Program-made: the position numbers and the translations under genes
Assembly (NCBI GenBank): GCA_035652435.1
Contig: DASRDU010000099.1
Span: 130,453 to 194,452, forward strand
Direction: 5' to 3'
Length of the DNA stretch: 64,000 nucleotides
Source: Blastocatellia bacterium
Lineage (GTDB): Bacteria; Acidobacteriota; Blastocatellia; RBC074
Notes under the pieces: model-generated
Databases searched by the model: none
What the model was told of the DNA's origin: nothing
Seen by the model: the letters and a program-made list of their open reading frames with translations, nothing else
Shown here: positions 1-64,000 of the stretch, one piece after another
Layout of the letters: every line of letters begins with the position of its first letter
Numbering within the stretch: the stretch's first letter is position 1

Positions 1-1
1 G

Positions 2-832
2 GCCGAACGCGCCGATGCAAAATTCCTCTCCGAAATCTACGGCGACCACCCTTACGGGCACAACGTTGACGGGACGGAGAAATCTGTCGCCAGCATCGTC
101 TGGGCCGACGTTCACGATTTCTACCGGCGGTTTTACCTGGCGAACAACGCGGTGGCCGTGGTCACGGGCGACGTTAATCAGGAACGCGCCCTCAGCGTTT
201 TCAGGGCCTTCTTCGGCGGCTGGGTCAAGGGCGCCATCGTGCCGATGACTTTCCGCCAGCCGCAACGCGTGACAACCCTGAAGCTGGTCAGGGTCGAGGC
301 GCCTGAAATGTCCACGGTCGAGTTCCGCGGTGGGGTGATCGGCGTCAGGCAGGCTGACCCCGACTTTATCGCGACGGCCCTGCTCGCCCGCGTGCTGGAA
401 GCGCGGCTCAGGAAAGACAACGGCGACCTTCCGGCAGGGGGTGTTTCAGTGAGAGCCGTGCCGCACGCGCTGGCCGGCCCGTTCTACATTGCGGCTTCAG
501 TGAACGCCGACCGCGCGCCGGAATTTTCAAGGAAGGCGACCGAAAGCTTTGCGGCGCTCGCTACGGCCCCGTTCACCGCCGAGGAACTGGCCGCCGCCCG
601 AGACGGCCTGAATGCCGAGTATGCAGCCCGCCCGATTGAAGATCAGTTGCGCGAAATCGAAACCTCCGCGCTGCCGCGCAATCATGCGCTCACTTTCTCG
701 GGGCGCGTCACTGCCGTCACGACCGCCGATTTGCAGCGCGTCGCCAGGCGGTTGCTCGACGCCAACGCGCTGACGGTCGTGGTGCTGGGCCGGACGGGCG
801 AGCAGTCGAAAGCCCAGACTTCAAACCCATAG
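2..832 (+). CDS. M16 (insulinase/PqqL-like) family peptidase, C-terminal part; 5' end lies outside the window
   Basis: Frame 2 is open from the window edge (AERADAKFLSEIYGDHPYGHNVDG...) and continues into the listed 152..832 ORF. The HPYGH segment and overall alpha/beta composition resemble the non-catalytic half of M16 peptidases. This is a family-level call from memory only. Confidence 0.5.
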   Translation, partial: AERADAKFLSEIYGDHPYGHNVDGTEKSVASIVWADVHDFYRRFYLANNAVAVVTGDVNQERALSVFRAFFGGWVKGAIVPMTFRQPQRVTTLKLVRVEAPEMSTVEFRGGVIGVRQADPDFIATALLARVLEARLRKDNGDLPAGGVSVRAVPHALAGPFYIAASVNADRAPEFSRKATESFAALATAPFTAEELAAARDGLNAEYAARPIEDQLREIETSALPRNHALTFSGRVTAVTTADLQRVARRLLDANALTVVVLGRTGEQSKAQTSNP

Positions 833-834
833 CA

Positions 835-1587
835 ATGCCGTCGCGCCAGGAAATATTGCCGAACGCCGAAATGAACGTGCCGGGCAAGGGCCGGCACGTC
901 CGCGAAATGTTTGCGGAGATCGCGCCGAGCTACGACCGGCTCAATCATCTGCTCTCGGCCAGTGTGGACAAGCGGTGGCGGCGATTCACGGCTGAAAAGC
1001 TGCGCGACGTGCTGTCACGACCGGACGCCGTCGCTCTGGATTTATGCTGCGGCACCGGCGATCTGGCGCTCGTACTGGAACCGCAGGCGCGCGTCATCGG
1101 GTGCGATTTCTGCCACCCGATGCTGGTCCTGGCGCGCGACAAGGCGCGCGCTCGCCGGGCCGACGGACTCGCGCTCGCCGAAGCCGATGCGCTGCGATTG
1201 CCGTTCGGGGATGCGAGCTTTGACGCGGTGACAGTCGCATTCGGGTTGCGCAATCTGGAAAATATCGAAGGCGGGCTGGCCGAAATCCTGCGCGTCCTCA
1301 GGCCGGCCGGGCGCGCCGCGGTGCTGGAATTTTCGCGCCCCGTCGTGCCGGTCTTCCGCGAACTTTTCGAGTTTTACTTCACCCGCATCCTGCCGCGCGT
1401 CGGCGCTCTGGTCTCCGGCTCCGAAGGGGCCTACACCTACCTGCCCGAATCGGTTCGCAACTTTCCCGATCAGAAAAAACTGGCCGCGATGATGCGGGCC
1501 GCGGGTTATTCGGACGTGCGTTATCACAACCTCTGGGGCGGAATCGCCGCACTTCACCTCGGCGAAAGGCCCGGGGCAGGCCGCTGA
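835..1587 (+). CDS. ubiE: Demethylmenaquinone/ubiquinone C-methyltransferase (UbiE/MenG)
   Basis: N-terminal MFAEIAPSYDRLNHLLSASVDKRWRR matches the UbiE signature region. SAM motif I is present (LDLCCGTGDLAL). Length is about 240 aa. The true start may be the internal Met at 871. Confidence 0.85.
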   Translation: MPSRQEILPNAEMNVPGKGRHVREMFAEIAPSYDRLNHLLSASVDKRWRRFTAEKLRDVLSRPDAVALDLCCGTGDLALVLEPQARVIGCDFCHPMLVLARDKARARRADGLALAEADALRLPFGDASFDAVTVAFGLRNLENIEGGLAEILRVLRPAGRAAVLEFSRPVVPVFRELFEFYFTRILPRVGALVSGSEGAYTYLPESVRNFPDQKKLAAMMRAAGYSDVRYHNLWGGIAALHLGERPGAGR

Positions 1588-1682
1588 AAAATAAGCCGGG
1601 AACCCATCCCCTTCCGGCGGACATCAGTTATAATCCCCGGGTCCCAGACTCTCCCCGATCATCAGCGAAAAGAGATTCCACA

Positions 1683-3116
1683 ATGATTTCACCTCTCGCA
1701 TTCTTCTCTGAACAATTCGGCATCGCCGTTTCTGACATCGAAGCGCTGCTCGGCGTGGCGTTGTCGAAGGGGGGCGATTACGCCGACCTTTATTTCGAGT
1801 ATTCCGTCACGAGCAACCTCAACCTCGAAGAGCAGATCGTCAAGTCGGCCAACCGCTCGGTGGCGCAGGGCGTCGGCGTGCGCGTCGTTTCCGGCGAGCG
1901 CACCGGCTACGCTTACTCCGACGAAATTGACCGCGAGGCGATTCGCAAAGCCGCGCTCACCGCCGCGCATATCGCCAGCAGTAACGCCAGTCCCGGCCCG
2001 GTCAATGTCTCCGCCGCGAGTCCGAAGCACGATCTCTATTCGGTCCCGCACGCGCTTACTGAAGAGACGCTGGAACGCAGGATCGCGCTGCTCCGGCGCG
2101 CCGAGCAGACCGCGCGCGCCTACGACCCGCGCATCCGCGAGGTGCAGAGCCTGATCGTGGACAAACACAAGCTGGTTTTGATCGCGACTTCCGACGGAAT
2201 GCTGATCGGCGACGTGCAGCCGCTCGTGCGCATGAACGTGACCTGCATTGCCGACGCCGACGGCAATCTGCAGCGCGGCTATGCGGGCGGCGGCGGGCGC
2301 GACAATCTGGATTTTTTCGAGCAGAAAAGATCGCCGGAGTTTTTTGCCACCGAAGCCGCGCGCCAGGCAATCTCTCTGCTCGATGCCGTGGACGCCCCCG
2401 CCGGGGCGATGGAAGTGGTACTCGGCCCCGGCTGGCCCGGCGTGCTGCTGCACGAGGCCGTCGGTCACGGCTTGGAATCGGACTTCAACCGCAAAGGCAC
2501 TTCGGCTTTTGCCGGGCTCGTCGGCCAGCGTGTCGCGAGCGAACTTTGCACCGTTGTTGATGACGGCACGCTGCCGGGCCGCCGCGGCTCGCTCAACATT
2601 GACGACGAGGGGAACCCGACGACCAGCACCGTGCTGATCGAAAATGGGATTCTGCGCGGCTACCTGCAGGACAAACTGAGCGCCCGGCTGACGGGCGCTG
2701 GCGTAACCGGCAACGGCCGCCGTGAAAGCTATCAGCACGTGCCAATGCCGCGCATGACGAACACCTTCATGCTCGGCGGCGAAAGCACGCCCGAAGAGAT
2801 CATCGCTTCGGTCAAACGCGGCCTGTACGCGGTCAATTTCGGCGGCGGTCAGGTGGACATCACCAACGGGAAATTCGTTTTCACCGCCAGCGAGGCCTAC
2901 CTGATCGAAGACGGCAGAATCACCGCGCCGGTCAAGGGCGCCACGCTCATCGGCAACGGCCCGAACGCGCTGACGAAGGTGACAGCCGTCGGCAATGACC
3001 TGCGGCTCGACGAGGGCGTCGGCGTCTGCGGCAAGAACGGACAGTCGGTGCCGGTGGGAGTTGGCATGCCGACGATCAGGATTTCCGAGATGACTGTGGG
3101 TGGGACGAAAGGGTGA
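1683..3116 (+). CDS. tldD: Metalloprotease TldD (peptidase U62)
   Basis: 477 aa. Contains the HExxxH motif (HEAVGHGLE) and the C-terminal GxC glycine-rich segment typical of TldD. A PmbA-type paralogue is encoded just downstream. Confidence 0.9.
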   Translation: MISPLAFFSEQFGIAVSDIEALLGVALSKGGDYADLYFEYSVTSNLNLEEQIVKSANRSVAQGVGVRVVSGERTGYAYSDEIDREAIRKAALTAAHIASSNASPGPVNVSAASPKHDLYSVPHALTEETLERRIALLRRAEQTARAYDPRIREVQSLIVDKHKLVLIATSDGMLIGDVQPLVRMNVTCIADADGNLQRGYAGGGGRDNLDFFEQKRSPEFFATEAARQAISLLDAVDAPAGAMEVVLGPGWPGVLLHEAVGHGLESDFNRKGTSAFAGLVGQRVASELCTVVDDGTLPGRRGSLNIDDEGNPTTSTVLIENGILRGYLQDKLSARLTGAGVTGNGRRESYQHVPMPRMTNTFMLGGESTPEEIIASVKRGLYAVNFGGGQVDITNGKFVFTASEAYLIEDGRITAPVKGATLIGNGPNALTKVTAVGNDLRLDEGVGVCGKNGQSVPVGVGMPTIRISEMTVGGTKG

Positions 3117-3144
3117 TGTTGTTATACGTACATCCGAGGTTTTT

Positions 3145-3537
3145 ATGTGTCGTTACGCTGGCATGAATTATAAAGGGCATTACGCGTGCTTCGATTGCCG
3201 CAAGGCTTTCAAGGAGCGAAACGGTTTTGGGGGAGAAGAATATAAGCAGAAATACGGTGAACACCGGAAGGTGCTTTGCCCCGAATGTCATCGCCCGATG
3301 GCAGACTTGGGCCTTGATTTCAAAGCTCCCAAGAAAATGGACGTGAAGCAGTGGCAAAAAGTTGAGATCCTCTACAATCACGGGTTCACATATCATTCCT
3401 GTGGATGTTGCGGGCCGGGCCTGCGGCCCGCTGAATTGCGCGATGTAGAGGCTTTTCTTCATGACAAGCTACCCGAATCTGATGGCGAGAAACTTCTTAA
3501 GAAGATAGAAAGGGCAGCCAGTAATCGAAAGCAATAA
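3145..3537 (+). CDS. Small Cys-rich zinc-ribbon protein of unknown function (131 aa), inserted between tldD and pmbA
   Basis: GAGG at 3135-3138, then ATG at 3145. Cysteine pairs CFDC...CPEC...CGCC, followed by a charged helical C-terminus. Local GC is clearly lower than the flanks. The listed ORF start at 3100 overlaps tldD and is less plausible. Confidence 0.55.
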   Translation: MCRYAGMNYKGHYACFDCRKAFKERNGFGGEEYKQKYGEHRKVLCPECHRPMADLGLDFKAPKKMDVKQWQKVEILYNHGFTYHSCGCCGPGLRPAELRDVEAFLHDKLPESDGEKLLKKIERAASNRKQ

Positions 3538-3590
3538 AAGCAGCGAGTTGCCCGAATCTCAAACTCTGAAAGTTTCCCTCGAACTATTGG

Positions 3591-4955
3591 ATGACAACAC
3601 AAATTTCAACTCACTTTCTCTCCGACATCGTCAGCAAAGCGGTCAGGCGCGGCGCGACTGAAGCCGAGGCAATCGCGCTTGAAAACACCGATTTCTCCGT
3701 CGAAGTGCGGCTCGGAGAAATCGAGAAGCTTGAGGAATCGGCTTCGCGTGGCCTGGGACTGCGCGTGATTTATGAGGGCCGGCAGGCTTCGGCTTCGACT
3801 TCGGATTTTTCGGCGAAGGCGCTCGATGAATTGATCACGAGCGCGGTCGAGATGGCCCGGCTGACTTCGGTTGATGACGCGGCGGTGCTGCCTTCGCGCG
3901 AGGAACTTTTATCTGCCGGCGGAGTCAATAGCGGCGATCTGGCGCTGTACGATGAATCCATCGTGCTGCTCCCGACCGGGCGCAAAATCGAAATGGCCTG
4001 CACGGCCGAGGCCGCGGCACGAGACGCTGACCCGCGCATCACCAATTCCGAGGGCGCGTCGTGCGCGACCACGGTCGGTCGGCTGACTCTGGTGAACAGC
4101 TCGGGGTTTGCGGGCGAATATCGCGGCACGACGTGCTACCTTTCGGTTTCGCCGATCGCGCGTGACGGCGATCAGATGCAGGTGGCCGGCTGGGGGGACA
4201 CTCAACGCTCACTGGCGGCGCTGGACAGGCCGGAAGAACTCGGACGGGAAGCGGCGCGGCGAGCGCTACGCAAACTCGGCGGGCGCAAAGTGGGGACGCA
4301 GGAAGTCCCGATTGTCTTTGAATCCGGCGCGGCTGAAGAACTGCTCGGTGATCTCTTTGAGGCCGCGAGTGGCGAATCCATCTTCCGCCGCGCCTCGTTC
4401 CTGGTCGGGCAGACCGGCGAACGGATCGGCTCGGAGCAGCTGACGATTGTGGACGACGGGAGGCTGCCCGGCGCGGTCGGCTCGCGGCCTTTCGACGGCG
4501 AGGGGCTGCCGACGCGGCGGACGGTGATTGTCGAAAACGGGGTGCTGCGGAGTTACTTGCTCAATACCTACACGGCGCGTAAGCTGGGCCTGCGTTCGAC
4601 GGCCAACGGCGCGCGCGGGCTGTCTGGCCTGCCGGGCGTCGGCATCAATAACTTCTTCATCGCGCCCGGGCGTCATTCGCCCGAAGAGATCGTCGCTTCC
4701 GTCGGCAACGGGTTTTACGTGACCGAAACGATTGGCTTCGGCTTCAACGCGGTGACGGGTGATTACTCGCGCGGCGCTTCCGGCGTGTGGATTGAACAGG
4801 GCAGGCTCAGTTACCCGGTCGAAGAGGTCACCATCGCCGGCAACTTCCGCGAGATGCTGCGCGGAATCGAAATGATTGGCAACGATCTCCGCTTCCGGGG
4901 CAAGATCGCGGCCCCGACCGTCAAAATCAACCGGATGATGGTCAGCGGAGACTGA
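3591..4955 (+). CDS. pmbA: Metalloprotease PmbA/TldE (peptidase U62, non-HExxH partner of TldD)
   Basis: 454 aa. Alignable with the upstream TldD (GxGxR, C-terminal GxxxxGD region) but lacks HExxxH. The tldD-pmbA arrangement is classical. Confidence 0.85.
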   Translation: MTTQISTHFLSDIVSKAVRRGATEAEAIALENTDFSVEVRLGEIEKLEESASRGLGLRVIYEGRQASASTSDFSAKALDELITSAVEMARLTSVDDAAVLPSREELLSAGGVNSGDLALYDESIVLLPTGRKIEMACTAEAAARDADPRITNSEGASCATTVGRLTLVNSSGFAGEYRGTTCYLSVSPIARDGDQMQVAGWGDTQRSLAALDRPEELGREAARRALRKLGGRKVGTQEVPIVFESGAAEELLGDLFEAASGESIFRRASFLVGQTGERIGSEQLTIVDDGRLPGAVGSRPFDGEGLPTRRTVIVENGVLRSYLLNTYTARKLGLRSTANGARGLSGLPGVGINNFFIAPGRHSPEEIVASVGNGFYVTETIGFGFNAVTGDYSRGASGVWIEQGRLSYPVEEVTIAGNFREMLRGIEMIGNDLRFRGKIAAPTVKINRMMVSGD

Positions 4956-4956
4956 G

Positions 4957-5499
4957 TTGAACCCTGCGGATTTCCGACACCTTATGTTCGAACCAGAATC
5001 AGAGAAAGCCAAAGAACAACAGCGCTCGCGCCTGCTCCTGGGCCTGGGGGCGATTGCCGCCCTGGTCGTCGCCGGGGCGTTCATTATTTTCGCGACGCTC
5101 AAGCAGCAGGCGGAATCGCCGACGATGCCCGACGCCCTGCGGGCGGGCAATCAGGAGTTCGAAAATTACAAATCCAAAGTGGAGATTGACAAGCCCAACA
5201 AGCAGGACGTGATGGCGCAGCAGAACCTGATGGGGATGGTGCAGTTCACGATTCAAGCCGAGTTGCGTAATCAGGGTGATCGCACGCTCACCGGAATTGA
5301 GATCGTCGCCCAGGCTTATGACCTTGAGGACAAGCTGATCGCGCAGAAAATCGGCCAGCCGATCCCCCGCGTGCGGCCTGAGCCGCTTAAGCCGGGCGAG
5401 TCAATGCGCATCGCGATCAAGCTTGACGTTCCGTCGAAGTATAAGGAAGCAGATGTCAAACTGGTGAAGGCTGAGCTTCATGGGCTGCGGTTCCAGTAG
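4957..5499 (+). CDS. Hypothetical membrane-anchored protein (single N-terminal TM)
   Basis: GGAG at 4947-4950 precedes a TTG at 4957; an alternative ATG lies at 4984. Hydrophobic stretch LLLGLGAIAALVVAGAFIIFATL. The stop is followed by a hairpin terminator. Confidence 0.55.
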   Translation: MNPADFRHLMFEPESEKAKEQQRSRLLLGLGAIAALVVAGAFIIFATLKQQAESPTMPDALRAGNQEFENYKSKVEIDKPNKQDVMAQQNLMGMVQFTIQAELRNQGDRTLTGIEIVAQAYDLEDKLIAQKIGQPIPRVRPEPLKPGESMRIAIKLDVPSKYKEADVKLVKAELHGLRFQ

Positions 5500-5530
5500 C
5501 CAGAAATCGCTGAAAAGCGTCGGACAAAAA

Positions 5531-5572
5531 CAAAGGCGGTCGCGGATTTTTGATGATCCGCGACCGCCTTTG
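5531..5572. terminator. Bidirectional rho-independent terminator between convergent genes
   Basis: Stem AAAGGCGGTCGCGG / CCGCGACCGCCTTT with loop atttttgatgatc. The minus strand reads into a TTTGTTTTTG run; the plus strand has a weaker T tract. Confidence 0.7.
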
Positions 5573-5603
5573 TTCTGAGATTCTGGTGACTGAATCGGCC
5601 TCT

Positions 5604-6971
5604 TTAGTCGTGATTCTTCGGCTGGGCTTCCATAATCTTAGGCTGAACCTCAATGGCCGCGGTCGTTGGCGTCGCGCCCGGACCGAGGAATCGCGTGGAG
5701 ATGCTGCGATAAATCTTGCCCGCCACATCCGCGGCGCGCTTGCCCGCCTCGCCCGAACCGTTGGTGATCACCGTCACCACCAGCTTCGGGTTGGTGATGC
5801 TGGAAAATGAAGTGAACAGGCCGAGCTTGGCCGAATCGCCGGTGCAGGTCCCGGTCTTGCCCGCGACCTGTCCGATCGGGTCGTAGGCGGCTCTGGCCGT
5901 GCCGTAATTGACCGCGCCAATCATCCCGGAGAGCATGCGCAGGCGGTCTTCCGGGGTCATCTCAATTTTACGCCTCAACTCCGGCTTGAAGCTGGCGGCC
6001 TCTTCAGGAGTGCGCGGGATGCGCGGCACGTAAAGGTAACCGCCATTCGCGATGGCCGCGGTGAAGCTTGCCAGCTGAATCGCCGTGAAGCCGAAACCGT
6101 CGCCGTGGCTCGACATATGGCCGGTGTTCTGTTCGCCTTCCTCGGGCAGGAACCCGTCGCTCTCGCCCAGATAATTGGCCCCGGTCTTCTGGCCGAAGCC
6201 GAAATTATGGGCATAGCCGATGACCTTTTCGTAGCCAAGGCGGCGGCCCAGTTCCTGGAAGAACGGGTTATTCGAGTGGGCGATGGCGTCCGTCAGGTTC
6301 AGGCCACGACCGTTGCTCGCCAGCTGCAGGTCCGTACTCGGGTCGAGAACCTTCTCGTGCAATGCCGCCATGCCGACGACCAGCTTGACGGTCGAGCAGG
6401 GCTTGACGGGCGAGCCAAGGGCCATGCGCTGGTTGACGATCGCGTAGATGCGTCCGTTGGTCGCGTCCATCACCACCGCCGTGCCGGCCCTGCCGCCGAG
6501 CGCCTCAATGGCGGCGCGACGCACGTCAGGGTCTTCACCGGTCGTGTTGTCCTTGAGAATGTTGGCGGCGGCGCTGTTGTGCAGCGCCTCATCGCGGGCG
6601 CGGATGGCGCGCAGGCGGGCGGCGCGGATGGCGGCGGCCCGGGCCGCTGCCTGGCGCCGCTCTTCGGCGCGGTAAGATGCCAGCAGCTTGCGCTCGGACT
6701 TGCTCAGTCCGCCGCGGCGCTGGCGCTTCATCATATCGCGTAGCTGACTCTGACTGATTTGCGGGCCGCGACGGGCTTCGCGACTGTGACGGCCCCCGCG
6801 AGTGGAGGCGACTCGCTCACGGCCTTTGGATTTCCCCTTCTTCCCTTCTTTGGCGGCTGCTGCGCGGTGGCGCTTTTTCGCGTACGCGGTGCCATTGGGG
6901 GAGATGACCACGAGTGCGCTGAACAGAGCGAACACGAACGTGGTCGTGACAGCACGATTGACTGATTTCAT
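5604..6971 (-). CDS. Penicillin-binding transpeptidase-fold protein with signal peptide and long polybasic N-terminal segment
   Basis: SxxK (STVK), SxN (SNN) and KTG (KTGT) motifs occur in the correct order. The signal peptide MKSVNRAVTTTFVFALFSALVVISPNGTAYA starts at the ATG at 6971, preceded by GGAAAGG. The listed ORF extends to 7028, but that start is less likely. Confidence 0.75.
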   Translation of the reverse strand: MKSVNRAVTTTFVFALFSALVVISPNGTAYAKKRHRAAAAKEGKKGKSKGRERVASTRGGRHSREARRGPQISQSQLRDMMKRQRRGGLSKSERKLLASYRAEERRQAAARAAAIRAARLRAIRARDEALHNSAAANILKDNTTGEDPDVRRAAIEALGGRAGTAVVMDATNGRIYAIVNQRMALGSPVKPCSTVKLVVGMAALHEKVLDPSTDLQLASNGRGLNLTDAIAHSNNPFFQELGRRLGYEKVIGYAHNFGFGQKTGANYLGESDGFLPEEGEQNTGHMSSHGDGFGFTAIQLASFTAAIANGGYLYVPRIPRTPEEAASFKPELRRKIEMTPEDRLRMLSGMIGAVNYGTARAAYDPIGQVAGKTGTCTGDSAKLGLFTSFSSITNPKLVVTVITNGSGEAGKRAADVAGKIYRSISTRFLGPGATPTTAAIEVQPKIMEAQPKNHD

Positions 6972-7390
6972 TCTCAATACCTTTCCTGTAACCTGTGACA
7001 ACGATCTCCCTGCTGACAACAGTTCCACTGCGGGGAAACTATCATTCGTCAGCCAGCCGCGGTTTTCGCGCCGGCCGGCTTCAGGGGTATTGGATAGTTG
7101 TGGATCTGATGTGAAGTGATCGCGCCGAACCTCGTGATGAATGGCACCACGTAACTACGGCCCCAGCAGCCGTATTGCACGACGTCACCACTATCGGAAT
7201 GAGCGTTGTCCCTGTACAATTGAAGAGCAAGCGCACAGCAGGCTTCCCTCTATGGCTTTGTTACCGCGAAAGCCGGGGGCAGGCGCACGGGCAGAGTCTA
7301 GCAAATTCAATTGACCGGCACAACGGGTAATCAGAGGAATGTCAGATTAAAAACACTTCTCCGCGGCCCTTTCGTCCCCGGATTGTTCGT

Positions 7391-8911
<1,521 letters not shown>

Positions 8912-9060
8912 GATGACCCGCGCCCGGGGGTGGCAGGATCGTTGTCGCAAGGTCGCAGCCGAAGGTTATAATGATTCCTGGTGAAGTTGAAGAGGTTACG
9001 ACCTCATCAGAAAAACGTCATCAGTAAGGCTGGCGACATGAACCCCTTTACAGGAAAGCC

Positions 9061-10464
9061 ATGAAACCGAAACGTATCCTCGTGGTTGACGACGAAAAAA
9101 ATCAGCGCGACATCCTGCATCTGATCCTGACTGGTGAGCATGATGAGCAGGGCGACCCGCTTTACGATGTGAAAGCCGCCAGCTCGGGTCAGGAAGGATT
9201 ACGCTTTTTCAAAACCGAACGCTTCGATCTGGTGCTGACCGATCTGAAGATGTCGGGGATGGACGGCATTCAGCTGCTCAATGAGCTGACGCAGATTGAC
9301 AGTTCCGTGCCGGTGATCCTGATGACGGCGCACGGCTCGATTGATTCGGTCAAGGACGCGCTGCGCGGCGGCGCCTTCGATTATCTGGAGAAGCCGCTCG
9401 ACCGCGCGAAGCTGCTTGAGACCGTCGCCAAAGCCGTCGCGCAGATGAGGGCCGTTGACGAAGAGATCGTCGGCGTCTCGGACGCCATCGAGCGCGTCAA
9501 GAAGATGATCGTCAAAGTGGCCGGGTCAAGTTCCACCGTGCTGATCCGCGGCGAGTCAGGTACCGGCAAGGAGCGCATCGCCCGCGCCATTCACAAGGCC
9601 AGCCCCCGCGCGAATGAGCGCTTTCAGGCCGTCAACTGCGCGGCGATCAATGAGAACCTGATCGAGTCGGAACTCTTCGGCCACGAGCGCGGATCATTCA
9701 CCGGCGCGGTCGCCGAAAAGAAAGGGATGTTCGAGATCGCCGACAAGGGCACGCTCTTTCTGGACGAGATCGGCGAACTGAACGTGAGCATGCAGGCCAA
9801 GCTGCTGCGCGCGCTTCAGGAAAAGGAGATCATGCGCGTCGGCTCGACGAAGCCCATCAGGATTGACGTGCGCGTGCTGGCCGCCACTAACCGCGATCTG
9901 GAGGCGATGGTCAGGGACAACCGCTTCCGCGAGGATCTGTTTTACCGCCTCAACGTGATCCCGATTGACGTGCCGCCGCTGCGGCAGCGCCGCGACGACA
10001 TCGCGGTGCTGATGGATTACTTCCTGCGCAAACACAGCGCGAGTGCCGGCCGGCCGATGAAAGTCGGCGCGGAAGCGCGCAAGCTCCTGATGGAATATGC
10101 CTGGCCGGGCAACGTACGCCAGCTCGAATCGGCCATCGAGCGGGCCCTGCTGCTGGCCGAAGGCGACGAGATCACGGCCGAAGACCTGCCCGTCGAAATC
10201 CGCAACGCGGCGCGTACCGAAGGCACCGGCGGGTTCAAGCTGCCGCCCGAGGGCATCTCATTTGAAGACCTCGAACGCTCGCTGATCATTCAGGCGATGG
10301 AGCAGACCGGCTGGAACATCACGCGCGCCGCAAAGCTGCTCGGCCTCTCGTTCCGCACGATGCAATACCGGCTCGACAAATTCGGCATTGAACGACCGGG
10401 CCGCGCGGGCCGCGCTTCATCCGAATCTGAAGATGAGGAGGAAGACACGTCGCCGCCGGAATGA
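9061..10464 (+). CDS. Sigma-54-dependent response regulator (NtrC/AtoC family: REC + AAA+ + Fis HTH)
   Basis: REC domain with DDE...D. Walker A GESGTGKE. GAFTGA-like GSFTGA. ESELFGHE. C-terminal Fis-type HTH followed by an acidic tail. Confidence 0.9.
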   Translation: MKPKRILVVDDEKNQRDILHLILTGEHDEQGDPLYDVKAASSGQEGLRFFKTERFDLVLTDLKMSGMDGIQLLNELTQIDSSVPVILMTAHGSIDSVKDALRGGAFDYLEKPLDRAKLLETVAKAVAQMRAVDEEIVGVSDAIERVKKMIVKVAGSSSTVLIRGESGTGKERIARAIHKASPRANERFQAVNCAAINENLIESELFGHERGSFTGAVAEKKGMFEIADKGTLFLDEIGELNVSMQAKLLRALQEKEIMRVGSTKPIRIDVRVLAATNRDLEAMVRDNRFREDLFYRLNVIPIDVPPLRQRRDDIAVLMDYFLRKHSASAGRPMKVGAEARKLLMEYAWPGNVRQLESAIERALLLAEGDEITAEDLPVEIRNAARTEGTGGFKLPPEGISFEDLERSLIIQAMEQTGWNITRAAKLLGLSFRTMQYRLDKFGIERPGRAGRASSESEDEEEDTSPPE

Positions 10465-10466
10465 AC

Positions 10467-10484
10467 CCGGCGTCCTGATTGCAA
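10467..10484 (+). promoter_or_regulatory. Candidate sigma-54 (-24/-12) promoter upstream of the Cof/cyclophilin genes
   Basis: CCGGCGTC-CTGA-TTGCA has the GG-N10-GC spacing of the TGGCACG-N4-TTGCW consensus. The -12 TTGCA matches perfectly; the -24 element is degenerate. It lies 3 nt after the stop of the sigma54 activator gene. Confidence 0.25.
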
Positions 10485-10549
10485 AAATATTTCCACCCTC
10501 CTGCCGTTTGCCCGCCCCGTTCGCGCGATGTTAAAGTTGCGCGCTTCTT

Positions 10550-11389
10550 ATGCCCGTCCGACTTTTAGCTCTCGATATAGACGGCACGCTGCTCAACTCG
10601 CGTGGTGAAATGACTCCGCGCGTGCGCGCGAGCCTTGAGGCTGCCCGCGAACGCGGGGTGCGGATCGCCCTCGTCACCGGCCGCCGCTTCCGCTCGGCGC
10701 GCCCGATTGCCCAGGAGCTGAATTGCGCCGTCCCGCTGATCTCGCACAACGGCGCGCTGACCAAAAATGTGACGACGCTCGAAACAATCGGCTACCACCC
10801 GCTCGACGCCGACATGACTCGCGAGATCATCCGGATCGGGCGCGCGTGCGGCGTGGATATGATCTGCTGCGACGACCCTGACGATCTGGGGGTGATGGTC
10901 TTGGAAGGCGTTTCGCCCGACAATCGGGCGCTCCATCATTACCTCGATAAGTATCGCGATTCGGTGGTCGAGGTGGCCGACCTGCTTGAGTACGTTGATC
11001 ACGACCCGATCCAGATTATGTTCTCGGGCTGCTGCGACCCGATGGACGAGTTCGCCGCTCACCTGCAGGCGGCGATGGACGGCGGGATTCAGCTTTTCAA
11101 AACCCGCTACCGCAGGGCCGACCTGACGATCCTCGACGCGCTCAGCACCGCGGCCTCAAAGGGCGCGGGCGTCGAAGCCATCGCCCGGGCGCACGGCATC
11201 GCGCGCGAAGAGGTGATGGCCGTCGGCGACAATCACAATGACCTGACGATGCTCAGCTTCGCCGGCATCGGCGTCGTGATGGGGAATGCCGAGGAAGAAC
11301 TGAAGCAGGCGGGTTTTGCGCTGACCGCGTCGAATGAAGAGGACGGCGTGGCCGAAGCCATCGAGCGTTTCATCCTGCAAGCCCAATGA
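10550..11389 (+). CDS. Cof-type HAD-IIB family hydrolase
   Basis: HAD motif [14 protein letters not shown]. Motif [14 protein letters not shown]. About 280 aa, typical of Cof/YidA-like phosphatases. Confidence 0.8.
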
Positions 11390-11417
11390 GAATCGGAAAA
11401 ATCCGGAGGAGAAATTT

Positions 11418-11858
11418 ATGGCTGATCGAACTGCAATCATCGAGACGAACAAGGGGACGATCAAATTCACGCTTTATGAAGCGGACGCGCCGATCACGAC
11501 GGCGAATTTCATCGGGCTGGCCGAGCGCGGCTTTTACGACGGGCTGACCTTCCACCGCGTCGAGCCGGGCTTCGTTATTCAGGGCGGTTGCCCGCAGGGC
11601 ACCGGGACGGGCGGCTCGGACAAGCGGATCAAACTCGAAGTCAGCCCGAAGCTGAAGCACGGCGAGGCGGGCGCCGTCGCGATGGCGCGCTCGTCCGACC
11701 CGAACAGCGCCAGCTCGCAGTTTTACATCACGCTCGGCCCGGCGTCATTCCTTGATATGAATTACGCAGTCTTCGGCCGCGTGACCGAAGGGATGGATGT
11801 CGTCGAGCGGATTCGCGTCGGCGACAAAATGAACAGCGTGCGAATCGCTGCGGAATAG
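11418..11858 (+). CDS. Cyclophilin-type peptidyl-prolyl cis-trans isomerase
   Basis: [22 protein letters not shown] and [17 protein letters not shown] are cyclophilin signatures. GGAGG precedes the ATG at 11418. The listed ORF start at 11334 is upstream and overlaps the Cof gene. Confidence 0.85.
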
Positions 11859-11972
11859 CAGATAAGGAGGCTTGACATCCGCCTGAACAACGGATGTCGA
11901 GCCTGCCAAGGCAGATCGTCACGAGCTTCATGACCTTGGTCATTGAAGCTGGAGATGTCCGACACCGTCTCG

Positions 11973-12338
11973 TTACGGCTTCTTCTGTGGCGGCGCTGGT
12001 TTCGGCTTGGCCGCAACCGTGATGTTGTTGGTGACGGACTTTGCGCCACAGGCTTTGGCCGATCTGGTTGCGCCACCCTTGGCCCCGGCGCTCGAAGCTT
12101 CACCGGTCAGCGTTGCCACTCCGTCACTGACTGCCGCGCTCCCGTTAGTGACAGTCTTCGAAGCCGCGAGCTTATCCGAGATGCACTTCTGAATGTCGGC
12201 GTCGCTCTTCGGCGCGGCTGCGGCCTTGGCGGGCTTGGCCGCTTTGGGCTTTTTAGCGGTCATCTCCTGCGCTGCGGCGCTCAGGGTCAGCAAAGACATC
12301 AGGGTAATAACACTTGCCGCAATAAAAAGTCTCTTCAT
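11973..12338 (-). CDS. Secreted BON-domain protein (OsmY-like) with Lys/Ala/Pro-rich tail
   Basis: Signal peptide MKRLFIAASVITLMSLLTLSAAA. The VSDGVATLTGEASS...AKSVTNNITV pattern resembles a BON domain. Confidence 0.55.
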   Translation of the reverse strand: MKRLFIAASVITLMSLLTLSAAAQEMTAKKPKAAKPAKAAAAPKSDADIQKCISDKLAASKTVTNGSAAVSDGVATLTGEASSAGAKGGATRSAKACGAKSVTNNITVAAKPKPAPPQKKP

Positions 12339-12637
12339 TGTTTTCTCCTGTACAGGTTGTTATGGAAAGCCACACGACCGGCGATGACGGTGAATCGTTG
12401 CACCGTCGCCAAGCCGAACGATGCGGCTGTTCCGCAGGGTTGTTGTTGAGATTGATGGATCAGGAAGCCACCGCAAAATCTCGTGAGGAGTTATCCCGTC
12501 CAGCCGTCCAGATCATCTCATCAGCAGAAATGATGACTCTTCGCACTGGCGCTTCCATTTCTTAGTGAGAATCCGCGGCAAAAGGTTTCGCCCTGGTAAC
12601 GGGGTTTTGAAAAAAATCTCTCTGAGGCCGGACAGGC

Positions 12638-13543
12638 TCAACGCGAAACCTGTTCCTTGTCAGTTTCGCGGGGGGCGAAACGTTCGGTCGGGTCTTCAGT
12701 GATGCTCGCCACCGGGCTGATGTTCCGGTCGCGGTTGAATTCGTTGGTGTCAGGTGAACTCGGTGACGGCTCAGGGATGGCAGAAGCTGCTGCCGGGGCG
12801 ACATAACTCTGCGGAGGTTGTGCTGCCGCCAGCCTCTGATTCAGTTCGAGGACGACCGCATCAACCGGATTCTCGGTCGGTTTTGCGGGGAAGAAAATTC
12901 CATTGAACAGGTGCGCGAAGCCTTTGGCGACGGGAATCAGCCCGAAAACCCAGAGCGCCTGAAGCACCGGAATCAGACTGCCGCCGGTGAGCTGGAGTTC
13001 GCCTTTTTGCACGATCAGCTGTTCGAGGCCGGCGAGCAGCCCCGACTGACCGGCGGTGTTCAGGAAGTAATAAAGGGCCGCGCTCATCGCGCTGCCGCCG
13101 AAGATCGAAAGCGCCGCCTGCTGGAGGCTGTGCTGGCGCGAGCTGCCGCCTTTGACCTGTTTGATTTTGATCGGGATTGGTTTCGTCGAGACCGGAATTG
13201 CCGGCACGCCGGTGATTGAAGAGTCAGCGATTGATTCCTTGATTCTGCGCTCGATCTCTTCGCGTTCCGCCTTTTTCCAGTGCTTCCATTTGCCATGCTC
13301 CTGCCAGCCGGACATGTTCCGGTTATGCTTGAATTGCTGCGTCTTCCTGAAATTCTGGTGAACCTCTTCAAAGCTGCTGCGCAGGCTCTGGCCGAGCTGG
13401 CGCAAATCTTCCTTCAGCGAATCAAAGTCCAGCGCCGTGCGCTTGCCTTCCATCGCATCCACGAGGATGGCAAGGTTGGTCCCGCACTGGCGACAGAAGC
13501 GCTGTCCTTCGGCTGACGGGCTGGCACATTTCGGGCAGAACAT
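12638..13543 (-). CDS. Zinc-ribbon (CPKC...CRQC) membrane protein, hypothetical
   Basis: N-terminal MFCPKCASPSAEGQRFCRQCG zinc ribbon. Two or three hydrophobic segments follow (ALYYFLNTAGQSGLLAGL; LIPVLQALWVFGLIPVAKGF), then a Pro/Ser-rich tail. Confidence 0.6.
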   Translation of the reverse strand: MFCPKCASPSAEGQRFCRQCGTNLAILVDAMEGKRTALDFDSLKEDLRQLGQSLRSSFEEVHQNFRKTQQFKHNRNMSGWQEHGKWKHWKKAEREEIERRIKESIADSSITGVPAIPVSTKPIPIKIKQVKGGSSRQHSLQQAALSIFGGSAMSAALYYFLNTAGQSGLLAGLEQLIVQKGELQLTGGSLIPVLQALWVFGLIPVAKGFAHLFNGIFFPAKPTENPVDAVVLELNQRLAAAQPPQSYVAPAAASAIPEPSPSSPDTNEFNRDRNISPVASITEDPTERFAPRETDKEQVSR

Positions 13544-13599
13544 AAGCTCACCTCCAGATCAGGCCATACGCAGCGGCGCGGCGGCGGGTTCAGGTAAAA

Positions 13600-13730
13600 A
13601 CCGACGGGGAGCGGGGGACAAGGAGAGAAGGGGAAGGGAAGACAAGGAGAGGGAGAAAATAAATCAATCTCCTGTTCTCCCCCTCCCCCTATCCCCTTCC
13701 CTCTTCACTTCCTCACATAACCCGCCCTGA
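13600..13730. repeat. Homopurine (GA-rich) tract followed by a homopyrimidine (TC-rich) tract; imperfect long inverted/mirror repeat
   Basis: GGGAGCGGGGGACAAGGAGAGAAGGGGAAGGGAAGACAAGGAGAGGGAG ... CTCCTGTTCTCCCCCTCCCCCTATCCCCTTCCCTCTTCACTTCCTC. It lies between the queF stop and the upstream side of the zinc-ribbon gene. Confidence 0.6.
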
Positions 13731-14175
13731 TCATCGTCCTGATGTTACCGCGCACGTGGAAGTCGCCTTCGATGCGGACTTCGAGCGGGTCGCAGGCGGC
13801 GACGAAGTCCTGGAGAATCTGGTTGACGACGTGTTCGTGAAAGATTTTTACGTCGCGGTATGAATTGATGTACAGCTTGAGCGACTTGAGTTCGATGCAC
13901 CGCTCGTTCGGCACGTACATCAGGTTGATCGTGGCGAAGTCGGGGAAGTCCGAGAACGGGCAGATGGCCGTGAATTCCGGCATCGAGAAATTGATCTCGA
14001 TCCTTTTACCCGGATACTCATAGGCGAAGGTATCGAGCGGGTAAAGATTCATCTCCTCCCGCAGCGTCGAGCGGATTTCGAGGCTCGCTACCGGCGAGAC
14101 TTCCTTCACCGCGGGCAATCGCTTGCGGGCCGTCCTGCCGCTGGTACGTTTTACTGCGCGTTTCTCTGCTTTCAT
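13705..14175 (-). CDS. queF: NADPH-dependent 7-cyano-7-deazaguanine (preQ0) reductase QueF
   Basis: [17 protein letters not shown] and the ELKSLKLY motif. Start at the ATG at 14175 (MKAEKRAV), with GGGAG upstream. The listed ORF runs a further 103 codons upstream through R/S/A-rich sequence; I treat that extension as an artefact. Confidence 0.85.
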
Positions 14176-14200
14176 CACTGCTCCCTGTCCTCTTGCCTGA

Positions 14201-15154
14201 CTACTGCTGCAACTCTTCAACGATCTCTTCCGCGATCCGCCGCGCCTCGTCGAGCTTCTCCGGCGCGAGCGAAATCGCGGCGACCACTGCATGGCCGCCG
14301 CCGCCGTAGCGTTCGCAGATCTTCGCCAGATCGTGCGTGCGCGGGCGCGGCGCCCATGGGTTCGAGCCGACCGAAATCTTTGAGCGGAACGTTGACTGGC
14401 TGACGCTGACGCTGTAGACGCTCGCCGGGTGCAGGTAGTACGGGATGAACTTGCTGTAACCTTCCATGTCGTGCCCGGCCACATCGAAGAACACGACCGG
14501 CCCGCGCATCCGCGCCGCCTGCCGGATGATTTCGAGCGCGCGCAGGTGACGCTGGTAAAGCGGCTCGATGCGCTCCTGAACGTAATCGGCAGCCGCCACC
14601 TCGCCGAGGGGCTTGCGCTGCAAATCCCTGATGATGCGCTCGACGAGCGGCAGGTGTCGCTCGTTTTCGATCACCAGTGCGAGCCTGAGCGCCGGCGATT
14701 TCATCTCGACCGCTTCGGCGGCCGATTCGTAAAACGCGCCGTCAATCTTGTCGGCCCACCGGATCAGCTCACTCATCGGCGCCGTGTCGAAGCCGAATTT
14801 ATCCCGCGCCACGGCGGCGATGAATCCGGTGCAGGATTTGAAAGTCGCGTCCACGAACTTTTTGCCGCTCGTGTCGGCTCTGAAATGCGCTTCGTCTTCC
14901 GGCGTCAGGAAGGCGCTCTTGTGGTGATCGAACCACCACGTCAGCCGGGGCGAGGGGCTGTACTTGAAATCCACGACGGCATTTTCATCGCCGTCGAAAT
15001 CCTTGTCATCAAACAAAGCCCCGGCGCGGTGCATCATCGGCTGAAAGGCCTGCTCCCAGTCCGGGTGCACGCGCTCGCGGTAAAACCGCCCGAAGACGGC
15101 GGCCGAAGAGACTCCGTCAAAACAATTCCCGTGGTAACAAATCCTGATCTTCAT
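14201..15154 (-). CDS. DHH/DHHA1 family phosphoesterase (NrnA-like)
   Basis: N-terminal HGNCFDG, a DHH motif (FDHHK), and the DHHA1 GGGH motif ([14 protein letters not shown]). Confidence 0.7.
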
Positions 15155-15366
15155 GCGATGTTTGTCAGTCTGTGGTTCTGAAGGCCAGCGTCGTCAGGCG
15201 AAGTATGCGTCAGCTTAAGCCGACCGAAGACCATGATGCAAGTGGGGGAAGTTTGATTGAATTTGCCGCCGCGTCTGGCTTATGCTGCCTGCGCTCTTCA
15301 GCGGCTAACGGCCGCATCGCTCGACAGCCAGGCTCCGGAATAAACATTACCCCCGATCTGAGGACA

Positions 15367-18300
15367 ATGCCCATGCGTCTCAACCGTCACCTCACCGCCT
15401 CGCTTTTCCTGATTTTCCTGCTGTGTTTCAGCCTCGCGCCCTTCGGGTTCGCGCAAAGCGGGGAAGGCGCCGACCACGGCGCGCGCGCGTCGCAGTGGGA
15501 TGGTTACCCGCTGCCACCGGGCCAGTCCGTCCGGTACGTGGACAAGGCCAAAGGCTGGTGGCTCTGGCGGCCCGCCGCGTGGGGCGAGACGAAGAACGGC
15601 GATAAGACGGTCGTTTTCACTGACCGCGACCGCAAGGCCAGTCTGACGGTAATGACCGAAGACGTCCCCGAAGGTTATGGCATCGCGAATTATGCGACTT
15701 CCTTCGTGCAGCAGCTTCGCTACCAGCAGGTCAATCTGGACACTGTGGCCGTCAGGCGCGTCTGGCCGGGCGGGGTCGAGGGGCGGGAAATCACGCTGGA
15801 GCTGGAACGCTCACCCGGCGATGTCGTCCGCGAGACCGTCTGGATGGCCGAGGCCGGGCCGCAGGTCTATCTCTTCATCTTCGTCGCGCCAGTCGAAGAA
15901 CACGAAAAGCAGGAGCCGCTTTTCAAGCGGATGATGCTCTCCGTCAGGGTCGGCGCGGCGGGGCACTGGGATGAGACGTTCGAGAAACAGAGAGAACATT
16001 TCGCCGGGTTGGGGAAACAGGATTCCGGCGCGGGTAAAACGGAGAATGCCGTCGGCCCCGAAGTCGAAGCCGCCCTGATCGCCAGCTCGATCCGGACCGG
16101 ACAAGGTCCGAGCGCCAGCCTTGCACAGCGGCTGTCCGCGCTGCTTGATCGCGCCCCCGACGCCGTCCTTGATCTGATGACCGATCACGACCCGCAGGTG
16201 CGCGCGGCTGCCGTGCGGGCTTTCAGCAGGCTTAAAGATCCCTTCATGCCCAACATACTGGTCTGGGCAATGATGGACAACGACGCTTATTGCAGCTCCA
16301 TCGCCGCTCAGGCTCTGGCGGGAGAGGTGACCGACTCCGGTTACCTGACGATGATATTTGTTAAGAACGCACTGCCGATGCTGTCTGAAACCGCCGGGGC
16401 GATTCTCAATCTGGCCGCCTCGCTCAGCGACGACAGGGCACGCGTGATGGCGGACGAACTGCTCAACAGCGACAACAGCAGAGCCAGGGTCGCCGGATTG
16501 CATCTGGCCATCACGCTGCCGCTCAGGGGGCTGCAACTGCCCGTGGCGAAGCTGCTGCAATCCAAAGACCAGCAGTTCCTCCCGCTGCTGGCCGAAGCCG
16601 TCAGGCTCAGGCAGGGCGGCTCGACCGTGCCCGAATTGCTGAAGCTTTTGAAGGCCGAAACCGAATACGGTGCCGCGCGACTGCTCGGCGAAGTCGCGCC
16701 CGCGGAAGTGGCGGCGCAACTGGAACAGCGAATCAAAGAGATTGACGCGCGGCTGGAGAAGATCGCCCCGGCTCTCAAACCCGGTGTCACTTCCACCTTC
16801 ACCCCCACGGGGGTTCCAAAGAAGGGGGCAGGCAAGGGGAAGGACATCACCGTGCGCGCGGCGCCACCACCAATGCCGGCCAAACCGCGCCCGGAAGACC
16901 TGGAGGCATTCAGGATTGCCGAAGCGCGCGGCGCACTCGTGACCGCGGTAGACAAGATCAGATTCCGCGACCGATACGCCAGGGCCAAAGACGGAAGCGA
17001 ACGCATTGCGATTTATAACGAAGCTCGTAATGACAGTTTCCTGGCCGACTGGGCTGAAATATCTCTGCGCTCGTCTTCCACAGCAAAGGCCGAGCCCGCC
17101 GGCATCGCAATTGACACGGCAAAACTCGGTGACGCGCCGACGACCGGCGAGACGCTCTTCCCCGCGGATTCCACGCTCTACCTGATGGCCCCGAATTTCG
17201 AGCAGACGCTCGCCCGGCTCGATGCCGCGCTCTCCGGCGTGCAGATGGAGACCGTGCGGGATCAGATGACGTTCGCGCTGCTGTTCAAAACAATGAAGGC
17301 GGGGCTGGCAGGCAGCATCAATGCGGGCAACGCAGGCAGCGTCAGTGCCGCACTCGGGCTCGATCTGAAATCTCCCCTCGCCGTGGCCCGATGGAATTCA
17401 GGCAGTGGCGGTGGCGGGATGACCGCGCACAGCGCGGTTCTGGCGCGCGTCACCGACCGCGCCCGCTTCGAGCGGATGCTCGGCCTTTACGAACAGCAGG
17501 TCGGCGGCTTCGATTCCTTCGCCACGGTCTCTTCCGCCGTGACCCGTTTTGCGGGGATTATCCCGGCAGCCGTCCCGCTGGCGATGGCCGCCGCATTCAG
17601 CGACGCAGGCCTTCAGACCAGAGGCAGAATCAAACGCCACCTCGCGTCCGCCATGTATTTCCGCCGCGAGCAGATCGGCAGTTTGCCCGCGACCGTGATC
17701 GAAAAGCTGATGACCACGACGCAGCACGTCACCGAACGCGAACGGATTTGCGTCGCTTACCTTGACACGACGGCGGTCATCACGCCGTCGCGTGCCGCCC
17801 TGATTGACCTGCTCAATAATTCAAACTCCCGCCCGGCCGTCGCGCAGAGCGCGAGCTTCACGCAGGCCCGCGCCGAAGCGGGCGAGGTGATCTTCTTCAG
17901 CCGGCCTGACCGTCTGTACCGCGATTCGATTGCCTCAGGGACCGCGGTCGAAGATCTCGTGGTCGAGGCCCTGACCAAAGCGCTCGGCCCGGAAACCGGC
18001 GCGCTGCGCCTGACCCCGACGACATGGGAGACGGTCTTTCACCTGAATCTGCAGAACAGCGACTGGCTGAAAAGTTTCAGGCCGTTCGCGGCGAAGGAAC
18101 TGGCCGCGCCGCGCGACCTGCTGCCCGATACGACGCTCGTTTATGCCGGGACGGTCTTCGACCCGGCGAATCTGATCAAGGCGCTCAAATCTCTCGAATC
18201 GCTGCCGTCCCCAAAGAAGGAGGAAGAAAAGAAAGATCCGGAGAAGAAGAAAAAGGAGAAGCAGTTCGACGACGAAGTGGCACAGGTGCTGGTCCCGAAC

Positions 18301-21201
18301 CTGCAAGGCGAAGCCGCCTTCGCGCTGCTCAGCCTCAGCCCCCTGTTCAAGGGCGGGGAAGTCAGTCTGCCGGCGATGGCGTTCGCGCTCAGGCTGAAAA
18401 ACGGCGAGACGGCAAAACTCTTCCGCGCGGGCAAACTGTTTACGGGCGCGAGCATGGTGCCGGATCAAACCGCGCTCGGCTCGCCCGTCGCCACGCTCGA
18501 CGTGATCAGCGAAAAACTCTTCTTCACGGTCACGGACGATTACCTCGTGATAGCCGAGAGCGCCGAGACGCTCAAGCTGCTCGAAGCCAGAGAGAAGTTC
18601 GCCGCGACGCGCGATTTCATCCGCTCGGCCGAAACGCTGCCGGAAAATCTGGCACTTTTTACGACCTGCAATCTCAACGCCGCCTTCAGCGAAGCGCTCC
18701 GGCTTGTCGGCAGGGACGAGAACGCGGTCAGAATCATCAACGTCTTCGGCTCGATCACCCACGCCTTCCACAGTCAGCGCGCCTTCATCGCGATCAACTC
18801 CGGCGCCGACGGCAAACAGGTCGCGCTCGACGGCCGCCTCACCGTCTCCTTCGACCGCGAAGGCCGTTACGCCGTCGGCAAAGTCAGCCCGAAGGACGAT
18901 GAGTTTGACGTGGCCAACGCGCTGATCGCGCCCCGGGGACTCGGCATCCTGCAACCGACGCGCCTCGAATCAATGAAGCTGCGTGTGACCGCGCGGCAAC
19001 CCGACGTCATCGCCCGCGTCCGCGACGACATCGGCAAATTCCCATGGCAGAAAGCCGAGGCCGGGCAGGGCGCGGACAAGGCCGACTCGCTGGTCTACAC
19101 GACCGCCGCGCGCCGCATCCCGGACAGGCTGACCGTCAAACTCCCGGTCACCGCGCCTGAATTCCAGCCGTACCTGAAATCAACCGCGCGCATCAACACC
19201 ACCGCGCCGCAGATCGTCGGGCTGGCGCAGCAGATCGCCGGCGACGACAAGGACGGCCGCAGCGTCGCGCGCAAACTCGGCGAATGGACGCACGCCAACC
19301 TGAAGTGGAAGAGGGTCGAGAGCAGCACCGTCGAGACGCTCGCCTCACGCGAGGCCGACTGCCTCGAACACTCCGAACTCTATGTCGCCCTCGCCCGCTC
19401 GCTCGGCCTGCCCGCGCGCGTAGTCTCCGGCGCGGCTTACGGCGGCGGCTCGTTCGGCGCGCACGCGTGGGTTGAGATTTACCTCGGGAAGTGGGTCGAG
19501 GTTGATCCGACCTGGGGGCTGATGGATTACGTTGATGCCACGCACCTGCGTTTCGACGGCGACAGCTTTGCCGAGTATGCGATGCTCAATCAGGTCGAAC
19601 TCGAAGTGCTGGAGACGCGCTCGACGGTCGCTGATTTCCAGCGCGACCCGGCGCGTCTGGTCAAAGAATTTGCGCGGCCCGAAACGGAGCCGGTGCGCGC
19701 GCTGGCCTTCGATCTGGCGCTGACGGCGGAGCGGGCGCTCGGCGCCGAAAGCTTCGCGAAGCTCGATGACAGGCAGCGTGCGGCAGTAATTAACGCCTTC
19801 GACCGCGCCGCCTCCGAGTTGATTGAAGACTGGGCGGAGAACTGGGCTGACAACCCGAGCATTCTCTCAAGTGAAGTTAAAGATAATCACGCCACGCTGC
19901 TCGCGGTGTTCGGCAACGGCCTGCTGCGTTTCCACCTCGCCTCGCGCGACGGCGCCTGGTACATCACCGAAGTCGAAAACCTTGACGAGGCTTCGGAGAT
20001 TCTGGCCGAACCGTTGCGCGTCGTGACCAGCCCCGCTGCGAATATTGCCGGCATCAGGCGAATCCAGTTCGCCCAGTCCGACCGCGCGCTCAAACAACTC
20101 GATCAGTTGATCGCAGCCCGGGGCGAAAGCGCGCCGCTCCTGCTCGTCAAAGCTCAGACGCTGGCGATGAAGCGACTGAGGGAGGGGACCGAAACCCCTT
20201 CGGCACCGAATGAACCCGGTAACGGCAAGGCCGAAGAGGTAAAGACGGTGAAGTCGGAGAAGAAGACTGAACAACCTGATGCCACCGCCGAACTGCTCGA
20301 GCAGATCACAGCGCGCTGGCCGGATTACGCGCCCGCGCAATACGCGCTCGCGGAGCATTACAAGGGCGAAGAGGGCCGGAACGAAAAGTCCATCGCCGCA
20401 TACCAGCGCTACGCGAAGCTCGTGCCGCTCGACCCGCGGCCCTGGCAGAAACTGGGAGACATCTTTGAAGAGTTGAAGCAGTTCAGTGAGGCCGAGGCCG
20501 CGTACCGCGAAGCGATCTCCCGCGACCGCGGCAATTATCAAAGGCACATCACGCTGGCGGGGTTTTACTTCAACCAGTCGCAGGACGACAAAGTCAGACC
20601 CGCGCTCCTGGAAGCGTTCAAAGTCAGCCCGAACGCCGATGAAGTCTTTGACGCCCTCGACAACGAGGCGATCCTGTTCGATGAAAACGACGACCCGATC
20701 AAAGAGCGATGCCACGGCCTTGAGCTGCTGCTGACCGGCTTCCCGAAGCAGCTGGCGGCCAGCAGGGAAGGGCTGCGCCTGCTCTCCAGGACGCAGGAGT
20801 GGCAGGAGAATTACGACGCCGCGATCAAATCCGAGCAGCGCGCCCTCGCGCTCGGCCCGGAAGCTTACGACCACGTCAGGATCGCCATCCTCCACCGCAA
20901 GGCGCGTCGCTTCGTTCAGTCGCTCGCGGCGGCAGATCAGGCGGCAAAGCTCAACCCCGAATACGCCGGGGCGCATTTCGAGCGCGCCTGTAACCTCGCC
21001 CGCCTCAACCGGCGGAAGGAAGCCGTGAAGGCACTGGAAAAAGCCGTCCAGCTCGACAGCGACTATCAGGAGCTGCTCGAAAGTGAGGAAGACCTGAATT
21101 CACTCACCGGCCTGCCCGAATTCAAGGCGCTGCTGCCCAAACCGGAAGAAGGAGAAAAGAAGGAGGAGAAGCCCGCGCCGCCGAAGAAGGAGAAGATGTG
21201 A
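15367..21201 (+). CDS. Giant secreted multidomain protein (1944 aa): HEAT/PBS-type repeats + transglutaminase-like cysteine protease core + C-terminal TPR repeats, with K/E-rich linkers
   Basis: GAGGA is followed by ATG at 15367 and the signal peptide MPMRLNRHLTASLFLIFLLCFSLAPFGFA. HEAT-like DHDPQVRAAAVRAFSRLKDP lies near 16190. The transglutaminase triad context EADCLEHSELYVALA...HAWVEIY...WVEVDPTWG lies near 19350-19520. TPR-like repeats span about 20290-21080. KKEEEKKDPEKKKKEK (about 18215) and KKEEKPAPPKKEKM (C-terminus) are low complexity. Confidence 0.75.
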   Translation: MPMRLNRHLTASLFLIFLLCFSLAPFGFAQSGEGADHGARASQWDGYPLPPGQSVRYVDKAKGWWLWRPAAWGETKNGDKTVVFTDRDRKASLTVMTEDVPEGYGIANYATSFVQQLRYQQVNLDTVAVRRVWPGGVEGREITLELERSPGDVVRETVWMAEAGPQVYLFIFVAPVEEHEKQEPLFKRMMLSVRVGAAGHWDETFEKQREHFAGLGKQDSGAGKTENAVGPEVEAALIASSIRTGQGPSASLAQRLSALLDRAPDAVLDLMTDHDPQVRAAAVRAFSRLKDPFMPNILVWAMMDNDAYCSSIAAQALAGEVTDSGYLTMIFVKNALPMLSETAGAILNLAASLSDDRARVMADELLNSDNSRARVAGLHLAITLPLRGLQLPVAKLLQSKDQQFLPLLAEAVRLRQGGSTVPELLKLLKAETEYGAARLLGEVAPAEVAAQLEQRIKEIDARLEKIAPALKPGVTSTFTPTGVPKKGAGKGKDITVRAAPPPMPAKPRPEDLEAFRIAEARGALVTAVDKIRFRDRYARAKDGSERIAIYNEARNDSFLADWAEISLRSSSTAKAEPAGIAIDTAKLGDAPTTGETLFPADSTLYLMAPNFEQTLARLDAALSGVQMETVRDQMTFALLFKTMKAGLAGSINAGNAGSVSAALGLDLKSPLAVARWNSGSGGGGMTAHSAVLARVTDRARFERMLGLYEQQVGGFDSFATVSSAVTRFAGIIPAAVPLAMAAAFSDAGLQTRGRIKRHLASAMYFRREQIGSLPATVIEKLMTTTQHVTERERICVAYLDTTAVITPSRAALIDLLNNSNSRPAVAQSASFTQARAEAGEVIFFSRPDRLYRDSIASGTAVEDLVVEALTKALGPETGALRLTPTTWETVFHLNLQNSDWLKSFRPFAAKELAAPRDLLPDTTLVYAGTVFDPANLIKALKSLESLPSPKKEEEKKDPEKKKKEKQFDDEVAQVLVPNLQGEAAFALLSLSPLFKGGEVSLPAMAFALRLKNGETAKLFRAGKLFTGASMVPDQTALGSPVATLDVISEKLFFTVTDDYLVIAESAETLKLLEAREKFAATRDFIRSAETLPENLALFTTCNLNAAFSEALRLVGRDENAVRIINVFGSITHAFHSQRAFIAINSGADGKQVALDGRLTVSFDREGRYAVGKVSPKDDEFDVANALIAPRGLGILQPTRLESMKLRVTARQPDVIARVRDDIGKFPWQKAEAGQGADKADSLVYTTAARRIPDRLTVKLPVTAPEFQPYLKSTARINTTAPQIVGLAQQIAGDDKDGRSVARKLGEWTHANLKWKRVESSTVETLASREADCLEHSELYVALARSLGLPARVVSGAAYGGGSFGAHAWVEIYLGKWVEVDPTWGLMDYVDATHLRFDGDSFAEYAMLNQVELEVLETRSTVADFQRDPARLVKEFARPETEPVRALAFDLALTAERALGAESFAKLDDRQRAAVINAFDRAASELIEDWAENWADNPSILSSEVKDNHATLLAVFGNGLLRFHLASRDGAWYITEVENLDEASEILAEPLRVVTSPAANIAGIRRIQFAQSDRALKQLDQLIAARGESAPLLLVKAQTLAMKRLREGTETPSAPNEPGNGKAEEVKTVKSEKKTEQPDATAELLEQITARWPDYAPAQYALAEHYKGEEGRNEKSIAAYQRYAKLVPLDPRPWQKLGDIFEELKQFSEAEAAYREAISRDRGNYQRHITLAGFYFNQSQDDKVRPALLEAFKVSPNADEVFDALDNEAILFDENDDPIKERCHGLELLLTGFPKQLAASREGLRLLSRTQEWQENYDAAIKSEQRALALGPEAYDHVRIAILHRKARRFVQSLAAADQAAKLNPEYAGAHFERACNLARLNRRKEAVKALEKAVQLDSDYQELLESEEDLNSLTGLPEFKALLPKPEEGEKKEEKPAPPKKEKM

Positions 21202-21247
21202 TAGGATTTCTGCTGACGGGGACGAAAGAGTCTGACGAAATCGCGTT

Positions 21248-21562
21248 ATGCCGGAATGGGAAGATGGACAAGACGGGGCAGTCGAAACTGAGAGCAAACA
21301 AAAGCTCAAGAAGCCGCCCCTGTACAAAGTCCTGTTGCACAACGACGACTACACGACGATGGATTTCGTCGTCTTCATCCTGAAGACCGTCTTTCACAAA
21401 TCGGACACCGACGCCTTCAGGATCATGCTCGCCGTCCACCAGCAGGGACTGGGCGTCGCGGGCGTATTCACTTACGAGATCGCCGAGGCGAAGATCGAAC
21501 GGGTGACACAACTGGCGCGCGCGAGTGAATACCCGCTGCTCTGCACGATGGAAGAAGAATAG
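21248..21562 (+). CDS. clpS: ATP-dependent Clp protease adaptor ClpS
   Basis: PPLYKVLLHNDDYTTMDFVVFIL...AVHQQGLGVAGVFTYEIAEAK is the ClpS core. It sits immediately upstream of clpA. Confidence 0.85.
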   Translation: MPEWEDGQDGAVETESKQKLKKPPLYKVLLHNDDYTTMDFVVFILKTVFHKSDTDAFRIMLAVHQQGLGVAGVFTYEIAEAKIERVTQLARASEYPLLCTMEEE

Positions 21563-21613
21563 CGACAGTCGCATTATCAGAAATCGCCGGATTTCAAGGC
21601 TGAAGTACCAGAA

Positions 21614-23926
<2,313 letters not shown>

Positions 23927-24054
23927 TCTGTTTCCGCTCAGCGTACGCAGCTACTTCGGCAGCGCGCTTTAAAGTCCGGCAATTCTGTTAACAGCATCCT
24001 TTCGTCGCCGCCGTCTTCGCGACTTGCGGCGACGACTTGCATTTGAGGAGCCGC

Positions 24055-25020
24055 ATGAAAGCCATCGTCGTTGAAAATTACGGAGGGCCTGAAGTCCTGG
24101 TTTACCGCGATGTGGAGCGACCCGTCCCGAAATCCGGGGAAGCGCTGGTCAGGCTGGAAGCGATTGGCCTCAACTACATTGACGTCTACCACCGCACGGG
24201 CCTTTACCCACTGTCCCGGCCCTTCACTCCGGGGACAGAAGGCGCGGGCGTAGTGGAAGCCGTCGGGCCTGACGTCTCCGATGTCGCAGTCGGTGACCTC
24301 GTAGCTTACGCGATGGCCCCGGGCGCATACGCCGAATACGCGGCGGTTCCGGCGGCGCGGCTCGTTAAGGTTCCTGACGGGATTGATTCGCGCACGGCAG
24401 CGGCGGCGATGCTGCAGGGGATGACTGCTCATTACCTGGTCACATCCGTTTATCCACTGAAGGGCGACGCGGCGCTCATTCACGCCGCAGCCGGCGGCGT
24501 CGGGCTGCTCCTGATTCAGATGGCGAAGCGCCTTGGGACGCGCGTCATCGGCACTGTTTCGACCGAAGCCAAAGCGCAACTCGCGCGCGAAGCCGGGGCC
24601 GACGAAGTGATTCTTTACACGCAGCAGGATTTCGAGCAGGAAACGCGCCGGCTGACCGGCGGGCGCGGCGTGCAGGTGGCCTACGATTCGGTCGGGCGCG
24701 ACACTTTCCTGAAGAGCCTGAACACGCTCGCGCCGCGCGGCATGCTGGCCCTCTACGGGCAATCGAGCGGCCCGGTCGAGCCGTTCGACCCCGCGCTGCT
24801 GTCGCAGAAAGGCTCGCTCTTCCTCACCCGCCCGAGTCTGGCGCATTACACGGCCACGCGCGAGGAACTGCTGTGGCGCGCGGGCGACGTGCTTGGCCAG
24901 ATCGCCGCGGGCGAGCTGAAGCTCAGGATCGAGCGCACCTTCCCGCTGGCCGAAGCCGCTGAAGCCCACCGCCAGCTTGAAGGGCGAAAGACGACCGGCA
25001 AGGTGTTGCTGATTCCCTGA
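24055..25020 (+). CDS. qor: NADPH:quinone oxidoreductase (MDR superfamily, zeta-crystallin-like)
   Basis: MKAIVVENYGGPEVLVY...GLNYIDVY...AAGGVGL (GxGxxG). GAGGAG precedes the ATG at 24055. The listed ORF start at 24037 is 6 codons upstream. Confidence 0.8.
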   Translation: MKAIVVENYGGPEVLVYRDVERPVPKSGEALVRLEAIGLNYIDVYHRTGLYPLSRPFTPGTEGAGVVEAVGPDVSDVAVGDLVAYAMAPGAYAEYAAVPAARLVKVPDGIDSRTAAAAMLQGMTAHYLVTSVYPLKGDAALIHAAAGGVGLLLIQMAKRLGTRVIGTVSTEAKAQLAREAGADEVILYTQQDFEQETRRLTGGRGVQVAYDSVGRDTFLKSLNTLAPRGMLALYGQSSGPVEPFDPALLSQKGSLFLTRPSLAHYTATREELLWRAGDVLGQIAAGELKLRIERTFPLAEAAEAHRQLEGRKTTGKVLLIP

Positions 25021-25066
25021 TTCCTGATTCAAATCGCGGCAGGAAAATTGATTTGCTGAAGAGACA

Positions 25067-25333
25067 ATGACGAAAAAATCTTCTGGAACAATGGAGAAAT
25101 CCCGGGAGTCAAAACCAAAACTTCGGTGCCCGGATTGCGGCAACAGTGATTACTTCATCGAGATTATGGATTTCGAGTCTCATTTGGTGACTGGTCATTT
25201 GAACTATGTGCGGCTACTTGATGCGGTAACAGATTACTATCTCTGCCATGAGTGTGGCAGACGTATTGAGCCACGATGGTTGAGGCAGCAAAAGAACTTT
25301 CGACGGGACTGGGGATTTGAGGCACGAAAGTAA
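25067..25333 (+). CDS. Small zinc-ribbon protein (CPDC...CHEC), hypothetical; first gene of a low-GC island
   Basis: 88 aa, two CxxC pairs about 40 residues apart, in markedly AT-richer DNA than the flanks. No recognisable HTH. Confidence 0.45.
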   Translation: MTKKSSGTMEKSRESKPKLRCPDCGNSDYFIEIMDFESHLVTGHLNYVRLLDAVTDYYLCHECGRRIEPRWLRQQKNFRRDWGFEARK

Positions 25334-25359
25334 TCACAGGTCAGGAAAGCGGCGAGACA

Positions 25360-26361
25360 ATGGATCTATTCGATCAGGTGTTTGGTGTTTTGGAGGAGGA
25401 GGTAGAGTTTGAGCTGCGTGAAAGTGTCTTCATTCCATGGGCCGATCATTGGCTGAACCCACGCCAACTGCGCGGCAGTGATTTTCTGATGCGATGGTCA
25501 CAGGGAGCTTGGAGCGAGCTTCGTTTGAAAGAGGCTGTCAATCGCACCGGCAGGTTTTATGCACTTCCTTACGGGCCAAGTGGTGCCGCGCCTGACAATG
25601 ATCCGCGTAAGGCCGAGCTTTACTTTCTGCGACTGGAGCAGGCAGGAATTGGGAAAGTGAAACGACCTGATTTGCTGCTCTTTCGAGAGAGTGACAGGAA
25701 AACGGTTGAAGAGATTGTTCTGAAAATTGCAGCCGAGGCAGAGGGCTTCTCTGCTGGAGATGACATCGAGAAAGCCATTACGGAATTACCCTTCACGCCG
25801 GAAGATCACCCATTGATTCAATCGCTGCTTTCGAAGGCATCCTTGGCAATTGAATGTGAAAACAGTTTGTGGGTGGCGAAAAGGATGCCACTCTATGGTC
25901 AGCCGATGAAGCCGATGAAGCGACTCGGCGGCAAACCGGGACTGAAGAAGAATTCGGTTCTGCCGACTGTGATCCTCAAGAATGAAGACCGTGATCCGCT
26001 GAAAGCCTGGCAAAGACAGCGCAATATTCCGATTCATATCTGGCATGTCTTCTACGATCTGGCTTTCGGCATCGCTTTGGACGAAGCAGAGAGACTGATT
26101 GCGGAAGGACTCATTGAACCGATAGAACAGACTTTCCAGGCTCCCGGCGGGCAGGTAACGAAGAAAGCCATTTACAAGATCTACTATCATTACGCTTATG
26201 AACTTGGCGAGGCGCACGAACAACCATCTCTGATTGCTGCCAGCATTATTGATAAAAACGGTCACGTTCTGCCTTACGTGAAGTTTGAAGGTGGCAGTCT
26301 GGCTTTGAGCGAGCAGGCATTGGCGGTTCTGGAAGAGGCCGCGAGCAAACACAACCTATGA
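25360..26361 (+). CDS. Hypothetical protein, candidate restriction endonuclease or effector of an R-M-like cassette (333 aa)
   Basis: Low-GC. The stop overlaps the start of the downstream N6-adenine MTase by 4 nt (ATGA). A possible PD...(D/E)xK-like segment is KRPDLLLFRESDRK. No family was recognised from memory. Confidence 0.4.
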   Translation: MDLFDQVFGVLEEEVEFELRESVFIPWADHWLNPRQLRGSDFLMRWSQGAWSELRLKEAVNRTGRFYALPYGPSGAAPDNDPRKAELYFLRLEQAGIGKVKRPDLLLFRESDRKTVEEIVLKIAAEAEGFSAGDDIEKAITELPFTPEDHPLIQSLLSKASLAIECENSLWVAKRMPLYGQPMKPMKRLGGKPGLKKNSVLPTVILKNEDRDPLKAWQRQRNIPIHIWHVFYDLAFGIALDEAERLIAEGLIEPIEQTFQAPGGQVTKKAIYKIYYHYAYELGEAHEQPSLIAASIIDKNGHVLPYVKFEGGSLALSEQALAVLEEAASKHNL

Positions 26362-27896
26362 TTCCCCGACTCACACAACAAAAACTCCCTTCGTCCGGCC
26401 CCGCACGCGAAGCTTTGCGCGAGAAAGGTCAGTTCTGGACACCGGCATGGGTAGCTGAAGCGATGGTCGCCTGGTGTGTGGCTGGTGGCAGCGACACCCT
26501 TTTTGACCCGGCCGTCGGTGGGGGCGCATTCTTCCACGCGGCTAAAGCGGTCGGACAGGAACGGGGACGGATGCTGCGGCTGCTGGGAACGGAGATTGAT
26601 CCAGAGGCTTTGCAGCAGGCGTTATCGAGTGGGCTTTCATCTTGTGATCTGACAGGCGTTGAAATCAGAGACTTCGTCTTGCAGCCCCCATCAGCCCGCT
26701 ATCAGGCTGTGGTCGCAAATCCACCATATATTCGCCATCATCGGTTACTGCAATCGACCAAAGAAAAGCTCAAACGATTCGGTGCAGAGTTAATTGGTGA
26801 AAGCTTGGACGGTCGCGCCGGGCTGCACATTTACTTTCTACTACGCGCGGTGCAGTTGCTCGCGCCAGATGGTCGGCTGGCTTTCATTATGCCAGCCGAT
26901 ACCTGCGAAGGAATTTTCGCTCGAACTCTCTGGCGGTGGATTACAACACATTACTGTCTTGAAGCTGTGATCACATTCGCGCCGGACGCCTCGCCGTTCC
27001 CCAGCGTAGACACCAATCCGGTCATCTTCCTGATCCGCAATGCCGCTCCGAAAGCGCGATTTCACTGGGCGCGCTGCACACAGGCGGAGACAGGCGACCT
27101 CAAAACGTGGCTGGACTCAGACTTCAGAGAGGCCCCGCTGGATCATCTGGAAATCTACGAACGAGAAACAGCGGAGGGCATTTCATCAGGATTGTCACGA
27201 CCGCCTGCTGAGACGGGGAACGTCAACATGACTCTGTCGGACTTTGCCCGGGTTATGCGTGGCATTGCGACCGGTGCGAACGAGTTTTTCTTTCTGACCA
27301 GGAAGCAGGCTGAAGAGTTGAATATTCCTGAAACAATGCTCCTTCCTGCCGTTGGGCGCACGCGTGATGTGCCGGGCGAAGTCGTCACGCAGGAGACTCT
27401 TCAGCAACTGGAAGAATCCGGCAGGCCGACATGGCTTTTCGCTCCGGATGGCCGTGACCTGAATTTATTTCCTGACTCAGTGCGTGAATACCTGCTGAAA
27501 GGGCTGGAAGCGGGATTGAATCAGAGGCCGCTCATCGCGCAGCGACGCCCCTGGTACAGGATGGAGGCGCGCCGCGCCCCTGAATTTCTTTTCGCATATC
27601 TCGGTCGTCGCAACGCAAGGTTTATTCGCAACGTTGCCAGCGTTATGCCGCTGACCGGATTCCTGTGTGTTTATCCCCGCAGCAATGATCCTGCCTTTGT
27701 CGAGAAATTGTGGCAGGTGCTTCGACATCCGGACACGGTGAAAAACCTCGCCGCGGTGGGCAAGTCCTATGGCTCAGGCGCAATCAAGGTCGAACCTCGT
27801 GCGCTCGAACGCCTGCCAATTCCCGATCACATCATCGGGGGGGCGGACTTAAAGCCGGTACTACAGCAACCAACCTTACCGGGTGCGTTGTGGTGA
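26358..27896 (+). CDS. N6-adenine DNA methyltransferase, gamma-class (motif X-I-IV order, C-terminal TRD)
   Basis: Motif X-like QFWTPAWVAEAMV. Motif I DPAVGGGAFF. Motif IV VVANPPYIRHH. 512 aa with a long C-terminal region consistent with a target-recognition domain. Resembles Eco57I/TaqI-type N6 DNA methylases. Confidence 0.85.
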   Translation: MIPRLTQQKLPSSGPAREALREKGQFWTPAWVAEAMVAWCVAGGSDTLFDPAVGGGAFFHAAKAVGQERGRMLRLLGTEIDPEALQQALSSGLSSCDLTGVEIRDFVLQPPSARYQAVVANPPYIRHHRLLQSTKEKLKRFGAELIGESLDGRAGLHIYFLLRAVQLLAPDGRLAFIMPADTCEGIFARTLWRWITTHYCLEAVITFAPDASPFPSVDTNPVIFLIRNAAPKARFHWARCTQAETGDLKTWLDSDFREAPLDHLEIYERETAEGISSGLSRPPAETGNVNMTLSDFARVMRGIATGANEFFFLTRKQAEELNIPETMLLPAVGRTRDVPGEVVTQETLQQLEESGRPTWLFAPDGRDLNLFPDSVREYLLKGLEAGLNQRPLIAQRRPWYRMEARRAPEFLFAYLGRRNARFIRNVASVMPLTGFLCVYPRSNDPAFVEKLWQVLRHPDTVKNLAAVGKSYGSGAIKVEPRALERLPIPDHIIGGADLKPVLQQPTLPGALW

Positions 27897-29360
27897 GACA
27901 GCGACCTCAAAGTTGCACTCAACCTTGTCATCCCCGGCTGTCACTTTCAGATTCGAAAGCGTGTAACGGCTCACTTCGCTGCTCACCACCTTCATTCCGT
28001 TTCCATTGCTCACCTCGATTATTCGCGGCAGCTGGACTTCGCGGCTGAGAATTTCTGGCAGGGCGAGTTTGTCGAACCACCGGTCAGCCTGCACGGAGAT
28101 GGTCTGCGGAAGGCTCAGGCGCCGGCCCATCACTTCGATGCCGAGGCTGACTCTGACGGGCACGCGGGAGCCGGGGACGGCGCGCAGGATGACACCGTTA
28201 TTTTCGCCTGCGACCTCAAGCGGGATAGTCTCGTTGCTGATGGAAAATGTCCCGCGCGGCGAAAGCGAATAAGGGACGCCATATTCGCGGCCTCGCAGCC
28301 TGGCGGTCAGGTCGCCTTCGGCGGTGAGGCGCAGATTCAAACGATTGTCGTTGATTGATTCAATCAAAAGGCTCTGCACGTCAGCGCGACCGTCGCCGGA
28401 TTCAACGTCGGCGTAGTTATGGATGCGCACGAGCGCGTCTTTTTCTTCGTTGCGGATGCGCGCCGGTTTGAGGCGAAAGTCGAGATCGGTCGTGCGCGCG
28501 GCGGCCACCCCGGCAAGCAGCGTGTTGAGGGCGCGGCGGCTCAGGCGAATGCGCAGGTCGCTTTCGGCGGTGAGGTGCCGGCTCAGGTTTTCAATCTCGC
28601 TTTCGAGCGCGGCGGCCTCATCGGGCGTGTCCAGTGAGGCGCTGCTCTGATCATTTGCCGTGCCGGTCTGCGTTTGCAGGTTCAGTGCGGCTACTGCTCT
28701 GCCTTTGAGCATCATCAGTGCGGCGAGCGTCAGGTTCACCTTCACCTGGTAAGCCGGCGTGGTGATCTCCATCGGCATCGTGCCTTCGACGTCGAAGCGC
28801 GCGGCGGGGATTTCGAGCGACTCGGACAGGTTGAGCGGGATTTCGAGCGGCGGCAGCACGGCGTCCCAGCGCTCGGGCGAGAGCCACTGGCGAAAGATCG
28901 CGGCCAGTAGCGAAGAGGGCAATGAATCACTTTTCACTTCGGTCAGCCGGAACGGGATGCGCAGTTTTGACTGGGTGACTTCGCCATTGCCGAGCGTGCC
29001 TTTCAGCGTCAGGCTGACAGGCGCCGGCAGCGGCACGGGCGGCGACACCTTGACGCCGATCTCGACCGGCGCGGCTGCCGTGTTGAGCTGAATGGCAATC
29101 GAGCCAAGGTGCAGCACCGTGCCGTTCGCCAGCCTGATTTCGAGCCCGGCCATCTGATTTGCAATCGTGGCGAGTGCGCTTTCGCGGATTACGGCGACTG
29201 CGTCGGCGTTGCGCAGCCCTTCCTGAGCGATCAACTGGTCGCGCAGCTGGCGCAGCGATTGAGTCGAAGCCGTCTGCGCGTGAGCGGCGGGCGCGACCAG
29301 GCACAGCAGAACCAGCGCCGCGAACCGTTGCACCGCCGGGTTGAATGAAGCCCTCATCAC
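27876..29360 (-). CDS. Hypothetical secreted protein (signal peptide; about 490 aa)
   Basis: MMRASFNPAVQRFAALVLLCLVAPAAHAQ is a signal peptide. No recognisable catalytic motifs. Divergently arranged from the LytS-like kinase gene. Confidence 0.55.
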   Translation of the reverse strand: MMRASFNPAVQRFAALVLLCLVAPAAHAQTASTQSLRQLRDQLIAQEGLRNADAVAVIRESALATIANQMAGLEIRLANGTVLHLGSIAIQLNTAAAPVEIGVKVSPPVPLPAPVSLTLKGTLGNGEVTQSKLRIPFRLTEVKSDSLPSSLLAAIFRQWLSPERWDAVLPPLEIPLNLSESLEIPAARFDVEGTMPMEITTPAYQVKVNLTLAALMMLKGRAVAALNLQTQTGTANDQSSASLDTPDEAAALESEIENLSRHLTAESDLRIRLSRRALNTLLAGVAAARTTDLDFRLKPARIRNEEKDALVRIHNYADVESGDGRADVQSLLIESINDNRLNLRLTAEGDLTARLRGREYGVPYSLSPRGTFSISNETIPLEVAGENNGVILRAVPGSRVPVRVSLGIEVMGRRLSLPQTISVQADRWFDKLALPEILSREVQLPRIIEVSNGNGMKVVSSEVSRYTLSNLKVTAGDDKVECNFEVAVSPQRTR

Positions 29361-29464
29361 GGGTCAGATTATAAACCCGGACATCGGACAGGATTTACAG
29401 GATTGACGGGATTGGTATTCAATAAGCCGGAACCTTTCACCTGTCGGTTCCAACCAGGGGCGTT

Positions 29465-30577
29465 ATGTGGCAGCGGCATCGAATTCTGTGGACATCCATC
29501 GCGGCAGGCTGGATGCTGATCGCGCTCTCGTTCACGCTCAATTACTACCTTTTCTCCGGCCATTACGTCGAAATCTTCTCGACCCCGCCGACGCTCGTGC
29601 AGATGCTGGTGTGGGAGATTCCGTACTGGGTTTTGTGGGCGGCGATGGCCCCGCTCGTCTTCCGCATCACGCGGCGCTTCCCGCTCGGGCGCGAAAAGTG
29701 GCTTGGCAATGCGTTCGTACACATCGTCGCCTGCTTCCTGCTGACGGTCGGGCACCGGTTCGTTTACCTGCCGATCTGCTGGCTGCTTTACGTTGATGCT
29801 TACCGGAAAATCCCGACGCTGTTCGGGCTCTACAGTTCGGACCTTTTCTTCAACCTGCCGACGGGGTTTATGAGCTACGGCACGATCCTGCTGGTGAGCA
29901 ACGTGATTGATTATTACGAGCGGTATCAGGCCGGGCAGCTGCATGCGTCGCAGCTCGAAGCGCAGCTCGCGCAGGCGCAGTTGCAGGCGCTGCGGATGCA
30001 GTTGCAGCCGCACTTTCTCTTCAACACGCTCAACTCGATTTCGGCGCTGCAGCTGACCGACGTGCAGGCGGCGAACGCGATGACGGCGCGCTTGGGGGAT
30101 TTTCTGCGCCTCACGCTCGACAACGCCGGGACGCAGGAAGTGACCCTGCGGCAGGAGATGGAGTTCCTGCGCTGCTATCTGGAAATCGAGCGCGTCAGGT
30201 TTCAGGATCGGATGAAGGTGACAGTGGATGTTGATCCCGAGGCGCTCGACGCGCGGGTGCCGAACCTGATCCTGCAACCCATCGTCGAGAATGCCATTAA
30301 ATTCGCCGTGATAATGCGCACGGCAGCGGGACATATTCAGATTCGGGCCCGGCGGGTCAACGGCTTTCTGCGGGTGCAGGTCGAGGACGACGGCCCCGGC
30401 CTGCAGCTGCCGCGCAACAGCAACCGGGCCACGCGCGGGGGCGTCGGCCTGACGAATACCGAGGCGCGGCTGCGGCAGCTTTACGGCAGCGCCCATCGTT
30501 TCGAACTTGGCAATGCGCCGGACGGCGGGTTGCTCGTGACGATGGAAATTCCAATTGGTACAGTACCGCGAGCGTGA
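29465..30577 (+). CDS. LytS/YehU-family sensor histidine kinase (multi-TM, His_kinase + HATPase)
   Basis: Five or six N-terminal TM helices. LQPHFLFNTLNSISAL is the LytS-type H-box. QPIVENAIKFA...DDGPG...GGVGLTNT are ATPase boxes. Confidence 0.85.
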   Translation: MWQRHRILWTSIAAGWMLIALSFTLNYYLFSGHYVEIFSTPPTLVQMLVWEIPYWVLWAAMAPLVFRITRRFPLGREKWLGNAFVHIVACFLLTVGHRFVYLPICWLLYVDAYRKIPTLFGLYSSDLFFNLPTGFMSYGTILLVSNVIDYYERYQAGQLHASQLEAQLAQAQLQALRMQLQPHFLFNTLNSISALQLTDVQAANAMTARLGDFLRLTLDNAGTQEVTLRQEMEFLRCYLEIERVRFQDRMKVTVDVDPEALDARVPNLILQPIVENAIKFAVIMRTAAGHIQIRARRVNGFLRVQVEDDGPGLQLPRNSNRATRGGVGLTNTEARLRQLYGSAHRFELGNAPDGGLLVTMEIPIGTVPRA

Positions 30578-30659
30578 GCGAGCGGAGACCATTCAGACGG
30601 CCCTCTTCCGATTCCCGCTCGCCTGAGGCTCGCGGCACTGTACCGACCTGACTTCGATC

Positions 30660-31439
30660 ATGGCTGAGACAAAACGAATCAGTGCAGTGATAATTGACGA
30701 CGAACCGCTGGGCCGCACGGTCATTCGCGAGATGCTGCGCGGCGATGCCGAAATCGCCATCGTCGGCGAATGCGCGAACGGCCACGAGGCGGTTGAAGCC
30801 ATTGATGACAAACATCCTGATCTGATCTTTCTCGACGTGCAGATGCCGGAGGTTGACGGCTTTGACGTACTGACGGCGCTCGACGCGCGGCGACTGCCGG
30901 TGGTGATTTTCGTCACGGCTTACGACCAGTATGCGGTGCGGGCTTTTGAAGTTCATGCGGTTGATTACCTGCTCAAGCCCTTTGATCGCGAGCGGTTCGA
31001 CAAGGCTTTGCAGCGGGCGAAGTCTTACATCCGGCTTGAGCGCAACGGCGAAGTCAACGAGCGCATCCTCGCGCTGCTCGAAGAACAGAAGGCGAAGACG
31101 AAGTATCTGGAACGTCTGGTCGTCAAAGCCGGCGGGCGGGTCTTTTTTCTCAAGACGGACGAGATTGACTGGATCGAGGCCGAAGGCAATTACGTCTGCC
31201 TGCACGTCAGGAAGGAATCGTACCTGCTGCGCGAAACGATCAGCGGCCTCGAAGCGCAGCTCGACCCGAAAAAATTCCCGCGCATCCACCGCTCGCAGAT
31301 CGTCAACATTGACCGCATTCAGGAACTGCGCCCGTGGTCGCACGGTGAATATCACGTCATCCTGCACAACGGCACCGAACTCACGCTCAGCCGCAGCTAC
31401 CGCGAAAGGCTGCACGAGCTTCTGGGGAAAACGCTCTGA
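30660..31439 (+). CDS. LytTR-family response regulator (REC + LytTR DNA-binding domain)
   Basis: REC domain (VIIDDEPL...LIFLDVQMPEVDGFDVL). C-terminal LytTR domain (GRVFFLKTDEIDWIEAEGNYVCLHVRKESYLLRETI...IHRSQIVN). Confidence 0.88.
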   Translation: MAETKRISAVIIDDEPLGRTVIREMLRGDAEIAIVGECANGHEAVEAIDDKHPDLIFLDVQMPEVDGFDVLTALDARRLPVVIFVTAYDQYAVRAFEVHAVDYLLKPFDRERFDKALQRAKSYIRLERNGEVNERILALLEEQKAKTKYLERLVVKAGGRVFFLKTDEIDWIEAEGNYVCLHVRKESYLLRETISGLEAQLDPKKFPRIHRSQIVNIDRIQELRPWSHGEYHVILHNGTELTLSRSYRERLHELLGKTL

Positions 31440-31493
31440 GAGGCTGTTTGGAAAGTGTCGACACCGCATGATTTCCGTCCCCGAAGGGGACAT

Positions 31494-31646
31494 ATTCAAT
31501 AGCCGTGGGTGAAACCCACGGAGAGCAGGGCCACACGAATTTCAACCCTGAAAGGGTTGTAGTTGATGACTGCAAACTGCGACCCCTTGCGGGGTCGGTG
31601 ATACCGATGACCACAGGTCCGTGGGTTTCACCCACGGCTATTGAAT
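31494..31646. mobile_element. MITE-like element: 153 bp bounded by perfect 28-bp terminal inverted repeats
   Basis: Left arm ATTCAATAGCCGTGGGTGAAACCCACGG (31494-31521). Right arm CCGTGGGTTTCACCCACGGCTATTGAAT (31619-31646) is its exact reverse complement. The 97-bp interior contains a further hairpin, CGACCCCTTGCGGGGTCG. Confidence 0.55.
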
Positions 31647-31935
31647 CAGGCCCTTTCAGGGCCGCCGAAGCAGAACTCTTCAAACAGCCTTCCGGAGGGG
31701 CCTGGGGGGGATTTGTCACGCCCAGATTCCGGTTCGTCACAGCCCTCATCGCCCCCGTCACAAAATGCTTCCTCGCTTCACTCTTACTGCCTAAGATCGT
31801 TCGCATCATCGGCATATTTGTGTGCCGATGACTGAGGCTGAATCAGACGAGCTTTCAGATCAACGAAGCGCCCGGCACTCTCAGGGCGCATTCACCCGGA
31901 CAACAGGCAAACAACAGATCAGGCTTCCTGCGAAA

Positions 31936-32009
31936 GTGTCAGTAGCCCGACCGTCAGGGAGGGCTTGCTCACACAGCCAAGCCCTCCCTGACGGTCGGGC
32001 TACTGACAC
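31936..32009. repeat. REP-like long palindromic repeat, copy 1 (about 30-bp arms)
   Basis: GTGTCAGTAGCCCGACCGTCAGGGAGGGCTTG-ctcacacagc-CAAGCCCTCCCTGACGGTCGGGCTACTGACAC. A near-identical unit recurs at 45509-45615. Confidence 0.7.
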
Positions 32010-32033
32010 GCCTTCAGACAAAGGGCGCAAATC

Positions 32034-33602
32034 ATGAACAAACTCCTGCTCACTAAACCACTCGACCAGCTTCTCCTCGAAGCGAAAGCGGAAGGGCAGC
32101 ACGGACTCAAACGCGTACTCGGCCCGCTCAACCTGATTGCGCTCGGCATCGGCGCGGTCATCGGCGCGGGCATCTTCATCATCACTGGCGCGGCGGCGGC
32201 GCAATTCGCCGGGCCGGCCATCACGCTCTCGTTCGTGCTGGCGGGCCTGGGCTGCGCTTTCGCGGGGCTGTGTTACGCCGAGCTGGCGGCGATGATTCCG
32301 ATCTCGGGTTCGGCTTACACGTATGGTTACGCCTCGCTCGGCGAATTCATCGCGTGGATCATCGGCTGGGATCTGGTGCTGGAATACGCCTTCAGCGCGG
32401 CGACTGTGGCTTCGGGCTGGGGCGCGAACTTCATCAGCCTGCTTCAGGATTTCGGCCTCCATCTGCCGCCGCAACTGACCGAAACGCCCGGCCAGCAGCT
32501 GTTTTTTTATCAGGGGCGGTGGGAGACGCTGACGACGCTCGGCCCGACGCTCGCAGGCGCGGGCGTCAATCCCGAGACGTTGCCGCACGCGACGGCGCTC
32601 TTCAATCTGCCCGCCTTCGTGATCGTCTGCATTGTCACGGCGATTCTGATCGTCGGCGTCAGGGAGTCCGCCAATCTCAACATCGTCGTCGTCTTCATCA
32701 AGGTCGCCACCGTGATCATTTTCGTCGTCATCGGCACGGCCTGGCTGCTGAAACATCCGCAGGTCGCCGCGACAAACTGGCACCCGTTCATCCCGGAAAA
32801 CAAAGGCCATTTTGGAGAGTTCGGCTGGTCGGGGATCGCGCGCGGGGCGGCCAGCATCTTTTTCGCCTACATCGGATTCGATGCCGTTTCGACCGCCGCG
32901 CAGGAAGCCCGCAACCCGCAGCGCGACATGCCCATCGGCCTGCTCGGCTCGCTCGCCATCTGCACGGTGCTTTATCTCGTGGTCGCCGGGGTGCTGACCG
33001 GAGTTACGCATTACTCACAGCTGAACGTCGCCGCGCCGGTGGCCGTGGCGATTGACACGACGGGCGTGCGCTGGGGCAGCCTGATGGTCAAGGCCGGGAC
33101 GCTCGCCGGATTGAGTACGGTGATGCTGACGACGCTGATGGGGCAGTCGCGCATCTTCTACACGATGTCGAAGGACGGGCTGCTGCCGCCCTGGGCGGGC
33201 GCGATTCACCCGCGCTTCCGCACGCCGTGGATCTCTTCAATCGTCGTCGGCTTGTTCATCGCCGTCTTTGCCGGGTTGCTGCCGATTGGCCTGCTCGGGC
33301 AACTGGTCAGCATCGGGACGCTGTTCGCGTTCATCATCGTCTGCATCGGCGTGCTGGTTCTGCGTAACAAAAGGCCCGAGCTGGCGCGGCCTTTCAAAAC
33401 TCCGTGGGTGCCGTTCGTGCCGGTGATGGGGATTCTGATTTCGCTGCTGCTGATGGCGAGTCTCCCGCTCGATACGTGGATCAGACTGGTCGTCTGGCTG
33501 CTGATCGGGTTTGCCATTTACTTCGGCTACAGCCGCAAACACAGCCGCGTGCAGGCTGCCAGCGAATCGCAGCCCCCGATCCGGGTTGTGGCCGGGGACT
33601 GA
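32034..33602 (+). CDS. APC-superfamily amino acid permease (cationic amino acid transporter-like)
   Basis: About 12 TM segments. LIALGIGAVIGAGIFIITG and LAGLGCAFAGLCYAELAAMIPISGSAYTY are APC signatures. Confidence 0.85.
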   Translation: MNKLLLTKPLDQLLLEAKAEGQHGLKRVLGPLNLIALGIGAVIGAGIFIITGAAAAQFAGPAITLSFVLAGLGCAFAGLCYAELAAMIPISGSAYTYGYASLGEFIAWIIGWDLVLEYAFSAATVASGWGANFISLLQDFGLHLPPQLTETPGQQLFFYQGRWETLTTLGPTLAGAGVNPETLPHATALFNLPAFVIVCIVTAILIVGVRESANLNIVVVFIKVATVIIFVVIGTAWLLKHPQVAATNWHPFIPENKGHFGEFGWSGIARGAASIFFAYIGFDAVSTAAQEARNPQRDMPIGLLGSLAICTVLYLVVAGVLTGVTHYSQLNVAAPVAVAIDTTGVRWGSLMVKAGTLAGLSTVMLTTLMGQSRIFYTMSKDGLLPPWAGAIHPRFRTPWISSIVVGLFIAVFAGLLPIGLLGQLVSIGTLFAFIIVCIGVLVLRNKRPELARPFKTPWVPFVPVMGILISLLLMASLPLDTWIRLVVWLLIGFAIYFGYSRKHSRVQAASESQPPIRVVAGD

Positions 33603-33694
33603 TAAATCGCCAGGCGTATTGACCAGATCTTCACTTTCAGGTTGACCGCTGGCGCTCAATCAACCAGCATGGCGCGAAAAAACCGGAGGCGAAG

Positions 33695-34459
33695 ATGAAC
33701 AACTTATCCCTGAATGAACGTGTCGCGCTCGTCACTGGCGCGAGCAGCGGCATCGGACGCGCGGCGGCAATCGCGCTTGCCGGACTCGGCGCGAGCGTCG
33801 CCATCAACTACCTGCGTAACGCCGAAGGCGCGGAAGAGTGCCGCCGCGCGATTGAAGAAAAGGGCGGTCGCGCCACCGTCGTGCAGGCCGATGTTTCCAC
33901 CGGCGAGGGCGTCAGGCATCTGGTCGAAACCGTCCGCTCGGAACTCGGCCCGATTGACATTCTCGTCAACAATGCCGGCGACCTGATCGAGCGGCGTTCG
34001 CTGCGCGATTACCCGGAAGATTTGTGGGACCGCGTGATGAACCTCAATGCCAAAAGCGCCCTGCTCTGCGCCCAGGGAGTGATGCCCGGGATGATCGAAC
34101 GCAAACGCGGCGTGATCATCAACATGGGTTCGATTGCCGGGAACAACGGCGGCGGGCCGGGGGCGGGCGTTTACGCTGCTTCCAAGGCGGCGGTCAGGTG
34201 CCTGACCAAGGCTATGGCGAAAGAGCTGGCCCCTTACAACATCCGCGTCAATTGCGTCGCGCCGGGGGTGATCGCGACGCCTTACCACGAACGCTTCACT
34301 TCGCCGGAAATGATGGAGGGTTTTGTGAACTCCATCCCGCTCAAACGCTCCGGCACCCCGGAAGAGATCGCCAGCGTGATTGCCTTCCTCGCTTCGGACG
34401 CGGCGAGCTACGTTCACGGCGAGACGATTGAGATCAACGGCGGGCAGCTGATGGATTGA
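33695..34459 (+). CDS. SDR family oxidoreductase (FabG-like 3-oxoacyl reductase)
   Basis: TGASSGIGRA cofactor motif. NNAG. YAASKAA catalytic YxxxK. Confidence 0.85.
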   Translation: MNNLSLNERVALVTGASSGIGRAAAIALAGLGASVAINYLRNAEGAEECRRAIEEKGGRATVVQADVSTGEGVRHLVETVRSELGPIDILVNNAGDLIERRSLRDYPEDLWDRVMNLNAKSALLCAQGVMPGMIERKRGVIINMGSIAGNNGGGPGAGVYAASKAAVRCLTKAMAKELAPYNIRVNCVAPGVIATPYHERFTSPEMMEGFVNSIPLKRSGTPEEIASVIAFLASDAASYVHGETIEINGGQLMD

Positions 34460-34490
34460 GCGAAAGCGAAAAACGATCACAAAATCCCGG

Positions 34491-34530
34491 AAAGGCAGGA
34501 AGCAGGTTCAAGCTTTCTGCCTTTTGATTT
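34491..34530 (+). terminator. Putative rho-independent terminator after the SDR gene
   Basis: AAAGGCAG...CTGCCTTT stem with an 18-nt loop, followed by TTTTGATTT, in a locally AT-rich spacer. Confidence 0.4.
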
Positions 34531-34682
34531 ATCCTTAGCCTTCCGCATTTCGTATTTCCGGTTCTCGAACAAGAAATCAACCCGCGAGGACAGGGAATCC
34601 ATAATCTCAAATTCGCAATCTGAGATTTGGCTTTCGCCGCGCTCCCCGTGGTTGCATCGTTCCACCAACTCAGGAGACAGTT

Positions 34683-35840
34683 ATGGCTGAAGCAGTAATC
34701 ATTGACGCAATCCGCACCCCCATCGGCAGATTCAAGGGCGCATACCGCGAAACCAGGCCCGACCAGCTGCTCGCACATGCGTTGCAGGGGTTGATCACGC
34801 GCACCGGCATAGACAAGGCGAAAATCGAAGACGTAATCGCCGGCTGCGTCACTCAGGTCGGCGAGCAGGGCGTCAACATCGCGCGGCGCACGGCGCTGCT
34901 GGCCGGGCTGCCGATTGAGGTGCCGGGCGTGACGCTCAATCGCTTCTGTAGTTCCGCGCAACAGACGATCCATTTCGCGGCCCAGGGCGTCGCGGCGGGC
35001 GATCATAATTACGTCATCGCTTCCGGCATCGAGAGTATGACGCGCTGCCAGATGGGCAGTGACAGCGCCGAGGTGTGGAAGAGTATTTATCAGGCGATGA
35101 AGGAACACTACGACCTGGTGCATCAGGGCATCAGCGCTGAACTGATCGCCGATAAGTGGAAGATCACGCGGGCGGACGTGGATAACTTTTCGGCCGAGAG
35201 CCACGCCCGGGCGAGCGCCGCCGCGAAGGAAGGGAGGCACTCCGAGATCGTTCCTACCCCGGGCATTGACACCGAGGGCAGACACATCTCGCTGGCCCGC
35301 GACGAAGGCATCCGCGAGGTGATTGACATGCAGAAGATGGCCGCGCTGCCGACGGTGTTCCGTCCGAATGGTGAGGGCGTCGTGACCGCGGCCAATTCGA
35401 GCCAGATTTCCGACGGCGCGGCCGCCGTGCTGGTGGCGAATCGCGAAGTCGCCGAGGCCGACGGCTTCAGGCCGCGCGCCCGCTTCCGCGCGCGGGTGGT
35501 TGTCGGCAGCGATCCGACCCTGCAACTCTCCGGCGTCATCCCCGCGACGCAGAAAGCGCTCGGGAAAGCCGGGCTGGCGATCAATGACCTCGACTGGATT
35601 GAGATCAATGAGGCTTTTGCGACCGTCGTGCTTGCCTGGGAGAAGGAGCTGAAGCCGGACATGGCGAAGGTCAACCCCTGGGGCGGCGCGATTGCGCACG
35701 GTCACCCGGTGGGCGCGACCGGCTCGATCCTGATGGCGAAGATGATCGCCGGGCTTGAGGCGACCGGCGGGCAGTTCGGTTTGCAGGTGATGTGCGCCGG
35801 TCACGGGATGGCGACGGCCACGATCATCGAATGCGTGTAA
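34683..35840 (+). CDS. Thiolase (acetyl-CoA C-acyltransferase family)
   Basis: [19 protein letters not shown]. Active-site NRFCSSAQQ (Cys). C-terminal GHPVGATG and CAGHGMA. Confidence 0.85.
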
Positions 35841-35853
35841 CATCACGGCCCGC

Positions 35854-36279
35854 ATGGAAGATTACGAACTGGCCATTGAAAAGTCTCCTGACGCGGACGA
35901 CATTCGCTTCCTGAACGAAAGCCTGCACGAACACAACGCGCGCAAATCGGGAGTCGGTGGCGGTGAGTTCATCACGATCTTTCTGCGCGGCGTGAATCAG
36001 CAGATTGTCGGCGGGCTGCACGGCTGGACCGGATTCGGCTGGCTTCACGTTGATGTGTTGTGGGTCAGCGAAGATCTGCGCGGCAGAGGGTATGGCCGGC
36101 AGTTGCTTGTGGCTGCTGAGGAAGAAGCAAGTCGCCGAGGGTGTCGTTATGCCGAACTGGACACCTTCAGTTTCCAGGCTCCTGATTTTTACCTGAAGCT
36201 GGGCTACGCGGTGTTCGGCCTGCTCGATGACATCGCGGGCGAACACAAGTGGTACTTCCTGAAAAAGAATCTTGTCTGA
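35854..36279 (+). CDS. GNAT family N-acetyltransferase
   Basis: 141 aa with the acetyl-CoA-binding motif [10 protein letters not shown]. Confidence 0.75.
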
Positions 36280-36315
36280 CAAGCTGCTGTTACTCAGTGG
36301 TGGAAGGAGGGTGTG

Positions 36316-36963
36316 ATGGAGATAGCTATTCTGCTTTTCGACCGGTTCACGGCGCTCGACGCCGTCGGCCCTTACGAAGTGCTGCAACGGATTCCGGAAG
36401 CGAAAGTGCGCTTCGTCGCGAGAGAGCCGGGGCCGAAGCGCACCGACACCGGCCACCTCGCGCTCGTGGCTGATCACGCGCTTGATGAAGTCACCTCGCC
36501 TGACATCATCGTGATTCCGGGCGGCCCGGGTCAGTCTGCGCTGATGGATGATCAGCCGGTGCTGGACTGGATTCGCCGCGCGCACGAAACAACGAAGTGG
36601 ACGACTTCGGTCTGTACGGGCTCGCTAGTGCTTGGCGCCGCCGGGCTGCTCAAAGGGTTGCGGGCCACGAGCCACTGGCTGGCGCTCGACGTGCTGCGCA
36701 GCTTCGGCGCCGAACCGACGACGGAGCGCGTAGTCATCGAGGGGAAGATCATCACGGCGGCGGGGGTGTCAGCCGGGATTGATATGGCGCTGACGCTCGT
36801 CGCGCGCGAATGCGGCGACGGGGTGGCGCAGGCGATTCAACTCGGGATCGAATACGACCCTCAGCCGCCTTTCGACGCCGGGGCGCCGCACAAAGCGCCC
36901 GCCGCGATTGTCGAGCGGTTGCGCAGCCGCAGCCGATTCATTACGCAGGGCGGAAAGTCATAA
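36316..36963 (+). CDS. DJ-1/PfpI (ThiJ) family protein
   Basis: [16 protein letters not shown] and the nucleophile-elbow [24 protein letters not shown] lies 5 nt before the ATG at 36316. Confidence 0.8.
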
Positions 36964-36994
36964 CGGTTCTTTTCAGATTCGTGGAGAAAAAAAC

Positions 36995-37762
36995 GTGGAG
37001 ATCAATAACAGAACTTTTCTGGTTACCGGCGGCGGGTCGGGACTCGGCGCGGCGACGGCAAAGCTGCTCGCGGCTTCGGGCGGCAGCGTGGTGATCGCCG
37101 ACATCAACAACGAAACAGGCGAAAAGACGGCCGCAGAGATTGGCTCGAATGCGCGTTTCGTGAAAACCAACGTCGCCGATGAAGAGAGCGTGAAGAATGC
37201 GATTGGCACGGCGCTCTCCGCGTTCGGTGCCTTGCATGGCGCGATCAACTGCGCCGGCATTGGCGTCGCGATCAAAACCGTCAGCAAGGAAGGGCCGCAC
37301 CCGCTCGACGCATTCACCCGGGTGATTCAGGTGAATCTGATCGGCACCTTCAACGTGATCCGTCTCGCGGCGGCGCAGATGGCCGGGCAGGAGCCCGACG
37401 GACAGGGCGCGCGCGGCGTGATCATCAACACGGCCTCGATTGCCGCGTTCGACGGGCAGATCGGGCAGGCGGCTTATTCGGCGTCGAAAGGCGGCATCGT
37501 CGGAATGACACTGCCGATTGCGCGTGACCTCGCGCGCACCGGGATTCGCGTCGTGACGATTGCGCCGGGGCTCTTCGACACCCCGCTGCTGGCCGGGCTG
37601 CCCGAAGACGTGCGCAGGGTGCTGGGCGCGCAGGTCCCCTTCCCCTCACGACTGGGCAGCCCGGCGGAATACGCCGCGCTGGCAAAGCACATCATCGAAA
37701 ACGAAATGCTCAACGGCGAAGTCATCCGCCTTGATGGCGCGTTGCGGATGCCGCCGAAATAA
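36995..37762 (+). CDS. SDR family oxidoreductase (3-hydroxyacyl-CoA dehydrogenase type-2-like)
   Basis: [12 protein letters not shown] cofactor motif. YSASKGG catalytic motif. Probable GTG start at 36995 after GGAG. The listed ORF start at 36908 overlaps the DJ-1 gene. Confidence 0.75.
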
Positions 37763-37776
37763 TGGGGGGCTGAAAT

Positions 37777-39168
37777 ATGAAGCAGCGATTACTGATTGGA
37801 GCCGCCCTCGCAGTATTGCTGTTATGGATTGCGCCGGCGTCAGACGCGCAGAAGACAAAGTCATCAGCCGGATGGAAAGCCGGACTGGCAAAAGTAATTA
37901 TTACACCTGAAAGCCCCGTCTGGCTGGCGGGCTATGCCGCCCGCACGAAACCATCCGAAGGCAAAATCCACGACCTGTATGCGAAGGCGCTGGCGCTGGA
38001 AGACGTGGCAGGCCGACGCGTCGTAATTGTGACGAGCGATCTGCTCGGATTCCCGCGCGGGCTGGCTGAGGCAATCGCGGAGCAGGCGCGGAAGAAATTC
38101 AACCTGCCGCGCAGCCAGCTGGTGCTGACTTCATCGCACACGCATACGGGGCCGGTACTGAAATCCTCACTCACCGGCGCGTATGACATGACCGCCGAAC
38201 AGCTGGCCGCGGTTGATGCTTACACGGATCAGTTGCGGGACAAGGTCGTCGCGCTCATCGGTCAGGCGATTCAGGATCTCAGACCGGCGAAACTCTCCTT
38301 CGGTCGTGGTGAGGCCCGCTTTGCGGTCAACCGCCGCCAGCTCACGGACGGCGTGATGCGGATCGGCGTCAACGAAAAGGGACCGGTCGAATGGGACGTG
38401 CCGGTGTTGAGTGTCCAGTCGCTTGAAGGCAGTCTGCGCGGCGTCCTCTTCGGCTACGCCTGCCACAACACGACGCTGACGGGAGAGTTCTACGAGTTCA
38501 GCGGGGATTACGCGGGCTTTGCGCAGGCGGAGCTTGAGCAGACTCATCCCGGCGCGCAGGCGATGTTCGTGATGGGTTGCGGCGCGGACGCCAACCCGAA
38601 TCCGCGCAGCTCGCTCGAACTCGCCCGGCGTCACGGCGCGGAACTGGCGCAATCGGTCGAGCAGGTACTGAAGGGCCGGCTTTCAACCGTCGGCGGGCCG
38701 GTCAAAACCGCGTTTGAGAAGGTCACGTTGCCGCTCGTCGTGCCGACGCGCGAAGAGTTTCAATCGCGACTGAAAGATCAGAACGTTTATCGCAGGAGGC
38801 ACGCCGAACGAATGCTGGCGAGACTCGATCGTGACGGCAGACTGATTTCTGAGTACCCGTACCCGATTCAGGTAATGCAATTCGGCAACGACCTGACATT
38901 CATCGCCATGGGCGGCGAAGTGGTGGTTGATTACCTCCTGCGGTTGAAGCGCGAACTCGGTGCGAACGGCCTCTGGGTTGCGGGCTACAGCAATGATGTG
39001 ATGGCTTACATCCCGTCGGTGCGCATCCTGAAGGAAGGCGGTTACGAGGCCAATGACTCAATGCTTTTCTACGACCTGCCGGGGCCGTGGGATCAGGTGG
39101 TTGAAGAAAAGATCATCAGCCGGATCACTGAACTGGCGCGCAGGTGTGGACGCAGGCCGGTCACATAA
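37777..39168 (+). CDS. Neutral/alkaline ceramidase-like secreted hydrolase (paralogue 1 of 3)
   Basis: Signal peptide. AKVIITPESPVWLAGY...SSHTHTGPV pattern. Paralogous to the genes at 45648 and 47009, which share the VxITPPxG...(A)SHTHSGP... block. Confidence 0.6.
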   Translation: MKQRLLIGAALAVLLLWIAPASDAQKTKSSAGWKAGLAKVIITPESPVWLAGYAARTKPSEGKIHDLYAKALALEDVAGRRVVIVTSDLLGFPRGLAEAIAEQARKKFNLPRSQLVLTSSHTHTGPVLKSSLTGAYDMTAEQLAAVDAYTDQLRDKVVALIGQAIQDLRPAKLSFGRGEARFAVNRRQLTDGVMRIGVNEKGPVEWDVPVLSVQSLEGSLRGVLFGYACHNTTLTGEFYEFSGDYAGFAQAELEQTHPGAQAMFVMGCGADANPNPRSSLELARRHGAELAQSVEQVLKGRLSTVGGPVKTAFEKVTLPLVVPTREEFQSRLKDQNVYRRRHAERMLARLDRDGRLISEYPYPIQVMQFGNDLTFIAMGGEVVVDYLLRLKRELGANGLWVAGYSNDVMAYIPSVRILKEGGYEANDSMLFYDLPGPWDQVVEEKIISRITELARRCGRRPVT

Positions 39169-39185
39169 TCAGACAAAAAGCGACG

Positions 39186-40253
39186 ATGAGTGGTTATCTC
39201 GACAGCACGAAGCCTGTCCGGCCCGGCGAAGAGCTTGACGCGCCCCGGCTGGAATCCTGGATCAGGGAACGCCTGCCTGATTTCACCGGGTCGCTCGCGG
39301 TCGAACAGTTTCCCGGCGGTCATTCCAACCTGACTTATCTGTTGCGAATCGGTGAGCAGGAGATGGTACTGCGCCGCCCACCGTTCGGCAATCGAGTCAA
39401 ATCCGCGCATGATATGGGCCGCGAATATCGCGTGCTGTCGAAACTCTGTCACGTTTACGGCCCCGCCCCGCGCCCGCTGGCTTACTGCGAAGATGAATCG
39501 GTCATCGGCGCGCCTTTCTATCTGATGGAGCGGAGGCGCGGTCTGGTGATCCGCAACACGCCCCCAGCGGGAGTTTCTCTCGACCCGCAGAATATCCGGC
39601 GGGTTTGTGAAGCCGTGGTTGATAACCTGGCGGACCTGCACGGGATTGATTATCAGGCGGCGGGCCTCGGCGATCTGGGCCATCCTGAAGGTTACGCCAC
39701 GCGGCAGGTCGAGGGATGGACGAAGCGCTACTTCAACGCGAAGACCGAGGAGCATCCTGAGATCGAGCAGATCATCCCCTGGCTTGCGGAACGCATTCCG
39801 AAAGGGAGCGGCGCCGCCGTAGTTCACAACGATTACAAATTTGACAACCTGATGTTTGACCCGGCTGACCTGACGCGCATCGTCGCGGTGCTGGACTGGG
39901 AGATGTGTACCATCGGCGACCCGCTGATGGACCTCGGCTGCACGCTCGCTTACTGGCCCGAAGCCGGCGACGAGAACGTGCTGCTGCCCGGCGGCTTCAG
40001 CCCGACGGCGCTGCCGGGCGCGATGACGCGCGGCGAAATTGCCGCGCGCTACGGTGAGAAGACAGGGCGCGACGTTTCGCACCTGCTCTTTTACTACTGC
40101 TTCGGCCTCTTCAAGCTCGCCGCTGTGTTGCAGCAGATTTACTGGCGCTACGCGAACGGGCACACGCAGGACAAACGGTTCGCGCACTTCAATCAGTCGG
40201 TCGCAATCCTGGGCAGGGCCGCCGTGCAGGCAGCCGAGGCGGGTCATTTCTAA
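39186..40253 (+). CDS. Phosphotransferase (APH/choline-kinase-like) family protein
   Basis: Brenner motif VHNDYKFDNLMFD. LDWEMCTIGDPLMDLG. The listed ORF start is 14 codons upstream, at 39144. Confidence 0.8.
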   Translation: MSGYLDSTKPVRPGEELDAPRLESWIRERLPDFTGSLAVEQFPGGHSNLTYLLRIGEQEMVLRRPPFGNRVKSAHDMGREYRVLSKLCHVYGPAPRPLAYCEDESVIGAPFYLMERRRGLVIRNTPPAGVSLDPQNIRRVCEAVVDNLADLHGIDYQAAGLGDLGHPEGYATRQVEGWTKRYFNAKTEEHPEIEQIIPWLAERIPKGSGAAVVHNDYKFDNLMFDPADLTRIVAVLDWEMCTIGDPLMDLGCTLAYWPEAGDENVLLPGGFSPTALPGAMTRGEIAARYGEKTGRDVSHLLFYYCFGLFKLAAVLQQIYWRYANGHTQDKRFAHFNQSVAILGRAAVQAAEAGHF

Positions 40254-40270
40254 TCGAAAGGAACTCTCAA

Positions 40271-41044
40271 ATGGCAGATTCAATGTTTGATCTGACCGGC
40301 AAAGTCGCAATCATCACCGGCTCGACCAAAGGCATCGGGCGCGCGATTGCCGAAGCGATGGCGCGCTCGGGGGCGAAGGTCATCGTCTCCAGCCGCAAGG
40401 CCGACAAGTGCGAAGAGGTGGCCGGCGCGATTCGCGGTGAGGGCTTGGAAGCGACCGCGATTGCCTGCAATATCGGCAAAAAGGAAGAGGTTGAAAATCT
40501 GGTCGCCGAAACCAGAAAGCGTTACGGGCAGGTTGACGTGCTGGTCTGCAACGCGGCGGTGAATCCATACTTCGGCCCGATGGCCGGGGCGGGCGATGAC
40601 GTCTTCACGAAGGTTATGGATTCCAACCTCCGCAGCAACCTGTGGCTCTGCAATCTGGTGCTGCCCGAAATGGCCGAACGCAAAGACGGCAGCGTCATTA
40701 TCGTTTCGAGCATCGGCGGGTTGAAAGGCACGACGATGCTCGGACTCTATGCCATCTCGAAAGCCGCCGATATGCAACTGGCCCGCAACCTCGCGGTCGA
40801 ATGGGGGCAGCACAACATTCGCGTCAATTGCATCGCGCCGGGACTCGTGAGGACTGACTTCGCCAAGGCACTCTGGGAAAACCCGAAGCTGCTCGCGACG
40901 ACCGAGGCTTCGACACCGCTGCGCCGGATCGGAGAGCCGGAAGATATCGCGGGCGCGGCAGTGTTTCTGTCGTCACGCGCCGGTAGCTGGATGACTGGGC
41001 AGGTGATCGTGATTGACGGCGGGGTGACGATTGCCGGAGGCTGA
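40271..41044 (+). CDS. SDR family oxidoreductase
   Basis: ITGSTKGIGRAIA cofactor motif. NAAV. YAISKAA catalytic motif. Confidence 0.85.
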   Translation: MADSMFDLTGKVAIITGSTKGIGRAIAEAMARSGAKVIVSSRKADKCEEVAGAIRGEGLEATAIACNIGKKEEVENLVAETRKRYGQVDVLVCNAAVNPYFGPMAGAGDDVFTKVMDSNLRSNLWLCNLVLPEMAERKDGSVIIVSSIGGLKGTTMLGLYAISKAADMQLARNLAVEWGQHNIRVNCIAPGLVRTDFAKALWENPKLLATTEASTPLRRIGEPEDIAGAAVFLSSRAGSWMTGQVIVIDGGVTIAGG

Positions 41045-41164
41045 TTTGTACAGCAAACTGGAAAATTTGCTGATGTCCCCTCAACACGAACTTTCAGAAT
41101 ATCGTCGCGCCTTTTACGTAATCATCAGCAGACTGGAAAGTTTACTGTACAGCAGGAGGAAACC

Positions 41165-42190
41165 ATGCGGCTTGGAGTGAACTTTGGTTACTGGGGGCCG
41201 GATTCAAAGGACAACGTGACGCTGGCTCAGGAGGCAGACCGGCTGGGCTACCATTCGGTCTGGACGGCTGAAGCTTACGGCTCGGACGCCGTCACCACGC
41301 TCGTGTGGCTGGCGGCGAAGACCGAGCGCATCAACGTCGGCACCGCGATTATGCAGATGACAGCGCGCGTGCCGGCGATGACGGCGATGACGGCGGCGAC
41401 GATTGACCTGCTGACCGGGGGCAGGATGCTGCTCGGCATCGGTGCGTCGGGGCCGCAGGTCGTCGAGGGATGGCACGGCGTGCCTTACGGCAAGCCGCTC
41501 GGTCGCACGCGCGAGTACGTCGAGATCATCCGCACCGTTTTGAAGCGCGAGAAACCTCTCGAACACCACGGCGAGCATTACGACATCCCGGCGCGCGGCG
41601 GCAGCGGCCTCGGCAAGCCGCTCAAGCTGATCACGCACCCGCTGCGCTCGGACATCCCGATTTATCTGGCGGCAATCGGGCCGAAGAACGTCGCGCTCGC
41701 GGCCGAGATCGCCGACGGGTGGCTACCTTTCCTGATTTCGCCGGAGCGGATGGGCATCTATCGCGAGTGGCTGGATGAAGGTTTTGCCCGCGCCGGGGGA
41801 GGGAAGGATCTGTCGAGCTTTGACATTGCGCCGTCGGTGACGGTCGCTTTGGGCGATGACGTGAACGCGTGCCGCAATTCGGTCAAGCCATTCATCGCGC
41901 TTTACGTCGGCGGGATGGGCGCGCGGGAGAAGAATTTTTACTTCAATCTGGTCTGCCGGTACGGCTACGAAGAAGCCGCGCACAAAATTCAGGATCTGTT
42001 CCTTTCGGGCCGCAAGGCCGAGGCGACCGCCGCCGTGCCGGACGAACTGGTTGATGAAGTCGCGCTGTGCGGCCCGCGCGAGCGCATCGCCGAACGGCTC
42101 TCGGCGTGGCAGACCTGCGGCATCACCACGCTGATCTGTGCCGGGGCCAATCCGGAGTCGTTGCGGATGATGGCGGAACTCGCGCTCTGA
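41165..42190 (+). CDS. LLM-class (luciferase-like) flavin/F420-dependent oxidoreductase
   Basis: [10 protein letters not shown]...[15 protein letters not shown]...LLGIGASGP is typical of the LLM TIM-barrel family. Confidence 0.8.
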
Positions 42191-42199
42191 AAATGAGCG

Positions 42200-42556
42200 T
42201 CACTCGTAATGGGCGCTGCCTTTGACGGCTTGTTGCCGGTCGTTGAAAGCGATCACTTCCGCGACGCTCCGGCCCGCCTGGTTACGGTAAAGGATGGTGA
42301 TGCTGTTGACGCCGGTGAGGACGCCGAGCAGTTCAAAGTGGAGTGGTGGCTGGGCCGTCATGGCCGGCTGAAAGTAAGGCCGGATCGCGGCTTTGCCTCT
42401 GAGCGTCCCCGACGGCTCTTTCATCCGCTCGACGATAAGCGGTGAACTCATCTCGAAATCATCGGCGTAATGCGAGAAGATGCGTTCGAGGTCGTGCGAG
42501 TTCCATGCCTCGATCCAGTCTTGTGCGTATGCTCTGGCGAATTCCGTGGTGATCAT
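42200..42556 (-). CDS. NTF2-like (SnoaL/ketosteroid-isomerase-like) small protein
   Basis: 118 aa. AYAQDWIEAWNSHDLERIFSHYADDFEM is the typical SnoaL-like N-terminal pattern. Confidence 0.65.
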   Translation of the reverse strand: MITTEFARAYAQDWIEAWNSHDLERIFSHYADDFEMSSPLIVERMKEPSGTLRGKAAIRPYFQPAMTAQPPLHFELLGVLTGVNSITILYRNQAGRSVAEVIAFNDRQQAVKGSAHYE

Positions 42557-42696
42557 TCCGAAGTCATCCTTATTTTCTTTGATTGATCCGAACCCGATTC
42601 GGGAAGCGATGATACGTTGACGTTCGGTTCGCGGTAAACTGCCGGTACTGAAATTATTCCAAAGCCGTCAGACCGGCCTGAAGAGAGATACTCACA

Positions 42697-43863
42697 TTGC
42701 GAGACTCACAGAGAATAGAGGCAGTGCAGTCGCCAATCATCCCAGTGGTCGGCGAAATGATCAGGAACCACCCGGGCACGATCTCGCTCGGTCAGGGCGT
42801 GGTCTATTACGGCCCGCCGCCGCAGGCGATTGATCAGATCGCGACTTTCCTCGCCGATCCGCAGCAGCACAAATACCAGGCAGTGCATGGGATCCCGCCG
42901 CTGCTCGAAGCCCTGGCCGCGAAGCTGCGGGATGAAAACGGAATCAGTGTTGACGATGGCTCGCGGATCATCGTGACGGCGGGCGGCAACATGGCTTTTG
43001 TCAATGCGCTGCTCGCGATCACCGACCCGGGCGACGAGATCATTCTCCAGCTGCCGTATTACTTCAACCACGAGATGGCCATTGTGATGGCGGATTGCAA
43101 GGCGGTACTCGTGGCGACGGACGAAAATTATCAACTCCGACCGGAAGCGATCCGGCGGGCGATCACCGGCAGAACCCGCGCCGTGGTCACGATCTCGCCG
43201 AACAACCCGACGGGCGCGGTCTACCCGGAAGCGGCGTTGCGCGAGGTCAACGAACTCTGCCGTAATCACAGGATCTATCACATCAATGATGAGGCCTACG
43301 AATACTTCACTTATGGCGGCGTGAAACATTTCTCCCCGGGATCAATCCCAGGCGGCGGCGCGCACACGATCTCACTCTTCTCGCTCTCGAAGGCTTACGG
43401 TTTCGCGAGCTGGCGGATCGGGTATATGGTGGCCCCTGAGCGCCTGTTCACTCCGATCAATAAGATTCAGGACACGATCCTGATCTGCCCGCCGGTCGTC
43501 TCGCAGTTTGCCGGCGCGGGCGCGTTGCGGGCCGGCGCCGGCTACTGCCGCGACAAGCTGCAGCCGCTTGCCGAAGTGCGCGAGATTGTATTGAATGAAC
43601 TGGACGCGATCAGAAATCTTTGTCTGGTGCCCCCTGCGGACGGGGCCTTTTACTTTCTGCTGAAGATTGATGCGGCACTCGACCCGCTTGATCTCGTCGA
43701 GCGTCTGATTCGTCAGCACGGCGTCGCTGCGATCCCAGGAACGGCCTTCGGCATGGCGGATGGCTGTTACCTGCGCGTCGCGTATGGCGCGCTGGAAAAG
43801 AAGACTGTTGCTGAAGGAATTGGCAGACTGGTGCGTGGGATCAGAACGATACTGAAAGGGTGA
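42697..43863 (+). CDS. PLP-dependent aminotransferase, class I/II
   Basis: PLP-lysine context SLSKAYGFASWRIGY. PNNPTG motif. About 390 aa. Confidence 0.85.
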   Translation: MRDSQRIEAVQSPIIPVVGEMIRNHPGTISLGQGVVYYGPPPQAIDQIATFLADPQQHKYQAVHGIPPLLEALAAKLRDENGISVDDGSRIIVTAGGNMAFVNALLAITDPGDEIILQLPYYFNHEMAIVMADCKAVLVATDENYQLRPEAIRRAITGRTRAVVTISPNNPTGAVYPEAALREVNELCRNHRIYHINDEAYEYFTYGGVKHFSPGSIPGGGAHTISLFSLSKAYGFASWRIGYMVAPERLFTPINKIQDTILICPPVVSQFAGAGALRAGAGYCRDKLQPLAEVREIVLNELDAIRNLCLVPPADGAFYFLLKIDAALDPLDLVERLIRQHGVAAIPGTAFGMADGCYLRVAYGALEKKTVAEGIGRLVRGIRTILKG

Positions 43864-43869
43864 GTAAAG

Positions 43870-44658
43870 ATGAACGTCATTTGCTGTCAGCTTGACACTG
43901 CCTGGGAAGACAAATCAGCCAATCACGACAAGGTTCGCCGGCTGCTTGATTCTGCCAGGCCGACAAAAGGCTCGCTGGTCGTGCTGTCGGAAATGTTTGC
44001 GACCGGCTTCAGTATGAACGTCGCGGGCATCTCGGACAGCGAGACGCGCGAGACGCAGAATTTTCTTGCCCGCACGGCCGCCGATTACTGCGTTTATGTG
44101 CTTGGCGGGGTTGTGACGACTGATCCGAGCGGCAGGGGGCGCAACGAATGCGTGGTCTGGTCACCTGAGGGCATGGAGATTGCGCGCTATTGCAAAATGC
44201 AGCCGTTCACGCTCGGCGGCGAGGCGCAGCATTACGTGGCGGGAGCGGGGCCGCTGGTCTTCCCGCTTCAGGAATTCAACCTCGCGCCGTTCATCTGTTA
44301 CGACCTGCGCTTCCCGGAAATCTTTCGCTCGGCCGTTCTGAAGGGCGCGAACCTGTACACCGTCATCGCCAGCTGGCCGGTCTACCGCGAGCATCACTGG
44401 ATGACTCTGCTCAAGGCGCGCGCGATTGAAAACCAGGCTTACGTCGTCGGCGTCAATCGCTGCGGCAAAGACCCGTTGCACCCCCACTCGGGCCGCAGCC
44501 TGATCGTTGACCCACGCGGCGAGGTGATGGCCGACGCAGGCAACGGCGAATGCACGATCAGCGCCGAACTCGATCTGCAGGCGCTGATCAGTTACCGCGA
44601 GCAGTTCCCATTTTTGAAAGATATTCGCGCCGAGTACGTCAGGCCTACTGCTGATTGA
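43870..44658 (+). CDS. Carbon-nitrogen hydrolase (nitrilase superfamily, omega-amidase-like)
   Basis: E-K-C triad context: VLSEMF (Glu), CKMQ (Lys), ICYDLRFPE (Cys). Confidence 0.8.
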   Translation: MNVICCQLDTAWEDKSANHDKVRRLLDSARPTKGSLVVLSEMFATGFSMNVAGISDSETRETQNFLARTAADYCVYVLGGVVTTDPSGRGRNECVVWSPEGMEIARYCKMQPFTLGGEAQHYVAGAGPLVFPLQEFNLAPFICYDLRFPEIFRSAVLKGANLYTVIASWPVYREHHWMTLLKARAIENQAYVVGVNRCGKDPLHPHSGRSLIVDPRGEVMADAGNGECTISAELDLQALISYREQFPFLKDIRAEYVRPTAD

Positions 44659-45487
44659 AGCCGGTCGCCCGCCGGAAGGATTCGACGTAACGCCCGTCCT
44701 TTTTCGGGGCGCGAGCCCTGAAGCCGGCGACCAGCTTTTCCAGATCCTTCGGATCCCAGTCGGGCCGGTACTTGCTGATTGAGGGCTCGAACTGGCTGAC
44801 CTGTTTGCTGGCGGCTTTGACCTTCAAATCAAACACCTCGGTGATGTCCACGTGGTAATTCGCTTCGGATGCGGCGTAATAAAACATCAGCAGCGGAACC
44901 CTGTAAGGCTTCAGGTTGTCTGTGAGCAGGTGGTCGGGGTAGTAGAGGTGAAATTCAGCCGCGCGCACCGCGTCAATCGTATTGAAAGCCGCCATCCGGT
45001 GATCCGACTTGTGCCAGCGTTCATACAACTCGCCTGGGTCAATGCTGAAGAGGACGTCGGGGCGGTGCTGGCGAATCAGCTTCGTCGCCTGACCGCATAA
45101 GGCTTTCGGTTCCGCATACTCCAGCTCGCCGTCGTTGTATCCCAGCCAGATGATGTTCTCTTTCGGAATGCCCAGCACCTCGCAGGAAGCCTCCTCTTCG
45201 GCCTTGCGGATGCGGGCCAGACGTTCGCTCGTCATCTCCAGATCGAATGAACCCTTGTTGTCGTTGGTGTAGATGACGATGATGATTTTGTTCCCGTTGC
45301 GCGCCAGCAGCGCCAGAGTGCCACCGCAGCCAAACAGGTCGTCGTCGGGGTGCGGCGTAAAGACCATCACGGTTTTGCCGCGCCAGTTTTCAACACGATC
45401 CTGTGACTGCTGGTTCTGAGTTTCAGCCACGGCGACAGGCAGGAAGAAAAGCAGCAATCCGATCAATAAAGCAGAGAATCTCTTCAT
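44645..45487 (-). CDS. PIG-L/LmbE family deacetylase, secreted
   Basis: VMVFTPHPDDDLFGCGGTLA (HPDD motif). The signal peptide MKRFSALLIGLLLFFLPVAVA starts at the ATG at 45487, preceded by GGAGGG. The listed ORF extends 10 codons further upstream. Confidence 0.8.
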   Translation of the reverse strand: MKRFSALLIGLLLFFLPVAVAETQNQQSQDRVENWRGKTVMVFTPHPDDDLFGCGGTLALLARNGNKIIIVIYTNDNKGSFDLEMTSERLARIRKAEEEASCEVLGIPKENIIWLGYNDGELEYAEPKALCGQATKLIRQHRPDVLFSIDPGELYERWHKSDHRMAAFNTIDAVRAAEFHLYYPDHLLTDNLKPYRVPLLMFYYAASEANYHVDITEVFDLKVKAASKQVSQFEPSISKYRPDWDPKDLEKLVAGFRARAPKKDGRYVESFRRATGFNQQ

Positions 45488-45508
45488 CGTGTCCCTCCGA
45501 GAATAGGC

Positions 45509-45615
45509 CTCTTGCAAAAGTCACGATCAGCGGGTGTGTCAGTAGCCCGACCGTCACGCGAGGGCTTGGGAGCGGGCCCTCCCTGACGGTCAGGCTGCTG
45601 ACACTTTTGCAAGAG
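45509..45615. repeat. REP-like long palindromic repeat, copy 2 (nested inverted repeats)
   Basis: Outer inverted repeat CCTCTTGCAAAAGT / ACTTTTGCAAGAG. It encloses GTGTCAGTAGCCCGACCGTCA...CCCTCCCTGACGGTCAGGCTGCTGACAC, which is homologous to the unit at 31936-32009. Confidence 0.7.
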
Positions 45616-45647
45616 ACCTGATGTACGGCGCGCCGCATGCCGTCGCT

Positions 45648-46994
45648 TCAAGGTTGTTCGGGTTTGTCTTTCAGACTGCCCAAGGCGTGGTAGACGTGAA
45701 TCAGGCCGCGATCCACCATGCGCTCGCCGGCGCCGACTTCGACGCGGGTCGTGATGGTGTTCGCGCCGTAGCCGCCGGCCACCGCGTCGCGGATCGTCGG
45801 GAAGTAGGCAATGTAACCATTCGTGTAACCGCACAGGAAAGTCGCTGCGAGCGGTGAGCGGGCTTTGAGCGAGAGCTGCAATCCGACGAAGGGTTCGCCC
45901 GGCAATCCGACCAGCGCGATCTGGCGATTGATCACAAGCGTTGTGACCGGCGCCGTGATCGGGTCTGTGAGGTAACGCAGATACCGCCGCGGGGGATTCG
46001 CGCCGTAAGCCGCGACCAGTTGCGTCCGGAGCGATTCCTGACTCCAGCGATTTTTGAAATTCATTTCCTCGCTGATGTAGGCGAGTTCGGGGGTGGCCGG
46101 AGCCTGGGTCTGAATCGTGCGACTGACGCGCACCACCTCGCGGCCGAGCTTTTCACCGACGCGGCGCATTTCGGCGTCGGCATTTTCCGGGAGCGGCGTC
46201 TTGTCCATCATCGGATTGATGTCGCCGGGCGCGCCCTGCAGGAAGAAACAGGTCGGTTTGTTGCCGAAACTCTCTTCGACCAGCCGCGACATTGCGCCAG
46301 GGTAATCGGCAGAGTAGCGCAGATTGTCCGGGCCGAACACGACCGGGTGGCAGGCATAGTTGACCAGAATCGCCAGCGGATTACCCTGAAGGTCGTCAAC
46401 GCGAATGACGCCGACCGTCGGATCAATCACGCCCGTCGGCTGCCCCGTACTGTTACGCCAGAGCATCTTCACCGTGCCGTCTGACTGAATGTATCTGCGG
46501 TTGTGGCCGATGATGATCTGTCCGGTGCCGGTGCCGATGCGCGCCGTTTGCATGTGCGCGCGGGCCTGACCAATCGCTTCAACGATTCTGTCAAGCGCGC
46601 GGCGCTCCCATTCGGGCAGACCGCCTTCGTAATCCTCGTCAATGACCGGCCCCGAGTGAGTGTGAGAGGCAATGAACATCACTTCGTCAACGCGATAATC
46701 ACGCCGCACCCGCTCGCGCACGCTCTGCATCTGCGGCTGCCCGAACGTGCGGCCCAGATCGAGCGTGACCACTGCGACCGTCTTCTGCCCTTCGCTGAGT
46801 ACCAGCGCCCGTGCGTAGAGCGGATCCAGCGTGCCGGTCGCGGGGCCTGAGCGATTGCTGTATCCCCACAGTTCGACGCCGGGCGGCGGGGTGATGTCAG
46901 CGCGCGCAACGCCCGCACTCAGACCCGAGGCCCCGGCGCTGATTGCGCCGGTCATTGTACAAAGCAGGATGATCAACAAAACGATTTGGCGCAT
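45648..46994 (-). CDS. Neutral ceramidase-like secreted hydrolase (paralogue 2)
   Basis: The signal peptide [22 protein letters not shown] starts at the ATG at 46994, preceded by GGGGAGG. The listed ORF extends 6 codons further upstream. ADITPPPG...ASHTHSGPV. Similar along its length to the downstream paralogue. Confidence 0.6.
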
Positions 46995-47008
46995 AGTCGC
47001 ACCTCCCC

Positions 47009-48286
47009 TCAACGCCCGGGTGAATCTTTGAGTTTGCCCGCCAGACTGAACATCTGGATGACGGCCCGATCAATCATCGCTTCTCCCGCGCCGACTTCGA
47101 GCCGCGTGTTGTAACCCGCGCCGTAACCGCCTTCAGCCGCCGCCTGAATTGTCGGGATGTAGCCGACCCACTCGCCGCCCGCGCTGTACGTGTAGCCGAA
47201 AAGAAATGTGTTTCTGAATTCCGATTTGTCGCGCAACCCGATCTGCAGATCAACGAACGGTTCGCCCGGCAGGGTGGCAATGGCAATGTCACTGTTGATG
47301 AGCAGCGTCGTCAGACCCGCACGAATGGTTTTGTTCTTATCCCAACGGTCACGGAACTCGACCACTTCGGCGGCGGCACGCAATGCGGGCAGAGCATTAG
47401 GTTGCGGCTTCAGGCGCCGCGCAACTTTTACCGCTTCTTCGGCCAGCGCATTGCCCATCTTCTCCGCTTCGCCGAAGCCATTCTGGTCAACCGGCTGCTT
47501 GTCCAGATAGGGATTGATGTCGCCCGCGCCGCCCTGCGTAAACATGCACAGAGCGCCGGCGAATTCGCGCTCCACACGGCGCGCCAGATAGCCCGGATAA
47601 TCTGCCGAAATCATCCGGTTGTCCGGGCCGAGTACGACGGCGTGGCAGGCGTAATTGACGATGATCGCGCGGGGCGTGCCGGTCGCATCATCAATGCGCA
47701 TGACGCCGACAATCGGATCGAGCGGGCCGGTCGGGGATTTTTCGGCATTGCGCCAGAGCATCGTCACTTTGCCATCAGGCCCGACCCGGCGCCGGTTGTG
47801 GCCGAGGTAAATCTCCCCGAAGCCCGCAGCGATGCGTGCCGGAAACATTTTTCCCGCCGCGTCTTCAATCGCGCTCAGGATCTTCTGCTCAGTCTCGGCG
47901 AACCACGAACGTCCTCCGCCCGGCCACGACTGGTCTTCCCACGTGAGCGGGCCGGAGTGATTGTGTGTGACGGCAATCAGGACGTGGTTTGCCAGGCGGC
48001 GCTCGCGCGCCACAGTGACCACGCGCTCGGAGGGGAATGAGCGCAGGTCGCAACTGACCATCGCGACGGTCACTGCCCCCACTTTCAGCACCAGCGCCGT
48101 CGCATAGAGCGGGTCGTGGACGCCCGTTGACGGCCCCTGGCGATTGGCGTACCCGCCCATCGGGTGGCCCACCGGCGGCGTGATCTCGACGCGAGACACG
48201 CCCGCGGAGAGTTCGTCCGCGAAACCGGCGGCGTTTAGCGAACACCAGAACAATACGAACAGGGCGATGCGTGGTAATGGCTTCAT
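47009..48286 (-). CDS. Neutral ceramidase-like secreted hydrolase (paralogue 3; tandem with 45648..46994)
   Basis: Signal peptide [37 protein letters not shown]...VTHNHSGPL. Shared C-terminal [12 protein letters not shown] / [16 protein letters not shown] block. Confidence 0.6.
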
Positions 48287-48307
48287 AACTGACCACCATC
48301 CTGATTT

Positions 48308-49705
48308 CTAAGGTGCGGCAAGGCATCTGATCTGATTGGCATAAATCCAGGGGCGCATCTCGCCGTCCAGCTTCAACCACACTTCGGCGCGATAAGTGCC
48401 GGGCGAAGTGACTTCCCATTCCAGAGTGTCATCCTCAACCTCGCGGACGTTCTCTCCGTTGCGGAAAAGCCTGATGACACCGGCTGCGGGAGCCGCAACG
48501 CGCAACCGCAATCTCCCGGTGAATCTGATTTCGTCGCCCATCACTCCAATACGCCTGGACGGCTTCACCGATTCCGCCACGAAGGCAAAGCCGGTCGGAT
48601 CGCAGAGCCAGTCGTGCGCGACGTAAACATGCGCCTGCTTTAATGCACCGCGTGTCGCAGCCTCGCTCAGCCCTTTCGCGAGGATGTGCGTAGACACGTA
48701 ACTCAGGCTGCGCTCGTAAGGGTCGAAATCAAGCCTGGCGATTATGTCGCCCGCCTGACGGCCAGCGGTCAGTTCAGTCAGCCGTGAGGCCCGATCGGCT
48801 GTAATTTTGAGCGAAGGATTCTTATCGCCGGTGAGCCAGAGTTCGATCGCATCGGGACTGCCGACTTTGACGGTGATGACCTGATTGTGGTGGCAGTCGT
48901 TCGCGGCTACCCCGGTGACGCGGTGCGTCTGACTGTCGCGATCCCACTTCGCCATGAAGGCGACGAGGTAATCCTGCTGTGCGCTGAAAATTTCCTGCGG
49001 GTATTCGGCCAGCAGCCTTTCAAATGCGGCCAGCCGGTCAGGGTCAGAGACGGTAGCGCGAATCCACTTCACGAACTCCCCCTGCTCGTCCTTGAAGTCG
49101 GTGTGGTGGTTGTAAATCTCCATCCCGTCCAGCCGCGCGGTCGGCCAGTCGGGCCGCTCTTCGACGTGCGAGAGGAAAATATCGCCGCCGCCTTTCCTGA
49201 TCAGGCTGATGTAATCATCGCGCGTCTTCCAGCTTGTGCCCTTGATCGAACTCAATGGATAGGCCAGAAAGCCCTCGGCTTCAGCGCCGGGGATGAACAG
49301 CACGCCTTCATGAGGTCCGCGCCAGCTGTCAGTAATGAAATCACGCGGTGGCCGCACGTGGTCGGTGAGCATGACGATGCTGACGCCGGTTCGTTTCGCC
49401 GCCGCCAGCAGTTCCGTCCGCGTGCCGCCGGTGTGCGCCGAGTCTTCGGCGTGGGCGTGCAGAATCGCGCGGTAATCCTTATATCCCGTGCGTAACGTCA
49501 CCGGTCGCCGCATCTGCGCGTACTTCGCCCGGTCTTCATGAACCGCGCGCAGGTGTTCCGGCTGGATTCGCTCGACGAAGGAATATTTGCGCCCCTCGCT
49601 CAGCGCGGGCTTTTGAAATTGTGGCAGAGAAAGCGAAAGGCAGAGCGCGGTTATCAGCAGGCACAGCACCACGGAAAGCAATGTCGGCAGAATCGTCTTT
49701 CGCAT
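48308..49705 (-). CDS. Secreted PHP/CehA-like metal-dependent phosphoesterase (tentative)
   Basis: Signal peptide or TM anchor. ILHAHAEDSAHTGG resembles the PHP-domain HxH...S motif. LTDHV and other His/Asp-rich motifs further along. Confidence 0.45.
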   Translation of the reverse strand: MRKTILPTLLSVVLCLLITALCLSLSLPQFQKPALSEGRKYSFVERIQPEHLRAVHEDRAKYAQMRRPVTLRTGYKDYRAILHAHAEDSAHTGGTRTELLAAAKRTGVSIVMLTDHVRPPRDFITDSWRGPHEGVLFIPGAEAEGFLAYPLSSIKGTSWKTRDDYISLIRKGGGDIFLSHVEERPDWPTARLDGMEIYNHHTDFKDEQGEFVKWIRATVSDPDRLAAFERLLAEYPQEIFSAQQDYLVAFMAKWDRDSQTHRVTGVAANDCHHNQVITVKVGSPDAIELWLTGDKNPSLKITADRASRLTELTAGRQAGDIIARLDFDPYERSLSYVSTHILAKGLSEAATRGALKQAHVYVAHDWLCDPTGFAFVAESVKPSRRIGVMGDEIRFTGRLRLRVAAPAAGVIRLFRNGENVREVEDDTLEWEVTSPGTYRAEVWLKLDGEMRPWIYANQIRCLAAP

Positions 49706-49932
49706 TTTGTCCGTCGAAGAGTGAAATCAGTTACTGAGTTACCGCGAGTCGTCGAACTGGATGACGCCATTGTAGCCGAGTCAGCCTGATGTTTCATTTG
49801 ATTGTCCGCAATTACGCCTGAAAATTTATCGCCTTGACACTGCTCCGGCTTCGGGCGTACAACCCGACCGGTCGGTAAGACTCACGGGCCGTGACCCCGG
49901 GCCGCCGGAGGTTGATCGGGAAGGGACACTTC

Positions 49933-51585
49933 ATGCAAAAAAGAACCGGTCTGATTCTGCTCTGCTGTCTGCTGGTGGCGGGAGTGGCGAATGGAAAAGG
50001 GAAAGCGTCGAAGGGCGCGCCCGCCGCCCTGAATAACCAGGTCAAAGTAGAAGGCGGAACGATTGCCGGTACGGCAGTCGGCGAGAAACAGGATGTCCGC
50101 GTTTACAAGGGCATTCCCTTCGCCGCGCCGCCGACGGGCAACCTGCGCTGGAAGGCTCCGCAACCGGTCGTCCCGTGGTCGGGCGTGCGCGACGCAACTC
50201 AGTTCAGCCCTGCCTGCCCGCAACCGGACACGCTGTCCCGACTGACCGGGCGAAAGCTCGGGCCGACCAGTGAAGATTGCCTGTGCCTGAACGTCTGGAC
50301 TCCGGCAAAGGCGGCGAACGAGAAATTGCCGGTGATGGTCTGGATTCACGGCGGCTCGTACATTGCCGGGGAAGGCTCGACTCCGAGTTATAACGGAGAA
50401 GCGCTGGCGCGGCAGGGAGCGGTTATCGTCACGATCAACTACCGCCTCGGCCCGCTCGGTTTCTTCGCGCACCCGCTGCTCTCGAAGGAGTCGGGGCACG
50501 ATTCATCGGGCAATTACGGGCTGCTCGATCAGATCGCGGCGCTGCAATGGGTCAGGAAAAACATCGCGGCGTTTGGCGGCGATGCGGCGCGAGTCACGAT
50601 CTTCGGTGAGTCAGCCGGCGCGGGGAGCATCTGTTACCTGATGGTTTCGCCGCTGGCCAAAGGACTCTTCCATCGCGCAATTGCCGAAAGCGGGTCCGCC
50701 TTCGGCCCGAATCGTCACCTGCGCGAAACGTGGTACGGGCAGGAGCCGATGGAGAAGGTGGGCGAACGCGTCGCGCGCGATTTCGGCTGCGATCAGGAGA
50801 AGGATCCGCTGGCCGCGTTGCGGGCGAAGAGTGCGGAAGAAATCCTGAAGGGGTCAAAAATGGCCTCGAATTTCTTCTTCGGCGGTGATGGAACTCACTT
50901 TGCCCCGATAGTTGACGGCTGGGTCGTGCCGGATGATCCGGGCGTAATCTTTGCTGCCGGGAAGCAGCACGCGGTTCCATTGATCGTCGGGTCGAACGCT
51001 GACGAAGGTACGATCTTCACGCTCACGGCGCCACAGATGGCCGCGATACAGTATCAGAAGTTGATGCGACAGCTATACCCGGAACGCGCCGATGAAATCC
51101 TCACGCTTTATCCGGCCTCCGGTGCCGCTGAAGTGAAGAGCGCAATCAACCGCCTGATCGGCGACGCGGCATTCATCGGCGGCGCGCGTTACTTCGCCAG
51201 CACGCAGAGCAGAGTCAGCAAAGCCTTCCTGTATCATTTCACCTGGGTGGCGCCGACTGCGCGCGGCAAAATGCTTGGGGCGTTTCACAGCTCAGAGATT
51301 CCGCACGTTTTCGGCACGCTGGACACGAGCGCCCTGAGTGAGGCTCAGAAAGCATCGCTGCCCTCCAGGGCGATGATGGAGGCGTGGGTGCGTTTCGCCG
51401 CCACCGGCGACCCAAACCCGAAGGGCGGAACACTCTGGCCGGTCTACGATGCGGCGAAAGATCAGCATCTGGAATTCGGCACTGAGGTTAAGGTGAAATC
51501 CGGGTTGCGAAAACAGCAGTGTGATCTGTTTGAGAAAATCGGCGTTGAGCGGCTGGCAAAACGCCGGCCGGGCACCGCGCATTAA
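49933..51585 (+). CDS. Carboxylesterase type B (alpha/beta hydrolase)
   Basis: Signal peptide. Oxyanion-hole region WIHGGSYIAGEG. Nucleophile elbow GESAGAGS. Length about 550 aa is typical. Confidence 0.88.
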   Translation: MQKRTGLILLCCLLVAGVANGKGKASKGAPAALNNQVKVEGGTIAGTAVGEKQDVRVYKGIPFAAPPTGNLRWKAPQPVVPWSGVRDATQFSPACPQPDTLSRLTGRKLGPTSEDCLCLNVWTPAKAANEKLPVMVWIHGGSYIAGEGSTPSYNGEALARQGAVIVTINYRLGPLGFFAHPLLSKESGHDSSGNYGLLDQIAALQWVRKNIAAFGGDAARVTIFGESAGAGSICYLMVSPLAKGLFHRAIAESGSAFGPNRHLRETWYGQEPMEKVGERVARDFGCDQEKDPLAALRAKSAEEILKGSKMASNFFFGGDGTHFAPIVDGWVVPDDPGVIFAAGKQHAVPLIVGSNADEGTIFTLTAPQMAAIQYQKLMRQLYPERADEILTLYPASGAAEVKSAINRLIGDAAFIGGARYFASTQSRVSKAFLYHFTWVAPTARGKMLGAFHSSEIPHVFGTLDTSALSEAQKASLPSRAMMEAWVRFAATGDPNPKGGTLWPVYDAAKDQHLEFGTEVKVKSGLRKQQCDLFEKIGVERLAKRRPGTAH

Positions 51586-51821
51586 AAGCAGAATGGAATA
51601 CGGATCAGGCGGATGCAGCGGATTAAAACGGATTGCCACAACTACAGGTAACGATCTGTCCTGATCTGTCCCGATCCATTTCATCCGTGTTCCATTCTTC
51701 CCTTTTCGATTTTTGCAACCCGCCATCAGGTCTGTTCGTAGTGATAGTCTTGAAGAGGCCCGGAAGTGGCGGCCCGAATGCTTCATCAGAAGCCTGGGGG
51801 GAAGCGCACAGGGCATCAACG

Positions 51822-52529
51822 ATGACCACTGTTCTGATTATTTCGGTTCTCTCCTTTTTCCTCCTGGCTGCAACAGCTGTTTTCTTTTCCCTTCAGCAGC
51901 GCAAACCCGAAGAAACATTTCATCACACATTCCCGCCGCGTGGTCGCCGATTGTTCGGCGAACCGGATGAAGCCAGTGCGCGCAGGATTCGGACGGAGCT
52001 TGAAGCGGCACAGAGACAATCGCAGCACGAAGCTCTGCTGGCGCGCGCGACGCAGGGTGATCTGTCTGCGCTCGACGATGCGCACGCGGGCAGTGATTCA
52101 GCGCTCTATCGCGAAGTGCTGAACACGCTGACCGGCTCGGCAACCGGCTCTTCTGATTCTGCTGACAGGCTGCGGGCGCTGGCCGCGCATATTGCGGGCA
52201 GCAATTCAATGCGTGCCAGCATTGAACTGGCGACGGGGATGATTGAGTTATGGAAACAGTCCCCCGACAAGCAACGCCTGGGCGGGATGCTGCACATCGC
52301 GGCCCTGGCGGATGACGCCGCGACCTATCAGCTGGCGGTGGAGGCCGCGCTTGAGCGATGGAGGAATAACAATTTACCCGATGTTTCAGCCGCTTACCTG
52401 CTCGCGCTGATTGAAAGCGAGAGCTGGGTCATCGCCTCGGAAGCGAGGCAGGCTGAAGCGAGTTTCGTTTTGAAACAGACCCTCAGCAACGTTCGCCGTG
52501 AGCTGGCCGCGAACACTCAGGAGCAGTGA
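51822..52529 (+). CDS. Hypothetical membrane-anchored protein immediately upstream of the flotillin-like gene
   Basis: TM segment MTTVLIISVLSFFLLAATAVFF, then an Ala/Leu-rich soluble region. Possible operon partner of the SPFH gene. Not a recognisable NfeD. Confidence 0.45.
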   Translation: MTTVLIISVLSFFLLAATAVFFSLQQRKPEETFHHTFPPRGRRLFGEPDEASARRIRTELEAAQRQSQHEALLARATQGDLSALDDAHAGSDSALYREVLNTLTGSATGSSDSADRLRALAAHIAGSNSMRASIELATGMIELWKQSPDKQRLGGMLHIAALADDAATYQLAVEAALERWRNNNLPDVSAAYLLALIESESWVIASEARQAEASFVLKQTLSNVRRELAANTQEQ

Positions 52530-52607
52530 CAAGCCTCATATCGAGTGACCAGGGCTTTGCTTCTGATCTCGTCAACCAATCGCCAGCCTTCTGGAGGATC
52601 ACAAACA

Positions 52608-54773
52608 ATGGAAATCTTTTTCCTGATCTCTGGTCTGGTCGTCGTAGTGTTTCTGCTGACACTCGTGACCCGCTTCTTCATCAACGTCGGCGCGCGCGAA
52701 ATCGCGATCAAGGAGCGCCGCTACACCGGTCGGAAGATGCCGCCCGGCCGCGTCGTCGCAACCGAAGGCGAAGTCGGCATTCAGGCCGACGTGCTGAAGC
52801 CCGGACTGCATTTCATCAGGTGGCCGTTTGAGCGCGTGGTCAGAAAAGTTCCGCTCGTCGAGATCGGGGCGGATGAGCTTGGCGTGATCGAAGCGGTTGA
52901 CGGCGAGCCGCTGCAACCGGGCCGCATCTTCGCGCCGGATCGCGCGATGAACGCGCACAATAACTTTCAGGACCCGATTGCGTTCATCAAACAGGGCGGC
53001 GTCAAGGGCATTCAGCTGCGCACGCTGCCGCCGGGCCTCTGGCCGATTCACCCGTACCTGTTCCGCGTTTCGATTGCGAAAACGACCGTCATCCCACAGG
53101 GCAAAGTGGGCGTGATCACCGCGGCGGACGGCGGCCCGCTCGATCCGGGCAGGCTGCTCGGCAAGGCGATTGACGGACATAAGAACTTTCAGGATGCTGA
53201 ACAGTTCGTCGCCTCCGGCGGCCAGAAAGGCCCGCAGGTGGAAATCCTGACGCCGGGCACTTATCGCATCCTGACTGCTTCGATCCAGCTCGAAGATCAG
53301 AAGGAGATCAAGGCCGGGTTGTTCACGGTGCAGCTTTTCGAAGCGATGATCATTCCCGAAAACACGGTCGGTCTGGTCGAAGCGCTCGACGGCGCGCCGC
53401 TCAACCCGAAGGATTACGTGGCGACGCCGTTTGAAGGCCACGACAACTTTCAGGACGGTAATGAATTCATCCGCAGCGGCGGTCAGCGCGGCCCGCAGAA
53501 AGACATCCTGCTGCCCGGCACGTATTACATCAACCCGCTGCTTTTCAAAATCATTCCTGAGAAAGCGGGCGAAGTGAAACCGGGTGAAGTCGCCGTGATC
53601 GTCTCGAACGTCGGCAAAGACGCTTCGGACGAAATTCGCCGCCGAATGGCCGAGAAAGTCCGTCAGCGGCTCGAACGCGAAGAGCAGGAGCAGATCGCGA
53701 ACGCCGCGGCGCGGCTCGATCAGCTGGAGGAAAGCAATCGCACCGTCGAAGAGATCAGGCAGGAACTGCTGATGGGCGACCCGATGGATCGCCGGCTCGA
53801 TGCCGGCGCGCACGAGGCTTACGTCGTGCCGGACGGTTATCGCGGCATTCAGGAAACGGTTGTCGGCCCCGGCAAGTATTACGTCAATACGCTGGCCGTC
53901 ACCCCGGTGATCATTCCGACCACCAACCAGACCGTCGAATGGACGACGGAGCAGGTCGTCAACACGTTCAACCCTTTCGAGGTGATTTCCAAGGACGGCT
54001 TCACGATGCAGCTTGAGGTGCGCGTCGTGTTCCGCGTCAAGCCCGAGGACGCGCCGTTTATGGTCGCGAAAATCGGTTCGATTGAGCGGCTGATCCAGAA
54101 CGTCATGCACCCGCTGATTGACTCGATCTTCCGCAACCAGGCTTCGGAATCTTCGGCGATGGCTTATCTTCAGAACCGCCACGAGGAGCAGGAGCGCGCC
54201 GAGGCGCGCGTCAGGGCACACCTGCTCAAATACCACGTTGACGTGGTGAACGTGCTGATCTGCCACATTCATCTGCCCGAGGAGCTGATGAAGACGCAGA
54301 CCGAGAAGATTCTGGCCGAACAGCGGCAGGCGATGTTCAATGCCCAGCGCGAGGCCGAGGAGAAGCGCATCCAGCTCGAAAAGACCAAAGCGCATGCGGA
54401 CAACCAGAAAGACCTGATGGCCGCGACCGTCGGCGTCGAAATCTCGGGCAAGCGCGCCGAACAGCGCAAAGCCGAGGCTGATGGTGAGGCGCATTACATT
54501 CTCGCCACTGGTAAGGCTGAATCTGAAAAGGTGCGCCTGATGGGTGAAGCCCAGGGCGTGGCTTACCGCGAACAGGTCAATGCGCTCGGTGCGAACGGCG
54601 TGGCGCTGGTTGAGACGCTCAAGGTGATCGGCGAGAAGGGCGTGAGGATTACGCCTGACGTGCTGGCTTCGGGGGGCAACGGTGACGGCGCCGGAGGCCT
54701 GGGGACGCTGCTGCTGCTGAATCTGTTCCGTGATCAGATGAAGCAGAACGGTTCAGGCGGATCGAAACAGTAG
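52608..54773 (+). CDS. Flotillin-like SPFH/band-7 family protein with a triplicated ~85-aa N-terminal module
   Basis: GGAGGA, then ATG at 52608, then an N-terminal TM segment (FFLISGLVVVVFLLTLV) followed by PGLHFIRWPF. Three tandem repeats of the pattern DGxPLxPG...HxNFQD...F..GGQKGPQ..IL.PGTY. Long coiled-coil E/R/K-rich flotillin region. Gly-rich C-terminus. Confidence 0.8.
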   Translation: MEIFFLISGLVVVVFLLTLVTRFFINVGAREIAIKERRYTGRKMPPGRVVATEGEVGIQADVLKPGLHFIRWPFERVVRKVPLVEIGADELGVIEAVDGEPLQPGRIFAPDRAMNAHNNFQDPIAFIKQGGVKGIQLRTLPPGLWPIHPYLFRVSIAKTTVIPQGKVGVITAADGGPLDPGRLLGKAIDGHKNFQDAEQFVASGGQKGPQVEILTPGTYRILTASIQLEDQKEIKAGLFTVQLFEAMIIPENTVGLVEALDGAPLNPKDYVATPFEGHDNFQDGNEFIRSGGQRGPQKDILLPGTYYINPLLFKIIPEKAGEVKPGEVAVIVSNVGKDASDEIRRRMAEKVRQRLEREEQEQIANAAARLDQLEESNRTVEEIRQELLMGDPMDRRLDAGAHEAYVVPDGYRGIQETVVGPGKYYVNTLAVTPVIIPTTNQTVEWTTEQVVNTFNPFEVISKDGFTMQLEVRVVFRVKPEDAPFMVAKIGSIERLIQNVMHPLIDSIFRNQASESSAMAYLQNRHEEQERAEARVRAHLLKYHVDVVNVLICHIHLPEELMKTQTEKILAEQRQAMFNAQREAEEKRIQLEKTKAHADNQKDLMAATVGVEISGKRAEQRKAEADGEAHYILATGKAESEKVRLMGEAQGVAYREQVNALGANGVALVETLKVIGEKGVRITPDVLASGGNGDGAGGLGTLLLLNLFRDQMKQNGSGGSKQ

Positions 54774-54854
54774 AACGAAACCCGGCGGACAGGGGGAAGC
54801 ATGGTGGCAACATCTGATCATCTTCCCCATGTCCCCGGGCTGGTTTTCTCCCTT

Positions 54855-55826
54855 TCAATATTTCTCTTCCGGCTGCCCTTCAAATTTCTTCGGGTTGATC
54901 GGGCGATTGATCTCAAAATCCCTGATCTCCAGTTCTTCGATGACGCGGCCGTTCAGCACGACGGTCAGGCGATGAGGCAGGAGAACGCCCGCAACCTGCC
55001 GATGATCCGAAAAGCGCAGGTGCATTTCCTGGCGCTGCGGGGGCTTTGCTCTGGCTTTTCTTTCCTGTCTCGCTTTCAGATAAGTGTCGCGAATGTATCT
55101 CGCACTGACGCTCGCGACTTCCACAATGACGGTCTCCCGCGGCGCTTCAACATAAGAGAATACTATCGCGAGCGGCAGGTGCGTCTTCTGATCGAGCAGC
55201 AGCAGCGGTCGGAAAGCGTCATTCCCGACCAGGATGGCATCTGCCGGCCGGTTTTCATAATCCACCTGACCCGCGTAGATCAGTTCGACCGGAAATGACG
55301 GCGGCGTTCGCAGCAGCCAGCCCAGCGTGTAAAACGAGATTTGCGCTCGCGCCGTCTCCGCCTGTCTGGCATAACTTTCCGTGACGTCCGACACGTCAAT
55401 CACGCGGCGATCCTTTTGCGAAGTTTGCGGCGGCAGAGGCGGATTGCGCCACGCCCGGTCGCCATTGAGGACTTCGGCGTAAGTGTATCCGAAGCCCGTC
55501 AGCGTGGAACTCGAAACCTGCTTCCTGAATCTGTCCGGGAACAGAAAATCAACTTCGACTTTCCCCGACACGGTTTTCTCCCTGTCCCTGACTTCGGTGG
55601 GCGAAGTGACGACGGCATACTTCATGAATTGGCGCAGTTTGCCCGAAGCCGAAAGGCTCTGCACTTTGCCTAACGCGTCTTCGCCGCCCAGTGCCATGCG
55701 CGACTGTCTGAGCAGTTCCTGGGCGCGGGCTGACAAAGCTGCTTTGTCAGGAACGTGATCCTGCGCCAGAGTGGCGAGCGACCCGAGCAGCACAAGCGCA
55801 CACACGAGGACAGGTCGGCAACGCAT
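54855..55826 (-). CDS. Hypothetical secreted protein
   Basis: The signal peptide MRCRPVLVCALVLLGSLATLAQ starts at the ATG at 55826. No recognisable motifs. The listed ORF extends 75 codons further upstream. Confidence 0.5.
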   Translation of the reverse strand: MRCRPVLVCALVLLGSLATLAQDHVPDKAALSARAQELLRQSRMALGGEDALGKVQSLSASGKLRQFMKYAVVTSPTEVRDREKTVSGKVEVDFLFPDRFRKQVSSSTLTGFGYTYAEVLNGDRAWRNPPLPPQTSQKDRRVIDVSDVTESYARQAETARAQISFYTLGWLLRTPPSFPVELIYAGQVDYENRPADAILVGNDAFRPLLLLDQKTHLPLAIVFSYVEAPRETVIVEVASVSARYIRDTYLKARQERKARAKPPQRQEMHLRFSDHRQVAGVLLPHRLTVVLNGRVIEELEIRDFEINRPINPKKFEGQPEEKY

Positions 55827-56075
55827 GATGAGGTTTTCTTTTGCAGTATTTCCAGCGGTCACAAGCCTGATGACTCCGGCAAAGCCAAACCCGTTGATAT
55901 TCGCGAGTGTAGCCGCCCTGACGCGGGGTTGTCCAATCATCGGAAGGCGCCACCGCGGCTGCGGGCAACCACCATTACCGGAACCGCCGGAAGAAGGCAT
56001 CTGCCACGTAATCATCGGCACAGCAAAAACCGGAAAGAGGGCAATGATCAACAGCGCTGCCGTTGTGAGAAAAGT

Positions 56076-57851
56076 CTACGGAAGGATGGCATAATCAGGT
56101 TTGTAATCAACCATTACTTCAAAAATTCGAGGCCAGGGCAGGTGAATCTGCAGGTCATTCAGGCCGTTAAGTCTGATTGACCGCCCCTGACCATCGTAAA
56201 TCGCCAGCGGATAAGTCCGGCCTTTGAAGTGGTCGGCGAAGAATTTTTCAATCAGCGGGCGCAGCCGCTCTTCAACCTGGCGATTGATCCGGACGTACGT
56301 TTCAGGAGTAAATTCATCGGTCGGATCGGTCGGGTCCTTTCGCAACTCGCTTTCGATCCCGAGGCGCACGATGTCACGGTAGAGGTAATCGCCCGCGAAG
56401 CGGTGCAACAGAAATGAATAGTGCGCCGCGGTCGCGCGCGCGTTTCGTTCGGCGGTATCGTTAAGCCAGCGGCTGAAGAAGACGCGCATATTCGCCGCCG
56501 TAATCGCCGTGCCGAGTGTATTGCCTGCAGTATCCCGGGCGGCGAAGGCCGTGAGCTTATCAACCACGTTATCGCGACTGAGCGCCCTGACGATTCGCTC
56601 ATCGGCACCGCCGTGATGCGGGGCAGGGAACAACACGTCGGCGAGCGCGACGGGGTTGCCGGCCTTCAGGTCGGCGATCATGCGCCCGAGGAAAGCGTCG
56701 AATTCCCTTTCATCTGTCTCAGGCGCGTTGACGTAAAGCGTGTAATCAGCTTTCGCTGGATCGTCCGCGAGCGAGCCGCCCGCGGCTCTGATCTGATTTT
56801 CGACCGTGAACTCGAGCGGGTGATCTTCAGAAGACACAACCACTGTGCGGCTGTTTTCGGATGAATAAACGACCGCGACTTTGACGGTGACGCGGAATTT
56901 ATTCAGCACCGCGCGGCTGACGAGTGACAGCGCGCCCGCGTCGGCGCCGTTGTAAATCGGGACGCGCGATTCGAGTTTGTGAGATCGAAGTTTGGCACTT
57001 AATACTTCCCGGGTCTGGCGGTGCAATCCGTACAGGCGCGCATCGCCCTGAAGCAGAATCAGTGAATCAACTGCGCCCTCACTCGCCAGATCAATCATGG
57101 CCAGATTGACCTGCAGATCGCGTTTGTGCGCCCTGCGGTAATCTTCGATCAGCTTCGGATCAATTCCCTTCTCAAGCTCCCCAAGTTCCGCCGCCAGCTT
57201 TGCCCTCTCCGCCGCATCCCTTGTTTTCATCGCGCGGTCCTTCAGTTCCGACCAGCGCGCCAGCTTGTCGCGCCCCGCCCGATTATTCGCCCCGGCCGTC
57301 GGCGCAACGCCCATGATCGTATTGAAGGCGTAAACCGGAATATTCGGATGCGCCTGCTTGAACCAGCGAAAAAACTCCAGTCGCTGCTTTGCTTCATCGA
57401 ATGGGACTCGCGGCAGGCGCGAAGCGGTCAGCCCACCGTAAGCCAGCATGTCAACTGACACCACCAGGGCATCTACCTTCGTGTAATCCTGCGCCCGCAG
57501 CCATTCATCAATCAGCGCCGCGTTGCCCGGCGTCGTGAATCGTCCGAGCATTTCCGGCGGCGGTGTAACGACGCGATGATCCGCAATCGCTCCGACCATC
57601 TGCGCGAACTGCGTGGCCGCCGGGCGGTCATCAGCGGGGACCAGCATGATAAATCCGGCCGGGCCGGTCGCCATCCCCGGGCGCATCGGTTTCATGGGCT
57701 TCAGTTCAGGGTGTTGTAACTTTTCCCGCTGACTTTGTCCGGGCTGACCCTGTCCGCTTTGCGCGCGGGACAGGAGAGCGTGAGATGTGCAGATGAAGAG
57801 TGGAAGGAGGCAGAAGATAATTCGATGACGATAGTCTGATCCGGATCGCAA
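56076..57851 (-). CDS. Hypothetical secreted protein (591 aa)
   Basis: N-terminal hydrophobic MRSGSDYRHRIIFCLLPLFICTSHALLSRAQS. No catalytic motifs recognised. Confidence 0.5.
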   Translation of the reverse strand: MRSGSDYRHRIIFCLLPLFICTSHALLSRAQSGQGQPGQSQREKLQHPELKPMKPMRPGMATGPAGFIMLVPADDRPAATQFAQMVGAIADHRVVTPPPEMLGRFTTPGNAALIDEWLRAQDYTKVDALVVSVDMLAYGGLTASRLPRVPFDEAKQRLEFFRWFKQAHPNIPVYAFNTIMGVAPTAGANNRAGRDKLARWSELKDRAMKTRDAAERAKLAAELGELEKGIDPKLIEDYRRAHKRDLQVNLAMIDLASEGAVDSLILLQGDARLYGLHRQTREVLSAKLRSHKLESRVPIYNGADAGALSLVSRAVLNKFRVTVKVAVVYSSENSRTVVVSSEDHPLEFTVENQIRAAGGSLADDPAKADYTLYVNAPETDEREFDAFLGRMIADLKAGNPVALADVLFPAPHHGGADERIVRALSRDNVVDKLTAFAARDTAGNTLGTAITAANMRVFFSRWLNDTAERNARATAAHYSFLLHRFAGDYLYRDIVRLGIESELRKDPTDPTDEFTPETYVRINRQVEERLRPLIEKFFADHFKGRTYPLAIYDGQGRSIRLNGLNDLQIHLPWPRIFEVMVDYKPDYAILP

Positions 57852-58109
57852 GATGGCCTCGAAATACGGGGCGATTGTTAGGCAACGGGGATGCCTCTCC
57901 TGCTGACGCAGGGCGGAAAATGTTCGGGGGTGCCCTGTCCTGGCGGAAGCTGTTTTATACCTTTGCGGGTCGGAGGCGTCAAGCAGATCGCTGATTGCAG
58001 ATTCCCGGCCCGGAACTTATAATTCGCAGCCGAAGTCGTCAGGAAAGCCGCCGGAGCCTTCACTTCACCAGATACTTCGCGCAGAGTTCACCTGAGGATT
58101 ATATTCACG

Positions 58110-59003
58110 ATGAGTAATCCCGTTATTTTACGTTTCCGTCAGCGCCGCGCCGCGCGACTCGAGCGTCGTCTCGAGCGGCGCGGGCAACGGCCCCTGATCA
58201 GACAAAAGCTCGCGGCCTTTCTGCACACCGCCGCACTCGAACCTTATCAGTTTGAAATCACCCACCAGCCGATCAGGATTCCCCGGCTGCCCGCTGAATT
58301 TCACGGTTTCCGCATCGTCCAGCTTTCGGACGTCCATCACAGTTCATTCCTCGATGAAGCCAATATTGCCGAGGCTGTGCGCCGCGCCAACGCGCTCGAA
58401 CCCGACCTGATCGCGCTGACCGGTGATTACATTTCGCACGCTACAGACTACATCGCCGGGTGCGCGCGGGTACTCGGGCAACTCCGGGCATCACACGGGG
58501 TCTTCGCCGTGCTGGGCAATCACGACCATTGGACGGATGGTGCGATGATGGCTGAAGCTTTGGAGGCTGAAGGCATCCGCGTGCTGTGCAACGAACACAC
58601 CCGGATTCATCGCGGTCGGGCGAATCTGTGCGTGGCCGGAATTGATGACGTCATGGTCAAACGCGACGACCTGCCGGCCGCACTCGCGGGCACGACCTGC
58701 GAAGAAGCGCGCGTCCTGCTCGCCCACAACCCGGCCATCATTCGCGAAGCCGCGCGCGCCGGAGTGGATCTGGTCCTTTCCGGCCACACGCACGGCGGTC
58801 AGATCAACTGGCAACTGCTGACCGGAAAAAAAGACACGCCCCTCAGACGCTGGCTCCAGCGCCCCAGCCGCCGCTTCCTGCGCGGACACGCGGTTCTCGG
58901 TTCCACTCAGCTTTACGTCAATCGCGGCCTCGGCACGGTGGTCGTGCCGCTGCGCTACGGCTGCCCGCCGGAAATCACTTTGCTTGAACTGCAGAAGCGG
59001 TGA
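58110..59003 (+). CDS. Calcineurin-like metallophosphoesterase (YkuE-like)
   Basis: Metal-binding motifs LSDVHH, GDYISH, GNHD, LAHNP, GHTHGGQ. Confidence 0.85.
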   Translation: MSNPVILRFRQRRAARLERRLERRGQRPLIRQKLAAFLHTAALEPYQFEITHQPIRIPRLPAEFHGFRIVQLSDVHHSSFLDEANIAEAVRRANALEPDLIALTGDYISHATDYIAGCARVLGQLRASHGVFAVLGNHDHWTDGAMMAEALEAEGIRVLCNEHTRIHRGRANLCVAGIDDVMVKRDDLPAALAGTTCEEARVLLAHNPAIIREAARAGVDLVLSGHTHGGQINWQLLTGKKDTPLRRWLQRPSRRFLRGHAVLGSTQLYVNRGLGTVVVPLRYGCPPEITLLELQKR

Positions 59004-59075
59004 AGCCGAAATCGGGCAGCGGGCGCAGCCTCAGCGAGGCAGGCTGAGACTGACAGCGCAACCCCCCGGGCTGAC

Positions 59076-59636
59076 TCACTCTTCTCCATTCACTGCAACA
59101 GCCTCATCACCATACCGTCGCCGCCGGAATTCTCTGATCTGACCGGCCGTGAACAAACGACGATGACCCAGACTGCGCTTCGGGCGCAGCTCTCCATTCT
59201 GGCAGTAACCGAGCAGCGTCAACTGTCCCACCCCGAGCATCCGTGCTGCTTCCGGTTCGCTCAATTCAACATCGTCGCTGAGGTCGGCAAAAGAGCCTGA
59301 ACACTCGTGAATCGCCGCCCCCAGCGGCGTCGCCCAGAACAGCGCCGGGATCTCGCCTTCGTGACTCGGAGCCTTGCCGAAAAGAATTCGCAGCAGCTGT
59401 TTGCAGGTGCTGTAAACGTCCGGGACTTCACGAATGCCAGCGGCGTGATCAAATGCATCGCGCATCATCTGAGCCAGCGGACACGTGCTGGTCTGCTCAA
59501 TGGTCGGGGACTTGATTTCAGAACCGGGCAGGATCAGTTGCGCGATCACCCAGCGCGCTTCGTGAAAAACACGACTGACTTGGGCGCGAATGTCATCTTC
59601 GATTTCCCGGGGCGTGAACTCAAACGATTTTTTCAT
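59076..59636 (-). CDS. Hypothetical protein with C-terminal excisionase-type helix-turn-helix
   Basis: LSEPEAARMLGVGQLTLLGYCQNGELRPKRSLGHRRLFTAGQIREF matches the HTH_17/excisionase-family DNA-binding pattern. Start at the ATG at 59636. The listed ORF extends 16 codons further upstream. Confidence 0.55.
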   Translation of the reverse strand: MKKSFEFTPREIEDDIRAQVSRVFHEARWVIAQLILPGSEIKSPTIEQTSTCPLAQMMRDAFDHAAGIREVPDVYSTCKQLLRILFGKAPSHEGEIPALFWATPLGAAIHECSGSFADLSDDVELSEPEAARMLGVGQLTLLGYCQNGELRPKRSLGHRRLFTAGQIREFRRRRYGDEAVAVNGEE

Positions 59637-59639
59637 AAT

Positions 59640-60028
59640 TGAGCGTCTGCTCTGCAATGCCGCAATCTGCTCTGACCGTAGCACGGCCCGTCACTTACTG
59701 TAAACGTCAAACAGTTATTGTAAAAATCCAAAATAATTGATGAATATCAGAAGCTCTGACCATTTTTGATAAAAGTTTCTATGAAAATCTGGCCGTTCGG
59801 CACTCTGATCTCCAGAAAACCAAATGAAATTCATAAAAATGGATGAAGTAAACAAATTTCCGTATGTAGGAGTCCCATAAGTTTCCTAGTTACAACACCA
59901 GATGGTATAGAGTCCATCGGCATAAGACTTGCACACTTATAAGAATTCACCGAATTTACATTTTGGAACCGAATCGGAATTTCTGATTCCATCAACACAA
60001 AAGCCTATCAAAACAGGAGGTAACTACC
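59640..60028 (+). promoter_or_regulatory. About 390-bp AT-rich leader/promoter region upstream of the TonB-dependent receptor
   Basis: Roughly 35-40% GC against a mid-60s % background. Multiple A/T tracts and short direct repeats (GAATTTC, CGAATCGGAATTTCTGATTCC). Ends with AGGAGG 8 nt before the TTG start. Confidence 0.5.
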
Positions 60029-63000
60029 TTGAAGTTTCTGAACAGATTTCTTGTCCTGTCCTGTCTCTTAAGCTTGTTTGTTGGAACCGCAACAGCTCAG
60101 AACGCTCTCGGGCGCATTGCCGGAACCGTGAGGGATCAGGCTGGCGCCGTAGTTCCCGGGGCAAAAGTGACTCTCACCAACGAAACCACCGGACAACTGA
60201 TCCAGACGACGACCTCGAATAATGAGGGTGTGTTCCTGTTTCCACAGCTGACGCCATCCTCCTACACCGTCAGGATCGAGATGGCCGGATTCAAGTCAGT
60301 CGCTTATAACGAAGTGAAGGTTGACCCCGGACAGGAGTATTCGCTCGTAGCGTCTTTGGAAGTCGGACAGGCCGGCGAGGTCGTTCAGGTCACGGCCGGG
60401 GCCGATCTGGTCAACACCAGCAATCCGGAAATCAACAATACTGTCATCCGCCGTCAGATTGTTGACCTGCCGCTGAATGGTCGCAACCCGATTGAACTGA
60501 TCAGACTTCAGGCCGGTGTCGTCGGGCTGCCCACGCGCACCAACACAACGATCAACGGCGGTCGCCCGACCTGGACGCAGCTGACGCAGGACGGCATCAA
60601 CATACAGGACAACTTCATCCGCACCAACTCGCTTGACTTTGTCCCCAATCGCCCGACCACGGATACGATTGCCGAGTTCACCATCACTACCAATACCCAG
60701 GGCGCAGATTCAGCCGGCGGGGCTTCTCAGGTCAAACTGGTGACGCCCGCAGGAACCAACCAGTTTCATGGCAGCCTTTACGAGTTCAACCGCAACTCGG
60801 CTTTCGCTGCCAACAGCTGGTTCAATAACCGGACGATAAATGCCAGCACCGGTAAATCCGTCCCGCGTCCTTTCCTCAACCGCAATCAGTTTGGCGGTAA
60901 TATCAGCGGGCCGGTGCTTGTTCCGAAGAAAGTTTTCGGCCCGCTCGGTGGCTGGAATGACAACAAGGATAAACTCTTCTTCTTCTTTAGCTATGAAGGC
61001 TTCCGCCAACGCACTCAGACGACACAGAACAATACGATCCCGGCAAATAATGATTTCCTGACCGGCGTGTTCAGATATGTACGCCCGAGTGATAGTTCAG
61101 TACAGGCAGTCAATGTTCTCTCCATCCTGCCGGGGGTAACACTGGATCCCAAGGTGAAGAACCTGCTTCTGGATCCGGTGCCGCCTGCATCCCAGGTCAA
61201 CAACTTTGACGTGGGTAACTCGACCGCAACACGTATCCTCAACACGGCGGGCTACCGGTTCAATCAGGGCGACGTGAACGACCGTAACCAGTACGGCTTC
61301 CGCTTTGATTATCAGGCGAATGAAAGGCATCGTTTTGAGTTCATCCACACCCATTTCAAGGAAATAGATGACCGCACCGATCTTGATTTAATTAACCAGC
61401 GCCCCAAGGTCTTCACCGATGCCAATGTCAGGTTGTATGTCGGCGCCTGGCGCTGGACGGTCACGCCGAAGCTGCAGAATGAATTGCGCATCGGCGCAAA
61501 CCTGGCGCCGGTGGATTTCAAGTCGAATGAGAATTTCAGCGGGTTTATCTGGAATATTCCCTTCCTCACTCTCCGCGAGGCGAACTTCCAGCCTCAGGGA
61601 CGCAACACGCGGACGTTTCAGTACATTGACAACGCTTCGTACGTCGCCGGCAATCACTCGCTCCAGTTCGGCGGCAGCCTCCAGCGGATCAAGGTTAACC
61701 CTTACAACTTTGCCGGGCGGTTCCCGACTGTGAATTTTGGCTTCAGTTCTGCTGCCCCTGCCAGTGTTCAGTTGACTGCGGCGAACTTCCCGGGCGGGTC
61801 AATCAGTGCCACTGATCTGGCCAACGCGAATGCGTTGCGGACTTTCCTCGGAGGTGTCGTCAGTTCGGTATCACAAACCTTCCAGGTCAAAGACAAAACT
61901 TCCGGCTTCGTCGGCGGCATTCCGAATGACCGTAACTTCATCCTCGACAACTGGTCGTCTTACCTGCAGGATAACTGGCGCATCAGGCCCAATCTCAGTC
62001 TTCGCCTCGGGTTGAAGTGGGAATATTTCAGTCCACTCAGGGAGGAAGACGATCTGCAACTCCTGCCCGTCATCAGCGGGGATGTGAGATCAACCCTGCT
62101 TAGCCAGAACGCGACACTTGATTTCGTCAAGGGCGATTTCTACAAAAAGGATCTCAACAATTTCGGCCCCTCAGTCGGCTTCGCATGGGATCCGTTCAAG
62201 GACGGTAAGACTTCAGTTCGCGCGGGCTACACTATGACCTTCGTCAATGAGGAGACCATTACCGTCGGACGCGCCGCCTCAAACAGTAACAGCGGGTTGT
62301 CAACGGGGGCATCGCTGCTTAATCAGTATGCTACCGTTAATGCTGGCGTCCCTGTCATCCCCACGCCGACCTTCAAGGTTCCCCGCACTTATGCTGATCA
62401 GCTGGCGCTGAGTCTGACTTCCAGCGCGTTCGCGATTGATCCCAATATCAAACAGCCGTACGTTCACCAGATCAGTTTCAGTATTGAACGTGAATTGTTC
62501 TGGGATCTGGCGGTTGAGGGACGCTACGTCAGCACGATGGGCAGAGATGTCTGGCGTGGCATTGAGCTGAATCAGCTCGGTTTCAGTAACGCCTTCCTGC
62601 AGGATTTCCTGAAGGCGCGCAGCAACGGATTTATTGCGCTCAACACTCCGGCCACGACCCCGGGCTGCACGGCTGCAACCTGCGGCGTCTTCAACCCCGA
62701 TTACAATGCCAACCTGCCGGGCAGCCAGCAAATCCCTGAGATAACAAAATTTGGTGGTGGCCTGCTGACTCAGGCCGCCGTCAGAAGTGCGATTCAGACA
62801 GGGCAACCGGCCAGCTTGGCCAGCACTTACATCACTTCCACCGCCAGCCGCAGTGCGGCCTTGGGAGCGGGCTTCCTGCCGAATCCGGGTATTTTCGGCG
62901 CGGGCCTGATTCTGAACGGAGGGACGACTGATTATCACGCTTTCCAGGGTGAAATTCGCCGCCGCTTCAAGAACGGCATCTTTGGTCAGATGAACTATAC

Positions 63001-63745
63001 CTTCAGCAAGGTGCTGACCAACTCAGCTGGCACCGCGCAGAATCGGTTCGAGCCTTACGTTGACAATGCGCGTTCTGAGATTGACAAAACGCGTGCCGAG
63101 TTCGACGTGACTCACGTGATCAATGCCAGCATGATTTATGAACTTCCCTTCGGGAGGGGGAAACGTTTCCTCGGCAACACAAACGGTGTTTTCGATCGGA
63201 TCATCGGAGGCTGGCAGGTCAGTTCGATCGTCCACTATCAGAGTGGCGCCCCGATCTCCATCCTGTCAGGGCGCGGCACGTTCAGTAACACCGGGAGCAA
63301 TCCTGCCGTTTCGACTCTGACGCGTGACCAGATCAAGGACCTGTTTGGCATCCGCAAGATGCCCGACGGCCGGGTGTTTTACATTGACCCCAAAGTCACT
63401 GATCCGGCTACCGGGCGCGCAGTGGGGGCTGATAATCTCGGCAACACTGCCGGGTTCAGCGGTCAGGTCTTCTTCCACCCCACAGCCGGAAATATAGGCA
63501 CGTTACAGCGATTGCAGTTTGATGGCCCGTCTCAGACCTCCTGGGACTTCTCGGCGATCAAACGCATCCGTTTCGATGCTGAAGGGGTAAGGAATCTGGA
63601 GTTCCGCGCTGACTTCTTCAACTTCCTCAATCACCCCCTCTTCTTTGTGGGCGATTACAACATTGACAGTACTCAGTTCGGAAGAATCACGAGTCTGAAC
63701 TTCGGCGCGCGCGTCGTGCAGCTTTCTTTGAAGTTCAATTTCTAG
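60029..63745 (+). CDS. TonB-dependent outer-membrane receptor with N-terminal carboxypeptidase-regulatory-like domain
   Basis: TTG start after AGGAGG. Signal peptide. IAGTVRDQAGAVVPGAKVTLTN (CarbopepD_reg-like). Plug region. Very long beta-barrel with a C-terminal aromatic residue (KFNF). Architecture is typical of Acidobacteria and Bacteroidetes. Confidence 0.85.
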   Translation: MKFLNRFLVLSCLLSLFVGTATAQNALGRIAGTVRDQAGAVVPGAKVTLTNETTGQLIQTTTSNNEGVFLFPQLTPSSYTVRIEMAGFKSVAYNEVKVDPGQEYSLVASLEVGQAGEVVQVTAGADLVNTSNPEINNTVIRRQIVDLPLNGRNPIELIRLQAGVVGLPTRTNTTINGGRPTWTQLTQDGINIQDNFIRTNSLDFVPNRPTTDTIAEFTITTNTQGADSAGGASQVKLVTPAGTNQFHGSLYEFNRNSAFAANSWFNNRTINASTGKSVPRPFLNRNQFGGNISGPVLVPKKVFGPLGGWNDNKDKLFFFFSYEGFRQRTQTTQNNTIPANNDFLTGVFRYVRPSDSSVQAVNVLSILPGVTLDPKVKNLLLDPVPPASQVNNFDVGNSTATRILNTAGYRFNQGDVNDRNQYGFRFDYQANERHRFEFIHTHFKEIDDRTDLDLINQRPKVFTDANVRLYVGAWRWTVTPKLQNELRIGANLAPVDFKSNENFSGFIWNIPFLTLREANFQPQGRNTRTFQYIDNASYVAGNHSLQFGGSLQRIKVNPYNFAGRFPTVNFGFSSAAPASVQLTAANFPGGSISATDLANANALRTFLGGVVSSVSQTFQVKDKTSGFVGGIPNDRNFILDNWSSYLQDNWRIRPNLSLRLGLKWEYFSPLREEDDLQLLPVISGDVRSTLLSQNATLDFVKGDFYKKDLNNFGPSVGFAWDPFKDGKTSVRAGYTMTFVNEETITVGRAASNSNSGLSTGASLLNQYATVNAGVPVIPTPTFKVPRTYADQLALSLTSSAFAIDPNIKQPYVHQISFSIERELFWDLAVEGRYVSTMGRDVWRGIELNQLGFSNAFLQDFLKARSNGFIALNTPATTPGCTAATCGVFNPDYNANLPGSQQIPEITKFGGGLLTQAAVRSAIQTGQPASLASTYITSTASRSAALGAGFLPNPGIFGAGLILNGGTTDYHAFQGEIRRRFKNGIFGQMNYTFSKVLTNSAGTAQNRFEPYVDNARSEIDKTRAEFDVTHVINASMIYELPFGRGKRFLGNTNGVFDRIIGGWQVSSIVHYQSGAPISILSGRGTFSNTGSNPAVSTLTRDQIKDLFGIRKMPDGRVFYIDPKVTDPATGRAVGADNLGNTAGFSGQVFFHPTAGNIGTLQRLQFDGPSQTSWDFSAIKRIRFDAEGVRNLEFRADFFNFLNHPLFFVGDYNIDSTQFGRITSLNFGARVVQLSLKFNF

Positions 63746-63802
63746 TGACACCTCACTGTCATTGGATCGGGATGCGCAATCCTGCGATGACGTACAGTCG
63801 AA

Positions 63803-63848
63803 GGGAAGGCCGGGGCTGATATTGCTCCGGCCTTCCCGTTTTTATTTA
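63803..63848 (+). terminator. Rho-independent terminator after the TonB-dependent receptor gene
   Basis: GGGAAGGCCGG-(loop)-CCGGCCTTCCC followed by GTTTTTATTTA. Confidence 0.75.
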
Positions 63849-63913
63849 CGACTCGTGCAATTACTGAGCGTCTCATAATTTGCTAAACTTTTCTGACATG
63901 CTAAAACTACCGC

Positions 63914-64000
63914 ATGTCAAAGCACCAATCATCAACCGGCTGGAAAGAAAGACGTCGCCTCCAGGCACTTGAACTCAAGCGCCAGGGCTGGAAGCAAAAA
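63914..64000 (+). CDS. Partial ORF (N-terminus only): possible HTH protein / IS-family transposase N-terminal domain
   Basis: MSKHQSSTGWKERRRLQALELKRQGWKQK... runs to the window end. The ...RRRAxELxxQGWKQ pattern is reminiscent of the N-terminal HTH of IS630-like transposases. Preceded by AT-rich DNA. Confidence 0.3.
   Translation, partial: MSKHQSSTGWKERRRLQALELKRQGWKQK

Follow-up and report, generated by a model that had tools for sequence, protein, structure and literature searches.

Why should a small, cysteine-rich reading frame lie between the genes for the two subunits of the TldD/PmbA protease? In the window, the 64,000-nucleotide stretch of Blastocatellia DNA analysed here, both of these genes are intact and on the forward strand. 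tldD (1683..3116) encodes 477 aa, as it does in relatives, matches the NCBIfam TldD equivalog at 597 bits (cutoff 513) and contains three PmbA_TldD Pfam domains. pmbA (tldE; 3591..4955) encodes 454 aa, compared with 453 aa in relatives, and contains all three PmbA_TldD Pfam domains, with a score of 308 bits against NCBIfam PmbA that is under the equivalog cutoff of 438. The initial annotation had seen here a gene without explanation in a conserved operon, and considered three options: a protein dedicated to the protease as its substrate or partner, a protein that regulates the protease, or DNA that was inserted recently. Its premise was correct, and only the last of the three options is supported by our analysis. 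With a probability of roughly 0.78, we consider the ORF at 3145-3537 to be a lineage-specific, horizontally acquired passenger insertion that has no specific functional tie to TldD/PmbA.

The tldD stop codon (3114-3116) is followed by a 28-nt leader and an ATG at 3145, from which the ORF (3145..3537, forward strand) encodes a 130-aa protein with a pI of 9.0. A further 53 nt separate the end of the ORF from the pmbA ATG at 3591, giving a tldD-pmbA gap of 474 nt. These values agree closely with the initial annotation, which had placed a 131-aa ORF in a gap of ~470 bp. Likewise, the proposed ribosome binding site was found as a Shine-Dalgarno-like GAGG at 3136..3139 on the forward strand, read directly from the sequence and 5 nt upstream of the ATG. 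The paired CxxC motifs, CGCC and charged helical tail that had been pointed out correspond to C15xxC18 and C45xxC48, which would form a Cys4 zinc ribbon, to C86-G-C88-C89, and to helices 98-108 and 113-129 of an AlphaFold2 model (pLDDT 81, pTM 0.66; tail pLDDT 78–87). The existing database record of this protein (P0001) is 124 aa long with its start placed at Met7, but an MCRY N-terminus is found family-wide and the true start is therefore at 3145, with that of the record mis-called. An antisense ORF of 128 aa (3076-3462), which the gene caller of a second assembly (L097) picked instead of the forward ORF, was rejected as a gene, as cross-phylum conservation lies entirely in the forward frame. 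The forward ORF is a genuine, intact gene and not a translation artefact of AT-rich DNA.

The encoded protein has at least 1,100 homologues. Searches returned 229 at E ≤ 0.01, 928 clusters at 50% identity and 1,130 by profile search, and grouping the family at 90% identity leaves at least 1,100 clusters, with members present in ~470 GTDB species. Similarity to members extends over 91–100% of the query with E-values of 1e-28 to 1e-47, and identity is 45–64% to homologues of many phyla, with hosts in Chloroflexota, Planctomycetota, Myxococcota, Paenibacillus, Bacteroidota, Cyanobacteria, Deinococcota and Acidobacteriota. Members are ~120–135 aa long and basic (median pI 9.4; pI >8 in 96%). Among the longer members, one of 305 aa contains a sub-threshold GAF-like stretch and the others gave no sign of a fused domain.

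Using 269 sequences we determined cysteine conservation as 0.98 for C15, 0.99 for C18, 1.0 for both C45 and C48, 0.88 for C2, 0.93 for C86 and 0.94 for C88. The N-terminal MCRY and these seven cysteines (the Cys4 ribbon plus C2, C86 and C88) are near-invariant across the family, and the window protein retains all near-invariant residues, namely M1, C2, R3, Y4, C15, F16, C18, C45, P46, C48, G56, D58, F59, P62, W70, G80, C86, G87 and P95. It has all hallmarks of the MCRY...CxxC...CPxC...DFKAP...W...CGC family, including G56-x-D-F-K-A-P62, with no structural difference from other members. Furthermore, C2 co-occurs with C86 and C88 at an odds ratio of 6.9, a value that is based on crude ORF calls and uncorrected for shared ancestry. 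The family probably carries two metal sites, the Cys4 zinc ribbon and a second site tying Cys2 to the C86-G-C88 loop, and in the window protein this putative second site would be formed by C2, C86 and C88, possibly with H12 or H84.

The case for an insertion comes from the relatives. Upstream of tldD, the window contains genes for the C-terminal part of an M16-family peptidase (152..832; Pfam Peptidase_M16_C, E 6e-10) and a UbiE/COQ5-type methyltransferase (835..1587; Pfam Ubie_methyltran, 210 bits), both on the forward strand. Downstream of pmbA there is a gene for a 180-aa protein with a weak DUF3426 match (4957..5499, forward strand), followed by a convergent gene for a penicillin-binding transpeptidase (5604..7028, reverse strand; Pfam Transpeptidase, 135 bits). 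The methyltransferase and transpeptidase genes are syntenic in relatives, the M16 peptidase gene has the same position in L087, L088 and L100, and a 173-aa gene takes the place of that for the 180-aa protein. Four close relatives (L087, L088/L089, L090 and L100), whose TldD proteins are 83–86% identical to that of the window, share the order M16-UbiE-tldD-pmbA-173aa-PBP with it, but the small ORF is absent from them and their tldD-pmbA spacer is only 17–23 nt. Because relatives with the same synteny have such short spacers, we conclude that the additional DNA in the window was inserted.

Alignment to the empty sites of L087, L088 and L090 delimits ~445 nt of lineage-specific DNA at 3117..3562 (forward strand; GC 0.48–0.50), comprising the leader, the ORF and a short trailer, with an approximate right boundary. 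Homology to the relatives returns at ~3563, where 'ctgaaagtttccc...ATG' in the window compares with 'ctgaa-cttcctgatctctgATG' in the relatives, and 3563..3590 (forward strand) aligns to their 17–23-nt spacers and appears to be the remnant of the native spacer, its boundary being inferred. The short repeats that flank the insert are at chance level, and we detected neither terminal inverted repeats nor a target-site duplication nor an attC-like hairpin; likewise, we found no recombinase for the insertion, and no flanking motif is conserved among ~60 homologue loci. An integron cassette was rejected for want of an attC hairpin, and an IS element or MITE for want of terminal inverted repeats with target-site duplication.

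The closest TldD relative (87% identity; L098/L099, from two metagenomes) also has additional DNA at this site. There, a module encoding a DUF433 protein and another small ORF, not that of the window, begins 10 nt past the tldD stop codon. The tldD-pmbA spacer is a recurrent landing site, with two different inserts in sister lineages. Like other small genes of the accessory or toxin-antitoxin type found in operon spacers, this sister module among them, the window gene is compact, occupies the same site, has its own translation signals and leaves the flanking genes undisrupted, but it is single, partnerless and unlike known toxin, antitoxin or defence families. The locus offers a clean, datable case of a single foreign gene in a ~20-nt operon spacer, and the different module in the sister lineage identifies such spacers as landing pads that are used repeatedly.

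The gap had been described as far more AT-rich than its surroundings, and comparison of windowed GC and codon usage (GC3) bore this out. GC is 0.48–0.50 over 3100-3600 and 0.62–0.68 in the flanks, and across the 64 kb only 1.6% of 390-nt windows are equally AT-rich. The ORF itself has a GC of 0.495 and a GC3 of 0.531, compared with a GC3 of 0.742 ± 0.068 for 36 host ORFs and of 0.718 expected for the small protein under host codon usage. Among 86 homologue loci the GC of the gene tracks that of its host (r = 0.91), whereas the deficit against the flanks in the window, of about -0.15, is larger than at any of them. We ascribe a foreign origin to the gene because its GC3 is far from that of the host and because its GC deficit exceeds those of all 86 homologue loci. 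The best homologues (60–64% identity) include a copy from an Anaerolineales MAG with 48.5% GC.

Taken as a mechanism, these observations suggest that one Blastocatellia lineage gained the gene at 3145-3537 horizontally from another bacterium, with the point of insertion lying in a ~20-nt spacer straight after the tldD stop codon. Translation would start from the gene's own ribosome binding site. A promoter and terminator scan gave matches at chance level and none within the spacers, and since neither signal is detectable, transcription of the gene most likely depends on read-through within the tldD-pmbA operon, in which it is a passenger. Its product is predicted to act alone, with no conserved partner gene.

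Clustering of ~1,300 ORFs that flank the homologues revealed no neighbour that is conserved across phyla, and synteny was seen within genera only. In Pyrinomonadaceae (L091/L047) sufC and sufD are separated by a family member together with further small inserted genes, and its neighbours at that site are toxin-antitoxin-like (MqsA-like, VapB, PemK, HepT/MNT and Uma2); in L012 a member lies between two sulfatase paralogues. Quinone-oxidoreductase genes upstream of members in two phyla (L007 and L085) are probably a coincidence, and an RNA-repair-like neighbourhood on a Deinococcus plasmid (AAA_33 kinase, Thg1 and Hen1) was set aside as it does not recur elsewhere. Plasmids gave 25 matches, mostly from Streptomyces. 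Among 50,697 phage records there was no match, and 2.9 million viral contigs of IMG/VR gave six weak ones. Giant viruses hold structural relatives of the family.

These contexts bear on a different explanation, that of an 'operon-hitchhiker' family with a selfish or semi-autonomous way of life. Here a promoter-less gene inserts into the spacers of expressed operons and might be maintained by addictive, anti-defence or toxin-like effects and not by benefit to the host. Solo genes inside housekeeping operons of two Blastocatellia lineages, at tldD-pmbA and sufC-sufD, would fit this, as would the copy between sulfatase paralogues, the toxin-antitoxin-like company at sufC-sufD and the DUF433 module at the tldD-pmbA site of the nearest relative. 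At 72 of 83 loci (87%) the gene upstream of the family member has the same orientation as it, against a background of 72%, although both figures come from crude ORF calls and are uncorrected for shared ancestry. Identity of 45–64% across phyla, a patchy distribution, the plasmid copies and the giant-virus relatives point in the same direction. However, we looked in vain for a partner gene, a recombinase, a nuclease motif, terminal repeats and any conservation of the flanks, searches of PADLOC and PHROG gave no matches, and the family is nearly absent from phages and viral contigs. Furthermore, its GC fits the genome in most hosts and gene order around it is kept within genera, indicating that it has long been inherited vertically. 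We therefore regard this explanation as unlikely. A broader claim, that the family is a new class of stand-alone, promoter-less operon-hitchhikers with a predicted unseen two-metal-site fold, cross-phylum spread, persistence in housekeeping-operon spacers and a nucleic-acid-directed function, seems to us quite doubtful.

A dedicated role with the protease, as substrate, partner or regulator, for instance through threading of the charged tail into its chamber, is very improbable. The gene lies exactly between those for both subunits and is probably co-expressed with them, and its product ends in a helical, charged tail with a pLDDT of only 78–87. However, a tblastn search with the window TldD and PmbA (E ≤ 1e-5) detected no homologue of either within ±5–6 kb of any of 86 homologue loci, and so the arrangement between tldD and pmbA, whose recurrence the initial annotation had proposed as a check, sets the window copy apart from these 86 loci. 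Four close relatives keep the operon without the gene, in the nearest relative the site is taken by a DUF433 module unrelated to it, and the codon usage of the gene is foreign and recent. TldD/E acts on unfolded peptides, whereas the small protein is predicted to be folded. Known clients of TldD/TldE are the microcin B17 precursor McbA and the CcdA antitoxin. The window protein resembles these in being small and, in this genome only, encoded near tldD/E, but it has no sequence relationship to them, is predicted to be folded and metal-bound, and does not co-occur with tldD/E elsewhere. Homologues are scattered and unlinked to the protease genes, which the initial annotation had named as a sign of random insertion; its companion scenario, an unconserved frame with no ribosome binding site that is an artefact of AT-rich DNA, did not hold. 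An interaction with TldD/PmbA may have evolved secondarily in this lineage through co-expression from the operon. For TldD/PmbA biology the insertion has little consequence, and the gene provides no basis for inferring the function of the protease.

Finally, it is extremely improbable that the locus is an assembly or binning chimera or a chance reading frame in an AT-rich spacer. Such a view could draw on the origin of the DNA in a MAG, on the abrupt shift in composition where the gene begins and ends, and on the antisense ORF called in the second assembly. Against it, the junctions sit exactly between a stop and a start codon that are both intact, neither flanking gene is truncated, L097 has the same 474-nt gap (0 mismatches, though both assemblies may stem from the same reads), Rfam gave nothing credible over 2900-3800 (the sole match being a chance snoRNA, E 0.74), and the forward frame has hundreds of homologues and keeps every near-invariant residue.

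The gene product was also compared with known protein families. In Pfam, NCBIfam, PHROG and PADLOC, the window protein and a diverse set of homologues produced nothing beyond generic zinc-ribbon noise below threshold, and the fold as a whole has no match in the PDB. The only PDB profile matches were to C2H2 zinc-finger arrays, and these were judged to be compositional or convergent, arising through a 'Y-x-C-x-x-C-x-K-x-F' resemblance. The window protein has no match at E ≤ 1 to FmdB/CxxC_CxxC_SSSS (TIGR02605, PF09723), and for a Deinococcus homologue the score is 20.3 bits, below the cutoff of 31.3. Compared with generic Cys4 zinc ribbons (FmdB, TFIIE-alpha and the aRF1 C-terminal ribbon), the window protein matches no zinc-ribbon model at E ≤ 1, and it adds a conserved module of ~50 aa (DFKAP...W...CGC.GPG.RP), the Cys triad and the helical tail. 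A free-standing homing endonuclease of the HNH or GIY-YIG type was rejected, given no nuclease match in Pfam, NCBIfam or PHROG and no invariant His or Asn; D58 is the sole invariant acidic residue of the family. Likewise, a type II toxin-antitoxin or anti-phage defence gene was rejected, with no cross-phylum partner and no PADLOC match. Tentatively, the likeliest role for this small, basic protein with its two putative metal sites would be that of a factor stabilised by metal and binding either nucleic acid or another protein.

A full-text literature search found nothing on the MCRY/DFKAP/CGC family. In databases its members are labelled as hypothetical proteins, and those of Streptomyces are mislabelled as 'deoxyxylulose-5-phosphate synthase'. 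The family is large and spans several phyla, neither Pfam nor NCBIfam has a model for it and no structure has been solved; with the mis-called start in the database record and this misleading label, it is a reasonable target for both curation and structural genomics. Cultured hosts exist in Paenibacillus, Brevibacillus, Deinococcus and Streptomyces, which makes experiments feasible.

Between tldD (1683-3116, +; NCBIfam TldD equivalog, 597 bits) and pmbA (3591-4955, +; all three PmbA_TldD Pfam domains) lies a small gene at 3145-3537 (+), with an ATG start and 130 codons. The tldD stop is TGA (3114-3116) and is followed by a 28 nt leader. The initial annotation had described a low-GC, Cys-rich ORF with a GAGG ribosome-binding site at this position, and both were seen as described in terms of coordinates, flanking genes, GC and motifs, with GAGG at 3136-3139 ahead of the ATG at 3145, and a CxxC...CxxC pair, a CGCC motif and a helical charged tail all found in the small protein. 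Against the NCBIfam PmbA equivalog the neighbouring PmbA reached 308 bits, far short of the 438-bit cutoff, and Blastocatellia PmbA proteins are divergent from this curated model.

The closest TldD proteins are from other Blastocatellia, and in four lineages where TldD is 83-86% identical the tldD-pmbA spacer is just 17-23 nt. All four share one gene order (M16 peptidase, UbiE methyltransferase, tldD, pmbA, a gene of 173 aa, convergent PBP), which we confirmed for the window as well. Alignment to these relatives showed that the extra DNA begins directly after the tldD stop, with likeness to the native spacer returning from ~3563. The presence of the small gene here is lineage-specific. Over 5 kb, a second assembly of the same organism (L097) matches the window at 99.4% identity, and its 474-nt gap is identical, which speaks against a chimera. 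The insert could be tied to no terminal repeats, target-site duplication, hairpins, terminator or RNA family, and no flanking motif was common to loci of its family, which we term MCRY after its N-terminus.

The closest TldD relative (87% identity, two metagenomes) has another insert at the same position (L098 1938-2484 and L099 1823-2354), where a 123-aa protein matching DUF433 (Pfam E 2.5e-11) is encoded from 10 nt past the tldD stop, followed by a second small ORF (MLRILVDQDF...) that is not PmbA; both contigs end short of any pmbA. We take these two genes to resemble a DUF433/DUF5615-type toxin-antitoxin pair. Since the closest relative carries a different insert, the tldD-pmbA spacer is a place where small accessory genes land repeatedly.

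Composition of the small gene is also foreign. GC over 3100-3600 is 0.48-0.50, compared with 0.62-0.68 in both flanks, and GC3 of the gene is 0.531 against 0.742 +/- 0.068 in 36 long host ORFs of the window. As the GC3 expected for this protein under host codon preferences is still 0.718, the deficit reflects codon usage beyond amino-acid composition. In other MCRY-family hosts gene GC tracks genome GC (r = 0.91, mean difference -0.03), while the mismatch here (~ -0.15) exceeds all others observed, an indication that the transfer was fairly recent. The donor was plausibly a lineage of lower GC such as Anaerolineales; an Anaerolineales copy is 62% identical to the small protein and has 48.5% GC. 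Together, the empty sites in relatives and the foreign composition support one alternative of the initial annotation, a recently acquired insertion.

Two other low-GC patches were observed in the window. At 25360-27896 (+; GC 0.46-0.51), a 333-aa AccI-like restriction endonuclease is encoded, the end of its gene running into the start of that for a 512-aa Eco57I/N6-type DNA methyltransferase; the pair is probably a restriction-modification system gained by horizontal transfer. The lowest-GC stretch (59400-59950, down to 0.36) spans the 5' end of a HTH_17/MerR-like ORF (59076-59684, -) and the intergenic region preceding a 1,238-aa ORF (60029-63745, +).

The main rival to a simple acquisition is a selfish gene that hitchhikes in host operons, which we retain but consider improbable: the MCRY family does occur on plasmids, but it is nearly absent from viruses and no mobility or addiction machinery was found. 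The proposal that the small protein is a partner of the protease is not supported, as no TldD/PmbA homologue lies within 5-6 kb of the MCRY-family gene in any of 86 homologue loci tested, the spacer is empty in the four close lineages, and the small gene is unlinked to tldD/pmbA. Nor is the product a likely TldD/E client, and it is not a homing endonuclease, an integron cassette, or a known toxin-antitoxin or defence gene.

Clustering of ~1,300 neighbouring ORFs showed synteny within genera only, with mixed neighbourhoods that include PheRS-like, RsmB-like methyltransferase, sulfatase, DnaJ-like, quinone oxidoreductase, GNAT, DUF1501 and other genes. In Pyrinomonadaceae, also Blastocatellia, sufC and sufD flank a family member. 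Many small genes, toxin-antitoxin-like ones and Uma2 among them, are interspersed in this suf operon (sufC ... sufD ... sufS; loci L091 3000-9400 and L047 4700-8300), namely HepT/MNT, MqsA-like, the MCRY-family gene itself, VapB-like, Uma2 and PemK, and the L047 zinc-ribbon copy has in-frame stops, reflecting a pseudogene or long-read sequencing error. On a Deinococcus taeanensis plasmid (L096 4001-7925), an AAA_33 kinase-like gene lies 10 nt 3' of the MCRY-family gene, with a Thg1-family gene next and Hen1 at a greater distance, an RNA-repair-like cluster that was not seen with the family elsewhere.

The small gene has its own SD sequence and no detectable promoter. In 72 of 83 MCRY-family loci the gene upstream of the family member is co-directional with it, compared with a background of 72% in those loci (binomial p about 0.001, ignoring shared ancestry). 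The most economical model is therefore read-through from the host operon, and the gene is likely co-transcribed with tldD-pmbA.

That a hypothetical gene was acquired horizontally is nothing unusual; the family itself holds mild interest, as a fold that occurs in many phyla and is uncurated. A word-indexed search returned 229 homologues, an exhaustive HMMER scan 928 clusters at 50% identity (E<=1e-3), and a profile search 1,130 proteins, all labelled hypothetical or spuriously and none with a Pfam domain. Scanning one genome per GTDB species gave 470 coding stretches, with hosts in Chloroflexota, Planctomycetota, Myxococcota, Verrucomicrobiota, Cyanobacteria, Deinococcota, Gemmatimonadota, Bacteroidota and Acidobacteriota, and many Paenibacillus and Brevibacillus species. 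The small gene is real, conserved and intact, and its product is a bona fide member of this unnamed family, whose members are already in databases as hypothetical proteins.

The N-terminal MCRY is invariant in a 34-sequence alignment and 88-96% conserved per position in 269 sequences, and this family-wide N-terminus places the true start at ATG 3145. An identical protein on record, from a Blastocatellia MAG (P0001), is annotated from Met7 (124 aa), so that residues encoded by 3145-3162, including the conserved Cys2, are absent. A 128-aa antisense ORF (3076-3462, -) also overlaps the small gene, and in L097 (2104-2490, -) the gene caller took this frame rather than the conserved forward one, likely a mis-annotation.

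Conservation in the 269 sequences was highest at C45 and C48 (both 1.00), C18 (0.99) and C15 (0.98), followed by C88 (0.94), C86 (0.93) and C2 (0.88), with H12 (0.75) and H84 (0.59) less conserved than Cys. Sequences with C2 tend to have both C86 and C88 as well (p = 5e-4, odds ratio 6.9), in a test that ignores phylogeny and is confounded by mis-called starts. We infer two probable structural metal sites, a Cys4 ribbon and a second clamping the N-terminus to the CGC loop. The first module is like those of zinc-ribbon proteins, although the small protein falls under the thresholds of FmdB and all other curated zinc-ribbon models. Its basic pI, conserved Arg/Lys and aromatics, ribbon scaffold and lack of catalytic-type invariant residues hint that it may be a stand-alone nucleic-acid or protein binder.

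Distant Streptomyces members are labelled 'deoxyxylulose-5-phosphate synthase', which is clearly the wrong name for a zinc-ribbon protein of 109 aa (for example L094 4989-5318, on the Streptomyces canus linear plasmid NZ_CP108228.1), and several Streptomyces plasmid copies lie no more than a few kb from linear-plasmid ends, adjoining helicase, HTH and XRE genes. The sole significant structural neighbours of the small-protein model were BFVD A0A3G5AHL5, A0A3G5AIS7 and A0A1V0SI76 (21-28% identity), uncharacterised giant-virus proteins (Satyrvirus, Sylvanvirus, Klosneuvirus), and these model-based matches suggest that the family may reach nucleocytoplasmic large DNA viruses.

Follow-up and report, generated by a model that had tools for sequence, protein, structure and literature searches.

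An AccI-family restriction–modification cassette with a zinc-ribbon leader gene in the genome of a Blastocatellia bacterium

Gene content and setting of the island

The window, i.e., the whole 64,000-nucleotide stretch of DNA analyzed here, contains three co-directional open reading frames on the plus strand, encoding an 88-aa zinc-ribbon protein, a 333-aa protein, and a 512-aa gamma-class N6-adenine DNA methyltransferase (MTase). The genes and the two edges of the island are located as follows.

25021–25066, no strand: 46-bp spacer from the qor stop to the zinc-ribbon start; left edge of the island
25067–25333, plus strand: gene for the small zinc-ribbon protein, 88 aa, the accessory leader of the cassette (ORF with C21-x2-C24 and C60-x2-C63)
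25360–26361, plus strand: gene for an AccI-family Type II restriction endonuclease (REase), 333 aa, predicted PD-(D/E)XK fold (ORF, Pfam RE_AccI)
26358–26361, plus strand: ATGA overlap of the REase stop (TGA, 26359–26361) and the MTase start (ATG, 26358–26360)
26358–27896, plus strand: gene for the gamma-class N6-adenine DNA MTase, 512 aa (Pfam, PADLOC, and M.TaqI match)
27876–27896, no strand: right edge of the island, where the 3' end of the MTase gene and the stop region of a convergent 494-aa gene on the minus strand overlap by 21 nt

The cassette is flanked on one side by clpA and qor and on the other by a gene for an unannotated 494-aa protein, read from the opposite strand, and one for a histidine kinase of the LytS type. 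GC content falls from 0.68 (24600–24999) to 0.46 (25000–25399) at the left side of the island, ranges from 0.49 to 0.58 over the three cassette genes, and is back to 0.60–0.64 past position 27800. The island as a whole has a GC content of 0.537, compared with 0.606 in the remaining window, and only 1.8% of equal-sized windows are as low. The sequence-only reading had described a low-GC three-gene island with a sharp GC fall right after qor, a recovery downstream, and an MTase start codon overlapping the preceding stop, and each of these elements is present in the sequence. The lowest GC of all equal-sized windows is found in the one starting at position 59501, close to an unremarkable gene for an outer-membrane barrel.

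A short CTGATTCC tandem repeat lies across the qor stop. A scan for the sigma-70 consensus found no sigma-70-like promoter in the island or in the 46-bp spacer, and terminator-like matches in the island were at chance level. A search around the cassette for direct or inverted repeats at its flanks, for tRNAs, and for an integrase gave nothing convincing.

The endonuclease–methyltransferase pair

The 333-aa protein passes the Pfam model PF09545 (RE_AccI) with 34.7 bits against a gathering cut-off of 22 (E = 1.3e-8), a distant match of moderate strength whose best aligned stretches leave out the central part of the protein with its ECENSLW motif. The same model was matched by 30 of 30 aligned relatives (best E = 5.3e-18), PADLOC REase_II PDLC03401 covers residues 204–319, and the identical protein is named 'AccI family restriction endonuclease' by NCBI. 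The sequence-only reading could name no family for this protein, suggested a novel REase or a non-canonical effector, and added that a known REase family would make the locus an ordinary Type II restriction–modification (R–M) system; it is this last outcome that the family matches brought.

A 2008 classification of Type II REases placed the AccI family under 'unknown superfamily'. The member studied here gave a confident model of the PD-(D/E)XK type, with a PD...ExE-type motif, and the predicted alpha-beta-beta-beta-alpha-beta core resembles that of solved members of the superfamily. The candidate catalytic residues are E53, D104 (nt 25669–25671), E165/E167 (nt 25852–25860), and K207. In the model, the invariant P103-D104 precede strand 105–109, the invariant E165-C-E167 lie within strand 162–168, and K207, also invariant, is on the next strand, a placement that fits the PD...ExE variant. 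Catalysis would presumably depend on D104 and E165-x-E167, the latter an ExE version of (D/E)xK resembling that of BamHI.

The MTase motifs were read from the translation.

26433–26444, plus strand: FWTP (motif X), F26-W-T-P29
26505–26531, plus strand: DPAVGGGAF (motif I), D50–F58
26718–26729, plus strand: NPPY (motif IV), N121-P-P-Y124
about residues 290–490: C-terminal target-recognition region (TRD)

The order X–I–IV–TRD is that of the gamma class. The protein matched Pfam N6_Mtase and Eco57I, with M_Eco57I_C below its cut-off, as well as PADLOC MTase_II (E = 2.4e-48), and residues 13–181 aligned with M.TaqI (E = 5.9e-9), whose structure (PDB 2ibs) is among the nearest solved ones to the catalytic domain. 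The motifs, together with the Pfam and M.TaqI matches, bear out the gamma-class assignment first made from the sequence alone. M.TaqI, a gamma-class N6-adenine enzyme specific for TCGA, shares this motif order; however, only the catalytic domains align, while the C-terminal recognition domain of the 512-aa MTase differs (Pfam M_Eco57I_C-like) and its predicted site is 6 bp long. M.TaqI methylates the A of TCGA, and TCGA is the core of RTCGAY, the motif considered below.

Across the relatives, the MTase homologue was found directly 3' of the REase homologue on the same strand in 83 of 84 loci, the sole exception (L045) being a locus that ends at a contig end. The -4 overlap seen in the window, which would serve as translational coupling of R and M, recurs in the closest relatives (L001–L005, L007); in relatives further removed, the two genes are separated by as much as about +60 nt. 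The identity of the two families and their near-absolute linkage uphold the earlier description of the island as an R–M or defence cassette. As for defence in a wider sense, the catalytic region of the MTase gave weak matches to the MAD2, PglX, and DrmMI models, which could point to a component of a larger MADS, BREX, or DISARM type system. These matches are limited to the shared SAM/NPPY core and lie far under the cut-offs (MAD2, 22 bits vs 720; PglX, 13.8 vs 500; DrmMI, about 33 bits), whereas the scores against Type II MTase models are far higher; the conserved part is a two-gene R–M unit (80 loci), and the neighbours listed above include no partner genes. On score and gene context, such membership was rejected, and we attach a negligible probability to it. 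A 317-aa gene upstream of the closest R–M relatives was likewise considered as a third component and set aside as a host neighbour, having only a weak DHHA1 match and being absent here.

REase carriers comprise 380 species genomes, scattered phylogenetically over bacteria and archaea. The same cassette occurs in differing chromosomal contexts (L002/L005, L006, L093), a YhhN gene occupies the corresponding position in a syntenic relative (L089), and cassette GC is lower than that of the flanks or host in 60 of 62 loci. Taken together, these comparisons portray the cassette as a variable, horizontally spread element. Horizontal acquisition, as proposed from the GC signature, stands, but any suggestion that it was recent is tempered by the low GC of the cassette in nearly all hosts and by a diverged relative (L006, ClpA 72% identical) in which the same three genes lie next to clpA, so that the insertion may be old. 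Searches of plasmids, phages, and viral contigs with the REase were all empty, and PHROGs returned no match for the zinc-ribbon protein or the REase.

Avoidance of RTCGAY in carrier genomes

Site avoidance, a historical and indirect measure of specificity, was assessed in 72 host loci carrying the cassette. In the pooled loci, RTCGAY was observed 73 times against 590 expected (obs/exp 0.12), and the lowest ratios of 1000 degenerate 6-bp palindromes were those of GTCGAC (0.10), RTCGAY, and ATCGAT (0.16). The mixed word ATCGAC/GTCGAT reached 0.19, and no avoidance was seen for YTCGAR (1.00) or TCGA (1.02). Five non-carrier control loci showed no avoidance either, with 61 RTCGAY against 69 expected. 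The loci of close relatives contain 0–1 RTCGAY against 7–14 expected, and the window contains only two.

26753–26758, no strand: ATCGAC, inside the MTase gene
31457–31462, no strand: GTCGAC, the only RTCGAY outside the island

Outside the island, the window thus has 1 RTCGAY against 98.3 expected, a deficit that taken alone is ambiguous, because many palindromes are depleted in the window, and that becomes decisive only once the 72 host loci are pooled and set against non-carriers. In about 10 of the 72 carrier loci, RTCGAY is not avoided, which may reflect differing specificities among family members or systems that are recent or inactive. CTCGAG, TTCGAA, GGGCCC, and CGATCG are likewise depleted in carrier genomes, which indicates that other systems also act in them.

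One of the closest known systems is AccI of Acinetobacter calcoaceticus (GT^MKAC, PF09545), which has a homologous REase and the same Type IIP organization. The REases are of similar size (333 aa against a 366-position model, i.e., about 33 residues shorter here), and AccI is also paired with a gamma-class N6-adenine MTase of about 510–540 aa; an extra zinc-ribbon gene distinguishes a subclade of the relatives described here. A true AccI isoschizomer, with R and M both acting on GTMKAC and the RTCGAY avoidance imposed by other co-occurring systems, would suit the placement of the REase in the AccI family by Pfam and NCBI, as well as the overall GTMKAC ratio of 0.53, and GTCGAC is indeed the one word common to both motifs. 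Yet nearly all of the GTMKAC deficit is due to GTCGAC, the other words being barely depleted (GTATAC 0.69, GTAGAC/GTCTAC 0.83, maximum-order Markov), whereas ATCGAT (0.16–0.27) and ATCGAC/GTCGAT, which are not AccI sites, are depleted as much as GTCGAC. Moreover, the depletion follows cassette carriage in phyla unrelated to one another, and non-carrier loci do not show it. The distance of the REase from the AccI model makes a change of specificity plausible. Judged indirectly by host site avoidance, the pattern is not that of GTMKAC recognition, and an AccI isoschizomer is unlikely. The recognition site is probably RTCGAY, methylated as RTCG(m6A)Y, rather than the GTMKAC of AccI. A literature search on AccI and GTMKAC turned up only reagent uses of the enzyme.

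Bifidobacterium breve UCC2003 harbours a documented R–M system, BbrII/BbrUII, with the site RTCGAY and the adenine MTase M.BbrUII; the likeness to the present cassette lies in the predicted site and the m6A chemistry. Another RTCGAY enzyme, M.Bbr28III, is an m5C MTase, and a shared RTCGAY motif therefore does not by itself imply relatedness.

Decay of the system, with an inactive REase and what is effectively an orphan MTase, has precedents in the zinc-ribbon subclade, where L087 has a frameshift in the REase, L088 an in-frame stop that splits it, and L092 a truncated copy, while L085 and the P0129 contig have no REase. The REase of the window, however, has retained its full length and all invariant residues and can be aligned over its whole extent with 29 relatives; the ATGA coupling is undisturbed, and the near disappearance of RTCGAY from the window is what continued restriction pressure would produce. 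We consider decay at this locus improbable; on these features, the system is presumably still active.

The combination of separate, linked R and M genes with a depletion of RTCGAY specific to carriers is that of a Type IIP system. We put at about nine in ten the probability that the island is a Type IIP R–M system of the AccI homology family, arranged as a compact zinc-ribbon–R–M operon. In such a system, the 512-aa MTase would methylate the target adenine at N6 in both strands of the host DNA, and the 333-aa PD-(D/E)XK endonuclease, presumably a homodimer, would cut the same palindrome when unmethylated, as in incoming phage or plasmid DNA. The overlap of the R stop and the M start would allow the two proteins to be co-translated.

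The zinc-ribbon leader gene and its implications

The 88-aa ORF has two CxxC pairs, and it gave only sub-threshold zinc-ribbon matches in Pfam and NCBIfam.

25127–25138, plus strand: C21-x2-C24
25244–25255, plus strand: C60-x2-C63

All four cysteines are invariant in a family of 35 clusters and 109 representatives, whose core members show pN of 0.11–0.20 against pS of 0.8–1.0, values that point to a real gene under purifying selection. An AF2 model from a nine-sequence alignment (pLDDT 48.5) was unusable for the fold. In every context examined, the gene adjoins Type II R–M genes and usually overlaps the REase start. It lies upstream of AccI-family REases in the window and in L006, L021, L087, L088, and L093, and upstream of NmeDI_C-type REases in L090, L091, L094, and L095–L102. 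Remote homology between the two REase types was considered and rejected (BLASTP E = 1.2, hhalign probability 0.1%). Most of the R–M family does without the gene, as 72 of the 74 related loci with room upstream lack it, and only a few percent of the family carry it. It is a genuine accessory gene of a minority subclade, dispensable for most family members.

The sequence-only reading had noted that a small zinc-ribbon ORF leads the island at the usual position of a controller (C) protein, which is accurate as an observation. Like the genes of the Xre-type C proteins C.PvuII, C.BamHI, C.AhdI, and C.Esp1396I, the zinc-ribbon gene is small, co-directional with the REase gene, located upstream of it or overlapping it, and associated with unrelated R–M systems. 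Unlike them, it encodes a four-Cys zinc ribbon with no HTH family match in Pfam or NCBIfam, and it often leaves no intergenic room for a promoter or operator. No C-box-like operator, shared motif, or consistent inverted repeat was found in 12 regions upstream of zinc-ribbon genes, and a literature search found no paper on a zinc-ribbon R–M controller.

Our tentative first choice is that the protein modulates REase expression or activity on entry into a new host, acting as a C-protein analogue without the HTH fold. Somewhat more doubtful is the broader proposal that it represents an undescribed non-HTH, four-Cys class of R–M accessory proteins that would control restriction in a naive host, recruited independently by at least two unrelated REase families and always encoded 5' of the nuclease gene. 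Such control would run via delayed or tuned REase synthesis or via action on the enzyme.

The gene arrangement also accommodates, instead of a transcription factor, a post-translational partner of the REase (an inhibitor, chaperone, or subunit) that translational coupling would keep stoichiometric. The zinc-ribbon stop and REase start are joined by 4-nt or TAATG-type overlaps or by gaps of at most 7 nt in L087, L090, L091, L094, and L095, and by a 14-nt overlap in L021. Operator-like DNA is lacking upstream, and in several loci the zinc-ribbon start directly adjoins the preceding gene or overlaps it (the latter in L006 and L094). Against this, a specific protein–protein interface is hard to square with two REase families without detectable homology, the gene persists with the MTase where the REase has been deleted (L085, the P0129 contig), and most members of the R–M family need no such partner. 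A dedicated REase partner is therefore possible but rather unlikely, and a modulator of restriction remains our preferred, still tentative, reading of the zinc-ribbon protein.

The core of the cassette is an ordinary Type II R–M system in an acidobacterial genome, already labelled as such in public annotation, and in this respect adds little that is new. What goes beyond the annotation is a recognition site that appears to be RTCGAY rather than GTMKAC, and an undescribed zinc-ribbon family found only next to restriction genes in the contexts examined. For the AccI family, the model would replace the former 'unknown superfamily' label with PD-(D/E)XK, and the 380-species clade bearing the family name very likely recognizes RTCGAY and not GTMKAC, a testable prediction which cautions that specificity should not be transferred by family name. 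The same prediction could provide an enzyme for a 6-bp degenerate site from thermophilic or environmental sources. If the zinc-ribbon protein does regulate restriction, it would constitute a second structural class of R–M controller, beyond the Xre-type C proteins.

The AccI-type restriction-modification pair

The island consists of three co-directional genes, the stop codon of the second overlapping the start codon of the third in the tetranucleotide ATGA:

25067..25333, + strand: Zn-ribbon ORF, 88 aa, with two CxxC pairs
25360..26361, + strand: restriction endonuclease (REase) ORF, 333 aa
26358..27896, + strand: methyltransferase (MTase) ORF, 512 aa

These three ORFs, the ATGA overlap, a dip in GC content and the gamma-class MTase motifs are all present as the sequence-only reading described. 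The gamma class of the MTase was confirmed by its motif order (F26WTP, D50PAVGGGAF, N121PPY), by Pfam matches to N6_Mtase and Eco57I, and by M.TaqI among the solved structures matched; a match to M_Eco57I_C lay below its cut-off.

The 333-aa protein, previously assigned to no nameable family, passes the Pfam RE_AccI threshold (34.7 bits; gathering cut-off 22), also matches a PADLOC Type II REase model, and is found unchanged in NCBI, where it is named ‘AccI family restriction endonuclease [Blastocatellia bacterium]’ and belongs to a set of 2281 homologous clusters. RE_AccI was matched independently by all 30 relatives in the alignment (30/30), in which K101-R-P-D104, E165-C-E-N-S-L-W171, E53 and K207 are invariant. 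The RE_AccI match, the NCBI name and these relatives rule out an orphan protein, and its proposed novelty is refuted, since the nuclease was already annotated. In the AlphaFold2 model (pLDDT 83.8, pTM 0.82), D104 lies right before one core strand and E165/E167 lie inside the following strand. In 2008, a classification of Type II REases put the AccI family, with its five members, in ‘Unknown superfamily’ (PMC2441816), and a 2012 survey of PD-(D/E)XK proteins does not mention it by name in its main text; against this background, the model-based PD-(D/E)XK fold assignment is a small and unsurprising addition to knowledge.

With one genome scanned per species, the REase turned up in 380 species (identity 55–77%), with carriers among Chloroflexota, Acidobacteriota, Verrucomicrobiota, Proteobacteria, CPR and archaea, while searches of sequenced plasmids, phages and viral contigs did not find it. 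Of 84 fetched loci, 83 have a homologue of the 512-aa MTase directly after the REase on its strand (gap −4 to ~+60 nt), and the sole exception, L045, stops at a contig edge; the REase and MTase thus form a strictly conserved two-gene unit. With an REase of known family linked to its MTase, the island is an ordinary Type IIP R-M cassette, correctly spotted from sequence; this is an outcome that the sequence-only reading had itself named as one that would refute it. Just upstream of the REase in L001, L002, L005 and L007, among the closest R-M relatives, there is a conserved 317-aa gene (e.g., L002 5033-5986) with only a weak DHHA1 match (E 4e-4) and an HGNCFDG...DHH-like N-terminus; absent from the window, it is probably a host neighbour.

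Insertion site and base composition

The island is preceded by clpA and qor and followed by a convergent unannotated 494-aa gene and a LytS-type histidine kinase gene. GC content is 0.68 where qor ends, falls to 0.46, runs at 0.49–0.58 through the island and returns to 0.60–0.64; the island value is 0.537 versus 0.606 in the remaining window, and only 1.8% of equal-sized windows have GC that low.

In the closest relatives (REase identity 77–80%), the R-M pair sits between a DHH-like gene and queF, and in L093 the Zn-ribbon–R-M cassette sits between thioesterase and short-chain dehydrogenase genes. L089 is syntenic with the window (clpA 77%, qor 83%, downstream gene 54%) and carries between qor and the 494-aa gene homologue a YhhN-family membrane-protein gene (7563-8258, minus strand, Pfam E 1.7e-43), with no trace of the cassette in this slot. 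The slot is therefore a variable spot in the lineage. In L006, a second Acidobacteriota MAG, the cassette (2442-7540) comes straight after clpA with no qor between, the clpA stop and Zn-ribbon start overlapping by 4 nt (identity to the window: ClpA 72%, REase 75%, MTase 65%). The shared clpA-adjacent position could stem from one old insertion near clpA inherited by both, or from a hotspot, so an old insertion is allowed.

No repeats, tRNA or integrase mark the island borders. At its left edge, a short tandem repeat, CTGATTCC CTGATTCC TGATTC (25007-25032), contains the qor stop codon, and a near copy, TCCTGATTCAGATGGCG, occurs within qor at 24509; the repeat could be a slippage product or an insertion-event remnant. 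At the other end, the 3′ part of the MTase gene runs 21 nt (27876-27896) into the stop region of the 494-aa gene. The L089 orthologue of that gene ends differently, so the cassette insertion may have remodelled the C-terminus of this neighbour.

Cassette GC is below that of the flanks in 60 of 62 hosts (mean difference −0.088), so it reflects the element’s own composition and tells little about insertion age. The lowest-GC 2.8-kb stretch of the window starts elsewhere, at 59501 (59500-62330, GC 0.525), and falls on two genes:

59076-59684: small HTH_17 gene, overlapped by the stretch
60029-63745: CarboxypepD_reg plus outer-membrane beta-barrel (TonB-dependent-type) gene, 1238 aa, its 5′ part in the stretch

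Low GC here is thus not specific to foreign DNA.

Predicted recognition site

The AccI recognition site, GTMKAC, would be suggested by the family name alone. Specificity was tested through restriction-site avoidance in host DNA. The window alone gave an ambiguous picture, because it is poor in many palindromes: GAGCTC (0 observed vs 9.2 expected), CTCGAG (5 vs 36), TTCGAA (7 vs 36), CGATCG (8 vs 36), GGGCCC (4 vs 18) and GTGCAC (1 vs 7.6). CTCGAG, TTCGAA, GGGCCC and CGATCG are low in pooled host loci too, and the scarce palindromes suggest that the genome carries, or formerly carried, other R-M systems with these sites.

For the pooled set, the R-M genes were cut out of 72 host loci, leaving 550 kb of flanking sequence. 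GTCGAC showed the lowest observed/expected ratio among all 6-bp palindromes (14 vs 106); non-palindromic ATCGAC/GTCGAT (16 vs 88) and ATCGAT (26 vs 98) were similarly low, the remaining non-palindromic NTCGAN words stood at 1.06–1.59 and TCGA at 1.02. Among 1000 degenerate palindromes scanned without bias, GTCGAC (0.10), RTCGAY (0.12; 73 vs 590) and ATCGAT (0.16) ranked lowest, compared with YTCGAR at 1.00, GTYRAC at 0.89 and GTMKAC at 0.53, the last because of GTCGAC alone. RTCGAY was depleted more than three-fold in 62 of 72 loci; outside the island the window holds one site where 98 would be expected (Poisson P ~2e-41); close relatives hold 0–1 vs 7–14, and five loci without the system 61 vs 69. 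Equal depletion of the mixed half-site words and of both symmetric words marks a degenerate palindromic target, RTC|GAY, from which we predict recognition of RTCGAY with m6A at its single conserved adenine, the base modified by M.TaqI in TCGA. In B. breve UCC2003, RTCGAY is documented as an R-M target, and the adenine MTase there is M.BbrUII (PMC12592239, PMC5829577).

About ten carrier loci lack RTCGAY avoidance, several from CPR or archaeal MAGs. Six have intact R-M pairs despite ratios of 0.6–1.2 (L036, L038, L051, L057, L081, L082; MAGs of Micrarchaeia, Chloroflexota, Methanophagales, Bipolaricaulota, Parcubacteria and Kaiserbacteria). Such carriers may have acquired the system recently, come from wrongly binned contigs or recognise a variant site.

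A Zn-ribbon family of R-M neighbourhoods

The Zn-ribbon gene is real: across six loci, its 54-codon core has pN of 0.11–0.20 (0.35–0.39 to the most distant member) with saturated synonymous sites, and its conserved features are four cysteines and a core of the pattern F-x-E-x-M...H-x-V...Y-x-R-L. The protein is unassigned in Pfam, NCBIfam, PADLOC and PHROG. Its family comprised 10 clusters by single-sequence search and 35 by profile search; within 1.84 billion proteins it counts 109 representatives at 50% identity. The gene occurs in only 2 of 74 R-M relatives with room upstream, and so is not a core component of the AccI-type family; every Zn-ribbon context examined, however, adjoins Type II R-M genes.

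Contexts of the Zn-ribbon gene
Upstream of AccI-family REase: window, L006, L021, L093
Upstream of AccI-family REase, frameshifted or with in-frame stop: L087, L088
Straight upstream of MTase, REase absent: L085, P0129 contig
Downstream of MTase: L092
At most 7 nt from, or overlapping, the NmeDI_C-type REase start: more distant members (L090, L091, L094, L095-L102)

The NmeDI_C-type REase is hit by the PADLOC model REase_II PDLC03534 and has an N6_N4 beta-class MTase as its partner in two loci; compared with AccI-family REases, it showed no homology. The small ORF indeed leads the island where a C protein would usually be encoded, and its modular pairing with restriction genes of unrelated families, in the C-gene position, suggests a role in controlling restriction. 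C proteins are defined by an HTH and a C-box, whereas the Zn-ribbon protein matches no HTH family and no C-box lies upstream of its gene. In some loci its start overlaps the preceding gene, leaving no room there for an autoregulated promoter; the main alternative is that it acts at the protein level, coupled.

The Zn-ribbon subclade also contains decaying R-M loci in which the MTase and Zn-ribbon genes are still intact: the REase is cleanly absent in L085 (1225-3040), frameshifted in L087 (1107-2301), interrupted by an in-frame stop in L088 (86-1381), and truncated in L092 (2063-4493), where the Zn-ribbon gene has moved behind the MTase. A Uma2-family (PF05685) putative endonuclease gene lies directly upstream of the Zn-ribbon gene on two independent contigs (L085 584-1153, L087 485-1057). 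L094 (3453-6208) is a compound R-M locus: a short ORF of an N6_N4 MTase is followed by the Zn-ribbon gene, by the NmeDI_C-type REase and then by another, unrelated, Type II REase (PADLOC PDLC03404, E 7e-92).

Two results of this analysis are worth keeping: a large ‘AccI-family’ clade is predicted from the data to recognise RTCGAY, and there is a Zn-ribbon family confined to R-M neighbourhoods.
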